Shown: one piece after another, positions 1 to 64,000 of the stretch
Layout of the letters: each line of letters opens with the position of its first letter
Numbering within the stretch: the first letter of the stretch is position 1
Source: Rhodosorus marinus CCMP1338
Taxonomy: Eukaryota > Plantae > Rhodophyta
NCBI GenBank assembly: GCA_029953675.1
Contig: JAMWBK010000002.1
Coordinates: 2,108,001 to 2,172,000, forward strand
Direction of reading: 5' to 3'
Length of the DNA: 64,000 nt
Position numbers and translations under genes: made by a program
Notes under the pieces: model-generated
Told to the model about the DNA's origin: nothing
Seen by the model: only the letters and a program-made list of their open reading frames with translations
Databases searched by the model: none

Positions 1-2949
1 GAAAAGGACCAAGAGCAACACGACCACGCAGCCTTTTGCTCTCGCCATCTCGGTCATCGGGTTTCAAGAAAACCAACACACCTCGACCATAGGCCAGCAA
101 AACTAAACACTCAGCCCCAGAAACGAATCTTAAGCAATTCTCAACACTCGCCGCCCTCTCCTAAATTCAAATGTAAGCGTATTTTCATGCACATCCAAAA
201 CAGCAAAGCCAGTAGCCATGTCCCCTGTCCCCAACTAACGCCACAAACACACCCCCGTAGCCCACACCAAAGAAACTCAAAAAAACCCTCCCTTTCAAAC
301 AAAAGAAGAGAACATGCTCTCACACTAAACAGCCTAACACAGCCTTTTCTCTCCCCATCATACCTTCCCCATCCCCAACTCTTCCTACCCACATCCCCAC
401 CTACATCCCCCACCACAGCGAGCGCGACACCCCTTAGCTAGCTTTTTGGGCTCACATCTCTCTCTTTTCACGGCTTGAGCACAAGTATCTAACCGCCCGA
501 AAGTAGCCAATTGTGTCCTTATTTTAGAATATATTTCCAAATCTTGACGTACTGTTAGAGTCTAAATCACTTACGAGATTTTGTTCGCATCTCTACCACT
601 TCAATCGATTACCTCCGAGAGCGGGGGTCGCGAGGGCGTGGTAGTTCCCCGTGGGCCTTGGTGAATTGTGGTTGTTAATCGTGACAGACTGATTGGGATT
701 GCCTTCTTAGTCCTACCCTTGGATCCTCTCATGTTGGCTAGGCGACCGGTGGCTCTGTAGACAGGTTGAGTTTTCGCCTTCCGCTGAATGGCACCTAGTC
801 TCTGTCGATTGTGCAACAATGCTCTATGATTGCGGAGGGACTTGGAGTCCCTCGGTGATGCTAGAATCGTGTGTTTCTTTGAAGGAACAGATCTGCGGGT
901 TGGCGGCGGTACAGGTGAGGTACGCACGAGCCAGGTTCATCTGAATTGTGCGCGCAAACGGGCGCGGTACCGGGCCCTCCAATGACAGTTGCTCTACAAG
1001 AATTTTCCTTGCGCTCCCAGTTTGACTCTAGACTGCATACCTAGGTAGATGCACAGCCCAGTGCACACCATTCGATACCCTTGGCAACTCGGACCTGGCA
1101 CAGCAGCTCAAAGACAGTCCAAAAAAAGGGATGATAGAACGCTGTGCGAATCTATTTCTGGATCCTACCTCCTTAACCTAGACCTCAGCTTCCTATTGGT
1201 CATCCCTCCCTTTGCCAACCAAGAAGGGGGATCAATCATTTTCACCGGACAAGTGACTGTTTCTGTTTTGACAAAAACAGAATCGTGATGCGCAATGGTT
1301 ATTACTCCAATTTCTCCTTGCTCGAACTGTGCCCCAAAAGTTCAGCCTTTTTTTTGGTTGAGGAAATTATTATGATAATACTTGAGTTTTTGTTTTTTTG
1401 TTGTTGCGCGGCTAACTATTGGTGAGAGCTACTTTCTTTTCTTTTGGTATTTTTTTTTAAAGCCTTTCAAAAGGCGTGGAAGGCAATGCGGCCATATCCT
1501 GTCATCATTTTGCTTTCTTTTTTCTTCGAGGACGTCTGCTCAGTATATACGTATATATATATATGAAAAACAAAATAGGGGGTAAAAAAGTTTCCATTGT
1601 GATTGCAATGGTAGTTGGCCCTCGTCGTCACCCCAGAGTTACCTGGTAACTGTTGTTTTCGAAGAAAGTTTTGGACATCAACATCTGATGAGGAAAACTG
1701 ACTCAAGTCCTGTTCTCTTGCGTGTTTTGCGCATCAGAAGGCCTTGGGTTTGACCACCACTTCGCTCCGGCGAGTTGACCGTCCTTAATTTGAGAGAACG
1801 ACCAAATTTCTTTGGAGAAGGGTTTTCGTTTAGCTTTAGGTGACCCTCCCTCGCTCCCAAAATACTGAAGAGTAGCGAGAAGCGTATGCTGCTTCTCTAT
1901 GTCAATTGAAATTCTTTAGAAGTTTCGGAGAGCCCTCTATACGCTTTTCTAAGGAGAATATCTCAAAGCCGTAAACTTTATGGAAATTCAATTGGAATCA
2001 AGGGAATCGATTGTCGAATGCTACAACCAAGGCCTGTGGGTCACAGGGAACTTGGGTTGTTTTTTTTTTCACTCGCATGCAACCGACCGACACATACAAA
2101 ACCGAGCTGAGGAGCGCCATACTGTAGGTAGATAGGTTTCGCCTCATAACATGGATAGAACAAAAATATTAGTATTTTTTGGTATTGAATAAGCGAAGAA
2201 AATTCGCCGGAGTTTGTCCGAAAATCTCTGAAAACAGTTGTCCTATAAATTAGTCACAATTAGGCAAGTTTTTCAAATACGTAGAGTGCAAACGCCATCC
2301 GTGGGTTGCGTCCCTCGTTTATTCAATATCGGGTGAATTTTTTTTATCGCACGTTTTATGACAAACCACCCAACCAGCTTTTATTACGAGGCGGCTTGAA
2401 CGAACAGAATCCCTCAGGTGTAGTTTCTCTGAAATAAATACCCTTATTTCAGCTAGCCTTCTGCAGATTTTTCCTTCACCTTTGAAGTGGTGAATGAATG
2501 ATTTGCTAATTTGGAAGCTGATGTCCAAGTCAATTTTTTTATTTACTCAAAGTGTTCGAAGTTTTTCAATTATAGGCTTCCACCAAAGACTCATGTTCTC
2601 GCGAAAAAGCCCTTCTTCCTTCGAACGGGGTTGCAGTTTTCAAGGAACCAGAGAGCTACTCTGGGGTTCAAACGCTAGTTTATTGTTGTACGTGGCGTCA
2701 TCAAGACAAGACAAATGCACTCAGCGCAGCGCGCCTCGGACTCTAACAGTTTCCCTCTTCTCAGAATAGTTTGGCTCTGAACCGTAAAACGATGTGGTAA
2801 CGTACACCAATTTGTGCCCAGACTCTGAACATAGGGCTGAGGGTAGGAGGAGCATCCCTATTGGCAGAGAGTTGCTCTTTCAGGAATCCTCGTCGTACCA
2901 GTATCCATACACATATTTAATTTCATGAGCGGGGGCTCCAGGCTACGAG

Positions 2950-3126
2950 AACTGGTCAACGGTTAACCAAGTCGCAGGCGCTTGTAACTGGTGAATGATT
3001 AATCAACTCGCAGGGGGTCATAACTGGTGAATGATTAATCAAGTCGCAGGCGGTTATGAATGATTAATCAAGTCCCAGACGGTTATAAACTGGTCAATGA
3101 TTAATCAAGTCGCTACGCCGGTTATA
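2950..3126. repeat. Tandem repeat, ~36-bp unit x ~5 (consensus AACTGGTGAATGATTAATCAAGTCGCAGGCGGTTAT)
   Basis: Units read directly at ~2950, 2987, 3022, 3058 (truncated) and 3088; four contain the palindrome TGATTAATCA. Confidence 0.85.
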
Positions 3127-4424
3127 TACCAGGACCCTAGAATGGATAGAAAATACGAAGGTTGCTGCCATAAACCTCCAGAAGCTATCGGTGCAAACAT
3201 GACAGCAAAAAGGCTTTTCGTCTTCCTTCAATTCATAGCCGAACTACCTTTGGGTCCGCATTGTCGACGAGATAGCGCTTGCCTATACATACCCCCTGAT
3301 ACGAATTCGACGCAGGGGAACTGAATTTCCGAAATTTTGCTTATTGGTGTTATGGTTTTTTTAGGGGGACGTTCTTTTTCTATACTCTGTGACCCCTGGC
3401 CGTAGACTTGTCAGCAAAAGTTTCTACCCAGAAGCTGAAGAAGGAATTCAACAAAACATAAATGAATATATATGTTTTTTAGGACAAACGCGGCGGCACT
3501 TTTCGCTTCGGAAGAAGAAAGAATAGCGGGGCAAATGACAGCCCGCCTACTACATAAGTTGGCCATCAACATTCAATTTCCGTCGCCAGCTTCAAGCGGC
3601 CAGAATTTATTCACTTATCAAGTGCGGCCAGCGGTTCCCCCCTTTTTTTTGGCCGATCCGCCCAAAGCCGTACCCCACCTCCAACGTCAAGCAATATATG
3701 TGAAATTGAATATGAATAGAATTTACGGGGCAATAGATTGACTACGTCAGTACATCCAATTCTCAGTGAGAATTGTGGCCCGAGGCAAGAAGATGCTCCA
3801 CATCTTCGAGCCTCCGCGCTCATGGTCGATTTCAGTTTTGGCGAATAAAACTAGAAATGAGCGCGGTAGCCTTTTCGGGTGGACCTTCCATGTGGTGTTT
3901 TTTCATCGAGAACATGGGACCTCGATCCTTTTGATTGACTGTTTAAAAAAAACAGGCTCGAGGGCGGGGTGGCGGGTAGGGGGCTAGTATTCCGCGTGGT
4001 ACTCAACGCAAGGATGGATAGTACTCGACAGAATCCTCCTCAGTTTGTTCTCTGAGCTATTACCAAGCGGGCCCAAAATTCGGGCGTGTGGTAGAAAAAA
4101 GGCTTAAGGGAACTCCCACCTTTCATATACTCATAACAAGTTCAAAATGTTCTTCGAATCTCTAACGGGATTCTTGTTCCGCAACTCTATCGCGAGCAGG
4201 ACCCTAGAACCGGTCACACTCTTGGGTCAGGTACCTGACCCTCCTCCCTGTGCGGCAGGGACTTTTTGGATCAGAGGCTTTGTGGTATATGAGCACATTG
4301 GGGGGGGGGTTATCTTAGTCAAGTCCAGGTAAATCTGCTCTTGCTTCCTTTTCCATGACTAATTACTATTGATAGAGGCGTGACTTAAAGGAACCCTAGT
4401 CGTGCACTGAGACTACTTAAGGTT

Positions 4425-5075
4425 GTCATCTCCGTCCGGTTAAAAAACGGACAGTCCGATATCGGACAGTCCGATATCGGACAGTCCAATAAACGTTTAC
4501 CTGACCTGTATTCAGTAATAAAAGATTTATTATCTGTGTACCCCCGTCCGGTATGAGTTTATCGGACATGAATAAAAATATAATAATAATCTTCGTCCGA
4601 TAGATGGTCAGATAACGACCGATTGCGTCGGACATTTTTCAATGATTTTTCATCTTTTCCGGTTCATAGTCGTTTGCCCGACATGACAAAGGTTTGATTT
4701 TTAAATGAATACGTGCGGAGACCCTTTCGTTTGGATCACAGCGATGGTTTTTGCTCGCTCAACCAATACCAGGACAGCCTGTTGACTTCAAAAGTTATCA
4801 TGATTCATTGCATGATAACTTCAGCTTTTCATTCCGAGAAGTAATCATGATTCATGATATGCGAGTGAGAGCTTGACAGACCAAGAAGTAATCATTGATT
4901 CAATGCCTGGACCGGAGATGATTGATTACTAGACTAACGTTGATTGACAATAGGACCTTTTTTCGAATTATTTCAAACGGGTACCCCTTACATTTATACT
5001 GATTTTCAATAGTCTATCTGCTTTGAAAATTTAGCGCGGAACCTTAAACGTTATCGGACGGTCCATGACAATACG
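4425..5075. mobile_element. Possible non-autonomous DNA transposon (MITE-like) remnant
   Basis: AT-rich and non-coding, with dispersed TCGGAC/GTCCGA motifs and degenerate inverted ends (TTGTCAT..CCGTCCG at left; CGGACGG..ATGACAA at right). No TSD identified. Confidence 0.35.
4448..4487. repeat. 15-bp tandem repeat CGGACAGTCCGATAT x 2.7
   Basis: Units at 4448, 4463 and 4478 (partial). Confidence 0.9.
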
Positions 5076-5692
5076 TCACTAGGTCATTAACTTACTCTCA
5101 TTTAGTCTAAAGTTTGTTGAACAACTACATCTAAAAGTACGACACGTTTGAAATGAGGACAAAATATTGACATGTCATTTCCTTCTGAGACCGTCTTGGG
5201 GCTAGTAACCACGCTTATTTTTATTTTTATTTTCTTGCCTAGAATTTCCGCAACCCCCGCGCCCAAAGGTCACCCCCCTGGTCTCAGCCGCGGGTTGTTG
5301 CTCAATTCTGGGGTTATCCTGTTCAAGCATTCTACGTGAAGCTGAATTACTAGAATACCAACCGCTGGAACTTCGTAGCTAAGTACTGAACGCGACCGAC
5401 CCAATTGGGTGGTGATTTGAACACTCACATCCTACCACAGCCAAGGGATTTGATTGTTCGTGCGGAATGGCGTCCCAATCACGATTGCACATCATCGGCC
5501 CTTTGAGTTTGCATTCTCAGCAAAGCATATATATCTCTCGCCTACGATGCAAAGGATATTGACTGACTTCAATCAGAGACTGGCTTTATTTAGCATCTAA
5601 GACTAGCACCATGCTATGTTAACGGGAGACACTAGCGACCACGTAAGACTGCACTCCTAGAGTAGGGGGTCGCTACTACGCCACAGAGCGAT

Positions 5693-6019
5693 TGTGGCTC
5701 CCTTTTCCTCCTTATAGGACACCCACAAGCGCAAAGTCAACCGATGCGGCGCCACCGTCGCAGACCCAGAGGACTTCATCCCGATCGCCCACGAAACATA
5801 CGGACGACTTGCAGTACGCAGAATTGCGGACCTTCGCCGCTCCTTCCGGTACCTGGTTTTCGAGCGAAGGTATTCAGCAAAGTTTGGGCAGCGATGAAAC
5901 CCGCGATGAACAGCGCGCTTTGGAGAGCCAACTCTTGGGATGGGACGTCGTAGTTACGACATTGCTAGAGTGTCTAGTAGTTAAAGTCGTCAGTGTTTAC
6001 GGATGAGTTCGTAGTCACA
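5693..6019 (-). mobile_element. LTR-like segment (probably Gypsy)
   Basis: TGTGGCT...AGTCACA ends (TG..CA, 6/7 inverted match). A polypurine tract (GGGGAAAGGGGAG on -) lies ~9 bp outside. A related sequence lies at 29430-29590. Confidence 0.45.
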
Positions 6020-6364
6020 CACCTTTGACTCCCCTTTCCCCTTCATAGGACATCCACCTGGGGTTGTTGGTATTCCAGTAAACGACAGCACCAAGTGTCA
6101 AAGTGGTTGAATGCGTTGAAGCACAGCTTCTTGGGACGCGCCCAGGGACGCTGGAATGGAGTGCACAAGTTGCTCACATGGGGAAGGAACGTGGCTGCCT
6201 AATTGTACAGATTTCGCGCTTACTTTTTCCAATTGGACAATCTGTCCACTTTTACTTCAACTAAGCCAAACAGCTAAGCCTGCTAGACAAGGCTTTATAT
6301 CTGTTTAGTGCCACTTGCGAAAGACGTTGGATAGGTAATAATCTACGAATACGACTAGGTACTA

Positions 6365-6645
6365 CTGTTTAGACCCCTTCTTGGCCTGTTCAGCCGTTCG
6401 AGGCTCTTTTCTTGACTTCGTCGAATGTCCGCAACTCTTTTTGTTCCCTTCAAGAGCCAGTGTGCAAGGCTTCTGACCTAGGAGGCCCCCTGAACGTTCT
6501 CCCCTCACAGCATCCCCGCGGGAACGTAGCTTCCGACTTTGCGGACTCGCTACACTTTCACATCGAGAAAATTCACAGAAGCCGAAACTACATATACGGC
6601 GAGTGAAAAGAGTGATTGGGTGTGGTATTCGCACTGCAGAAGTTT
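6365..6645 (+). mobile_element. Degenerate Gypsy RNase H fragment
   Basis: + strand reads SRKFTEAETTYTASEK..(G)VVFALQK with frameshifts, matching Ty3/Gypsy RNase H. Confidence 0.6.
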
Positions 6646-7357
6646 AGTTTCGGCTTCCGTGAAGTTCCGCGATGTGAAAGAAATGGGTCGAAGGTGACCG
6701 TCCGCAGTCTTCTGCAGTAACGCTGCACCTACTCCTACATCACTCGCGTCGGATACTATCACCTTGTCTTTGCCTGGTGCCACCGATGCAACACCGACGG
6801 ATTCGGCAGTTCAGACCGTGAGCTGACAAACGCGTCCTTCTGCGGCTGCGTCCACTTTTTGCTAAAATGTTTCGATGACAATCTTCAGCTGTTTACTCCG
6901 CTTCTTCTTATCCTCGAACTTCAGCCCAATACCTCGTAGAGGGGTTGTATCGTCCTAGACAAATCAGATAGCAAACGTTCGAAGAATCGATACGTGCCAA
7001 TAAACCGAAGCAAGGATGCGCCAGCATGGGGCTCCGGGAACTCACGTATTGCTATCGGGTGTCCTCCATTCGGCCTAACTCCCTCCGCGCCCACCTGACG
7101 TCCCAGGACCTCGACATGTCCTTCTCCAACTGAATTTCGAGAAGTGCAATCTGCACTTCTCGAAATTCAGTCGAACACCTAGGGCCTTCAATCTTGAGAG
7201 CACCTCTCTCAGGTCATGCAGGTGTCCCTCCGCACCTTCTGACCCCGCGTCGAGATCGTCAACATATGAGAAATGCAGAAGCACCGTTCAGATCTCCTAG
7301 GGTTGCGTTGAAAACCCGCTGAAAAGTTTCCCCCGAATTTCGCAACCCTTTCGGCAT
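6645..7357 (-). mobile_element. Degenerate Ty3/Gypsy pol fragment (RT-RNase H)
   Basis: MPKGLRNSGETFQR, YVDD..HLHDLREVLSRLKALGVRLNFEKC, SDASDVGVGAALLQ..RPISFTSRNFTEAE; frameshifted. Confidence 0.9.
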
Positions 7358-7361
7358 TCAA

Positions 7362-7731
7362 CATCATCATCCGTTTATTCAGAGCCGAACTACCCTGAGA
7401 AGCGAGAAACAAGACGCTGATGACGCGCGTCCAACAATAAAGCAGCGTTGGAACGCCAGAGGGTCAGGGACAGCTCCGTGGGGAGGCTCTCAAGACGACC
7501 TGGGTTGTTCCGAAAGAGCGCACGAAGCCAACGAGCTCCTACACTATCAACTATACCAAAGCACTCAATGATGAGTGGAACAAACAGATAGGACAATGCC
7601 GAATCGCGAAGCGTAGAGCCTAACATAGCCGGGGCGTACTGGGATTCCTTCAGTTGCCGCATTGACCGAGCATTCGCGTATAACAAGTCTTGGTTACCGG
7701 CAACTATGGCGAGGTAACGCAGAGATAGCAT
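7362..7731 (-). mobile_element. 5'-truncated CRE-like non-LTR retrotransposon, subfamily B 3' fragment (RLE C-terminus, (ATG)3 tail)
   Basis: LKESQY..FVPLIIECFG..RFSG* followed by TTCGGCTCTGAATAAACGG(ATG)3; the tail abuts the Gypsy RT. Confidence 0.85.
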
Positions 7732-7799
7732 TAGGCGCTTTGCGCGTGGACCAGCTGGAGAATCCGCTGGTGCCTGTTTTTTCTTTTGAATGTAGCATG

Positions 7800-7910
7800 A
7801 GACCCCGGTAGCGGGGTTCCAGTAAGTTTCTCCCTAGATAGGATTAGACGCAGTGTTGCGCTGCAGTAGGCAGCTGCCCAGCAAAGCTTACGGTTACTTA
7901 GACCACATAT
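7800..7910 (-). pseudogene. Fragment of a ZIP-paralog 3' end plus 3' flank
   Basis: Reads VTVSFAGQLPTAAQH; similar over ~75 bp to 41941-42015 and to 43790-43890. Confidence 0.55.
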
Positions 7911-7985
7911 CCTAGTCGTCGGACCGTGGTCGATGTGCAGCTTGACCAGACCATTTCCTAACGGGAACTTCATGTAGTTGACCGT

Positions 7986-8165
7986 CCGTTTATTCAGAAC
8001 CTAAATAATCAGACAGGCGAGAAACAAGACGCTGATGACGCACGTCCAACAATAAAGCAGCGTTTGAACGCCAGAGGGTTAAAGACATCTCCGTGAGGAG
8101 GCTTTAAGACGCCCTGGGTTGTTCCAAAGAGCGCACGAAACTAACGAGAACCTACCTTGGAACCC
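7986..8165 (-). mobile_element. CRE-like subfamily B 3' fragment (degenerate)
   Basis: CCGTTTATTCAG terminus followed by sequence homologous to 7390-7540. Confidence 0.75.
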
Positions 8166-8329
8166 TGCACTATCAACTAAACCACAGCACTAGATGATGA
8201 GCGGAGCAAACCGGTAGGACAACGCAGTTTGTGTAGGTCATTGTCCTCACACCCCAAGCTCTCGCCCCTCTGTGCATGTGGTTTCTGAGCTCTTCTTAAA
8301 TCATTTAGTTTATACCGTTTAAACCTTTT

Positions 8330-8410
8330 ACACTGTTTTTTACACTTTTTACACTTTGTTTACAATTTTTAACACTTTTCACACTTTGTTTACAATTTTT
8401 AACACTTTTT
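8330..8410. repeat. T/AC-rich tandem/low-complexity repeat (TTTTACAC core; ~32-bp higher-order unit x2)
   Basis: ACACTTTGTTTACAATTTTTAACACTTTT occurs twice. Confidence 0.8.
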
Positions 8411-8459
8411 GCTCGCGTAATTTTTTATTTGGTACCCCTCTAGTGTAGCCCCCCTTGAC

Positions 8460-8912
8460 CCAGAGCCTATGCAACTTAAAGAGCGTAAAGGGAGACGCTA
8501 CGCGTCTACCAACAAAGCAGCGAGCGAACGCCAGAGAATAAGAGACAGCTCCGTGAGGAGGCTATCAAGACGGCCGGGGGGATTGCTAAAATCACGACGA
8601 AGCCACCGAGAAGCGACAATGTTCAAGACCAAAGCACTCGATGATTAGCGGTACAAACCGATGAGACAGCACCAAGTCCACTGGATGATTCATCGCCTCA
8701 GCGTACTGATACTCCTTCAGTCGTCGCATTGAACCAGCGGCAGCACCACGAGGTTGCGCAGACGTGGGGAGATATCGCGCAGCTTGAGGACAAGGAATAG
8801 ACAAGTCAAGATAGTACCTCCGGGGAGCAGGCAGGTTAGTGACCATCAAATTCGCCACACGCCGGACAAAAGGTGTCTCATCAGCAGCCTCAAGCGGCCG
8901 AGCAACAGACAA
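8460..8912 (-). mobile_element. Divergent CRE-like RLE fragment (subfamily C)
   Basis: VANLMVTNL..YYLDLSIPCPQAARYLP..LKEYQY..FVPLIIECFG; its 3' end differs from A/B. Confidence 0.8.
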
Positions 8913-8959
8913 AGGGACCTCGTAGTCTGATGACGAGACATCTATTGTCCAGCGCGAGA

Positions 8960-9330
8960 GATCTGTTGGTAAACGTACAATTAGGCATCCACGCTTCTGC
9001 GTGTGAGCAGATCATCGCACTAATCAAGCGTCCCTTGATGATGGCCAGGTTATCTTCTATTTTTGTACCTTAGTTCGTCCAAGGAAACCGCGCTTCTACG
9101 CCTGGATCTGAACAACGCATTCAACCGCGTTGACGATCGGGACCTTGCTAAAAAGGTTGTACGCTGTTTTCCAGAACTCCTGCCCTACCATCGGCTGATG
9201 TACCCTCCCTCCGTCGCCAACCAACCATTTGTGACGGGCGAAAGGAAGGATCCAACAGCTGCCTTACAATGCGCCAAGGAGCACAACAAGCAGACCCGCT
9301 TGGTCCGATCCTATACCTGCACTGGCTCTA
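8960..9330 (+). mobile_element. Degenerate CRE-like reverse transcriptase fragment
   Basis: VQLGIHASACEQII..LRLDLNNAFNRV..FPELLPY (QxGxG..CE and DxxNAFN motifs). Confidence 0.75.
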
Positions 9331-9755
9331 TTTCCCGTTCTTCATCACCTGCGTAGGCAGTCCTGCGTCTCAGCCAGCTAGGCTTTGACTGAAGGACGTG
9401 CAGTTGATTCCCCTCCTACAAAGGCTGCGCATACAAGCTACTGCCTACGTAAGCTTGATATGGCGGGAGGTGAAGCTTACCCTTCAGCTTGGGTCTTCGC
9501 TACCCGCGCTTTTCCGGGTGAGCCCGTGGATTCCACTATATCCATGCGGATAAACTCATGATCCCTGCGATGGGCGCCACTCGCCGTGCAGAACCCGAAG
9601 TCTTACGACTCGGAACAATACGAAGGACGTAATACGAGCGGGAGCTCTTCGGAAGTTCACTCAATGAGATCCAGGAATTACTCATCGACAAATTCTCGGG
9701 CAGCATCAGAACACATACGCCTTGTGACGGACTCTTGTTAGAAGAATCAGCTTTA

Positions 9756-11412
9756 TTACTCGTTCAGGAGCATATCGTCCACAGTAAAGTCGAAGTCAGC
9801 ACTGCCTTTTCCGCTGTCTTGAAACTCTTTGAAGCCCTCCTCAATAGCGGCCTCGAGTCCATGCGTGTTTTCCCATCCGAGGAGAGACATGGCCTTCCCA
9901 GGGTTGGCGAAAAAGTGTTGGTTTCTGAACGGGAAGAATTTCTTGAGCTTTCGGTTTTTAAAACCAGGTTGAAGTTGAAAGAAAAACAGGAAATCGAGAA
10001 AGGTTTTGCATGAGCTGCTGAAAGGGTATGTCAAGGCTTGGGAATAGAAACTTGTCCTATGTGCACAATCAGACATCACGGATTTCTTCCCTACCTCTAC
10101 AGTGAGTTTTTCTGGCTCGAAGTTAACAATCTCAGCCTCCATGCCAGTCGCCTTCGCACACAGCTTGGCAACCCCTGAGTGAGTCACATATCTAAGAGGG
10201 CGCAGAATCTCGAATTAGAACGTTCCCACAGCATCATCCTTTTGCCAGCATCCCCATTTGCAAGAAGGTCAGTCTAATAGACAGTTCGACAAACGTACCT
10301 GGGAGACACAACATTGAAAATCTCCTTCGAAGCATTCTCGTTTCCAACGGCATCCACTAGCATGGAAGCAACGTCTCCGACATGCGTGACTGAGGTCATC
10401 TGATCGCCTAGGTTTGCAAGCGGATCTGCAAATTTCAATATGTCTGCGATGGAGTGCAAGCTGATTCTATTGGGAACTCACCACTACCCGGGAGCAGCAC
10501 TGGCCGCTTCCTCACAATTCTGTGGAAGAAGTAGTCCAAGTAGTCTGATTTTGCAGCCTTGGGCCCGACAATATAGATTGGCCTGAAGGAGCTGTAGTTC
10601 AAACCGGAAGATTCCAGCAGCTTCTCAACAGCAACTTGACCTGCCTTCTCGTTAACGGGATCCCCAACTTGCAGCGGAACCTCATCGCTCTTCTTGTAAA
10701 TGCCGCAGCTGCTCACGTATAAGAATTGCTCGACTCCAGTTCCTGTCCAAGGAGAGACGAGAACGAACTCTCAGAAAGACCGGGGTCTACAAATGAGGAC
10801 CATAAATACAAACAAGAATCAGGTCATGAAAGGGGATCCCTAAAAGGATCTTACCAGTCGCATGCTTTACCATCGGTGTGATCTCCTCAGCGGATTTGGA
10901 GAAATTCTCAATGATGACTGAGAATTTTTTAGCGAAAGCCTTTTCGATGTCTGCGCCGACATCTTCGCTTGTCGGATCTCCGTAGGCAACGGACACTCCC
11001 TTTGCGGTCAGATCTCCATAGGAAGCGCAGGGGTTCTTTTTGGTAGCTTTCTCCTCCTCGCCGGCGTTGTAGATTGAGACCTCATGCCCTTTTGCTACAA
11101 GTTGATCCGCGAGATGGTAGCCAATGAACGCGTGACCGCCTGAGGGAGCGTTTACAATCAACACATCGGCCATGTTCCATCTCGCCGTCAGACCGCGTAC
11201 CTTGTCAGCCGAAACCCTGGCACCCACAAATTGGCTCTAAAACAAGAAACATTCAAACTCCAATGAAGTCAGCTTCACCAGAGCAGACACACGCGCTTGC
11301 CCGCATCGAAAGCGCATCCAGCAAATCCTTTTTCAACTGGCCCATTGCTCACCTTCGCTGGTCCACCAACGGATTTCCCCAAACCCAAACCGACACCCGT
11401 AACAAAGGCCAT
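9756..11412 (-). CDS. CSP41a: Chloroplast stem-loop-binding protein of 41 kDa a (extended SDR/NAD-dependent epimerase fold), multi-exon
   Basis: MAFV transit peptide (ATG at 11412); VLIVNAPSGGHAFIG, SFRPIYIVG, FFHRIVRKRPVLLPGSG, FPFRNQHFFANP and LLGW match the CSP41a family. Exact splice sites are inferred. Confidence 0.9.
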
Positions 11413-12419
11413 CACGAAAACAGAAACAACCACAGCCCACAGCTCATTCAAACACAAAGAACCTTCAGCTCTCTCCACAACCCCCTTTTGATCTACAAAC
11501 AGCCTTCCCCCGAATCCAATCCTCACTGGATATCTCTACAAGACTCTACCAACCTCCCTCCACAGACCTGCACCAGATCGTATCCATTCCTCCCAGGAAC
11601 AAACCAAACCTCCCCCCTCCCTCCCCCCGCAAGGAAAAAATCACCAAAAATACTTTCAATCGTCTTTTTTTCCCTTTTCACACAATTCCAGATCAATTTC
11701 AATATACACCATGGGGCAACAATATTAAATCAGTGAGAATCTACATGTTTGCTTCACCCCCCCTAGGAGGTAGTTGGAGAAAACTGCTACTCCCGATCAT
11801 TCATTCGCTTCGATAGAAACTCGATAGGAGCCCCCCGACAGATTGTATCTTAAAAAGAATTCAGTAGCTCAATATTTAGTAATTTTGAATCAGTGAATTC
11901 TTTGAGATTGGAGTTTGTTTTTAAAAAACATTTTTGGGGTAGTGTGGTTTGGAGGAACTGCCAAGCAAGGTGGATGTCCTTGGGACAGTGAAAGGGGAAG
12001 GAGGCTCTAAGCAGCACCAGCTGCGCGACTATGAACCGTACGTCTACAAGGCTATGTTATGGTCTGTCTACTGGCGATTTTTTTGGACTTTAGAGCGCCC
12101 CTTCAAGTCCGCATTTTCAAGGTGACGAAACCGCTCCACTTAGAAAAGTTCGAGTCTAAGGACTGAATAAACGGATCGTTATCATGGACTCTAGATCCGT
12201 TTATTCAGAGCCTAACTACCCTGAGAAGCGAGAGACAAGACGCTCATGACGCCTGCGAGGTATCTTTCGCAACGACCCAGGGCGTCTAGATAATCTGCTC
12301 ACGGAGCTTTCTTTGACTCTGTGGCGCTCAAATGCTGCGGTGTATGTAGGGGCGCGTCATAAGCATCTTGTCTCTCGCTTCTCAGGGTAGTTGTTAGGCT
12401 CTGAATAAACGGATCGTTA

Positions 12420-13263
12420 ATGACGCGCGTCCAACAATAAAGCAACGTTGGAACGCCACAGGGTTAAGGTCCACTTACGTGAGGAGGCTATCAAGACGAT
12501 CTGGGTTGTTTCGAAAGAGCCCACAAACCCAACGAGAACTTGCACTATCAACTAAACCGAAGCACTCGATGATGAGAGGAGCAAACCGATAGGACAAAGC
12601 CGAATCGCGAAGCGTAGAGTAGACTCTACGCTCTAACATAGCCGCAGCGTACTGGGATTCCTTCAGTTGCCGCAGAGACCGAGCTGCAGCGCCTCGGCGT
12701 CGGGCAGCCGCTGGCAGGTATCTGGTAGCCTGAGGATACGGGATAGAAAGGTCGGCGTACTCACTCCGACGAGCACTCAGATCCGTGACCACTAGGTCCG
12801 CCTCCCTTTGTACCACCGGGGCGTCAGCCTCATCAGTAGTTGCCGTTGCCACGGGCAGGGGGACCCCATACTCCACCTCCCGGTCCATGCCCAGCACCAG
12901 AGAACGAAGATAGCGGAACAGCAACCTGTTGAGCCGCTTATGGCGCGAGTCCGGACCTGCGGACGAGATGCCAACAAGTGCCCTCCAAAGTCACCGCAAG
13001 GCACTGAGTCGCCGCACAGGTTACATCTCGAATTCCTCTCCGCAGGCCATGCTGGTTTTGGCTACACCGATGAACGTTACGCTTCCAAGAACCATGACCC
13101 TGCTAGCTGCCGAGATCCAGAACCTGCTCCTCTCTGTCTCGGAGAACTTGCACGCAGATTGTTCGCCTTCCCTCGCCCGCGCCGCCACATGCCACGGAAT
13201 CCAACTACTGAACCCGAGTCCTGTGCAACGACCTATACCGTCAACTGAGACGGCCGAAGACAA
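12420..13263 (-). mobile_element. CRE-like subfamily B copy (zinc knuckle + RLE)
   Basis: CNLCGDSVPCGDFGGHLL and the RLE ORF at 12475-12924. Confidence 0.85.
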
Positions 13264-13287
13264 CCCACCACGGCTATTAACCCTGGT

Positions 13288-16216
13288 GATCCGTTTATTC
13301 AGAGGCTAACTACCCTGAGAAGCGAGACACAAACTAGACGCTGATGACGCGCGTCCACAAACAAAGCAGAATTGGAGCGCCACAGGGTCAAAGAAAGCTC
13401 CGTGAGCAGACTATCTAAACGCCCTGGGTCGTTACGAAACAGAGCTCGCAGCCAGCGAGAACCTACACTATCTATCAAGCCAAAGCACTCAATAATGAGG
13501 GGGACGAACCGGTATGTCACCGCCGAATCGCGAAAGGTAGGGTTTGACATCGCTGCCGTGTACTGCGAATCTTTCACTTGCCGCATAGACCGAGCTGCAG
13601 CTCCTCGACGCCGAGCCGACGCAGACAGGTACCTGGTCGCCTGGGGTTGACGCCGAGGACAAGGGATGGAGAGATCAATGTACTCACTGCGACGCGATTG
13701 AGGTCAGTCACAACGAGATCCGCCACCCGCTGTACCGCGCGTGGGGCGTCACTCTCATCAGCAATTTCCGATGCCACCGCCAGAGCGACCTCATACTCTA
13801 CTTCTCGGTCCGTACCGAGCTATTGAGAACGAAGGGAGCGGAAAAGCGGTTGAGCCGCGTATGGCGTCTGGTCCGGGCCCCTTGAACCTCCGCACAAGAC
13901 GCCAACAGATGCGCACAATAATCACCCCACGGCACATTGGCACAATGCGCATCTAGAATCCCGCTCAACAGGCCAAGGGAGTTGCGGCAAGCCCCGGTAA
14001 AGTCGTAAGCTTACACGAAGGTGCTGTTGCGGCTGAAACATCAGTTCCCGCGGGTCCGTGCGGTCGCCTTCGGGCCACGATTTGTCACCTTGGGTGCCGA
14101 GAGCCACACCTTTGCGGCTCATACGGGTGTGCAGCAGGGCGATCCCTTAGGGCCGTTCCTGCACGCCTGTGGATTGCAACTGGTGGTGTTGCGGCTGAAA
14201 CATCAGTTGATGATGATCAGTTCCCGCGGGTCCGTGCGGTCGCCTTCCATGACGATGTGACGCTTCTTGGCACTCCCCACGATCTGGTGCCGGCCTACGA
14301 TTTTCTCGGCGAGGTGGCTTGCTTGGTGGGGCTGCGTATCAACCATGCCAAGTGCGATTTCTCGGGGGGGGTCTCACTGCACCGCGGACGCGGTTCCATC
14401 CAGGTTACGAGATATTTGGCGAGCTGAGGGCTTACAGAAGTTCGGTGTCCCCGTAGGCACCCCGATATTTGTTGAACGCAGCCTCTCCGCGCTCCTGAGT
14501 TATCATGATGAGCTCCTGACTGAGCTGTGCAGTCTCCCCGAAGGGTACCTCCAGACCCCTCTGCTCATCTTCCGGTTCAGCGCGTGCCAGAAGCTGACCT
14601 ATTTTTTGTGGCAGCTACCCTCCGGGTCCCCACAAGACCCCCGTCTTGGCTGGCGCTCCAGGCAGACCGACGAGCGAGGGAAGTGCTAGGCACGCTGATG
14701 GATGCTGAGCTATCTGTTTTGGGGGATGCAGAAAAGGACGTCCTTCACCGGCAGATCGCGTTGCCCGTGCGGTTGGGCGGGCTGGTGGGATCTTCTCCGG
14801 CGATCCAGCCGGCGGCTGTGGTGAGTTCGTGGGCCAATGCGCTTTATACATGGTCCACCGATTGTGATCCGCATGTGAGTGGTTGTTGAGTGGACTTCGG
14901 GTTGGGCGGCTGGACGGGACTCTCGCCCCACGGCTCGAGGGGGTTTCTTCGGAACTGGAGGCCGCTTTTCAAGAATGTACCGCCCTGCCGAGTGGTACCC
15001 AGGCTCGTTGCGATTCCTGGGCGGCAGTTCTTGACTCCCTCGGTGGCCAGCTTTCGCGAGTCTCTGCTGCAGCACCGTGTGTTGGAAATGGTGTAGAAAC
15101 TGCCGAGGATATTGACGCCGTGCCTGTGCCGTCGAGACCGCCAGAGGACGGCGTTTCCCGGTCGGGTCCGACCCCTTCGAGGACCGATGTAATCCAAAAA
15201 ACCCTTTCGTGGGACATACATCGGAACTCGTATGCCACCCTTCTGAGTTTACCTTCGTGCTCGGCGTCGACTTTGGCTCGCCTGCGCGGTTTAGGGGGGA
15301 GTCTGCTCCCGTTTCTTCACGGTCATACCTGCGTGCGTATCCACGGTTGGCGCTTACCGATCTCGAACTTCGTGTAGGCTTACGACTTTACGTGGGCTTG
15401 CCGCAACCCCCTTGGCCTGTTGAGCGGGATTCTAGATGCGCATTGTCCGGGGCCAATGTGCCGTGGGGTGATTATGGTGCGCATCTGTAGGCGTCTTGTG
15501 CGGAGGTTCAAGGGGCCCGGACCAGACGCCATACGCGGCTCTACCGCTTGCTTTTCCGCTACCTTCGTTCTCAATCGCTCGGTACGGATCGAGAAGTGGA
15601 GTATGAGGTCGCTCTGGCGGCGGCATCGGAAATTGCTGATGAGAGTGACGCCCCAGCGGTACAGCGGGTGGCGGATCTCGTTGTGACTGACCTCAATGCG
15701 CGTCGCAGTGAGTACATTAACCTCTCCATCCCTTGTCCTCAGGCGACCAGTTACCTGCCTGCGTCGGCTCGGCGTCGAGGAGCTGCAGCATGGTCCATGG
15801 GGCAAGTGAAAGATTCGCAGTACGCGGCAGCGATGTCAAACCCTACCTTTCGCGATTCGGCGGAGTCATATCGGTTCGTCCCTCTCATTATTTAGTGCTT
15901 TAGCTTGATAGATAGTGTAGGTTCTCGCTGGCTGCGAGCTCTGTTTCGCAACGACTTAGGGCGTTTAGATAGTCTGCTCACCGAGCTTTTTTTGACCCTG
16001 TGGCGCTCCAATTCTACTTTGTTTGTGGACGAGCGTCATCAGCGTCTTGTCTCTCGCTTCTCAGGGTAGTTAGCCTCTGAATAAACGGATCATCAAGTTC
16101 GAGATCGGTAAGCGCCAACCGCGGATACGCAGGTATGACCGTGAAGAAACGGGAGCTGAAACTCCCCCCCAAACCGCGCAGGCGAGCCAAAGTCGACGCT
16201 GAGCACGAACGTAAAC
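13288..16216 (-). mobile_element. Subfamily A host copy (13288-14020 + 16095-16216) split by a nested insertion
   Basis: The sequence stops at ..TTACACGAAG (14020) and resumes at AAGTTCGAGATCGG (16095); 3-bp duplication AAG. Confidence 0.85.
14021..16094 (+). mobile_element. Subfamily A copy, RT mid-region to 3' tail (nested, frameshifted)
   Basis: GVQQGDPLGP, FHDD, zinc knuckle, RLE, then SG*-AATAAA-(ATC)2. Confidence 0.9.
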
Positions 16217-17650
16217 GCCCGTGTTTCTTTAATGCTTTATTTTGATCGTTTCTCGGTGGAATCCCTCGCCCCTTCGGATCTCCTTGGCGCTCGCTCGCGC
16301 AGAGGACATTCTGACCTTGGCGGTTTCGGCCCATTTTGAACGGCTTTCAAGGGTTCAGAAAAACCTGCTAGATCGGCTCCCAAATAGGGGTTCCTCCATG
16401 CTGCGGTCCAAGATTTCCCCGCCTCGGAAACTTCGCTTTTGGAGAATCAACCTGACTTTGCTCAGGTGTTTCCCGCTGGGCGTCCTTCTGTCGGTGCGGA
16501 GCCTTGTGACGACGTGGGGGAACTACCCTCTATGGATGTGAATGTCGATCCAGAGGTGGACACGCTCGCCATTGAGCCGAGTACCCCTTCGCCCTTTGGC
16601 GTCCAGGGGAGGGTCTCCGGCTCCTGAGGGGCTGCTATCTATGCATCCTTATCCTCTTTGCGTGCCCCTCCGCTCAAGCGCCCCTTCTTGGCGCCAGTTG
16701 CGGGGGGAAATTCTTCTGATTCCGTCGCGGATTCGCATCGCGTGGACGCTTCCTCCGTGGTGAGGGAGCAGGATGTCTGAGTCTTTTAGGGAACATTGCG
16801 AGCTTGCTGCTTTCTTTCCGAGCCCAGGTAGCTTTGAGGGCTGGCGTTCTCGTCTTTTCTCTTGGTTCGAAGGTTTTGTTGGGCGTTTCCTTCTGGGGAT
16901 ATCCCTCTTTGCCTTCGTTCGCCCCCAGTCTCTCTCCCTCATCGTTTGCGCAGGAGGGTTTCTTTTCTTTTGGATTTCCTGCTTATGGAGGTGGCCGACC
17001 ATCCTCAAGCAGCACTTGCTTGGAAGCTTTTGTTTTGTTTTTTCTCGGCTAGTGCTCACGGTCTCCCAGGGGCGCGATGCATGTCCAATTAGACGCAAAG
17101 TTCAGTCTTTTCTGGCGGGGGACTATGCTTTCTTAAAATATTTATACCTCGCTAATGTCTCTTCTTCCTCTTCGTGCTGGACTTCACCCTCTTCTCGTTC
17201 CCGTAGGCAGGTACGGGCAAAGGCAGCAGTGGCACAGGGGGATATTCGGAGTGGGGCGGCCATCGTCCAGCAAGGCGCTTCAGTCGAGCCGTATCGGACT
17301 GGCCGGGCTGATCCAGTCGCCGCGTTGTTCCCTGCGCGCGACGTGAGTTGCAACTCTGAGTTCCAGCGTGTTTAGTAGGATCTAAAGATCCTTTTGTCAA
17401 TTCCTCACGCGGTAGGGGTCGGTTGCTTGTTCGGCCGGATGAGGTTCAGGCTCTGCTCCGGTCCCCCGGAAAGGTCGTGCACCTGGTCCCTCAGGACTCC
17501 GGGTCGAACTTTTTCACTGGTTGGGTGAAGAAGGGCTGGACGCCCTTGCGCGGGTACTGGAGGGTCTTGTCAATGGGGACGATTTTTGCGCAGAGGCCTG
17601 GGCACTATTGTCGCGCTCCCAACTGGTCCTCTCGCCCAAACCTGGACATT
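16216..17650 (+). mobile_element. Probable 5' part of the CRE-like element (N-terminal region and RT domains 0-1)
   Basis: ..RAKAAVAQGDIRSGAAI..AALFP..RKGRAPGPSGLRVELF..LLSRSQLVLSPKPG; frameshifted. Assignment to subfamily A is inferred. Confidence 0.8.
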
Positions 17651-18059
17651 GGACCACAGCATGGAGGAACCCCTATTTGGGAGCCGATCTAGCAGGTTTT
17701 TCTTAACCCTTGAAAGCCGTTCAAAATGGGCCGAAACCGCCAAGGTCAGAATGTCCTCTGCGCGAGCGAGCGCCAAGGAGATCCGAAGGGGCGAGGGATT
17801 CCACAGAGGAACGATCAAAATAAAGCATTAAAGAAACACGGGCGCGTGTCAAAACTTAATTCGCTAAAACAGGTCTCTGCGCAGGAGCGTTTTCAACAAA
17901 GTAGATAGGATTTGGTGCGCAGTATCTGTTTAGATAGTCTGCTCACGGAGCTTTCTTTGACCCTGTGGCGCTCCAATTCTGCTTTTTTGGTGGACGCGCG
18001 TCATCAGCGTCTTGTCTCTCGCTTTTCAGGGTAGTTAGCCTCTGAATAAACGGATCATC

Positions 18060-18946
18060 ATGTGTCGCCGGGACTTGTATGTGACCCTTCTGAGTTTACC
18101 TTCATGCTCGGCGTCGACTTTGGCCCGCCTGCGCGGTTTGGGGGGGAGTCTCAGCTCTCGTTTCTTCACGGTCATACCTACGTATCCGCGGTTGGCGCTT
18201 ACCGATCTCGAACTTCGTGTAAGCTTGCGACTTTACCAGGGCTTGTCGCAACCCCCTTGGCCTGTTGAGCGGGATTCCAGATGCGCATTGTGCGGGGCCA
18301 GCCAATGTGCCATGGGGTGATTATGGTGCGCATCTGTAGGCGTCTTGTGCGGAGGTTCCAGGGGCCCGGACCAGACGCCATACGCGGCTCTACCGCTTGC
18401 TTTTCCGCTACCTTCTTTCTCAATCGCTCAGTACGGACCGAGGAGTGGAGTATGAGGTCCCTCTGGCCGCGGCATCGGAAATTGCTGATGAGAGTGACGC
18501 CCCAGCGGTACAGCGGGTGGCGGATCTCGTTGTGAATGACCTCAATGCGCGTCGCAGTGAGTACATTGACCTCTCCATCCCTTGTTCTCAGGCGACCAGG
18601 TACCTGCCTGCGTCGGCTCGGCGTCGAGGAGCTGCAGCACGGTCCATGGGGAAAGTGAAAGATTCGCAGTACACGGCAGCGATGTCAAACCCTACCTTTC
18701 GCGATTCGGCGGTGACATACCGGTTCGTCCCCCTCATTACTGAGTGCTTTGGCTTGATAGATAGTGTAGGTTCTCGCTGGCTGCGAGCTCTGTTTCGCAA
18801 CGACCCAGGGCGTTTAGATAGTCTGTTCACGAAGCTTTCTTTGACCCTGTGGCGCTCCAATTCTGCTTTGTTTGTGGACGCCCGTCATCAGCGTCTTGTC
18901 TCTCGCTTCTCAGGGTAGTTAGCCTCTGAATAAACGGATGATCATC
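18060..18946 (+). mobile_element. Subfamily A 3' fragment (zinc knuckle + RLE + tail), preceded by a ~130-bp 3' fragment at ~17926-18059
   Basis: RLE ORF 18397-18918 ending RFSG*; tails at ~18060 and ~18946. Confidence 0.9.
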
Positions 18947-19804
18947 TAGAATCCCGCTCAACAGGCCCTTTGACCCCTTTGGGTTGCGGCAAGCCGAGGT
19001 AAAGTCGAAAGCTTACACGAAGTTCGAGATCGGTAAGCGCCAACCGCGGATACGCAGGTTTAACCGTGAAGAAACGGGAGCTGAGACTCCCCCCCAAACC
19101 GCGCAGGCGAGCCAAAGTCGACGCCGAGCACGAACGTAAACTCAGAAGGGTGGCATGCGAGTCCCGATGTATGTCCCATGAAAGCGTTTTTTGGATTACA
19201 TCGGTCCTCCAAGGGGCCGGACCCGACCCGGAAAACCCCGGTCGGGTCGGGTGTTTGCCCTCCTTTGGCGGTCTCGACGGCACAGCCACGGCGTAAATAT
19301 CCTCGGCAGTTTCTACACCATTTCAAACTCACGGTGCTGCAGCAGAGACTTCGGAACGGTGGCCACCGAGGGAGTCAAGAACTGCCGCCCAGGAATCGCA
19401 ACGAGCCTGGGTACCACTCGGCAGGGCGGAACATTGTTGAAAAGCGGCCTCCAGTTTCGCAAAAATCCCCCTGAGCCGTGGGGCGAGAGTCCCGTCCAGC
19501 CGCCCAACCCGAAGTCTACTCAACAAACCACTCACATGCGGATCACACTCCGTAGACCATGTATAAGCGCATTGGCCCACGAACTCACCACAACCGCCGG
19601 CTGGAGCACCGCGTAAGATCCCATAGCCAGCCCGCCCAACCGCACGGGCAACGCGATCTGCCGTTAAAGGACGTCCTTTTCTGTATCCGCCCAAACAGAT
19701 AGCTCAGCAGCATCCATCAGCGTGCCTAGCACGTCCCTCGCTCGTCAGTCTGCGCAGAGCGCCAGCCAAGACCCCCACTCGGAGGGTAGCTCCCGCAAAA
19801 AATA
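18944..19804 (-). mobile_element. Subfamily A internal fragment (post-RT region)
   Basis: Reverse complement matches ~14620-15440. Confidence 0.85.
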
Positions 19805-19811
19805 CGAACTT

Positions 19812-22800
19812 GATGATGATGATCCGTTCATTCAGAGGCTAACTACACACTGAGAAGCGAGACACAAGACGCTGATGACGCTTGAAAACAAGCAAAGCAG
19901 AATTGGAGCGCCACAGGGTCAAAGAAAGCTCCGTGAGCAGACTATCTAAACGAGCTAGGTTCTCGCTGGCTGCAGAGCTCGCAGCCGGCGAGAACCTACA
20001 CTATCTATCAAGCCAAAGCACTCAACAATGAGGGGGACGAACCGGTATGTCACCGCCGAATCGCGAAAGGTAGCGAAGCATTGTGGATGCCGGCGAGCCG
20101 CTTTATATCGCGTCAGCTCACTAGGGAAGCCAGGGCTTTTTTTGGGTTGACCCAGGTCGGTGTCGGCTATTCAGGTGGCTGTGAACTGGTGACGCGTATC
20201 CTGCAGCTGGACGGTCTCCGCGATGAGCCCTTGGGCACGCTTTCTGTGGATTTCGCGAACGCATTTAACAGTGTGTCTCGAGCGCACGCGCTTGAGGTAG
20301 TTCGTCAGCTTTTCCCCTCTGGCTTTCCGTTCTTACGCCGCCGCGTCTATGATGAAGCGCCGAACGGGCCCCGATTTGTCACCTTGGGTGCCGAGAGCCA
20401 CACCTTTGCGGCTCTTACGGGTGTTCAGCAGGGTGATCCCTTAGGGCCGTTCCTGCACGCCTGTGGATTGCAACTGGTGCTGTTGCGGCTGAAACATCAG
20501 TTCCCGCGGCTCCGTGCGGTCGCCTTCCATGACGATGTGACGCTTCTGGGCACTCCCGACGATCTGGTGCCGGCCTACGATTTTCTCGGCGAGGTGGCTT
20601 GCTTGGTGGGGCTGCATATCAACCACGCCAAGTGCGACTTCTGGGGGAGTCTCACTGCACCGCATCCAGGTTCCGAGATATTTGGCGAGCTGAGGGCTTC
20701 CTTCTGTTCGGTGTCCCCGTAGGCACTCCGATGCTTGTTGAACGCAGCCTCTCCGCGCTCCTGAGTCATCATGATAAGCTCAGTCAGGAGCAGTCTCCCA
20801 GAAGGGTACCTCCAGGCCGCTCTGCTCATCTTCCGGTTCAGCGCGTGCCAGAGGTTGCCCTATTTTTTGCGGCAGCTACCCTCCGAGTGGGGGTCTTGGC
20901 TCGCGCTCTGCGCAGACTGACGAGCGAGGGACGTGCTAGGCACGCTGGTTGATGCTGAGCTATCTGTTTTGGGGGATGCAGAAAAGGACGTCCTTCATCG
21001 GCAACTCGCGTTGCCCGTGCGGTTGGGCGGGCTGGCTGTGGGATCTTACGCCGCGATCCAGCCGGCGGCTGTGGTGAGTTCCTGGGCCAATGCGCTTAAT
21101 ACATGGTCTACGGAGTGTGATCCGCATGTGAGTGGTTTGTTGAGTGGACTTCGGGTTGGGCGGCTGGACGGGACTCTCGCTCCACGGCTCGGGAGGGTGT
21201 TTTCGGAACTGGTGGCCACTTTTCAACAATGTACCGCCCTGCCGAGTGGTACCCAGGCTCGTTGCGATTCCTGGGCGGCAGTTCTTGACTCCCTCGGTGG
21301 CCAGCGTTCGTGAGTCTCTGCTGCAGCACCGTGTGTTGGAAATGGTGTAGAAACTGCCGATGATATTGACGCCGTGGCTGTGCCGTCGAGACCGCCAGAG
21401 GACGGCGTTTCCCGGTCGGGTCCGGCCCCTTCGAGGACCGATGTAATCCAAAAAACCCTTCCGTGTGACATACGTCGGGACTCGTATGCCACCCTTCTGA
21501 GTTTACCTTCGTGCTCGGCGTCGACTTTGGCTCGCCTGCGCGGTTTAGGGGGGAGTCTGAGGTCCCGGTTCTTCACTGTCATATTTGCGCATCCGGGGCT
21601 TGCGCTTGCCGATCTCGAACTTCGTGTAAGCTTACGACTTTACGTGGGATTGCCACAACCCCCTTGGCCTGTTGAGCGGGATTCTAGATGCTCATTGCGC
21701 GGGGCCAATGTGCCGTGGGGTGATTATGGTGCGCATCTGTTGGCGTCTTGTGCGGAGGTTCAAGGGGCCCGGACCAGACGCCATACGCGGCTCTACTGCT
21801 TGGTGTTCCGCTACCTTCGTTCTCAATCGCTCGGTACAGACCGAGAAGTGGAGTATGAGGTCGCTCTGGCCGCGGCATCGGAAACTGCTTATGAGAGTGA
21901 CGCCCCAGCGGTACAGCCGGTGGCGGATCTCGTTGTGAATGACCTCAATCGCGTCGCAGTGAGTACATTGACCTCTCCATCCCTTGTCCTCAGACGACCA
22001 GGTACCTGCCTGCGTCGGTTCGGCGTCGAGGAGCTGCAGCACGGTCCATGGGGCAAGTGAAAGATTCGCAGTACGCGGCAGCGATGTCAAACCCTACCTT
22101 TCGCGATTCGGCGGTGACATACCGGTTCATCCCCCTCATTATTGAGTGCTTTGGCTTGATAGATAGTGTAGGTTCTCGCTGACTGCGAGCTCTGTTTCGC
22201 AACGACCCAGGGCGTTTAGATAGTCTGCTCACGGAGCTTTCTTTGACCCTGTGGTGCTCCAATTCTGCTTTGTTTGTGGACGCGCGTCATCAGCGTCTAG
22301 TTTATGTCTCGCTTCTCAGGGTAGTTAGCCTCTGAATAAACGGATCATAAAAGGTAGGGTTTGACATCGCTGCCGCGTACTGCGAATCTTTCACTTGCCC
22401 CATGGACCGAGCTGCAGCTCCTCGACGCCGAGCCGACGCAGGCAGGTACCTGCTTGCCTGAGGATAATGGATGGAGAGGTTAATGTACTCACTGCGACGC
22501 GCATTGAGGTCAGTCACAACGAGATCCGCCACCCGCTGTACCACTGGGGCGTCACTCTCATCAGCAATTTCCGATGCCAACCGCCAGAGCTACCTCATAC
22601 TCCACTTCTCGTTCGTACCGAGCGATTGAGAACGAAGGTAGCGGAAAAATAAGCGGTTGAGCCGCGTATGGCGTCTGGCCCGGGCCCCTTGAACCTCCGC
22701 ACACCACGCGTACAGATGCGCACCATAATCACCCCACGGCACATTGGCCGGCCCCGGACAATGCGCATCTAGAATCCCGCTCAACAGGCCAAGGGGGTTG

Positions 22801-23100
22801 CGGCAAGCCCAGGTAAAGTCGTAAGCTTACACGAAGTTCCAGGTCGGTAAGCGCCAACCGCGGATACGCAGGTATGACGGGAACTCTTGAAGAAAGCGAC
22901 GCGCGTCATCAGCGTCTTGTCTCTTGCTTCTCAGGGTAGTTACCTTCTGAATAAACGGATCATCATCGGTGTGACCGTGAAGAAACGGGAGCTGAGACTT
23001 CCCCCAAACCGCGCAGGCGAGCCAAAGTCGACGCCGGGCACAAAGGTAAACTCAGAAGGGTCGCATACGAGTCCCGATGTATGTCCCACGAAAGGTAACC
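19812..23100 (-). mobile_element. Subfamily A host copy (19812-20073 + 22350-23100) carrying nested insertions
   Basis: Interrupted at AAAGGTAG (20066-20073), which is duplicated at 22350-22357; a second insertion at 22879-22967 has TSD GGTATGAC/GGTGTGAC. Confidence 0.85.
20074..22349 (+). mobile_element. Longest subfamily A copy, RT to 3' tail (2.28 kb), with 8-bp TSD
   Basis: ORF 20081-20722 carries QVGVG, DFANAFN, QQGDPLGP and FHDD; RLE follows, then the tail; TSD AAAGGTAG. Confidence 0.92.
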
Positions 23101-23276
23101 CGAACTTGATCATCCGTTTATTCACCCGAACTTGATGACCCGAAGTTCGTGTACGCTTACGACTGTACCTGGGGTTCGTGCAAAACCCTTTGTGAATAAG
23201 CGGATCATCAACCCCTTGCCCTGTTGAGCGGGATTCTAGATGTGCATTGTCCTGGGCCAATGTGCCGTGGGGTTAC

Positions 23277-24170
23277 GATGATCCGTTTATTCAGAGGCTA
23301 ACTACCCTGAGATGCGATAGACGAGACGCTGATGACGCGCGTCCACAAACAAAACAGAATTAGAGCGCCACAGGGTCAAAGAAAGCTCCGTGAGCAGACT
23401 ATCGAAACGCCCTGGGTCGTTGCGAAACAGAGCTCGCAGCCAGCGAGAACCTGTGTAGGTTGCGAGCTCTGTTTCGCAACGACCCCTTCATAGATAGTGT
23501 TAGCTATCAAGCCAAAGCACTCAGTAATGAGGGGGACGAACCGGTATGTCACCGCCGAATCGCGAAAGGTAGGGTTTGACATCGCTGCCGTGTACTGCGA
23601 ATCTTTCACTTGCCGCATGGACCGAGCCGCAGCTCTTCGACGCCGAGCCGACGCAGGCAGGTACCTGGTCGCCTGAGAACAAGGGATGGAGAGGTCAATG
23701 TACTCACTGCGACGCGCATTGAGGTCATTCACAACGAGATCCGCCACCCGCTGTACCGCTGGGGCGCCACTCTCATCAGCAATTTCCGATGCCGCGGCCA
23801 GAGCGACCTCATACTCCACTTCTCGGTCTGTACCGAGCGATTGAGAACGAAGGTAGCGGAACAGCAAGCGGTTGAGCCACGTATGGCGTCTGGTCCGGGC
23901 CCCGGACAATGCGCATCTAGAATCCCGCTCAACAGGCCAAGCGGGTTTCGGCAAGCCCAAGTAAAGTCGTAAGCTTACACGAAGTTCGAGATCGGTAAGC
24001 GCCAACCGCGCATACGCAGGTATGACCGCGAGGAAACGGGAGCTGAGACTCCCCCCCAAAACCGCGCACGCGAGCCAAAGTCGACGACGAGCACGCAGGT
24101 AAACTCAGAAGGGTGGCATACGAGTCCCGATGTATGTCCCACGAAAGGGTTTTTTGGATTACATCGGTCC
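23277..24170 (-). mobile_element. Subfamily A 3' fragment with an internal inverted duplication
   Basis: GATGATCCGTTTATTCAG terminus; RLE ORF 23376-24059; hairpin at 23414-23485. Confidence 0.85.
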
Positions 24171-24198
24171 TCGGTCCAGCCGGCGGCTGTGGTGAGTT

Positions 24199-24487
24199 AA
24201 TGATGCGTTTATTCAGAGGCTAACTACCCTGAGAAGCGAGAGACAAGACGCTGATTATGCGCGTCCACAAACAAAGCAGAATTGGAGCGCCACCCTGTGG
24301 CAGGTCAAAGAAAGCTCCGTGGCAGACTATCTAAACGCCCTGGGTCGTCGTAGCCAGCGAGAACCTACACTATCTATCAAGCCAAAGCACTCAATAATGA
24401 GGGGGACGAACCGGTATGTCACCGACGAATCGCGAAAGGTAGGGTTTGACATCGCTGCCGCGTACTGCGAATCTTTCACTTGCCCCA
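24199..24487 (-). mobile_element. 289-bp subfamily A 3' fragment with 9-bp TSD TGGTGAGTT
   Basis: TSD at 24190-24198 and 24488-24496 inside a + strand copy. Confidence 0.88.
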
Positions 24488-25076
24488 TGGTGAGTTCGGC
24501 CAATGCGCTTAATACATGGTCTACGGAGTGTGATCCGTATGTGAGTGGTTTGTTGAGTGGACTTCGGGTTGGGCGGCTGGACGGGACTCTCGCCCCACGG
24601 CTCCGGGGGGTTTTTGCGGAACTGGAGGCTGCTTTTCAACAATGTACCGCCCTGCCGAGTGGTACCCAGGCTCGTTGCGATTCCTGGGCGGCAGTTCTTG
24701 ATTGACTCGGTGGCCAGTGTTCGGGAGTCTCTGCTGCAGTACCGCGTGTTGGAAATGGTATAGAAACTGCTCAGGATATTGACGCCGTCGCTGTGTGGTC
24801 TAGACCGCCAGAGGACGGCGTTTCCCGGTCGGGTCCGGCCCTTTCGAGGACCGATGTAATCCAAAAAACCCTTTCGTGGGACATACATCAGGACTCGTAT
24901 GCCACCCTTCTGAGTTTACCTTCGTGCTCGGCGCCGACTTTGGCTCGCCTGCGCGGTTTGGGGGGGCCTCGGCGTCGATTTTGGCTCGCCTGCACGGTTT
25001 GGGGGGGAGTCTCAGCTCCCGTTTCTTCACGGTCATACCTGCGTATCCGCGGTTGGCGCTTCCCGATCTCGAACTT

Positions 25077-26435
25077 GATGATCGGTTTATTCAGAGTCTA
25101 ACTACCCTGAAAAGCGAACACAAGACGCTGATGACGGTCGTCCACAAACAAAGCAGAATTGGAGCGCCACAGGGTCAAAGAAAGCTCCGTGAACAGACTA
25201 TCCAAACGGCCTGGGTCATTGCGAAACAGAGCTCGCAGCCAGCGAGAACCTACACTATCTATCAAGCCAAAGCACTCAATAATGAGGGGGACGAACCGGT
25301 ATGTCACCGCCGAATCGCGAAAGGTAGGGTTTGACATCGCTGCCGTGTACTGCGAATCTTTCACTTTCCCCATGGACCGTGCTGCAGCTCCTCGACGCCG
25401 AGCCGACGCAGGCAGGTAACTGGTCGCCTGAGGACAAGGGATGGAGAGGTCAATGTACTCACTGCGACGCGCATTGAGGTCAGTCACGGCGGGATCCGCC
25501 ACCCGCTGTACCGCTGGGGCGTCACTCTCATCAGCAATTTCCGATGCCACCGCCAGAGCGACCTCATACTCCACTTCTCGGTCCGGACCGAGCGATTGAG
25601 AACGAAGGTAACGGAAAAGCGGTTGAGCCGCGTATGGCGTCTGGTCCGGGCCCCTTGAACCTCCGCACAAGACGCCAACAGGTGCGCACCATAATCACCC
25701 CACGGCGCATTGGCACAATGCGATCCCCCTTAGGGCCGTTCCTGCACGCCTGTGGATTGCAACTGGTGCTGTTGCGGCTGAAACATCAGTTGATGATGAT
25801 CAGTTCCCGCGGGTCCGTGCGGTCGCCTTCCATGACGATGTGACGCTTCTTGGCACTCCCGACGTTCTGGTGCCGGCCTACGATTTTCTCGGCGAGGTGG
25901 CTTGCTTGGTGGGGCTGCGTATCAACCATGCAAAGTGCGATTTCTGGGGGGGGGTCTCAGTGCACCACGAAGTTCCATCCAGGTTCCGAGATATTTGGCG
26001 AGCTGAGGGCTTCCTTCTGTTCGGTGTCCCCGTAGACACCCCGATATTTGTTGAACGCAGCCTCTCCAAGCTCCTGAGTCATCACGATTAGCTCCTCCTG
26101 ACTGAGCTGTGCAGGATCCCAGAAGGGTACCTCCAGACCGCTCTGCTCATCTTTTGGTTCAGCGCGTGCCAGAGGCTGACCTATTTTTTGCGGCAGCTAC
26201 CCTCCGAGTGGGGGTCTTGGCTGGCGCTCCGGGCAGACCGACGAGCGAGGGATGTGCTAGGCACGCTGATGGATGCTGAGCTATCTGTTTTGGGGGATGC
26301 GGAAAAGGACGTCCTTCACCGGCAGATCGCGTTGCCCGTGCTGTTGGGCGGGCTGGCTGTGGGATCTTACGCGGCGATCTAGCCGGCGGCTGTGGTGAGT
26401 TCGTGGGCCAATGCGCTTAATACATGGTCTACGGA
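25077..26435. mobile_element. Subfamily A 3' fragment (-; 25077-~25720) joined to an inverted RT fragment (+; ~25721-26435)
   Basis: RLE ORF 25098-25670 on -; QGDPLGP/FHDD segment on +. Confidence 0.8.
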
Positions 26436-26583
26436 GTGAGACCGGTCATCGCGGTCTCGCCCAGCCACCCAAACCCTTCCAGGCCGATTGGGAAAAAGTC
26501 GTTCAAGTGCCAGAGGACTCCAGCATACTTACGGATCTTCCGATGAGCGGCGTGATTAGCGGCGACGCCCTGGCTTTCACCTT

Positions 26584-27780
26584 GATGATCCGTTTATTCA
26601 GAGGCTAACTACCCTGAGAAGCGAGACACAAGACGCTGATGACGCTCGTCCACAAACAAAGCAGAATTGGAGCGCCACAGGGTCAAAAAAAGCTCCATGA
26701 GCGGACTATCTAAACGCCCTGGGTCGTTGCGAAACAGAGCTCGCAGCCAGCGAGAACCTACACTATCTATCAAGTCAAAGCACTCAATAATGAGGGGGAC
26801 GGACCGGTATGTCACCGCCGAATCGCGAAAGGAAGGGTTTGACATCGCTGCCGCGTACTGCGAATCTTTCACTTTCCCCGTGGACCGAGCTGCAGCTCCT
26901 CGACGCCGAGCCGACGCAGGCAGGTACCTGGTCGCCTGAGGACAAGGGATGGAGAGGTAAATGTACTCACTGCGACGTGCATTGAGGTCAGTCACAACGG
27001 GATCCGCCACCCGCTGTACCGCTGGGGCGTCACGCTCATCAGCAATTTCCGATGCCACCGCCAGAGCGACCTCATACTCCACTTCTCGGTCCGTACCGAG
27101 CGATTGAGAACGAAGGTAGCGGAAAAGCAAGCGGTTGAGCCGCGTATGGCGTCTGGTCCTGGCCCTTGAACCTCCGCACAAGACGCCAACAGATGCGTAC
27201 CATAATCACCCCACGGCACATTGGCCCCGCACAATGCGCATCTAGAATCCCGCTCAACAGGCCAAGGGGGTTGCGGCAAGCCCACGTACGGTCATAAGCT
27301 TACACGAAGTTCGAGATCGGTAAGCGCCAACCGCGGATACGCTGGTTTGACCATGAAGAAACGGGAGCTGAGACTCCCTCCCAAACCGCGCAGGCGAGCC
27401 AAAGTCGACGCCTAGCACGAAGGTAAACTCAGAAGGGTGGCATACGAGTCCCGATGTATGTCCCACGAAAGGGTTTTTTGGATTACATCGGTCCTCGAAG
27501 GGGCCGGACCCGACCGGGAAATGCCGTCCTCTGGCGGTCTAGACGGCACAGCCACGGCGTCAACACCCTCGGCAGTTTCTACACCATTTCCAGCACACGG
27601 TGCTGCAGCAGAGACTCGCGAAAGCTGGCCACCGAGGGAGTCAAGAACTGCCGCTCAGGAATCGCAACGAGCCTGGGTACCACTCGGCAGGGCGGTACAT
27701 TGTTGAAAAGCAGCCACCAGTTCCGCAAAAAACCCCCCGAGCCGTGGGGCGAGAGTCCCGTCCAGCCACCCAACCCACCC
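26584..27780 (-). mobile_element. Subfamily A 3' fragment (~1.2 kb)
   Basis: Tail at 26584; RLE ORF 26609-27181. Confidence 0.9.
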
Positions 27781-28460
27781 GTGCGTTGTACTATGGCATC
27801 TGGTAGGGGACTTGCTACGGGGATATGGAAGAGCAGCAATTGTTTGGAGACAGGATGGATAGCCTGAATATATGGCACCACATTCGGGTGCTCCTCACGG
27901 ACAGGCCCGGGCTCGACCAGTACCTGTTCGAATCCACACTCGCGGAGGAGCGTCGCCATTTGGCTAACGAGGTAATTGTGTCGGTAGATCCAGATTCCAC
28001 ACGTTAACGGGGAATTCTGGATTCCCTGGTATCCATACTGATCATAAGAGCGATGGCAGGATGAGCATACTTTACGGGCCGGGATCTGCGGATGCGGAGC
28101 TCCAAGCAACTGACGAATATTCGCCAGTATCTGAGATCGCGAGTACTCCGGACGATCTCTTGACTAGGGCTGTCCGTAAGGCCTTGGGTACATTGTACCC
28201 ACTGCCACCACCATACGCAGAGCGAATACGAGCACGACTGAGGACGCTGACCACGACTGAGGAGGAGGACAATCAGAACTGATGATGACCATCAGACCGT
28301 CTACAATCGCAAGGTAGGCCGAGCGATGCAGTTGATTGGCGATCAAGCGTTGGGAAAGCTTGGGAACAGGCACTGCTTCGGCAGGAGCGGAGTGACGGGT
28401 ACCAACCTTCATCTTGCTTTAATTGTTTTCCAATTTCCACGCACCTAGATGTCACCGGTT
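27780..28460 (-). mobile_element. Second RLE retrotransposon family (family D), C-terminal fragment
   Basis: ARIRSAYGGGSG, LLGAPHP..CSSC..YG..C..WIYRHNYL..LLRECGFEQVLVEPG..VASP. Confidence 0.85.
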
Positions 28461-28589
28461 TCTCCTTAGTTTTAGTCAGATACTTTCTCTCCTCCCCTAC
28501 GCTCTGTTGGCTAGTTGCGCTGTGTGGACTGGGCCTCTACCTACATCTATTTTACGGGTTCCTTTGTTGTTTTAAGGTCAACGTGACCT

Positions 28590-29403
28590 TGGTTTTAGAT
28601 CGGAATCCAAGTCAACATCATCCGGCGTACTCGCGATCTCAGATACTGGCGACTATTCGTCAGTTGCTTGGAGCTCCGCATCCCAGATCAAAGCCCGCGA
28701 AGTACGCTCATCCTGCCATCGTTCTCATGATCAGTATGGATACCATCGCTGGTAATTCGCATTCATGGAACATACCAGGGCGTCTTGATAGCCTCCTCAC
28801 GGACCTCTGAATAAACGGATCATCTGAGCGGTCCTTGACCCTCGGGCGATCCAACACTGCTTTATTGTTGGACGCGCGTCATCAGCGTCTTGTTTCTCGC
28901 AGGGTAGTTAGGCTCTGAATAAACGTATGAATCCATAATTGCCCGTTATCGTGTGGAATATGGATCTACCGCCACAATAACCTTGTCAGCCAAATGGCGA
29001 CGCTCCTCCGCGAGTGTGGATTCGAGCAGGTACTGGCCGGGCCTGTCCGTGACGATCACCCGAATGTGGTGCCATATTTTCAGGCTATCCATCCTGTCTC
29101 CAAACAATTGCTGCTCTTCCATATCACCGTAGCAAGTCCCCTACCAGATGCCATAGTACAACGCACTGCGTGAAGCCCGGGCGTCGCCGCTAATAGCGCC
29201 GCTCATCGGAAGATCCGTAAGTAGGCTGGAGTTCTCTGGCACTCGAACGACTTTTTCCCGATCGCCCTGGAAGGGTTTGGATGGCTGAGCGAGACCGCGA
29301 TGAATGGTCTCCGATCCCTCACGCGGCATCTGGATCCCAGTTCTTCCCCCTCCCACGAGCAATTGCGGCCTAAACAGATGTCGTTGGTGTCCTGTAAAAA
29401 AAA
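28590..29403 (+). mobile_element. Family D 3' fragment ending in an A8 run, interrupted by a subfamily B 3' end (~28780-28926)
   Basis: RHNNL..RECGFEQV..AAHRKIRK..FFPIALEGFG; A8 at ~29396-29403. A further family D piece lies at ~26437-26583 (-). Confidence 0.8.
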
Positions 29404-29429
29404 CTATCAATCCCGGGTGAGTGTCCTGC

Positions 29430-29590
29430 GAGAAGGAAAGGGGAGTCACAAACGTGTGACTACTAGACTAATAACCAAGCAGGAAACACTAACTACTAAA
29501 AACTACTGGCACTCTCATGGATACGAAGTGCAAGTGCAACCCAAGGGCTGTGATGTCTTTGGAGGAGTAGCTTGTGGGTGGTCCTGAAGG
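29430..29590 (+). mobile_element. PPT + LTR-like remnant related to 5693-6045
   Basis: GAAGGAAAGGGAGTCAC..TGTGACTAC and GCTTGTGGGTG(G)TCCT are shared with the reverse complement of 5700-6045. Confidence 0.45.
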
Positions 29591-30233
29591 CTGGAGCGTC
29601 TCGAACATGAACTTTAGAAATGCATTGAACTAGTTGCGCTTTTATTTCTTGCATTTACGAGCCTCCCATCGGGTTGGCTGGTTCCTGGTAAAAGTAAAGA
29701 CTTTTGTTAAAAAACAAGCCCCTATGGTAAAGGCTGCTTCCCAGTAAAGTCAAGCTGAGTTTTGAAGCTGTACAACTCACTTTCCCGCCAACTTTTCCTC
29801 TGCCGATGTGCGCCCATCTATTGAAATCCAGAATAGACCACAGACGAGGACTAGAAAACCCTTCTGTCCCAACAAACATGAACAATTATTTCCTTGCAGA
29901 TCCGAACATCACTCTGAAGAGACTAAAAATATATCTCAAACTGCTGAGTTGGCATTTGGGGCATTACGGTCCGGCTTTGGGGTCGACCTAGCTCGGGGGG
30001 CAAGAGTAGCTGGGTTCGGTTTGCTCGTCGACGTGTGGAAGTCGATCATTTAATGTATTCGCAAGAGAGGCTTTCGGACAAGCGGGAGTGACTGACAAGG
30101 TCCAAGCAGAGTTGAGTTTCGCAGTAGCTTTCTCGAGCGCAAGTATGTCCAGATCGGCAGGTAAATGAACCAGTCAAAGCAAAGATCCACTGTGTGAACT
30201 CTAGTCCTTTCTGTTCAGTTCACCTCCAAATTC

Positions 30234-33200
30234 ATGATCTACTTCGGCCTATGTTCAGCAGGTTCTGTTTTGATGGCTACCGTAGCAACCATAGCGATCC
30301 TCGCAGGACTGCTGAAGCAATCGCATATGGTAATGGGTCAATTCACCGCAAATGGAAACGAAGCAATGGACCTGAAGAGCTGCGAGGTTGGCCCAGAGAT
30401 AACTCGGCACCAGTGCTCCGAGAACGTCAATGCAATAATGGAATCGGAGCTTCCAAAGACTTTTCAGGAACGAACTCTGACATATGGAGACCTGCGCTTT
30501 ACGTTCCTAACAGAGTTTGCGGTGCGCGTAGAGCAATCGAAATCTCACGAGTTCGAGGACGGGGACACTCTGATTTTTGAGAGTCGCCGTGAGTTTCTGT
30601 CGACTAGCGATCCTGTCGAAGTCAAGGTTTCCATCTCTCCGAACGGGGAAATACTCGAGCTTGAGACCTCACAAGTTCGACTAGTTTACGGCTCTTTGAA
30701 GGAACCATGTAAAGGATTCCCTCCGCTAACGGAGGGAACGATTTCAATCGATGTTTTCGAGGATGGTGAACATTTTGAGACGTGGAAGTGGCGCATGGAC
30801 GATCCGAAGAACTTGTACGGAACGACAAGAACGCTAGACAACGTCAATGGTTCATGCCCACTGGAACCTGGGATGATTTCGCGGTCTGGCTGGACAGTTA
30901 TTGATGACACACGCTCTCCGCTATTTGAGGAAGACAGCAACGAATCCAAGGAGATTCGATGGGTATCGGAAAGGTCAACCAAAGAACCGGATGCAGACTT
31001 CACGTTTTTCGGGTACGGCACGAAATATAGGACGATGATGGGCCTCTATGTGAGGCTGTGTGGAAGAGTTCCAATTCCGCCGAGATTCTCTCTTGGAATC
31101 TGGTGGAGCAGATGGTGGCCTTACTCTGCGAACGAGCTCAAGTCTCTCGTGCAAGACTTTGAAAAGCATAACGTCCCATTGGACGTCCTGGTCATCGACA
31201 TGGATTGGCACCAGGTAGCCTACGACATGATGGAGAGGGGAGTGGTAGATTTCTCTGGACAACCTATAGGTTGGACTGGCTACACGTGGAACGAGACGCT
31301 GTTTCCGGATCCCACGACTTTTCTCTCTTGGTGTCACGAAAAGGGTTTGCGGGTGACTCTCAACCTTCACCCAGCTGGTGGCGTTCAGCCGTGGGAGAAA
31401 AACTTCCCGGAAATCGCCACTGCATTGGGAACAGATCCTAGTCGGGTCCAGCATAACTATGTGCCTTTCAATATTGGGGATCGGAAATTCTCGTACGCAT
31501 GGTTTGACCACATTCTTCGGCCGCTTGAGAAGCAGGGGATCGACTTTTGGTGGCTCGATTGGCAGCAAAAGCCTGTTACCTCGATTGAGATGCTCAACCC
31601 CACGATCTGGCTCAACCACGTGTTCTTCAACGACATGGAGCGCCGAAGGCCAACAGCTATTCCCCTAGCCGATGGCATTCGAGGACTGATATTCCATCGT
31701 TGGGGCGGTCTTGGCTCGCATAGGTACCAGGTGGGCTTCTCTGGTGACGCCTTCACCTCATGGGAATCCCTGCGCTTCCAGGTCTATTTCACTCTGACTG
31801 CTGCAAATGTTGCCTTCGGGCATTGGTCTCACGACATTGGAGGGTTCCTAGCGAAGGAGGCAACACCACCGGAGCTGTTCACGAGATGGGTGCAATGGGG
31901 AGCGGTTTCTGCCATATTCAGAACTCACGCATGGCGCAAACAATACTTGGAGCGTCGCACTTGGAAGTACCCAAAGCGATACTTCAGGACTATGCGGGAG
32001 GCGATTCGATTCAGGCTGTCTATAGTCCCATACTTGTACACCTTAAATCGTTTGTTTTTCGAGAGCGGCGTTGCACCGATATATCCAGTCTACTATGATT
32101 ATCCAAAAGATGACGACGCGTACCGATTTAAGACGCAGTTCTTCCTTGGAGAATCTGTCCTGGTCGTGCCAGCGACGAGCTCTCTTGGGGGCAAAAGGTT
32201 TCTAGAAAAGCAGACGTACCTGCCGCCTGGATCGTGGATAGAATGGCACACCGGAAAACAGCTTAACGGGCCTTTGAAAACCTGGCGTAGAGCAGCACTT
32301 GAAGATCTCCCGATATGGGTTCGCGAAGGAACGATTCTACCTATGGCGTTTCCTGGCAAGAGAATGGATGATACGAAAGAGGATCCGTTGGTTGTGACTT
32401 GGTTCCCCGGGCAGCGACTCATGAGCGGATCAGCGTACTTGTACACGGATGATGGCGTCTCCACGGACTATAAGCTCAGTATCGGCAGGAGATATTCCTC
32501 GATCGAGTTGTTAAGCAAATGCTCGTTGCAGGCCGCCAAATGTGGATTTACGGTTGCGGGCGCGACGGGATCGTATCGCGGTATACCGAAAGCACGTGCC
32601 TACGTCTTCCGCGTTCTTTTCGCGCCGCCTCCAGAGACCGTGATGCTTAATGGTGTACAGATTCCGCGGTCTTATTACTCAGACACTACTGAGGATGACC
32701 CGACGCTCGAGTGGTCGTTGTCGAGATCCGGCTCTCGTATTGAGAACCTTCCGAAGACAAACTCCAAAGGATTCTGGAGTTATGACCCTCTACGATTAGC
32801 GATCGAGATCAATGTCCCAAGTCAACCCATAGCCACCGATTCTGTTTTCAGCGTCAAATGGAGCGATACTTCGGTTCTCCTGGAGAGCTTGAAACTCTGC
32901 CACAGCGGCCTGTACGGCGACCTTCGAGCCCTCTTGGGAGTGAAGGATAAGATGAAAGAGGTGGACGCTGAACTGGGGAAATTGCAGGAAAAGCTTCAGG
33001 TTGGATCTCAGGTTAGTTGGTTTATTGCAACTTGTATTAGTTGCGGTCACGAAGAGCCCTTGACAATCCGACAGCGCTTGTCTGGGGTTCGTATCGATTC
33101 ATCTAATTATTGCCACACATCCGTTGCTGAAGCGTCTTGTGCACTTTGTGAACTCGCTTCGCAGACAATGGGCGCCGAATGGTTGCACGGAATGCAGGAA

Positions 33201-33254
33201 GCTAAGGATATTCTTCTAGGCCTCAAAGACGCCAAAGCCTATGAGAGCTACTGA
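30234..33254 (+). CDS. Glycoside hydrolase family 31 (alpha-glucosidase/xylosidase-like), N-terminal hydrophobic segment
   Basis: 1006-aa ORF; LDVLVIDMDWH, DFWWLDWQQ (nucleophile), HRWGGLGSHRY, WSHDIGG (acid/base). Confidence 0.95.
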   Translation: MIYFGLCSAGSVLMATVATIAILAGLLKQSHMVMGQFTANGNEAMDLKSCEVGPEITRHQCSENVNAIMESELPKTFQERTLTYGDLRFTFLTEFAVRVEQSKSHEFEDGDTLIFESRREFLSTSDPVEVKVSISPNGEILELETSQVRLVYGSLKEPCKGFPPLTEGTISIDVFEDGEHFETWKWRMDDPKNLYGTTRTLDNVNGSCPLEPGMISRSGWTVIDDTRSPLFEEDSNESKEIRWVSERSTKEPDADFTFFGYGTKYRTMMGLYVRLCGRVPIPPRFSLGIWWSRWWPYSANELKSLVQDFEKHNVPLDVLVIDMDWHQVAYDMMERGVVDFSGQPIGWTGYTWNETLFPDPTTFLSWCHEKGLRVTLNLHPAGGVQPWEKNFPEIATALGTDPSRVQHNYVPFNIGDRKFSYAWFDHILRPLEKQGIDFWWLDWQQKPVTSIEMLNPTIWLNHVFFNDMERRRPTAIPLADGIRGLIFHRWGGLGSHRYQVGFSGDAFTSWESLRFQVYFTLTAANVAFGHWSHDIGGFLAKEATPPELFTRWVQWGAVSAIFRTHAWRKQYLERRTWKYPKRYFRTMREAIRFRLSIVPYLYTLNRLFFESGVAPIYPVYYDYPKDDDAYRFKTQFFLGESVLVVPATSSLGGKRFLEKQTYLPPGSWIEWHTGKQLNGPLKTWRRAALEDLPIWVREGTILPMAFPGKRMDDTKEDPLVVTWFPGQRLMSGSAYLYTDDGVSTDYKLSIGRRYSSIELLSKCSLQAAKCGFTVAGATGSYRGIPKARAYVFRVLFAPPPETVMLNGVQIPRSYYSDTTEDDPTLEWSLSRSGSRIENLPKTNSKGFWSYDPLRLAIEINVPSQPIATDSVFSVKWSDTSVLLESLKLCHSGLYGDLRALLGVKDKMKEVDAELGKLQEKLQVGSQVSWFIATCISCGHEEPLTIRQRLSGVRIDSSNYCHTSVAEASCALCELASQTMGAEWLHGMQEAKDILLGLKDAKAYESY

Positions 33255-33427
33255 TCCGGCGCGACTCAGAGCAAAATCCTTCTCCACCGCCGCGGTAAGA
33301 AGAATAGCAGGGTGACGCGGCAAGGCCTCGTGCGCTGTTGTCAGTTGTCAAGCAAGTACGGAAGTCAGTTCATAAGAAGCCTCCGTTCACCCTGTGGTGG
33401 TTCAAACCCGATTCCACGGAGAGAGAG

Positions 33428-35233
33428 CTACGGGCCCCGGTCGACAACCCAATCGACATCATCCTTCACGGTTGAATCCAAGCTCTCCTTAATCAGACGG
33501 TACCGTTCCATCAAGGCCAATGGCTCAATGCTCAAGTCAAATGACTTGACGACGTTAGCAAGGGCGGTCTCAAACTCGTCCTCATCAACCTGCGAAAAAA
33601 AAGACAGAGAGATTCGAGGAAGGTTTAAAGCCACGTTCTTGCATTTCCCGCTTGGCCCGGAGGTACCGCCTACCTCAAAGAATCCACTTGCGGAAGCCAT
33701 GAAGCGAGCTGCCTCATGCAAAACATTTCTCCTAGCGAAAGCTTCGGCTACAAGCTCATAGAGCTCAGTATCCACCTCGACCCTGGCTTGAATCATCCTC
33801 TCAAACTCGTCAATAGCTGACTCTTCCTCGGCGAATCGGAGATAAGCGAAAACCTTGGCCTTCCACATATTCGAACTCGCTTCCACTTTTGCATTCTCAG
33901 CAGTAATCATCACCTTCACCGCTGAATCAAGGGCTTCGCTGTCCGATCTCGAGATTGTCTGAATCAGGTATGCGTAGCTTCGTTCATTCAAGCCGATCCG
34001 ACTGGCCATCATCTCTCCTATTGTGCGCCTTGCTTGAGGAACTTCTCCAGCCTTAGCACAAGCTTTCAAAACCAGTTCGAAACTTCTTCTGCGAGGAGCC
34101 AACCCGCGCTTACCCATTTCCATATGAAACTCTCTGGTGGCATCCACGTCGCCGAGTTCAGCGTACATGCCTAGCATAATTCGAGATGGAATCCATCCAG
34201 TCTCCCCACCCGATTCCCTAATCGTTTCAAACACCCTTTCAGCCTCTTCCACATCCAGACGCTTCGCGTAAACGTTGAGCACCGAGCTCATGCAGTGGTC
34301 ATCACATCGGATTCCGCGCTTGGCCATATCGTCGAGAGCAGCTTCCATGCCCTGTCGATCTCGCCGATCCGCGTACGAATCGATCATTGTGGAATAAACG
34401 TAAGCACTCAGCTTCACCCTCTTGTTCTCCTTTGCCTCTTGAAACAACTTTTCAAGCAGGTCATACCTCCGGATTTTGTTGAGGGCATCCATGGTCGAAG
34501 CGTAGGTCCACGTTGTATGTGCATATCCAATCCTTAAAAATTCGTCAAAGTACCCGAGAACCTTCTCCTCGTTGCGCAGCTTCCCGAACGAGTTTATCAT
34601 CGCGCTCAGCATAACTGGAGAAAGCTTTCGCTTTACAAGCTCCTGCTCAAAAAACTCCGCGTCCTCCGTCCTCCCCATCGACGCGCATTGGCTCAGCATG
34701 TAAGTCTGAAGATACTCATCAGCTTTCACACCGCGTCTACTCAGTAGGTGATAGATTGCGATAGCATCGTCCATTCTATTGCTCTTCTTCAGCGCTTTAA
34801 CGAGCTCCAAGGTTAGGTGGTTGTCCGGCTTCATATCCCTCACTGTCAGGAGATTGAGACCCCGCTGAATTTGATCAACCACGCCAAACTTTGAAAAAGT
34901 CTTCAGAGCGGTGTGTAACGCCTTCATGTTAACCGGCCACTCCCTGTGTTTCTCCATTTTTTCAAGGTATACCGCCGCGCCCTTCATTTTCCCCATGGGT
35001 CTTGTGTCGTTCCATTTCCGCCTCGCGCTTTCCTCAGCCAGCATGTCACCACTCCGTCTCGCCTCAAGAACCCTCTGACGAAGAGGATGGAGTTTCCTCT
35101 CAGCAGCCTTCGCGGCCTCGCCCCTTCTCTTCTGTGAAAACCCTTTGAATTCAAATCCGCTGCTTCCAGTCGGACTCCTCTTCAAAACCACCATCTCGAG
35201 AGAAGGATACTCAACAGACCACAGCGTTTTCAA
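33428..35233 (-). CDS. Pentatricopeptide repeat (PPR) protein
   Basis: 601-aa ORF with repeated 35-aa helical units (e.g. YSTMIDSYADRRDRQGMEAALDDMAKRGIRCD). The true start codon is uncertain and a short intron is possible near the 3' end. Confidence 0.9.
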   Translation of the reverse strand: MKTLWSVEYPSLEMVVLKRSPTGSSGFEFKGFSQKRRGEAAKAAERKLHPLRQRVLEARRSGDMLAEESARRKWNDTRPMGKMKGAAVYLEKMEKHREWPVNMKALHTALKTFSKFGVVDQIQRGLNLLTVRDMKPDNHLTLELVKALKKSNRMDDAIAIYHLLSRRGVKADEYLQTYMLSQCASMGRTEDAEFFEQELVKRKLSPVMLSAMINSFGKLRNEEKVLGYFDEFLRIGYAHTTWTYASTMDALNKIRRYDLLEKLFQEAKENKRVKLSAYVYSTMIDSYADRRDRQGMEAALDDMAKRGIRCDDHCMSSVLNVYAKRLDVEEAERVFETIRESGGETGWIPSRIMLGMYAELGDVDATREFHMEMGKRGLAPRRRSFELVLKACAKAGEVPQARRTIGEMMASRIGLNERSYAYLIQTISRSDSEALDSAVKVMITAENAKVEASSNMWKAKVFAYLRFAEEESAIDEFERMIQARVEVDTELYELVAEAFARRNVLHEAARFMASASGFFEVGGTSGPSGKCKNVALNLPRISLSFFSQVDEDEFETALANVVKSFDLSIEPLALMERYRLIKESLDSTVKDDVDWVVDRGP

Positions 35234-35416
35234 GGAAACCCCCTTCCAAAACCGTCAAAACCAAAACAGACTGTCTTGGAATCTGCGCTCTCGCTCCTAT
35301 ACCATACCTTCGAAACCTACGCACTGAAAGGCCGTTCCTTTCGCGTATTGAAAACCAAACCAAAGTATTCTGCAGAGGGACCTTGAGGCTGAGTAGCCAC
35401 CAAAAGTTCTCCGAAT

Positions 35417-35855
35417 AGGATGATCGACGGCGGCATTACCCCAAGCCGGTGCTACACAAAAGAAGGGACTCTTATCCGCGAAACCCCGCTCATCCCTGCA
35501 AGCAGTAACCTGTATTAGAACAAATCACGTGAGGCAGCTTCCCGCACTCTCTGTCTGCCGGACCGATTGGGCTGTTTTTCTCACTCCAGCGTTTCACAGT
35601 CAGTGTCAATCGGAGGTCCATTGCAACCAGCACAAATTAGAGCTCGTGCTATGTATAAGTAGGACTCAAGGCCTCAGTCAATCCCTGAACTGGCTTCCTC
35701 CAGATTTCCATAGAATGCTTCAGCATGTCGTCCTTTTCCTCCGCGTCAACGGTGCCACGCTCGAGGAGGATTGGGACAGTCCCAAAAACGGATTTGGGAC
35801 AAACGTGAAGATGGACGAGTACCTAGATAAAACCAAAGCTTGCGAGAAGCAATGA
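35417..35855 (+). CDS. Possible small spliced gene, product unknown
   Basis: ATG at ~35417, GT..AG-bounded short segments and a coding-like last exon ending DKTKACEKQ*. No recognisable domain. Confidence 0.25.
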
Positions 35856-37794
35856 CTGCCGGTTGATGAGGTCAGGATGTGCAACTCGAAGGCGTGGTTT
35901 AGGCTTACAGATTTCACATTGGTGGCGAACTGTCGCTTTTTCTCCGGTCCTATGCAGGATAATGGAAAGCCTTGCGGCGTGGGCTAAACGATATAGTGCT
36001 TCGGGAACAAGCCGGGGATAAACCATGCCTGCAGGTTCACATGGCCCAGTCCTGAGAGAGGGGAGGCAGGACGTCCTTTCAGACCCGCGATAAAGGCCGC
36101 AATGATTCCTGCGGGCAGCTCCTCCAGATGAGCAGTGGATCCCCGCACAGGACAACACGAGGACAAGACGAGGGCGTTTGTCGGGGACTATCTTCTCTGG
36201 GCGGTTACGTTAGCCTGGGAACACTAAATTACTGAAGACGCACGATGTTCAACATGCTTCAAACAACAACTGGGCGTTCATTCGCCATGACCCGAAGCTC
36301 AGCGCCGTGCACAGCCGGGAACGTGCGCGCAACGGAGGCAGTCTCTGAATCAAGTACCTCCCTTACCATCAAGAAACACGAACGAATCAATCACAAGCGG
36401 GACTAGTTGGACTCGTCATGGCATATTCAAGATGCATCAACCAATCTAGTAAGACCTCCCTACCAAACGACCCTCGCCGAGATTCGAACTCTGGACTTTC
36501 AGCACGTTCGGCTGTCGCCGTAAAATCAGCTACCAGAACTTTCAAGATCTTGGTTAGTCGACGCCCCCGAGTACCCACAGCGTTGTTCGGGCCTCCGCGC
36601 GACGTCGCGAGCGTGGCGCACAAGCAAGGGCGCGGAGGCGCAGCAAGATAATTTAGCCAAACTCCTCATGCGGCGCTTCCTCGAGCGAGCAGCACCGGCG
36701 AGCAGGCGCGGATTCGCCGAAGAGGGGTTTAGCTAAAAATATCACGATGTTGGGGATATCTAATGGCAAAGTGAACATTCATGCATCTACGGCCTTCATC
36801 ATCATCAATCATCGTTGTATGGCAGGGGTAGTATCCAGAGCTAAGTTGTAGTCGAAACTACTGGGAACAACCCACCAATCAGAAGCCTCGAGACAAGACA
36901 AAGTCGGGTTCTCAAAGGCCAACACGTGCTGCGATCTTTGCTCGGATACGGAGTTTTTACATTAGAATCACTCGTTTTCGAGACGTGGACCCCAAAATCC
37001 TGTCCACGTTGTGAAACTTACACTTGGGGTATCACACCTTTTTACCAAGGGCCTGCAGAAAAGTACTAAAGTCAAGATATGATGCCGCCGAAGCTTGTTT
37101 GGTTTCTGATGATAAACTAGTTGCTAGCTACTAACTAACAACGCAGTAAAAAGGCTCGGCGATCAACACAGCGGTGAGGACACTCTATCACTTTATCTCA
37201 AGACGATGCAAAGGGCTCAACCAACGCCTTTTAGTCCTCCCACGTCGAGTGAGCGCTGCCAAAATACAGAGTGCGCTGGTCTCCAAAAAGCAAAACCTGA
37301 GTATCCTCAAAAAGCACTTTAGGGGCAAATGTTTCAATTTGTCTTTGAGCCTGGGGTTACGAAGACCAAAAATTTGGTCTTCGAAATGCTACCGTTACGG
37401 CCGCCCCTACTTTTTGGAAGCTACTTCAAGTAAAATACAAAATCCGGAAAGCGAGGATTTTCTTGTCTCCCTTCTTTACCCCCCCCCCCCGGGCGGCTGT
37501 TCCCATCCTTCCACGTCCAATCTTCAGACGAAATCGAGGTCAAGGCGAACCAAAGGCAACAGCTGTTGGCGAGCAAGCATAAGTACGGCGTCTATGACTT
37601 TTGACTTGACTTTCCTTCATTCCGCGTCTGTGGGAGCGCGTCGTGTTATTTATCTCCAAATATTCGATGTCGCTTTTGTAATTGTGAAAAAAGTACCAGA
37701 CCCGACAGTACTGGGCGCCCAGAGGCGTCAGGGCAGCCACTACAGCTGTTGCCGAGACTTGTGCGAATGTTAGAATTCACCTGGGTTCTGACAG

Positions 37795-37915
37795 TAGGGT
37801 GGTGCTAGTGGGTCGGGTTTTTCGCTGTTTGCGACCAAGAAGTGGTCAAACCCTCGAAATCAGGGATGGTTAGAGGGGTAATCAAGGAAAACCCGACCCG
37901 CTCGGCACAACCATA
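37795..37915. mobile_element. ~120-bp MITE-like element
   Basis: Imperfect ~28-bp terminal inverted repeats (TAGGGTGGTGCTAGTGGGTCGGGTTTT vs. reverse complement TATGGTTGTGCCGAGCGGGTCGGGTTTT). TSD is not clear. Confidence 0.55.
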
Positions 37916-39752
37916 ATGACAATGAGAGATTGCCCACGTAAACAAAAACAAACCCCGGAGAATCTCTCAAGTTCTCCCCCAAAATTGCAACAGTTGTTGC
38001 AAATTTCGGAATCGCTAACGAAAGGAACCCCCATTCAAAAAACAAACATGCGTTCTGAGATTCCGTTGCATTGAGATAAAATATAAACCCGCGGGAAAAA
38101 AAATTTGGCAACAAATGTTGCTGAGTTTTTTATTCTTACCAGGGTTGTACTGACTCATCAGTCCCCCAAAGCTAATTACTGGAGCGGCATAGTTGTTTGA
38201 CCGAAAACTACACTGGTTTCGAGTATTCGACTGGTATCTTCAGGTATTTATTCTAAAAATCGATGCTGACGTTTCGGAGTCGCCACGCAAGTTTCCATGA
38301 ACCAAAAACAGGGAAAATTGAACCTCGATCCGAAACCTATAAAAACTGATGAGTATTTTAACAGGAGACCGACGACGTAAATGAGTACCAGAGCTACACT
38401 GAACCAAATAGTAACATTAACACCTCGGGCAAGGTATTGAATAGCAAGTCCTACTAGTCTCCAACAGCATCTGCCGAAGAATATTGATTGATTACAAGTA
38501 AGAACCGGTATATTGACAGAACTATTTTTCAATCCTTGCAATTGTTGGAGATTTTTTGCCCTCAAGAAGCACTCACAATTCAAAGCGAAATCCAGCAACT
38601 AATATCGGAATGAGAACACTCCGTCCTGAAGTTACAAAACATAGGTGATTGTAGGGGGGGTCCGTTTGCGATCCTAAGCAGACTATTTGTATATGTGATT
38701 CCGCAGCAAACAGTCCTGTTTTGAGAGAGAAAGAAGCGCTTATAAACGTGGTTTCTGCTTTTGTATATCTATAGATATAACACAGGTTAATTGAAAATCA
38801 CCAGTACAGTGCTTCTCTCTGTGTCTAATTCCCGGACATGAAGTGACGAACCAGCCATCTCCCCCCCCCCCCTTGGATTGTTGAGCCCAAAGGTCTGATG
38901 AAATGGGAAATTTTCACTGCAGCAAGCAATTCTCGCTATCCCACGGCTGTCGGAGTTGGAACAGCTGTTGTGCTCTGTTTTGAACAGTCGAGCTAGGCGG
39001 ACCTAATAGCGAAATTCTCTTCGATTCTCTCAGACGAGGAAACGCAAAACCTGCCTGGCGCGCTTCAGAGGCGCCTTGAAGGCCGACTCATTACTCCACC
39101 GACAGCTGCCCCTAGTCGATATGTTTTCCAGTCGAGCTTCCACCGCCCCCCCCCCGTGGACCCCCAAATAGCCGAAACGTTGCAGGCTGGTAGCTCCACC
39201 GAGCTTGTTCCAAGGACGGAAACGCGTGAACTGCAGAGCAAAAATTTCATGGCGCCATCATAGTATTTCTCGTTTCCAATCAGATATCGCTCACCCTTTT
39301 TTTACAACGCGTAGCGACAGCTGGTGTCTAAGGGTCTTTTCACAACCCCCCAAATATACTTAAAATACCGATTTTCCTCCTCGCCAATCAGAATCGAACC
39401 GTAACTTGTAAAGCGCTAAAATTTGGAGTTCCTCCTTAATGCTGGTTGAGCATTCGTGTTTTAATAGAAAATTACGTCTCTTGTCAGTACTTCGGTGTGC
39501 CTCCAGAGGCTCGATGGATGCTATCGGTGTTGGCTGGGATAGTAACTATGTTCGTTGCTCGTCGCGGGATCGCGGACGCCCGCGGAAAGAGATTCGCGAT
39601 AAACCCCTTAGGGCTCACTGTCCAGTTGAAGAGTATAAAGTTAGCCGCGCTCACAACGGTTACTTACTTGTGCGCAAATTTGGAGGGGGATACTTTGGTT
39701 GGAGCAAGTGGTGGGACTTTGAAGGGGCAGGCAAAGGGTATTGGAAGCAGCC

Positions 39753-41174
39753 ATGAGGGTTTTAGGCTCAGTTTGGCTACTAGCGCTGATCTGCTTCAGC
39801 AGTACACTGAACGTGTCTACGAGCGGATCACCAGTGGCGGTTGTGAAGGGTGAGACGAATGTGGGAATTTGGGAGACTGTCAATGAGGGTGCAGAAACAG
39901 CCCGTTTTGCAGTGAGTGCCTCCGTTCGACAGGATGAGGATGAGGATGGGGAGGACCACGATGATGAGGACGGAGAGGACCATGATGAGGACCATGATGA
40001 GGACCATGATGAGGACCATGATGAGGACCATGATGAGGACCATGATGAGGACCATGATGATGACCATGGGGATGACGGTGAACATGACCATGGGGATGAC
40101 GGTGAACATGACGATGACGAAGGAACCTGCGATAAAACTTGTCAGAATTGGAAGATCGGTTTCCTCTTCTTTATCCTACTAGGAGGGCTCATAGGAGGAT
40201 TTCTCCCACTGCTGTTTACTGGGAAGGGTGAGTCCATGGGAAAGGTATCTGAGGGGCTGTTTATGTGCTCCGGAGGTGTTCTCCTTGCCATTTCACTCCT
40301 GGATATTTTGCCCCACGCCATAGAGGATTTAGGTCCAACCGAGGAAGAGTCCTGGAAGGGATATCCATTCGCGATGACAATCGCCATGACCGGCTTTCTC
40401 CTGGACCACCTCGTCGAAAAAGTTGGCGCCCACTACCTCGAAAATTATTTGACCAGGAAAAGGCATGAGAAAGAAGCTTTGAGCCACCCGGACAGCGCAA
40501 CGGCGGTGGCGTTTGATGAAAATGCGGCTGAGGAGAAAGATCAACTAGGGGAATACTCCGTGAGCTCCGAGGCTGAATCTCAACACTTGGCAGCCAACGC
40601 TGCAGCAGATCAAGATGCGGATGAAGCGGTGAAGGTGCTTGATGACGCTGATGAGAAGCAGCTTGTGGACAGTGATAAGAAGCAGAAATCGAAAGCCTCG
40701 GTGCTGGAGCTTCAGTATCTCATCGCGGCGGTTGCCGGGTACGTTGCCCTATCCCTGCATGCTGTCCTAGCGGGGCTCAGCTTAGGGATAGGCGACTGGG
40801 AAACTGCCCTAAGCTTTTTTATTGCGATCATTTCCCACAAGATATTCGCAAGCTTTGCCGCCGCAACAAACTTCCTCAAGTCCAACCCGAAGTTGTGGCA
40901 ATTCATTCTGGCAGTGGTTGCCTTCAGTTTGGTGACACCAGTGGGTGTTGCTATTGGTATGGGCCTAACGGGCCTGGCTAGTACCGTTGCCGTTGGAACT
41001 CTCCAGGCTCTCTCAGGGGGTATGCTTATCTATGTTGCGAGTGTACATACATTAATGCATAGCGAAGGCAAACTGTCCCCGCTAGTCGAGTACACCTCGT
41101 ATTTAAGTGGCGCGGTGCTTATTACCGTAGTAACCGTAATCGTAACGTTTACCGGCGAGGGTCACAGCCACTGA
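39753..41174 (+). CDS. ZIP (ZRT/IRT-like) metal transporter with signal peptide and N-terminal His/Asp-rich repeat
   Basis: Intronless ORF; multiple TM helices, TM4 LSLHAVLAGLSLG, TM5 ISHKIF, VTPVGVAIG, LQALSGGMLIYV. Confidence 0.93.
   Translation: MRVLGSVWLLALICFSSTLNVSTSGSPVAVVKGETNVGIWETVNEGAETARFAVSASVRQDEDEDGEDHDDEDGEDHDEDHDEDHDEDHDEDHDEDHDEDHDDDHGDDGEHDHGDDGEHDDDEGTCDKTCQNWKIGFLFFILLGGLIGGFLPLLFTGKGESMGKVSEGLFMCSGGVLLAISLLDILPHAIEDLGPTEEESWKGYPFAMTIAMTGFLLDHLVEKVGAHYLENYLTRKRHEKEALSHPDSATAVAFDENAAEEKDQLGEYSVSSEAESQHLAANAAADQDADEAVKVLDDADEKQLVDSDKKQKSKASVLELQYLIAAVAGYVALSLHAVLAGLSLGIGDWETALSFFIAIISHKIFASFAAATNFLKSNPKLWQFILAVVAFSLVTPVGVAIGMGLTGLASTVAVGTLQALSGGMLIYVASVHTLMHSEGKLSPLVEYTSYLSGAVLITVVTVIVTFTGEGHSH
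39975..40109 (+). repeat. Coding tandem repeat: GAGGACCATGAT x7 (EDHD) plus a 24-bp unit x2 (DHGDDGEH)
   Basis: Read directly from the sequence. Confidence 0.95.
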
Positions 41175-41940
41175 GAATGACATCTACGTAATTGTAATCT
41201 CAATAGCGGTAGGACATTTGGGATCAGAGTGCTGTTGAGGAATAAATTAACAAAGTCTGTGTGAGGACGGGAAACTGGTAGGTGAGGCCGAACGGCTCAA
41301 CCTTTGTCGACATCATCCATCGAGTATATCAACCACTCGGGGTATCTGGCTCGTATCTTTTGGAAAGCATATTGCGCGGTCTAAGTAATATGCGCACCAA
41401 CGTGAAGCATAGGAGAGCTTTATACGTATGGCATGAGATGCGCAAAACTCTGACCATACCTAGACGGAGGATGCGTTCTTCGTCGCGACCGTGAGGTGCC
41501 AAGGAAGGGATTGAAGGAATAATCAGTCGACGGGCCGCATTTTATGACCATAAATCACACGGCCCTACTTCTGTACTGCTTGCGCACCGAGGACGCCCGC
41601 TCAAAACTGTGAGGTTGTTCCGTGCACGGAACAGAGCGCTGAACAGACGATGGCGAAAAGCTTTAACAGGAAAAGCTGACTTTGCTCTTCCCAGTGGGGG
41701 TGATTCCCAGGGATCTCTCGGACGAAGACTCTATGGAGTTAAGTCCAGTGGGCGCTTGCTCAATTCCCCTCGGGACCGCTCCGCATCCTTTCATTCTTAA
41801 GCTGTCCGCGGTCAGGGGTCAACAAAACTGGTCGCCCATGACCCGCCCCAACTGGGTGGACGCACTACCACAGCACACGGAGTCTATGTTACGAGGATTC
41901 TTCTACCCAGAATGCTGAAACTCGACGCCCTACCGTCCTG

Positions 41941-42015
41941 TAAGTTTTCCCCTAGATAGTAGTAGAAATAGTGATGCGCTGCAGTAGGCAGCTGCCCGGT
42001 AAAGCTTACGGTTAC
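41941..42015 (-). pseudogene. ZIP-paralog 3'-end fragment
   Basis: Reads VTVSFTGQLPTAAHH; similar to 7800-7910 and 43790-43860. Confidence 0.55.
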
Positions 42016-42269
42016 GTACTTCAAGCCCCGAATTTCAAGCCCAGCGCGTCGTTGCTCAGGGTTGGACCCGAAAAGGTCGAGCCGACTTGCGAGTAGACCA
42101 CTGCCGAACACTGAAAATAGTTCTGAGCAAAAATAAGCCCAAGACGTCTAGCCGGCCTGCGTAATCACTGCCTGTGGTCTTGGAGAGCCAAGTGGTGAAG
42201 TCAGGACCAAATCCGCAAATCCATGACAAGTGGCTGCTGATACGGGCCAACTCAACAACCGGTACAATC

Positions 42270-43515
42270 TGTTCAAGGGTATCTGGCCTTCACCAAAGGG
42301 GTACCATAGCGAATATACACTATACCCATCGCAGGGTGAATGAGGACCGTCCATCGTAGTTGGACGCACGAACGTTAGCGTGGTTCTTGAATGCATTTGT
42401 TTCATGGGGTCTGGGTACGAATCAAGGAAGGCACCGATGTTTGCGAAAAGGATACAACAGAGGTCAATCTTCTACATGGTCTCATCGCCTCTGAGTTTTG
42501 GGTGTCTAGCCTTCTGTGCCAAATATTTCCTGCACATCTCGTGACATATATCCTGCACGTCTCGTGATCATCAGTCTGCCAGGTCTCCTACCTCATTCAC
42601 CCGGTACTCGCGATCGAAAAACTCGGGGTTTACGATTACGTCATCTAGGTGACTTCTTCCGCAACGGATTTAGACGTCATGATGATTGGTGTTGACAGGC
42701 TTGCGTCATAGCATTCCATACGTATTGACGATGTCTTTGACGTATCCTGTCTGCCCGAAGTAGATTTGGTAGATTTCGCGGGGTATATTTGGTAGATACC
42801 AAAAGTACCAGGTGACAGCGTATTCTGACTAAACTTGGGCTGACGATAATGTCGATCGAAGGAGCACTAGCGGTAGGCTAGTCACCCTGAACAGATCAAC
42901 CGTGCTGTACAGGTCGTGGAGGCAGCGCTCAATCGCACAATCCACAACGGAAGCAGAATATCAAGCACTTGGGGACATGCTCACATTACAACGCTGGCTA
43001 CAAGAATTTCTTGAGGAGCTGGGACGCGAAGTCGAGAGGCCAATGTTAGCCTATTCTGACAACAATTCCTGCATTAAGTGTTCGCTAAGTAACGACAGCC
43101 GGTTGTCGCGGCACGTGTCTGTGAAACTGCATTGTGCAAGGTACCGGTGCACAAGCGGAGAGGTATCATTGAGGTATCTTCCAACGGAGGAAATGCTTGC
43201 GGATGTATTTACCAAGCCCCTTGGTGACGAACCTACCTTTGGTAGCCGAGGGCGAGTGTTGAAAGGTTATGGGTATGCGGCCTTCACCACAGGGGTAGAA
43301 ACCTTCCCTTAGAAGTAGAAGACAATATTGGTACCATAGCGGATATGCACTATACTTGGCGTAGAGTGAATGAGGACCGTCCATCGTAGTCGGAGACTAC
43401 GACGTTAGAGTACTCATTGAATGCATTTGTGCATGGGACAGGGTACGAATAAAGGAAGGCACCGATGTTTGCGAAAAGGTTATATATCCTTTCCCGCAGA
43501 GGTCAATTTTCTACA
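42270..43515 (+). mobile_element. Internally deleted Ty1/Copia element: LTRs 42270-42476 and 43257-43515, RNase H remnant 42902-43230
   Basis: TGTT..TACA LTRs; perfect 5-bp TSD CAATC (42265-69, 43516-20); TGG-initiated PBS-like site at 42477; PPT GAGGGCGAG; SIAQSTTEAEY..YSDN..MLADVFTKPL. Confidence 0.92.
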
Positions 43516-43629
43516 CAATCCGACTCAAAAGAAAGTACGGAAATCGAGCAATACTCTTATGTTTTTTTTCTAGTTCAGCGCTTTGACTGGATTTTTTGGT
43601 AAATGGAGATCGGAATTCGAAGGGAGGAG

Positions 43630-43890
43630 GGTGATCGCCATTGGGACCCTCCAGTCGCTCTCTGCGGGAATGCTTCTCTACGTGGGAACCGTACATGCTT
43701 TGGACATGCAGGTGAAAAGCTGTCCACGCTCTTAAACTGTACATCGTATCTATCTGGTGCGATTCTTGTCACCGTCATCACCGTACCTGTAGACTTTACT
43801 GGGCAACTACCTAATGCAGCGCAACACTAGTTCTATCACTATCTAGGGAAGAATGTTAGGTTTAACCCCAGCAACCCGGGGTCGAGGGAT
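43630..43890 (+). pseudogene. Frameshifted ZIP paralog, C-terminal fragment
   Basis: IAIGTLQSLSAGMLLYVGTVH / KLSTLLNCTSYLSGAILVTVITVPVDFTG aligns with the end of the ZIP at ~40990-41174. Confidence 0.8.
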
Positions 43891-45337
43891 GAACCGTGAC
43901 GTTCACGGGAGAAGGGCACTCACGTTAGACAACAACGGAGCCTTAGTCACCCGAAGGGTGTCAACTCTTTCTGTACATATCTACCTATCCAGTTGTCTAA
44001 TCTATTCATCGAAAACCTCAAAACACAAGCGATTCTTGCGCTTCTCAACGGCAGCCCAGTTGCATTCACTGTGCGAGCTTCAAAGTTACACTCATGGCGT
44101 ACGCAAGACACGCCAAAAAAAAAGCCCAAGGCACTCAAGTAGAGCGCCACACCGGCAGGATGAATCTCGGTATGAAGCCTTGGTAGAGACGGTAACGTTC
44201 ATTGGCGGGAAGCAGCTGGCCACCCAAATGCCGGCGCTTCGGTTTGACCAAAGGCTTGAATCCCGCATTCACACGAATCCAGAAGAATACGCGAGGATAC
44301 CTAAGCATGCCCTTTGCGCTTCATCGCGGCTAAGAGCTTTGCTCAAGATCGTAGGCTCGGAGTCATGAAGCCCGGTGAGATAGCGAAGGTTTGCCAGTGT
44401 GCGTGCCTACCATGCGTCCGTGGATAATTCCAAATCCATTGGGATGACATCCCGTCATCTGGGGCTGCCTCTAGCGTTTGTACCAGAGGTTTCACCTCCT
44501 AATTCACCTTTGACTTCGTTTGTACACTTCTACTGGAATTATTTTTATTTTGCTACGCCTCTTGGTGGAGCTGGGATTAGGATACAGATTCTGCAACAGA
44601 GCCATAACCTGCTTTTTCTTCACGTACTCTTTCCTCCTTTCCCGGGTCAAGCAAGCTGTCTAGTCTGCTCCGGCTAGTTGGAAGACTATTAAGCATGTTG
44701 CCAACAAGCGGAGGCTCCGTTCTCAAAACGACCCCGAACATGATTCTTGGGTGGCCCTTTCTCCTTTACGAGGTCAGGCGAGCTGGGCTTAACCTTGGCA
44801 AGGACGTACTAAACAACTGACCTTCTCTAAACAATGTTGCTCCTCCCTGTAGTACAGACACAGTCGTCGAGCAATGAGGAGAGACTTCATCTCAAACTAG
44901 GTAGAACACGAGCACGACTAGGATCAGCTTAAGCTTGATCTTGTTGATAGGGTAGAGTATGCTTGTTAGAGTTGGAGAGCAAGGAGGGTGCGGCGGGACG
45001 GATTCGCAAAGTGTCGGCTAAAAGCACAAGCGACATGTGGGAAGGGAGCTGATTTGGGTCTTAAGAACGCGAACGCGTTTGGTTTTTGGAGGGGGTTAGG
45101 CGTCGTTTTTTCATCTGGAAGTCAACAAAGTCTTCAGTACCTTTACTCTGGGACGGGAGGCGGGGGAAGGAGTTCCGTTTCAAGTTGCCACGGAGCAGGG
45201 GTTTCTGAGGCACTCGTGAAGGTACTGTTGGTTTTGAGGGGCTGCAGCGTTCGTAAAATGAGGAGCGCTGATCTGTGAGAAAAGCTTCCGAGACTTTTGA
45301 GGGGCTCTACAGTGGTTTTTTGCATGTTTGGACAAGG

Positions 45338-47965
45338 ATGACCTCTAGTAGATATCGGAGGAGGGGACGAAAGGTTGAGGATTTAAGGCTGAAAATAGGC
45401 AGAAGACCTCAGAGAGATTTTGGGAATCGGCACGGAGGGAGAAGTGGTTCCCGGCCTCAGCATAAGAGTCCTTTCACCGGTGGTTACTACGTTGATCGAG
45501 GGCCGGGCTCCACCAAAAGCTCTGCCAGGGGCTCCCAGAATCCCGCTCGTTCGGGGTATTTAGCCGTGCGTGAGGACGGAGGGGGACGATCTACCCGGCG
45601 CTCCGATTATATGGGGATGTCGGGAGCGCACATTAGCCCCGGAAGAAAGCATACAAAGTTTGATGTGGAAGACCTGAAGGGGGTGGACCTTGACAACGGA
45701 GATGGTGAAGTCGTTGGGGATGGAGAATCTGAATCTGAGCTAAGTATTGAGGGTTCTGAAAGTGAGGATTCGCTTCCGCGTAAATGGGATGGACAGGTTC
45801 TGGATGGGATTTTCAATAGAACCGTAGATGGCGATTCTGATGTGGAGGACATATACCTCGCTGAGACTGCGGAGAGTACTGGTCTCTACGAACGGATGAA
45901 GAAAGGACTTTATCACCGGCATAAGAAGGAACTGCCTGAAAGAATTCAGAAAAATGGGCCTGCCCTTCTAGAGGAACGAGTGAACAGCGACTCTGATGAG
46001 TTCGGTGGCGCCTTCGTGGGGTTCGCGAGTGCGGCACCGCTTCCGGAGGAGAAAGAAGAATCGGAAGTTATCGTTCTCGATGATGAGGACGGAGAAATCG
46101 AGGAGGATCCCGTTGATGAGAGAGATCCGCGTCTTCCTCCGTGGCTTCACAGCAGAACAAGCATAACTGCGCATGAAAACATGGTCGATGTCGAAGTAAG
46201 CTACAACCACAAAAAGCACATAGTAGATCGGCTTCCACATTGGAGTTTTCTCCACGCTGCAGTATTCCTTGTCTCGGAAACTCCGGTTTTGGAGAGTCAT
46301 CCCGATTCTCCTCGAGGTGCTTCTTGGCGTCTTTCTGACACGTTCGAGGACCTTTCGGTAGCCCACAGCTCAAGTGCGAGCGGTCTACCTCGTGGGCCGG
46401 GAAGCCCATGCCCGAGCTCCGTAACGTCTTTGAACCTATGCGAGGCCTCAGAAAGACGCCCCGCAGAAGCACCCTGGGGAAAATCGGGGTGAATCTGCAA
46501 AAGCACAGCTTTGGAAATAACAAAGGTTTCTTGGGTGCTCACTTGCTTCCCAAGTGTGTTAACCACGCTCTTTTTGTTGCGGTATCTCATAGTTGCTGCT
46601 TCATTATGAGATTCTCGACTTTGCGTCGTTCATGATGGCCACCGACAAAGAGCGGAAGGTTCGTGAAGATCTAGTGGAAAGGGTTTCCTCGATCATTGGG
46701 TCTCTGTGGCCCGAAGCTGAGGTCCGCGTTTTTGGTTCCTTTGCAACAAACTTGTACCTTCCGACAAGCGATATAGACGTTTGCGTCCTGAATACTCCTG
46801 AGGGTGGATCCCCGCGGGAACTTCATGAAGTCGCAGATGCGCTACGCAGGGAGAAGGGGCTGGTCAGGAAGATCGAAGTACGTAGACTATCTGCCGAATC
46901 GGTGTTCAAAGCATTTTGACGATTGTGTGCGAGAAGGAACTCATCGCGGCGCTCGCCTTTTTGCCTGTGGAAAGGTTATTGAGAAGGCGTTTGTTCCGTT
47001 GGTCAAGCTTGTAGACCGGGCGAGCGATGTTAAGTGTGACATCTCGTTTGGTCGGAACAATGGTCCGTCTAATGTACTACTCATCCGGCAGTACCTGGAA
47101 GACTTTCCTTCCTTAATGCCCCTGATCCTCGTGGTGAAATGCTTCATGCATCAGCGCATGCTGAACGAAGTTTATCGGGGGGGAATTGGCTCGTACGCTT
47201 TACTACTTCTCGTCGTGTCGCACCTTCAGCATTACCGGACTAATTTCAACCACCGAATGGGCAACGGGCGCACAATGCCCAACTTGGGAAGCGTTCTCAT
47301 CGACTTCTTTACCCTGTACGGTTCGAAATTCAACTACGTCTACTCCGGCATCGGAATCAAGAACAACGGAAACTACTACAGCAAGAAAAGGAAGTTCATT
47401 ACGGACTCCGCTCAGCCGATGCTGTTATCGATTGAAGATCCCCAGGACGAAGAGAATGAGATCGCGAAGAACAGCTTCAACCTTCGATCCGTATGAGCAA
47501 GCATTTCCTGGATATTCCATCGATGAAGTATCCTCTCAGCTTGTTTTCCGTTTTGTATCTTTGCCGTAGATCCGAAAAGCATTCTCCCATGCTCAGCAGC
47601 AGCTTACGATGTGGAGACACGGGAATTCCATATCGGTAACCCCGCTAAGTTGCATACTGCCGGTGGACAGTAGCTTTCATGAAAGGGGTGATCTGCTCCG
47701 AAGATGTCGAGCTGTGCCAGACTTTCCGATTTTGAATCGAACTTTACCACCACTACAATATGGTGAGACCAGCAGCGACGGTGGTCAGCCGAAGCGTTCC
47801 AGGCAAGAGCACCGAAGACTTTTGGCAGAGGACTCGTCGAGGAGATCGAAGAGCAGAAAGCACCGATCCGCCGGCATTTCTAAGACGGAAAGACGGCGAC
47901 GAGAAAGAAAACAGGAGAGGAGAAACGACAGGCGAATGGCCAAGAGGAGAGCGTGGGAACTCTAG
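45338..47965 (+). CDS. Non-canonical poly(A) polymerase, TRF4/PAPD5 (TENT4)-like, multi-exon
   Basis: VFGSFATNLYLPTSDIDV nucleotidyltransferase motif, VPLVKLVD..DISF, GGIGSY and LSIEDPQD. The in-frame intron 46196-46592 is supported by GTAAG/CATAG at phase 0. Confidence 0.92.
46285..46503. repeat. Foldback (long imperfect inverted repeat) inside the long intron
   Basis: CCCGATTCTCCTCGAGGTGCTTCTTGGCGTCTTTCTGA (46301-) vs. TCAGAAAGACGCCCCGCAGAAGCACCCTGGGGAAAATCGGGG (-46489). Confidence 0.85.
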
Positions 47966-48335
47966 TTGGCGTTACTCGTGCCTCGTGTCTCTATTCACGT
48001 CCACGTGGCTATCTCCTTCCTGATGACCATCAACAAAAAATCGTTCGGCTGAAGGGGTTCTACGTCATGCTCGTCGAGAAGTGCATGAGCCAAAAAAAAG
48101 CGCCGAACCGAAGAAGTCAATTGACTTGCGAGCACAACATATTTGCCCGAGAGGATGCGGGATAACCATTCCATGCTCGGACTTTGCGAATGATACAACG
48201 CGTTGTGGAGTAGTCAATGCGGAAGCATCAGTCATCGGAGGTCTGCTACTGTGCTTTTGAAACTATTTATCTGCTCTCTTTGTAAAAACAACGAGGATAA
48301 CACTCACCAGGCATGTACACCACGAACAAGCCGCG

Positions 48336-49785
48336 TCAGTTGAGAATCTTTAACAGATCTCTCTTTTGTTGGACACGGATTCTAGCAGCGTGAAGGCTCC
48401 GAATAGAGGCGCCATCTAGATCAGCCTGTCTTTCCAGTGTTTCGATAAGCTGACGATCTTCGTCATACCCTGCGCTGAAGGTTGACAGCGTATCCTCCAC
48501 CATCTTCTGGAGAAAGTTGCTTTCCGAGCTCGCGTAAAGTGCAATTAGAGTTTCCAGCCTTTTGGAAAGTGGCTGCCACCGCGATACCTGGCCGTTGGGA
48601 TCCGGAAGAAGGAGATTTTTCTCGAGCAGAAACAGAAGATTACCTTCAGGAATCATGCTCAGCAGCCGCTGTGCATCGACCACCGCGAAATCGTAAGAAT
48701 TTTGAGACATTGTGAACCCGTTGGACTGGAGGAGGTGTAGATTGGGGAGCTTTCCGTAGGTTATGAAGAGCTGTTCTCCTGCGTTTCGATGTTGCGTGGA
48801 CTCAGCAACCATCTCTCCCGCCTCGTTAAAGAAGGCTCGCGCGCGTTTGTTAGTTGGATGGTCGTGATTCATCATATCCGTCAACGGAGCCTGTTTCAAC
48901 ACAGTTGTCCAGGAGGGATATCTCTCTTAGGCTCCAGCCCCAGGTTTTGTACATTTTTTGCGGGTTCTCATTTGGTTGCTTACGAAGACCATGTTTAAGG
49001 GCTCGTCTCCTTGAGAACTCCTAAAGCAGCGTGAGTAGGCTACCGCAACAGCTACCTTGAGCGATTCGATGGAGGGGACCGGGCCTTGAACCACCTTCGG
49101 CCATTGTCGTTGCAAACGCATGTACGCGTTTTCTAACAGACTCAGACGATGCTGCAGAAGTTCTAAAGCGACTGGGCACCTGAGTTGGCGCCGAAAAGCT
49201 CGTGAGTTAGTGTCAATCGTGGCGTGGTGAGTGCATTTGGGTATACACTCAACCAAAGCACTCTTGCGCTTTTCTGCATTCCAGTTGAAGAGCTTACTCC
49301 AACATCGCGAGTTCTTCCTCGCTCCAAAACTCCAAGGGACCGCCTTGTGCTTCAAAGTCATCCTTGCCGGGGAGAAGGTCAATATACGGGTAATGTGCAG
49401 ACTGATCTCCCTTCTGCTGCTCCATCAAAAGCCAGCTTCCCAGAAGAATCTGGTGTCCAGGGGCGCTCTCCCCATCCTGAAATAACGGATGCCTCAGGAT
49501 CTCCCGGGAATTCACCAGGAGATCCCCTGGTATTCGAAACAGTTCCTCGTCGCTTTGCACATCTTCCACTACCCCGAGCCCACGAACACCATTAAAATTC
49601 TCAACGCTCACTCGGTTCTTACAACGAACACCAGCCTTTTCCAGCCATTCCACGAATCGATCCCATTTTTCACCATCGTCTTCCACTTTATCAGCCCACA
49701 CACCTACCCTGGAGTGACGAACCCCAATGCACCTCTCTGGCGTATAAGCCAAGATCCATGAGTTTATTGACAAGAATCCGAGCAT
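48336..49785 (-). CDS. SET-domain protein-lysine methyltransferase (Rubisco LSMT/SETD3-like), multi-exon
   Basis: RFVEWLEKAG..RGL..ELFRIP, YIDLLP, AYSRCF, PLTDMMNH, GEQLFITYG..N..LL..GF. Confidence 0.88.
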
Positions 49786-50477
49786 TTCCAATTCTAAAAC
49801 GTACTGTCGTCTTCTTCGTCACTCAGTTGAAAAAAAGGTCCGTCTTGCGTTTTTCTGAATCCGTGGTCCAGACCTGCCTCAGTCCCAGCCCTGAGCCATC
49901 AACGACCCCCCAATCCACAATGCCTTCCTAAGACAGTACACTCCATGAAGAGAGTGGTCAGCATCATCGAAAGCGCGGATGCGCGCCCTTCATTAGATGG
50001 AACTTGAGTGAGTGCGCCTGCCTGGTCCCGAACTTCCTGAGACCCGATTCATTGCTCTTGTTAATGGTCTCGGGAAAGTTATCGCCACTTTTAGATCTGG
50101 TTATAAAAAGGTTCAGGCTTCCTTCAGGCGCTCCTACTCGCGGGCAAAAGCGAGAAAAGCCTCGATTGGGTTAACTGTTAGCCCTACTGCTCGAAAGCTT
50201 TTTTGTAATCTGAAAGTCGCAGCGCTTGCGCGTACTGTACCATTGTCATCCAGTCCTTGGTCCTCTCCCGACACAGCTCCGCGAACGGAACCTCTGTCCG
50301 GTTTGGTTTGCGGCCGTTGGCCTCTGCGGCAAAGTTCGGTCGGTGCGTGCTATGGGCGAATCTCTAGGAGGTGGATGTGAACGCAAGGCGCCGGTTAAAT
50401 AAACGCATTGTTTTATTCCACTCAAAAAGATTGGCACTATGCACCAAATTCGGAGAAAGCAGTTGGTCGTCGATGAC

Positions 50478-52354
50478 GTTAATCGTCCTCTTGTTGATCT
50501 CCAAAGCGAAGGAGGGAGTCGATTCCTTTAAGGAGGCCCCTACCGGTTTTTATGGCGTCCTGGGGGCGAGATTCAAAGAGTTTTCATACGAAGTCAGAAG
50601 CCCGCTAACAAGTAAGAAACACAACAGAAACGTAACTGTTGGATGGCGATTCGTTTCAGCTGCGTGGGCGTGACCCCACGGAACAAGCTATCTTCACAGA
50701 CATTTAGTCTCGAAGCGAGCTGGGTAGGTTAACATCACAAACGCTTTCGGCCAACATTTGAAGAGCAACGGGAAGAAAATAAACCACCTACCGTCGCCTC
50801 GGTTCCCAAGATCGACCCGTACTGCCGATCAAGGTCGTCCAGAGTGGAATCCAGTTGTCTTATCTTAACGCGTCCGTAGTCAACATATTCCGAGCCTTCT
50901 TGGCGAAAGATTTCCCTGGCATAGTTGAGGGCAGGCTTCCTCATCGATCTGAACGAAAACGTTGACTTAGTCGCCATGGAATCTATCTTCCCAGGAGACA
51001 GAGATCCTGTAGAGTGACCTACTCTGGGAATTTCTTGGCATCAAGGGTAAGCAGCACCTTCGCCGTTAAAAGCTCCACAAACTGGACTGTCTTCTCCAAA
51101 GATTGAAAATCAGACGGCCTAACCACCACGTCGCTCATATCGACTTGCCTAAAGAGGCTTGCATTGTCCAACGGAACAGAAAACGCCTCCAAGTGCAACC
51201 CGCCTCGTAGGGTTACTGTCGAAATATCAAGCTTTCCAGCTTGAACGTGCCCCTCTTTGTCCGGATCCGTTTCCACGGGCTGATCCTTCTTTTCATCGTC
51301 CGACGGATCCTCAGCTGTACCCTTAGCTTCGGTCTTTTGGTGTTTGAGAAGAGCAGTCGTCAGGCAAAGGCATTGAATTATGAGCATGCTATCAAGATTC
51401 GGGACATACCAGAATTGATCTCCAATTGTTTTTTGTCAACGCGTAGTTCTCGAAGTACAACGAGATCTCTGGATCGGAGACGATTACGTCTACAGCGAAC
51501 ATCTTGGACTTTCTTGATATGGACAAATCCACAGCCGATATTTTCAGCGCTTCCCTCTTTTGATTGTCCTTGAGTGCATTCTCTTGTAAAGATATCACAA
51601 ACGACCCTGATGGATCCCTCCCAATCGCCACACGCTTAACTCGAATATTCGTTCCAGTTGCTGCGCTTGCAACCACGGACAATATTCTCGCCTTAAGTAG
51701 CCTGCAGTTCTCCGTCCCAAGTGTAAACGGGCATTTAGAAGAGTTTCCTACAAGAAAAGGTAAGACGGCAAAGCAAGAAGCACTCCAATCCTCTGTCAGG
51801 CAGTTGGTGCAGCGCTTTACCAGGCGAGAGCGATAACTCCAACCGTCCCACCAGCAATCGGTACGCTTGGAATTACAGCCGGCTGGATCCTCGAAACCCG
51901 GCCACTCCTGCTGTCCAAAATCATATTCGAACTTCAGCCACTACCGTCGAGCACAAGCATTGTCCCCTTGTCCGCAAACCGAGCCCGCGTCATCGCGACC
52001 GGCTACGTCACCGCAAACTCGTAAAAAGCCTCGCGCAATAGGTCGATCTAGATGGGACTTAACCGGTAAGGTTGAGGCGAGATCCAAGCTCGACGACATG
52101 CTTGATGATGAAGATCAGCGCAATCAAGCGATGAATTGACAAAACCAGCTCTCCAGACAGCAAAATATCGCAAGCTTCAGCGTCCGGCATCGTATTAATC
52201 TCACTTCTACTCCACAATCAATGTATTTGATACCTTTTCGTCCGTCCGGCACGGCGTCGGTGGATCGGGATGCTGGGAGCAGCTGGTAGCTTGAAACGCT
52301 GCTGTGCATGAAGATTCGATCGAATGAGTACCACGAACGACGACCATTTTCCAT
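50478..52354 (-). CDS. Unidentified multi-exon protein-coding gene
   Basis: A chain of coding-like segments (52354-52124, 51682-51392, 51387-51019, 50977-50735) separated by short GT..AG gaps; probable end ..RFGDQQEDD*. Confidence 0.55.
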
Positions 52355-52976
52355 TTCGAATGCGGACGAACGCGTCCTTCCGGCACGTTAACTCGGAGGG
52401 GAGTCGAAGGACACGGGTCGCTCAGCGATTTGGTGAGTGTATGGACAAGCCCTCATAATGTAGTATTTAAATCTCTCTAATGCTTTGATTTAGAATTTAT
52501 TAGGATGTTCTGGTCCCATATTTTCCTCGAAAACTTTGCCAAAAAGCCACTTCTTGATCCTCAATCAAAAAAAGACACAAAAGGGTTCGTCAATCAATTC
52601 CAAACGATGCTCTAAGCTCTGTTCGTTTTCCTTTGTTTATTCGTTGGCCAAATTTCGCCTTGTGTTCACGGCCGATGTTATATTGCGAACGGATAAAACG
52701 AGGTCGATGATACTGGGCCTGGAAATAACTACTTAAATTCAAGAATAGTTGGCTTTTTTGGGAATGAAAATTTTTTCTTGTTCGGGACGCCGTATGGAAG
52801 GAGCTGTTGAGTAGGGATGGGATAGGTGAAGGGGACGATAGAAGTGCGAGCGAGGACTGTGACAGTTTGCTATTGGCTTCTTTTTTTTACTGTGTGTTCT
52901 TCGTATCTGTCTTAGAGCCAGCAGTTTTGTCCTCCGCTGTTGGTTTTTTCTTCTGCAAGGCCTTTTCTAAGCAGAC

Positions 52977-55373
52977 ATGGGGAGGGAGAAGAAGAAAGGT
53001 GTTTCTGGGAATGCCGCGAATTATATCACCAGGGCGAAAGCTCTGCGAAAGCTTCAACTCAGCCTGGCAGATTTCCGGCGGCTTTGTATTCTGAAGGGTA
53101 CGTTGATGCTGAATGTGCCTGTCTGGTTCTGATAGGGTTTTTTAGTCTCTTCCTGAAGAGCTCTGTTTTTTGTTTCGGGTTGTGTTCCTTGTCTTCCTAC
53201 TGTGCAGGGATCTATCCTAGGGAGCCAAAGAAAAAGTTCGACGGTGTGACGAAGACCTACTACCTTACGAAAGATATACAGTTCCTGCTACATGAACCGT
53301 TACTTGGAAAGATTCGAGAAATTCGGGCATATCGTCAGAAGATCAAGCGTGCGCGAGCAAAAAAAGAACAGGGAACGCTCAAAACTCTTTTGAGAAACAA
53401 ACCGACGTATAAAATAGATCATATTGTGCGCGAGAGGTAACTTAGTCCAACAGCCAAATCACCAAAGGGGTGTCAATCTTATCGCGTGGTCTATGGATTT
53501 CCAAACTGTAGGTACCCTACATTCTCTGACGCCCTTCGGGACATGGACGACGCATTGAGCCTTGTGCACATGTTCCAACATCTCCCAAGCGAAAAATCGA
53601 TAAAACCACACCGAATTCAAAACTGCGAGAGGCTAGCGAAGGAATTTCAAAACTATGTTGCAACAACAGGCAGTTTGGATAAGGTCTTCGTTTCTGTTAA
53701 GGGTATCTACTACTCCGCGAGGGTACGTTTCTGCTCATAGCAGCATTGCAATATCGATACTGTGCTCTGAGAGGACAAAGTCAAAATCCTTCGTAAATCC
53801 ATAGATCGGAGGAGAAAGAACTGTGTGGGTAGAACCACATCGATTTACTCAAGAGCTGCCGACGGATGTTGACTACCGCGTGATGCTGACCTTTCTAGAG
53901 TTCTACGAGTGCCTCCTGAGCTTCGTTAACTACAGGCTGTACACTACGAATGGTAAGGTCCTCCTCATACAAATGAAATCCTCTTCGTATGCCTGGGGCG
54001 GGCCGGTGACACTGGAATTGAATTTCTTTCGAAAATTCTAGGGATGCCGTATCCACCGAAAATGGACCGAACCGAGGGCAAGGTAGATCAGCCGGACGTG
54101 GAGGCAGGCAGAGCTAAGCATGTCCAAGAGAATATCGCCGAGATTTTGAAGAAGCAAGAAGCGGATGAAGATGACGAGGATAACTCGGAGAATGATGACG
54201 AGGAAGAACTGAAGATGGAGGGAGAGGTTACCCAGCAATCGAACGACGGAACTGGCGGCAAAGAGGTAATTTGATAGGCATTGTCCGGCTTCCTCGTGCC
54301 AGTTGCGTGAATCGGAAGGCCTGAAGATTCACTATTCTTCGGATTTATGCCGGTTGACAGATTCTTGTTTTTAGCGGACTGAAAGTGTTCTTGGGGCGAG
54401 AAACACCTGTTTCTGCGCTGGTGTTTGTGCTCAGGGCGCAAGGGGCAAAGGTATGGTGCCTTGAATACTTACTGGTTCTGAGACCACAAGTGATTGGCCA
54501 TTGAGCTCGCTGGATTGTGGATTTCATTACCGTTGGACTAGGTTGGATGGGACGGTGAAAATTCTCCGCTCTCTAGTGACGAACCTGGACTGACTCACTG
54601 GGTGATAGATCGACCAGCAATTCCTGGGAAAAGGCGAATGGACCTGGAATACGTTCAACCACAATGGGTGTTCGACTCCGTAAACAACAGCACCTTGCTG
54701 CCGGTAGGCATGCCCGACAAACTGCCGTTAGGGTTGAAGCGAGCTGTTAAACGTGAGAAGTCAAATCTCCCTCTCCTCTTCGCAGACCGCAATTTACGGG
54801 ATTGGTGTGACTCTCCCTCCTCACCTTAGCCCGTTCGTTGATGACGAGGCAGAAGGCTACGTGCCGAAGTATAAGGCGTACCTGCAGCGACTGAGGGAGG
54901 GCGACTCTGAGTTGTTCAAGGAGAGTGCGGTTGCGGTGAATGATGACTCTGACGAGGACGTGGACGATTTGGAGAACGCCGATGAAAACTCTGAGGCAGA
55001 AGAGGAAGAATCCGAAAATGAGGATGGGTCTGGTGGTAGTGAGGACGAGGATGAGGATGATGAGATGGAGGAGGACCTTTCCAAAGATATGGCTGAGACG
55101 AAGGAGGAAGGAGAGAAGGTGAGTTCAACGTATATTCAATTCCACGCAAGAAAGCGAAGGTTTGCTACCAACGAGACCAATTCTGGCAATTTGCAGGAAT
55201 CTGAGGAGCTAGCCAAGCTTATGATGTCAAGGAAGAAGCGCAACCTTTATGAACGAATGGTTCATGGAAAGAATCGGAAATCTGAGGAAGTGCGGAAGCT
55301 GGAAGAGAGAAGAGAGGAAATCGAAACGAAGAAAGCTAAGAAGCGCAGGACTCGATCCGAGACGAAGTCGTGA
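52977..55373 (+). CDS. PES1: Pescadillo (PES1/Nop7) ribosome biogenesis factor, multi-exon
   Basis: [77 protein letters not shown] and an acidic C-terminus. Confidence 0.96.
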
Positions 55374-57001
55374 AAAAATTTTGACTAACCATGAGAGACA
55401 CGGCATGAACGGACGATTACGGCAGAGGCCCTCTCTGACTCTGTACTGACTAGAGTTTGTAATTGGAAATAAACTAACAAGGTGTGGGTGGTAGAATCTC
55501 ATCGGCCCAACAATGAACCTGTGGATCACCACGCGGATAAGATCCCAGACTATAGGATAATGTTTCCGCGGAAGCAAACTTTTCGGTACCCCGCAAAAAT
55601 GCGTCGACAAGGATGCTGCGCACGGAAGCAGCCCCCCCACCGGGCTTGTTCGTCCATGTACGAGTTGACAACGGCATACAAATTCAAACAAAAAACCGAA
55701 TGTCCCAGGACCTGTGTCCCATCGGAAGCTTCTCACTAACTGCAAGCCCTGCAACCACCCCGGATCCAATCCCCAAATCTCATTATTAATTTCCTACCCC
55801 CCTTTCGAACAACCGCGTTTTTCAATAAACACATAGTAGGCGGAATTATTTCCATTAAAACTATACGAGGATGCAGAATATACGAAAACTTATATGCGCT
55901 CCTTCACATTTTCTGGAAAAAAGCTTTCCTAAGCTGCTTTAAACGTTGTTTTTAGGTTTTTACATTATTTTGTATTACAATTTATTTGAATAATATTATT
56001 TTAAGAGGATGTTTTAGAAATCGGAGTAATTACCCCCCTTACCTTGGACGCTGCTAGATTTAAGTCCAATCTCAAGAAGAATCTAGAGGGGTTCATATAT
56101 TCCCATAGTCAGCTTTTCTGACTAAAATTCGTGAAAATCATCAATCACATCCTTTCATGAAGGGGAGTAAAAGACAGCAAATCAGAACTTTTCCATTCGA
56201 AGAGGACCTCAATATAGGGGTAAAAGTTAGTTCATCTATGGACTATCAATGGCTACAGGGGTAGTAAAAATACTCATGTTTAAGTTCATAAGAAATTTTA
56301 TTGTAAATGGATAAAACTGGAAACCCTTTGAAACGAAGCGGTAAAGCGGGGGCATTCTTTTTTTTGTCATTTTAGAGGGCAATGAGTTTTGAAGATGTGC
56401 TGGAGATGTGGGTGCGGAGGGTGAGGGTTAGGAATGGTGGAGAGAGGGGGGCGGCAGGAGGTGTGGGGGAGGGGAGGAGGTTGGTGTGTGGGAGGAATAG
56501 GAAGGGGATGAAGACGAAGGGAGGTGAGCAAAGTTTATGTATAAATAGTAAATCAATTGGTAAGGGTTAGATTGGGTGTGTGAATCTTTTAAGGATTACA
56601 TCTAGAGACTCTGTTGTGAGGTGGTTTTTTTTGGGGGGGTGGTGGATAGTGGAGGAAAGGGAAAGTTGACGCTAGAATAACTTTGGAGTGTATGAATCTT
56701 TTGTTCCTGGAGTTCTTGTGGTAAGAATTTGGAAATTTTTTTGGTGTTTTGTGGGAGGATAGAAGCTTAGAGTTTCGTTAAGTCGTGTTCGAGTGGCGGG
56801 TTTCTTTTTCAAGGGACAGTTTGATCTTATGAGTTGAGCGGCTTCGTGTTGCGTGTTTCTTCTTGGTCAATTAAAAGTTGCCCGTGGAGTGTTGCCACTC
56901 ATCGACAGAGCACAGTTTTCTCTCGAAGTCGCTAAGAGGCGAACTTTTCGGGAAGCGGCGAAAGAAATTCACAACGTTGGGACTAATGGCCCAGGATCTC
57001 A

Positions 57002-60000
57002 ATGGTGTCCTTGTCACTTTTGGTTGCGGCGAAAACAGCAACTGGGACTAGTGTAGGAAGCGGACAAGACGTAAATAGTTCGACACGGAGGAGTTCTGAA
57101 GGGATTTCCCTGTCGAAATCGGAGAAAGTTGAAGGGGTTCGACACGACAAGGCTTCGGAGGAGTTCTCGCAACCCCTTTCAACTAACAACAAAGGTCTAG
57201 AAACAGGAAATGTACGTTTGGAAGCAATACTTCAATCTGCTATCGCTCCAGGTCCTGATCAACACCATGCTTCGAAACCATGTTTTCTGACGCTATTTTG
57301 TCTTTCCTTGGCGATGGTCTTTCCAATCTCTTAGAAGAAGCTGGAAGCTGGTAGTATTCTTGACAAGGGAACTGTTGGGGACAGCGAAATCGCGCTGGGT
57401 TTTGCCCTTCAACCGCTTGAGCGCTTCAACTCTGTTCTGAGGCGTGTTGAGAGTGATCCCCACGTCGAAAACCCGGAGTCAAACTTCTACCTGCACCCAG
57501 AAGATATACTCAGGGACCTAGATTGTATCATGGGCAATGAGATACAGTTGAAGCAGCTGTTGTCAAGAGCTCAGCCTCTAAATGAGGAATCGATTGGGAG
57601 GTGCCTGAGTACTATTGCCTTGCGGTTCGAGAACAGTGAAGGTCGAAGCGAGGCAGATGTTCTTTCCAGTCAGGGAGTGTACGAGCTACTGTTGTCAAAC
57701 GTTTTGTTCTTGAATAACAGCGCCGCACTTTCAGAAGTGGACATAAGGAAACTGCCGAAGTTCAACATTGAATCTTTCGTAAAGACGATCGTTGAGTTGA
57801 AGCCAAAGCTGGACTGGAATGAAGTCATCCTAGGTGTGGACTCAGATGACACTCTGCTGGATAGCCCCGTTGGATTTGACGTCATCAGCGAAGCATATGG
57901 CCATGCGACGAAGGTAAGGGGACTTGAAGCGGAAACCGACTTGACCGACCGAGGCTAACTCTCCCCTCGTGCTGTATGGGTCGTCAGAAATTGATACCTG
58001 CGAGGTTGCTGCTTGGAACATGGCAAAATCGAAGAACCCAATATGCATTGTTGAGTGCGGCAGTGAAGATGGAAGGCCGGAGACTGACCTGGGAGAACCT
58101 GAATACAGTGGTTGTGGATTGGAAACCTCCCTCAACCACAGACTCCTCCACTGTAGTGAAGATGTGGAGCACTCTTCCGCTCGTGAAGGCTTTGATAGAT
58201 CTCCAAACGGAGCTAGGGCAGGCCAAAAAAGCGGAAGTACGGTCGTATTTCGAAGCTGCGTTTCAGGATTGTCCAGAGCATGTCTGTGTTGTACGTCTTA
58301 ACCAAGCGATCCTTTTATCGTTGCTACTTCAGCGGGCCTTACCGACGTACAAATTTTTTTGTTGGTGTGCAATTTGCAGGCAATTGCTAGTGTGACGACC
58401 AAGGACCCTGCTTTCCAGAAAGACTTGCTGGCCCAGGCGATACGAGGATACTTGATGACCAGTCCGTATCATTCGTTGGTGCTCAAGAAGATCTGGGAGG
58501 TTCAACCCGGGTTCATATTTTCCGCGCTCTTGCTCATGTGGAACAAAAACGATCCTTCCACTCTCGGAAAAATTTCGGATATTCTCAAGGAGCTGAAAAT
58601 GCTGGAACGATTTCTTAATGAAATTGGAAATTTCGCCCTCGCTCTGGATCTTGCCGTCCTCTCCGCTCAAAGAGAATTCCTGAACTTGGAGAAATGGCTA
58701 ACGGACAAGATAAAGAAGCACGGTAGGTCGTTCGTCGACGCCTGCATTTCGTATCTTGACGAGAGAACCAACACTTTGCAAGGAGATAAGCTTCGGACGG
58801 AGGAGGCAATAGTGTTCTTGAAGTGCCTGAACACGTGCATGGAGAACCGAACAATACCCAGAGACCGATTGAATGACTTGGAACGACTCTACAAGACGTA
58901 TACGGAACGCGATAATAGAAGAACTCCCGCGGACCTGAGTATTGGCATGAGAGCAGACGTCACTAGGCCAGGAGCTCAGCTAGGTCCCCCGACAGGCGTT
59001 GGTAAGACAAGTTTGCGTCGCGCTGCAGCTCGCCATGAGGACCACTATCCTAACGTTTCCTGTGAAATTACAGAAGCCGGGTTTGAACCATCGAATGGTC
59101 AGTTTTTCGATACGATGATAGACGAGGAAGCGAACGCGTACTTTTCCAAAGTCTATGCAGGCAGCATTACAATAGAGGAGGCTGTGAGACTGCTGCTGAG
59201 ATTCAAAGCCTCGCATAATCCAAGGGAGGTGGAAATCTTCAACTGCATGATTCACAATCTTCTGGACGAGTACCGGTTTTTTCCGCAGTACCCACTTCCA
59301 GAACTGCAAACTACGGGAAAGCTGTTCGGAGCGTTGGTTCGGCATCAAGTTTTCTCAACCTTTCAGAGTTTACGCATAGCTTTATGGTATGTTTCGGAGC
59401 AGCCTCTGAAAAAGATAGCCGTGTCTAAACTAGCGTTCCGTTGCCCATGCAGGTGTGTTCAAGACGCGTTGCGGAAAACGCCACCGGGGAAGCTGACCAT
59501 GTTCGGCCTATACGCACTTGAGCAATTTAAAAATCGCCTGCCCGAGTGGCCGGAGTACTCAAAGCAACTGATTCAGATCGAGAACTTGCGCAGACGCGCC
59601 CCAGATCTCGTTACGTACATAGAGGAATTCTTGAAGAACAGTGAGACCTCGCAGGGCGTGGGTTCCTCTAGCGCACCTGCGGATCCTGTTGAAGTGGACC
59701 CCAAGGAGACTGTCGTTGACAGACCTGAGGAGCAGAAGCGGGCTGCACCACCAGCGGAAGCTTTTGCACCAGTACCTGTAAGTGGAGGGCTTGCGAACCC
59801 CTGCAACAATGCGGGCTTGATGCTGATTTCAGAATATGTTTGCATTCAATAGGAACCGGATGAAGGTGTCAAGGACAGGATTCACTTCATCTTCAACAAT
59901 CTGACAGCGCAGAATATTGATCAGAAGGCAAAAGAGCTGAAAGATGCAGTCCCCGTTCAGTACTATCCATACCTGACGAAGTATATAGTGGAAAGGAGAG

Positions 60001-63000
60001 CTGCGATAGAACCCAACTTTCACACACTCTACGTTGGTCTAATGGAATCGTACAACAAAAGGGATACGAAGCTTTTGCCGATGGTGCTGGCGAAGTCCTA
60101 CGACAACGTCCGGGCGCTTCTCGCGAGCGACAAGATCCGAACGAATTCCGCGGAGAGCTCGTCTGAGCGTGGGGCGTTGAAGAACCTAGGAACCTGGATA
60201 GGAGGCCTAACTTTGGGAAGGAACAAGCCAATTCTCGCGAAGGACATTGATCTGAAGGAGCTCATTCTCGAGGCCTATTCCGGGGGAATGTTGATTGCTG
60301 CAATTCCGTTCACCTGCAAGGTTCTTGACGCATGTGCGAATTCAAAGATCTTCCGCCCTCCGAATCCGTGGGTTACGGCCATTCTGGGATTGCTAAGGGA
60401 GCTCGATCTACTGCCAGATCTCAAGATGAACCTGAAGTTCGAAATTGAGGTTTTGTGCAAGAACATCAACGTGGACCTGAAGGACGTCAAGTCCTCGGAG
60501 GTTCTGAAGACCCGGAGACAACCACAGAAGGTTGACAATCCCGACTTCACTTTGAAAAAAGTAGCACAACATACTCCGGCGACCAGCGCTTCTCCACAGG
60601 CAGTCGACGGGCGATCTTCGCCCGTCCTCGAGATGCCAGCTCAGCTACCGTCACCGACGTTGACGATACCTGGTGCTGGAGCGCGCCTCGCCGGGATGTC
60701 GGATGAAGGAGACGCCCTTGGCGGACTCTCGTCGCTATCTTTGGCTGCGCCTGCTGTACCTACACCGCTTCACTCAATTCAGGTAAGCTGTTTATCGCTT
60801 CATTGTTTTACAGGTTTGACCCACAAATCGCTGAATTCAACCACTCGGAATAGGCTGCCGGAGTGGCATCTGCCCTTAATGCTCCGATCACGGACACCTC
60901 GAGTAGTGGAGCCGTGATACCCGCGCGTTACGTTGTTGTGAACCCAAAGCTGACGCTGTTCCAGAACTATCCGCGGCTTAAGGCGTAAGGGGCTCTTTCT
61001 CTATTCGGCATGTTCTCGATACTTCGCTAAGCCTTGGTTCGTTTCGTTGCTGCAATTCTGTAGACTTTTGCCTTTAGCGATTGACCGTGCAGTCCGAGAA
61101 ACAACGAAGCCAGCGGTGCAAAGGAATTGCAAAATTGCTTGTATCACGACGATGGAACTGATTCTGAAGGATTTCGCGTTGGAGAACGATATTAACAAGA
61201 TTCGCAAGGCTGCGCATCAGATGGTTGAACGTCTTGTTGGCGCTTTGGCTCTGGTGACTTGCAAGGAGCCGCTAAGGAATTCTGTTAGCAACCACCTTAA
61301 GTTACTGCTGACCCAGTCCGGCGTGGACCAGGACAGTCTCGAGCAAACAGTGAACGTGGTCACAGCGGAAAACCTGGAAGTCTGCTGCAGAATCATTGAA
61401 ATCGCGGGAATGCAGAGGGCAGCGAAGGAGATCGACGAGATGCTTGCGTCGAGTTTTCAACAGAAACGGCAAAACCAACAAGCGCAAGGTTCCTATGGTT
61501 CGTATCCTGAGACATATACAGGATCAATACCCGTCTACGACGATTTCGTGATTCCGTCACCAGCAGCTGGTAAGCTTGAGCAACTGCCACCAGGAAATCT
61601 TCCTCCTCTTCTGTCCGCTAAGTAAGACCGTTGTCTCGTGTCACAGCATTTGCCTCTGGAGCGACCTCACCACCTCTTCCAACGGCAAGTCCGCCTGTAC
61701 CCCGACAACCATCCCCAATGTCTCCTCTAGTTGGAGTGAAGGCCATTGGGAAGAGTTTTTCAATGCCGACTGGGCCCATCGGAAAGGCGCCAAATGTTCA
61801 GCAGCCAGCCGCGCCTATTCAGATGGCGCAACCAGATGCGTCGTTTGCAACGCAGCAGGTTTTGGAGCGGTTCAACAGTATCTATCCGATGCTCCTTTCA
61901 GCTATTCAGATCAACAACCCTACAGATCCTGAGATGCATAGACTGTGGATGCAGATTCCCAGCTGGGTGCAGAGGGCGGCGAACATCGAAGAGGCTGCCA
62001 TAGCTGTGGCGCAGAAAAGCTTCCAGCGCTTGTTTGAGGGAGATTCAAACTTGCACAGAGAGATACACGTGTTGTTGCTCGGGGCACTAAAGGACATTTG
62101 CCCGAGGTTGTCGAAGGACTTTGTCACTTGGCTGGCATATTCGGATGAACCACGCAAGTACGACCGGGAGTGCGCGCTAGCGCTGATGAAGCCGAAGAAC
62201 TTGCTTAGCATGCCGGACTATGACTCAAGTTTGGCAGGGGCAATTGAGAGTGGTAGGGACGCACTAGCTCTAGACTTCGCCTCATACCTTGTGCGTCGGT
62301 GCATGATCGAGGAGGCGTTATTGACACCGCCGGATTTGACAAGCACTCTTGACGCTCTGCAGAAGGCTGGCTCCAGACCTGATCCGCCGATGACGTCATC
62401 CGCCCCCGAGGGCTTGGCGGCGCTTGTGGACACCGCTCGGAGGCAAGGAATCAAGCCCGTGTTGGTGATTTCGCAAGTTCCGAGTGAGTCGTGGGAACAG
62501 TTCATGACCGTCCTGGATGAGTGGAACGTGTAAGAACTCAGCGCAAACTTTACCCAAACAATCAACTTTTAATCGATTACTAATCTAAGATTTTGTTCGT
62601 GCTCTCGCTGCCCTCGTTCTATTGCTTCAATTCAGGGTTTTCGCAAAAGGTGTCACAACGGATCATAGCAACAGGAGTGCCTTCCTGCAACTCAGGCTGG
62701 GAAAGCTCCTCGAGTCTTCTGAAGGAAAGGAAAAGTTCTATCGCCTAGGAATGGATATTGCGATGGAGAACGTGGCTCGGCAGTTGAGCATCAGAGACAT
62801 GGACGAAGGAGCAGAGTCCAGGTCGGCATCCGCTTACTCCAGCGTTGACTCGTTCTGCCAGCTTGTCTCGACGCTGGTAATGATGGGCGGCAACGGTTCT
62901 GCAGCGCTGGATCTGGTCCTCAGCGAGCTCTGCGAGAAGCTGAAAGCAGCGCACTCGACGTCTGCGACTGTTGATACGAGGCCATATTTTCGGTTCTTCA

Positions 63001-64000
63001 ACAACTTAATGGTTGAGTTTTGCGGGACCGGGACGAGCTCGAATGAGTTGCGGAACGCAGAAGGCACCGAGGTATCCGTGAGAATTATTTTCGCGCTAGC
63101 TCTTGGGTCTGTCAAACCTCAGGTGCTGCCCGAGTTTGCCTTCGCCTGGTTGGAGCTTATTTCCAGCAAAGAATTCATGCCGAAGATTCTTGAGTCGAAG
63201 GAGGCCATGTGGTCGATTTTCGAGGGGTTACTCGTGGACTTGCTGAGCTTTTTAAATCCTTACCTGAGGGGAACAACGCTGACGGACAGTATCAGAAGCC
63301 TGTATGAAGGCACTCTTCGCATGATGCTCGTGCTGATCCACGATTTTCCTGAGTTTTTATGCTCGTACTACCTGAGTTTCTGCGACGTGATTCCTTCGAA
63401 CTGTATCCAGTTGAGGAACTTGATCCTGTCCGCAGTTCCACGGTCAATGCGGCTTTCCGACCCGTTTACTCACGGTCTGAAATTGGACAAACTACCGGAA
63501 ATGTTGATCCCTCCGAACGTGCTCTCAGATTACACGGCCGCGCTAAATAAGAGCAACCTGAAGAATTCTCTGGACCAGTATCTGGATATGAGAGCTCCTC
63601 CGTCGGTAAGTAGAGGATCTACAATTGCTTGAGTTTGAGGAAATGGTGGTTGGCACAATCTAACAGGTTTGCATATTTTTGGTGTTCTCTGATCGATTCT
63701 ACAGATCCTATTGGACATACGTAATCGGTTGCAGCTTCCTGCAAGTGAAGTATCAGGTGCGGGGACGAAGTACAACATTCCGGCTATCAATGCGCTGGTA
63801 TTCTATGTTGGACAACTTGCTGTGGGTCGGCCGATCGAGGGTACACCACATACAGAGTTGTTGCAGCACCTTGTAACTGACCTTGATTCGGAGGGCCGGT
63901 ATTATGTCTTGAACGCCGTTGCAAACCAGTTGAGGTTTCCAAACTACCATACGCACTACTTCAACAGGGTGCTACTGTATCTGTTCGCCGAGGCGAAGCA
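57002..64000 (+). CDS. CNOT1: CCR4-NOT scaffold subunit 1, multi-exon, truncated by the window end
   Basis: LAVLSAQREFLNLEKWL, FFPQYP..EL..TGKLFG, ERRAAIEPNFH, LKNLGTWIG, IFRPPNPW, TCKEPLR, FAFAWLELIS, HDFPEFL, YVLNAVANQLRFPN. The exact start is uncertain. Confidence 0.97.

Follow-up and report, generated by a model that had tools for sequence, protein, structure and literature searches.

A self-nesting array of one non-LTR retrotransposon lineage in gene-dense DNA of Rhodosorus marinus

Analysis of a 64-kb stretch of Rhodosorus marinus DNA (the window, within which all R copy counts were made) supports the view that the block at 12161-29403 is an array formed by copies of a single non-LTR retrotransposon lineage, here called R, nested in one another. 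The block is probably a transposon island that R has made for itself, through an endonuclease that directs new insertions into resident R copies. The evidence for this lies in the make-up of the block, in its insertion junctions and in the kind of element that R is.

Composition and surroundings of the block

Of 12161-29403, 79% is R, 6.7% is family B (a second endonuclease-bearing LINE, related to R) and 9.4% belongs to an element bounded by 196-bp terminal inverted repeats, for a transposon total of 95% (Table 1). A preliminary description of this DNA had seen about 17 kb of almost entirely one retroelement lineage, with some 18 3' termini in both orientations, and both statements agree with our counts. 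A scan of the window for the 3'-end motif CTCTGAATAAACGGATC, with up to three mismatches allowed, gave 19 occurrences where chance would give 0.2; 17 of them fall within 12161-28929 (10 on the plus and 7 on the minus strand) and two lie to the left of the block, at 7368 and 7983. Reading of the sequence revealed one further R 3' end of 17 nt (23108-23124, minus strand), bringing the block to 18.

Table 1. Map of R copies, older R' fragments and other elements in and to the left of the block
Feature	Coordinates	Strand	R positions	Remarks
R', 3'-terminal fragments	7366-7677, 7985-8231, 8501-8927	-		Older subfamily; outside the range first described
R', RT fragment	9096-9316	+		Older subfamily; outside the range first described
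Left block edge	12161-13062	mixed		Old R' pieces (next four rows)
R', tiny 3' end	12161-12177	+		
R' piece	12194-12252	-		
R' piece	12253-12415	+		
R' piece	12420-13062	-	1579-2217	
Target copy T1, 3' part	13287-14020	-	1547-2274	92% identity to reference; 3' end at 13287 adjoins non-R DNA
Insert I1	14021-16094	+	292-2275	In T1 at hot-spot site; duplication AAG (14018/16095); 52 nt rearranged at 5' end
Target copy T1, 5' part	16095-16216	-	1428-1549	
1.63-kb element	16216-17844			Unrelated to R; 196-bp terminal inverted repeats, 98% identical; no match in Pfam search of its ORFs
Copy c9	17928-18058	+	2141-2275	Head to tail with c10
Copy c10	18066-18942	+	1400-2275	3' end lands antisense in c11
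Copy c11	18938-19804	-	788-1622	Hot-spot duplication AAGTTCG in front of 5' end
Copy T2, 3' part	19805-20073	-	2021-2275	(CAT)n tail, then duplication CGAACTT at 19805-19811
Insert I2 (reference R, 2275 bp)	20074-22349	+		In T2; duplication AAAGGTAG (20066/22350)
Copy T2, middle and 5' parts	22350-23095	-	1384-2028	Interrupted by I3
Insert I3 (85 bp)	22879-22963	+		In T2; duplication GGTATGAC/GGTGTGAC, GGTRTGAC (22871/22968)
Landing-pad copy X	23099-23277	+	about 1541-1650	Sequence read directly; target CCCGAA(C/G)TT in triplicate (23099-23107, 23125-23133, 23139-23147)
Inserts between target repeats of X	23108-23124 (17 nt), 23134-23138 (5 nt)	- (17 nt)		The 5-nt insert is tail only
Mini insert in X (20 nt)	23190-23209			Sense orientation
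Copy c18/19	23278-24173	-	1359-2275	58-bp internal deletion; 3' end landed antisense in X
Target copy T4	24174-25076	+	983-1549	Interrupted by I4; terminus coincides exactly with hot-spot site
Insert I4	24199-24487	-		Inside T4; duplication TGGTGAGTT (24190/24488)
Insert I5	25078-25714	-	1631-2275	3' end joined to T4 at hot spot
Copy c25	25715-26441	+	about 362-1047	Head to head with 5' end of I5
Family B, left arm	26438-26584, 27777-28168	-		
Insert I6	26585-27776	-	1080-2275	Within family B
Family B, right arm	28607-28745, 28929 to about 29403	+		Ends in A8; contains mini R insert (28805-28821) and R' 3' fragment (28826-28929)
Hot-spot junctions				I1 in T1; I5 in T4; T2, c11, 17-nt insert and 5-nt insert in X

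The two arms of family B stand head to head and together span 26438-29403; this family has the same endonuclease motifs as R (RHN, K..KY and FFPI.LE.FG). No R copy in the window is full-length, the N-terminal region being absent from every one, and the longest (I2) runs from the reverse transcriptase (RT) to the 3' end, 5'-truncated and frameshifted. No live copy is present in the window, and the copies are alike in age. They differ from their consensus by 2-5% (one fragment by 8.4%), a pattern that would fit a burst of R insertions. Inserts are no more and no less diverged than their targets, which makes divergence uninformative about the order of insertion. Decay by an RIP-like or methylation-driven process was ruled out by a CpG observed/expected ratio of 1.02 and by transitions roughly equal in number to transversions.

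To the right, as had been described, the window contains no R copy (none beyond 29311) and is occupied by genes, among which Pfam finds GH31, PPR, ZIP, a Cid1-type poly(A) polymerase and CNOT1; a probable copia relic lies there at about 41.9-43.9 kb. To the left are an LTR-retrotransposon RNase H relic (6550-6783) and the older R' fragments at 7366-9316, which share 66-78% identity with the reference R copy (blastn) and 37-81% with the R consensus protein (tblastn); for the R-like fragments of this cluster the amino-acid identity is also put at 57-80%. An epimerase-like gene at about 9.7-11.2 kb separates this old R' cluster from the block.

One-family retrotransposon clusters mark centromeres in several lineages. 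The block could accordingly be a centromere or pericentromere, with R attracted by centromeric chromatin in the way that Zepp-like elements are in certain green algae, and a compact one-family island in gene-dense DNA, bordered by a pair of divergent genes that turn their 5' sides towards it, has the appearance that this would predict. We nevertheless consider it very unlikely. A gene is present between the old and the young clusters, and the GC content of the block (55-59%) is above that of its flanks (45-51%). The same gene and the nearby relics of other transposon families fit an ordinary transposon island equally well, which applies also to the suggestion that the block is a small-RNA-producing trap. 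Furthermore, neither idea is needed, since sequence-directed self-targeting already explains the clustering.

Target duplications and the internal hot spot

The four target duplications listed in the preliminary description are all exact, at the coordinates given there. When the flanks of each insert were joined, every one of the four resulting empty sites matched between four and eight uninterrupted copies in the block (seven for I1), with 0-4 mismatches or a single 3-bp indel. Duplications made by R measure 3-9 bp, with their empty sites reconstructed and verified.

R prefers to nick at CACG^AAGTTCG(A/G)G, a site present in its own coding sequence, on the antisense strand. Six junctions fall at the identical nucleotide of this site in three different target copies, which bears out the earlier proposal that the lineage uses itself as its landing pad. 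Copy X accounts for four of these junctions, which may represent repeated attempts within one integration episode, in which case the clearly independent uses of the site number three. We ruled out the possibility that I1/T1 and I5/T4 are a single duplicated event, as their 5' junctions and far flanks differ. The core of the site, CGAAGTTCG, is a 9-bp palindrome except for its central base. All six occurrences of ACGAAGTTCG in the window are within R copies, and seven uninterrupted copies of the hot-spot site are still unused. The four occurrences of GAAGTTCG outside the block all lack an insertion, so that either R must recognize more than 8 bp or a regional factor must also act.

Away from the hot spot the preference is looser. 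CG stands directly 5' of the nick at four of the six distinct nested sites, compared with a CpG share of about 9% among consensus dinucleotides. All seven nested copies with a 3' junction mapped in R are antisense, an orientation that we attribute to CG^AA being commoner on that strand (in the R consensus, the antisense strand has 16 CGAA and the sense strand 4). The 20-nt mini insert in X (23190-23209) is an exception in having the sense orientation. Targeting guided by an R-loop, in which a resident copy is bound by the RNA of the element and nicked on the sense strand so displaced, was considered for this bias and set aside because the fourfold antisense excess of CG^AA suffices. Of about 16 young junctions, at least 13 are in or against R copies. 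R has inserted into R itself, family B and one non-R flank, with at least two insertions in non-R targets (T1 in the flank and I6 in family B).

Passive accumulation would account for these data differently: R would have only a weak CG^AA preference and could insert anywhere, its copies would survive only in a gene-poor transposon zone, and nesting would be a by-product of selection or permissive chromatin in a compact genome. The region from about 6.5 to 29.4 kb does hold an LTR relic, the R' cluster, family B and the inverted-repeat element besides R, and non-R DNA, which is roughly 21% of the block, received about 2 of the 11 young 3' junctions, a similar proportion. Selection, however, cannot place six junctions at one nucleotide in three target copies. 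Five of the seven nested sites also lie in R positions 1500-1670, an interval making up about 13% of the R sequence available for insertion, and the gene-rich right flank has kept its copia relic yet has no R copy. Passive accumulation is therefore unlikely as the main cause of the island.

Several junctions (I5/c25, c9/c10 and the lost 3' part of c11) require extra deletions or inversions, and c25 may be an inverted 5' segment. For the block as a whole one might invoke misassembly of the repeat, or a few copies that underwent segmental duplication and inversion: the I5/c25 and c9/c10 junctions are hard to obtain by insertion alone, two loci share an arrangement of a minus copy and a plus copy, and a 41-bp tandem duplication is present at 24927-25007. 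However, no two 3' ends share a flank or a truncation point, the duplications are exact with verified empty sites, and the junctions of the two similar loci differ. Given also that the copies are 4-10% apart, enough for an assembler to separate them, an origin of this kind appears extremely improbable.

R as an endonuclease-bearing LINE

The hallmarks of a LINE are seen throughout the block: LTRs are absent, target duplications are short and 18 3' ends are shared. The 5' truncation point varies among about 14 young copies, ranging from R position 1 to 2206, and the tail is a (CAT)n repeat of variable length. The R ORF contains a reverse transcriptase domain (PF00078, E 1.5e-8), for which a search of a collection of 5.8 billion proteins returned 129 RT homologues, with identities to R of at most 36% among the matches listed. 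The R 3' end had no exact match in JGI metagenome contigs, and a protein-guided scan with the R endonuclease domain found no relative.

C-terminal to the RT are a CCHC knuckle and the motifs of a PD-(D/E)xK nuclease (C-x2-C-x11-H-x4-C, RH, E, RVAD, IDLSI and K). The series CCHC / RH / E / R-x-AD / D / K / F-x-P-x3-E is common to R and 38 of the 120 homologues listed, and C3, R13, H14, D77, K107 and G138 are invariant in an alignment of 27 sequences. By sequence, the nearest solved proteins are those of R2 (E 1.8e-9, against 0.01 for LINE-1 ORF2p), with which the CCHC-RH motif of R aligns. A structure model of 18340-18915 (pLDDT 87.7) gave the same result, as the top seven Foldseek matches in the PDB are all R2 proteins (E 3.6e-6 to 1.6e-3), the match at E 3.6e-6 having a query-normalised TM score of 0.62. 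Sequence and predicted fold agree in placing R2 proteins closest to R among those with solved structures, and R is a LINE with a predicted restriction-like endonuclease C-terminal to its RT.

The lack of an N-terminal AP-type endonuclease is what separates the CRE, R2, R4, NeSL and HERO clades from Dualen/RandI and later clades. No AP-endonuclease Pfam domain was found among the 120 homologues listed, which include proteins of 1091-1278 residues; the copies in the window are without the N-terminal region. A C-terminal restriction-like endonuclease is common to the same five clades (PMC4640811), and its presence does not establish the CRE-clade membership stated in the preliminary description.

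Formation of the island and comparison with known systems

Based on R2-type elements, it seems likely that the R endonuclease would nick one DNA strand and that the freed 3' end would prime reverse transcription from the ...GGAUCAU(CAU)n end of the element RNA. Reverse transcription would mostly halt early, leaving 5'-truncated copies, and a second cut 3-9 bp off would produce the short duplications. Because the favoured nick site lies in R's own antisense strand, any resident copy that reaches the hot-spot region is a landing pad, and because each insertion duplicates the site, further copies pile up there head to tail. The remaining nested insertions go to looser CG^AA sites on the A-rich antisense strand. 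The island can then be understood as a product of R's own targeting, with no special host function required.

Antisense nesting automatically produces inverted repeats, and the block contains 168 inverted-repeat pairs with arms of up to 614 nt, 93-96% identical and 1.3-12 kb apart. Transcripts of such repeats might form hairpins that feed RNAi against R, a role that is compatible with self-targeting. Every R copy in the window is dead, and RNAi controls the Cnl1 arrays in Cryptococcus (bioRxiv 10.1101/2021.08.11.455996). Inverted repeats alone do not demonstrate function, however, and we regard a small-RNA source as rather unlikely. A stronger proposal, in which R homes near-obligately through the near-palindromic CGAAGTTCG with a site-regenerating duplication, and in which the host makes use of single-family islands rich in long inverted repeats, either as sources of small RNA or as centromere cores, we hold to be improbable.

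Self-targeting of this kind offers a readable example of a site-specific LINE building its own safe harbour. With the nick site inside the R coding region, in antisense, copies attract copies and genes are spared. A concrete target sequence is now given for an unstudied family of endonuclease-bearing LINEs, and a single-family island in gene-dense DNA does not imply centromere status.

A few other retrotransposons have already been described as nesting in themselves. In the green algae, Zepp and ZeppL, of the L1 clade, form self-nesting clusters of 5'-truncated copies in gene-dense genomes. In Zepp the endonuclease is of the AP type and the tail is poly(A); R has instead a restriction-like endonuclease and a (CAT)n tail. 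The Giardia elements GilM/GilT and Genie are endonuclease-bearing LINEs found in head-to-tail arrays or inserted at one repeat site; their arrays are telomeric and tandem, unlike the R block, and the likeness is one of general type.

R2, for which solved structures are available for comparison (9dou, 9nl2/9nl3, 8gh6), shares with R the order RT, CCHC and endonuclease, and is site-specific. Its target is the 28S rDNA, whereas that of R is its own antisense strand, and the R endonuclease domain is only 14-16% identical to that of R2. R differs further in its (CAT)n tail, its 3-9 bp duplications and its looser secondary site preference.

Insertion into spliced-leader genes or telomere repeats is typical of the CRE clade, without strictly defining it. 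Neither target was found here: Rfam detected no family, and hence no spliced-leader or other RNA gene, and no tRNA was found, in the whole window, and TRF found no telomere-type tandem repeat in 1-31000. The 120 homologues listed include no trypanosomatid or fungal proteins, which is weak evidence from a word-based search. CRE1/CRE2, SLACS, CZAR, MoTeR and FoTeR resemble R in using repeated sequences as targets and in the motif layout C-x2-C...H...C / RH(D/N) / E / (R/K)(P/A)D / D-E (PMC12857005).

Closest in behaviour is Cnl1 of Cryptococcus, placed among the CRE elements by published phylogeny, whose clade has the same kind of endonuclease (PMC12857005). Cnl1 inserts preferentially within itself and forms nested arrays of tens of kb (PMC9942834; bioRxiv 10.1101/2021.08.11.455996), and the copies of both elements are mostly 5'-truncated. 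Cnl1 arrays are subtelomeric, near telomere repeats, whereas the R block has genes on both sides; they are also tandem, whereas R nesting is mostly antisense, with tandem stacking at the hot spot only. The likeness is one of behaviour, a sequence relationship between the two not being established. The novelty implied in the preliminary description does not hold, given that self-insertion and nested arrays had been described for Cnl1 (PMC9942834), an element which that description itself names as a member of the CRE clade. R adds no new principle; it is a further family, and a variant, of the behaviour known from Cnl1.

Composition of the block and coding content of R

In a comparison of the window with itself, all repeats fell within 7352-8862 and 12181-29311, except for a minor one at 41.9-43.9 kb, which is unrelated. 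The GC content of the nested retrotransposon block (12163-29403) is 55-59%, against 45-51% in the flanks, and its AT skew reverses with the orientation of the copies of R, the non-LTR family concerned, because the R sense strand is A-poor (356 A versus 588 T in the consensus). Every fragment was placed on the coordinates of the longest copy (20074-22348, plus strand; 2275 bp), and a tblastn search with the R consensus protein reproduced the resulting map. R copies end 3' in ...CTCTGAATAAACGGATCAT followed by 0-3 more CAT units. The window contains 19 such ends (chance expectation 0.2), 17 of which lie inside the block, where direct sequence reading found one extra 17-nt copy. The preliminary description of these ~17 kb as almost wholly one lineage with about 18 3' termini is thus upheld, with R at 79% and 17+1 3' ends.

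Family B, a second LINE with an endonuclease of the same kind, forms two 5'-truncated head-to-head arms (89-92% identical, 3' end A8) with 438 bp of unrelated DNA between them. A Pfam search with the ORFs of the terminal-inverted-repeat element gave no match; this element within the LINE block is probably a non-autonomous DNA transposon or a foldback element.

Features of the block and its surroundings
Feature	Position	Strand	Share of 12163-29403	Remarks
R family			79%	
Family B arms	26438-26584, 27777-28168, 28607-28745, 28929 to ~29403		6.7%	RHN, K..KY, FFPI.LE.FG motifs
1.63-kb terminal-inverted-repeat element	16216-17844		9.4%	196-bp TIRs, 98% identical; one copy in window
LTR-retrotransposon RNase H relic	6550-6783	-		PF17919/PF17917, E ~1e-10; left of epimerase-like gene
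Cluster of R', an older R subfamily	7366-9316			left of epimerase-like gene
Epimerase-like gene	9756-11227	-		left of block
GH31 gene	30234-33254	+		right of block
Candidate copia-type pol C-terminus	42902-43312, within 41945-43853			motif reading only

The R consensus carries a reverse transcriptase domain (PF00078, E 1.5e-8) with a ...LPVRLGGL... motif downstream, 3' of which lies a C-x2-C-x11-H-x4-C knuckle. Its nuclease region contains the motifs RH, E, RVAD, IDLSI, K and FVPLIIECFG, and the ORF stops ~25 nt upstream of the 3' end. These knuckle and nuclease motifs align with 38 of the 120 homologues listed and with family B, and an alignment of 27 sequences shows no variation at C3, R13, H14, D77, K107 and G138. 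Among proteins of solved structure, R2 comes closest in sequence (E 1.8e-9); its CCHC-RHN aligns with that of R, and LINE-1 ORF2p follows at ~0.01. With an AlphaFold model of 18340-18915 (pLDDT 87.7), the top seven Foldseek matches in the PDB were R2 proteins (E 3.6e-6 to 1.6e-3), and other PD-(D/E)xK nucleases ranked below them. Because motifs, sequence match and predicted fold agree, we assign R to the LINEs with a restriction-like endonuclease. This nuclease is common to five clades, CRE, R2, R4, NeSL and HERO (PMC4640811), among which we leave R unplaced. The CRE label proposed earlier is tentative. Three points are neutral or mildly against it: trypanosomatid and fungal proteins are absent from the 120 matches listed (best identities 24-36%), Rfam and tRNA scans of the window and a tandem-repeat scan of 1-31000 showed none of the usual CRE targets, and the tail is (CAT)n. 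No relatives of R were found in JGI metagenomes.

Nested insertions and the hot spot

The four target duplications read previously all proved exact, to the coordinate. For each of these insertions the rejoined flanks match 4-8 uninterrupted block copies (0-4 mismatches or one 3-bp indel), and the halves of interrupted copies overlap on R coordinates by exactly the duplicated bases. The ~14 young R copies each have their own truncation point and flanks and therefore represent separate insertion events; the same differences exclude their being duplicates of one rearranged segment. All are 5'-truncated and frameshifted, diverging from the consensus by 2-5% (8.4% in one fragment) with no CpG depletion or transition excess, which looks like an insertion burst without RIP-like decay. 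Four of these ~14 are truncated within one 70-nt stretch, R 1359-1428 (window 24173, 23095, 18066, 16216), which could be a reverse-transcriptase pause site or a favoured 5' joining point. Target copy T4 contains a 41-bp tandem duplication (24927-25007; 2 copies, 92% matches).

Each 3' junction was oriented with its insert and the flank placed on the R consensus. Seven nested insertions placed in this way all entered resident copies on the antisense strand, at 1029, 1534, 1571 (twice), 1639, ~1670 and 2051; a 20-nt sense-orientation insert (23190-23209) lies at CGC^AACC. The short plus-strand copy X (23099-23277) was struck repeatedly at a single place. Direct reading of 23085-23300 and 19790-19840 gave, on the minus strand, ...GTACACG / AACTTCGGG / TCATC / AAGTTCGGG / TGAATAAACGGATGATC / AAGTTCGGG / TTAC, then target copy T2 (R 1384-2275, bearing inserts I2 and I3) with (CAT)n / AAGTTCG / c11, a further copy (R 788 onward): four insertions in succession, with the duplicated target after each. 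Since inserts I1 (in T1) and I5 (in T4) end in the same junction, tail then AAGTTCGAGATCGG..., the nick position CACG^AAGTTCG recurs at six junctions, distributed over three different target copies; this bears out the proposal that this lineage uses itself as its landing pad.

The hot-spot core, CGAAGTTCG, is a 9-bp palindrome except for its central base. All six occurrences of ACGAAGTTCG in the window fall within R copies, and seven uninterrupted copies of the hot-spot site remain. Nested sites beyond the hot spot follow a weaker CG^AA preference: CG stands directly 5' of the nick at four of six distinct nested sites (ACG^AAG, GCG^AAAGG, ACG^AAC, GCG^CAT), whereas CpG makes up ~9% of dinucleotides. 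The consensus has CGAA 16 times on its antisense strand and 4 times on its sense strand, a fourfold difference that sufficiently explains the antisense bias without an extra mechanism. At the extreme left block edge (12146-12154), directly before the first tiny 3'-end fragment, stands AAGTTCGAG, which nearly matches the hot-spot sequence; the resemblance may go back to the founding target or be coincidental.

Proposed insertion mechanism and genomic surroundings

Based on 5' truncation, variable (CAT)n tails, 3-9 bp duplications, an R2-like nuclease domain, one dominant nick site and the CG^AA preference, a nick-primed scheme modelled on the established R2 mechanism seems most likely. The R endonuclease would nick a resident copy on its sense strand, which for the new insert is the bottom strand, and the freed 3' end would prime reverse transcription from the 3' end of the R RNA, with the second strand cut 3-9 bp away. 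Because the duplication restores the site on both sides, copies pile up head to tail at one site, and insertion at looser sites gives antisense nests; the island would therefore grow from inside and spare genes. Self-homing does not explain the founding insertions outside R sequence (at T1's flank and, for insert I6, in family B), and the copy pairs I5/c25 and c9/c10 and the lost 3' part of c11 require additional deletion or inversion.

Antisense nesting has produced 168 inverted-repeat pairs (arms up to 614 nt, 93-96% identity), which would form hairpins if transcribed, so that a small-RNA trap, though conjectural, is plausible. That the block is a centromere or pericentromere, with R drawn to centromeric chromatin, we consider improbable: nothing in the window specifically points to one, and self-homing predicts an R cluster at any place where a founder copy chanced to land.

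Two divergent genes border the block, each with its 5' side facing it. With no long ORF in 1-6 kb, the transposon-rich, gene-poor zone reaches left past the block; together with the R' cluster and the RNase H relic, this makes the left 30 kb a zone of mixed transposons in which one gene is embedded. The ORF-poor DNA includes a 36-bp tandem repeat (2950-3113; 4.7 copies, 77% matches). On the right lie genes for PPR, ZIP, Cid1-type poly(A) polymerase and CNOT1 proteins. The repeat at 41945-43853, to which a 100-bp piece at 7801-7900 is related, is a probable copia relic: its copia-like segment, with no Pfam match, lies between ~200-bp direct repeats (42277-42476, 43271-43515) and 72-bp inverted repeats. 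The ZIP metal-transporter gene (39741-41174) contains a 12-bp coding repeat (39922-40125), which gives (D/E)(D/E)DH runs in the N-terminal part of the protein. For the C-terminal exon of CNOT1 (58359-63632), the best match, at 92% identity, is a protein encoded on a 1.7-kb Logan contig (run SRR32518360), with a second-best match at 49% and named proteins at most ~58% identical; by sequence, the host lineage appears to lack a close sequenced relative.

Relation to known self-nesting elements

Zepp-like elements are also self-nesting, but belong to the L1 clade. Cnl1 of Cryptococcus, placed by phylogeny with SLACS, CRE1/2, CZAR and MoTeR (PMC12857005), is reported to prefer insertion into itself and to make nested arrays (PMC9942834), which reach up to 80 kb and are RNAi-controlled (bioRxiv 10.1101/2021.08.11.455996). 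The novelty implied in the preliminary description was therefore overstated, self-nesting having already been described for Cnl1. Unlike Cnl1, the R block is interstitial, with genes on both sides, its nesting is mostly antisense, and its target lies inside R's own coding region. R is a new family, and its self-nesting is a variant of the behaviour known from Cnl1.
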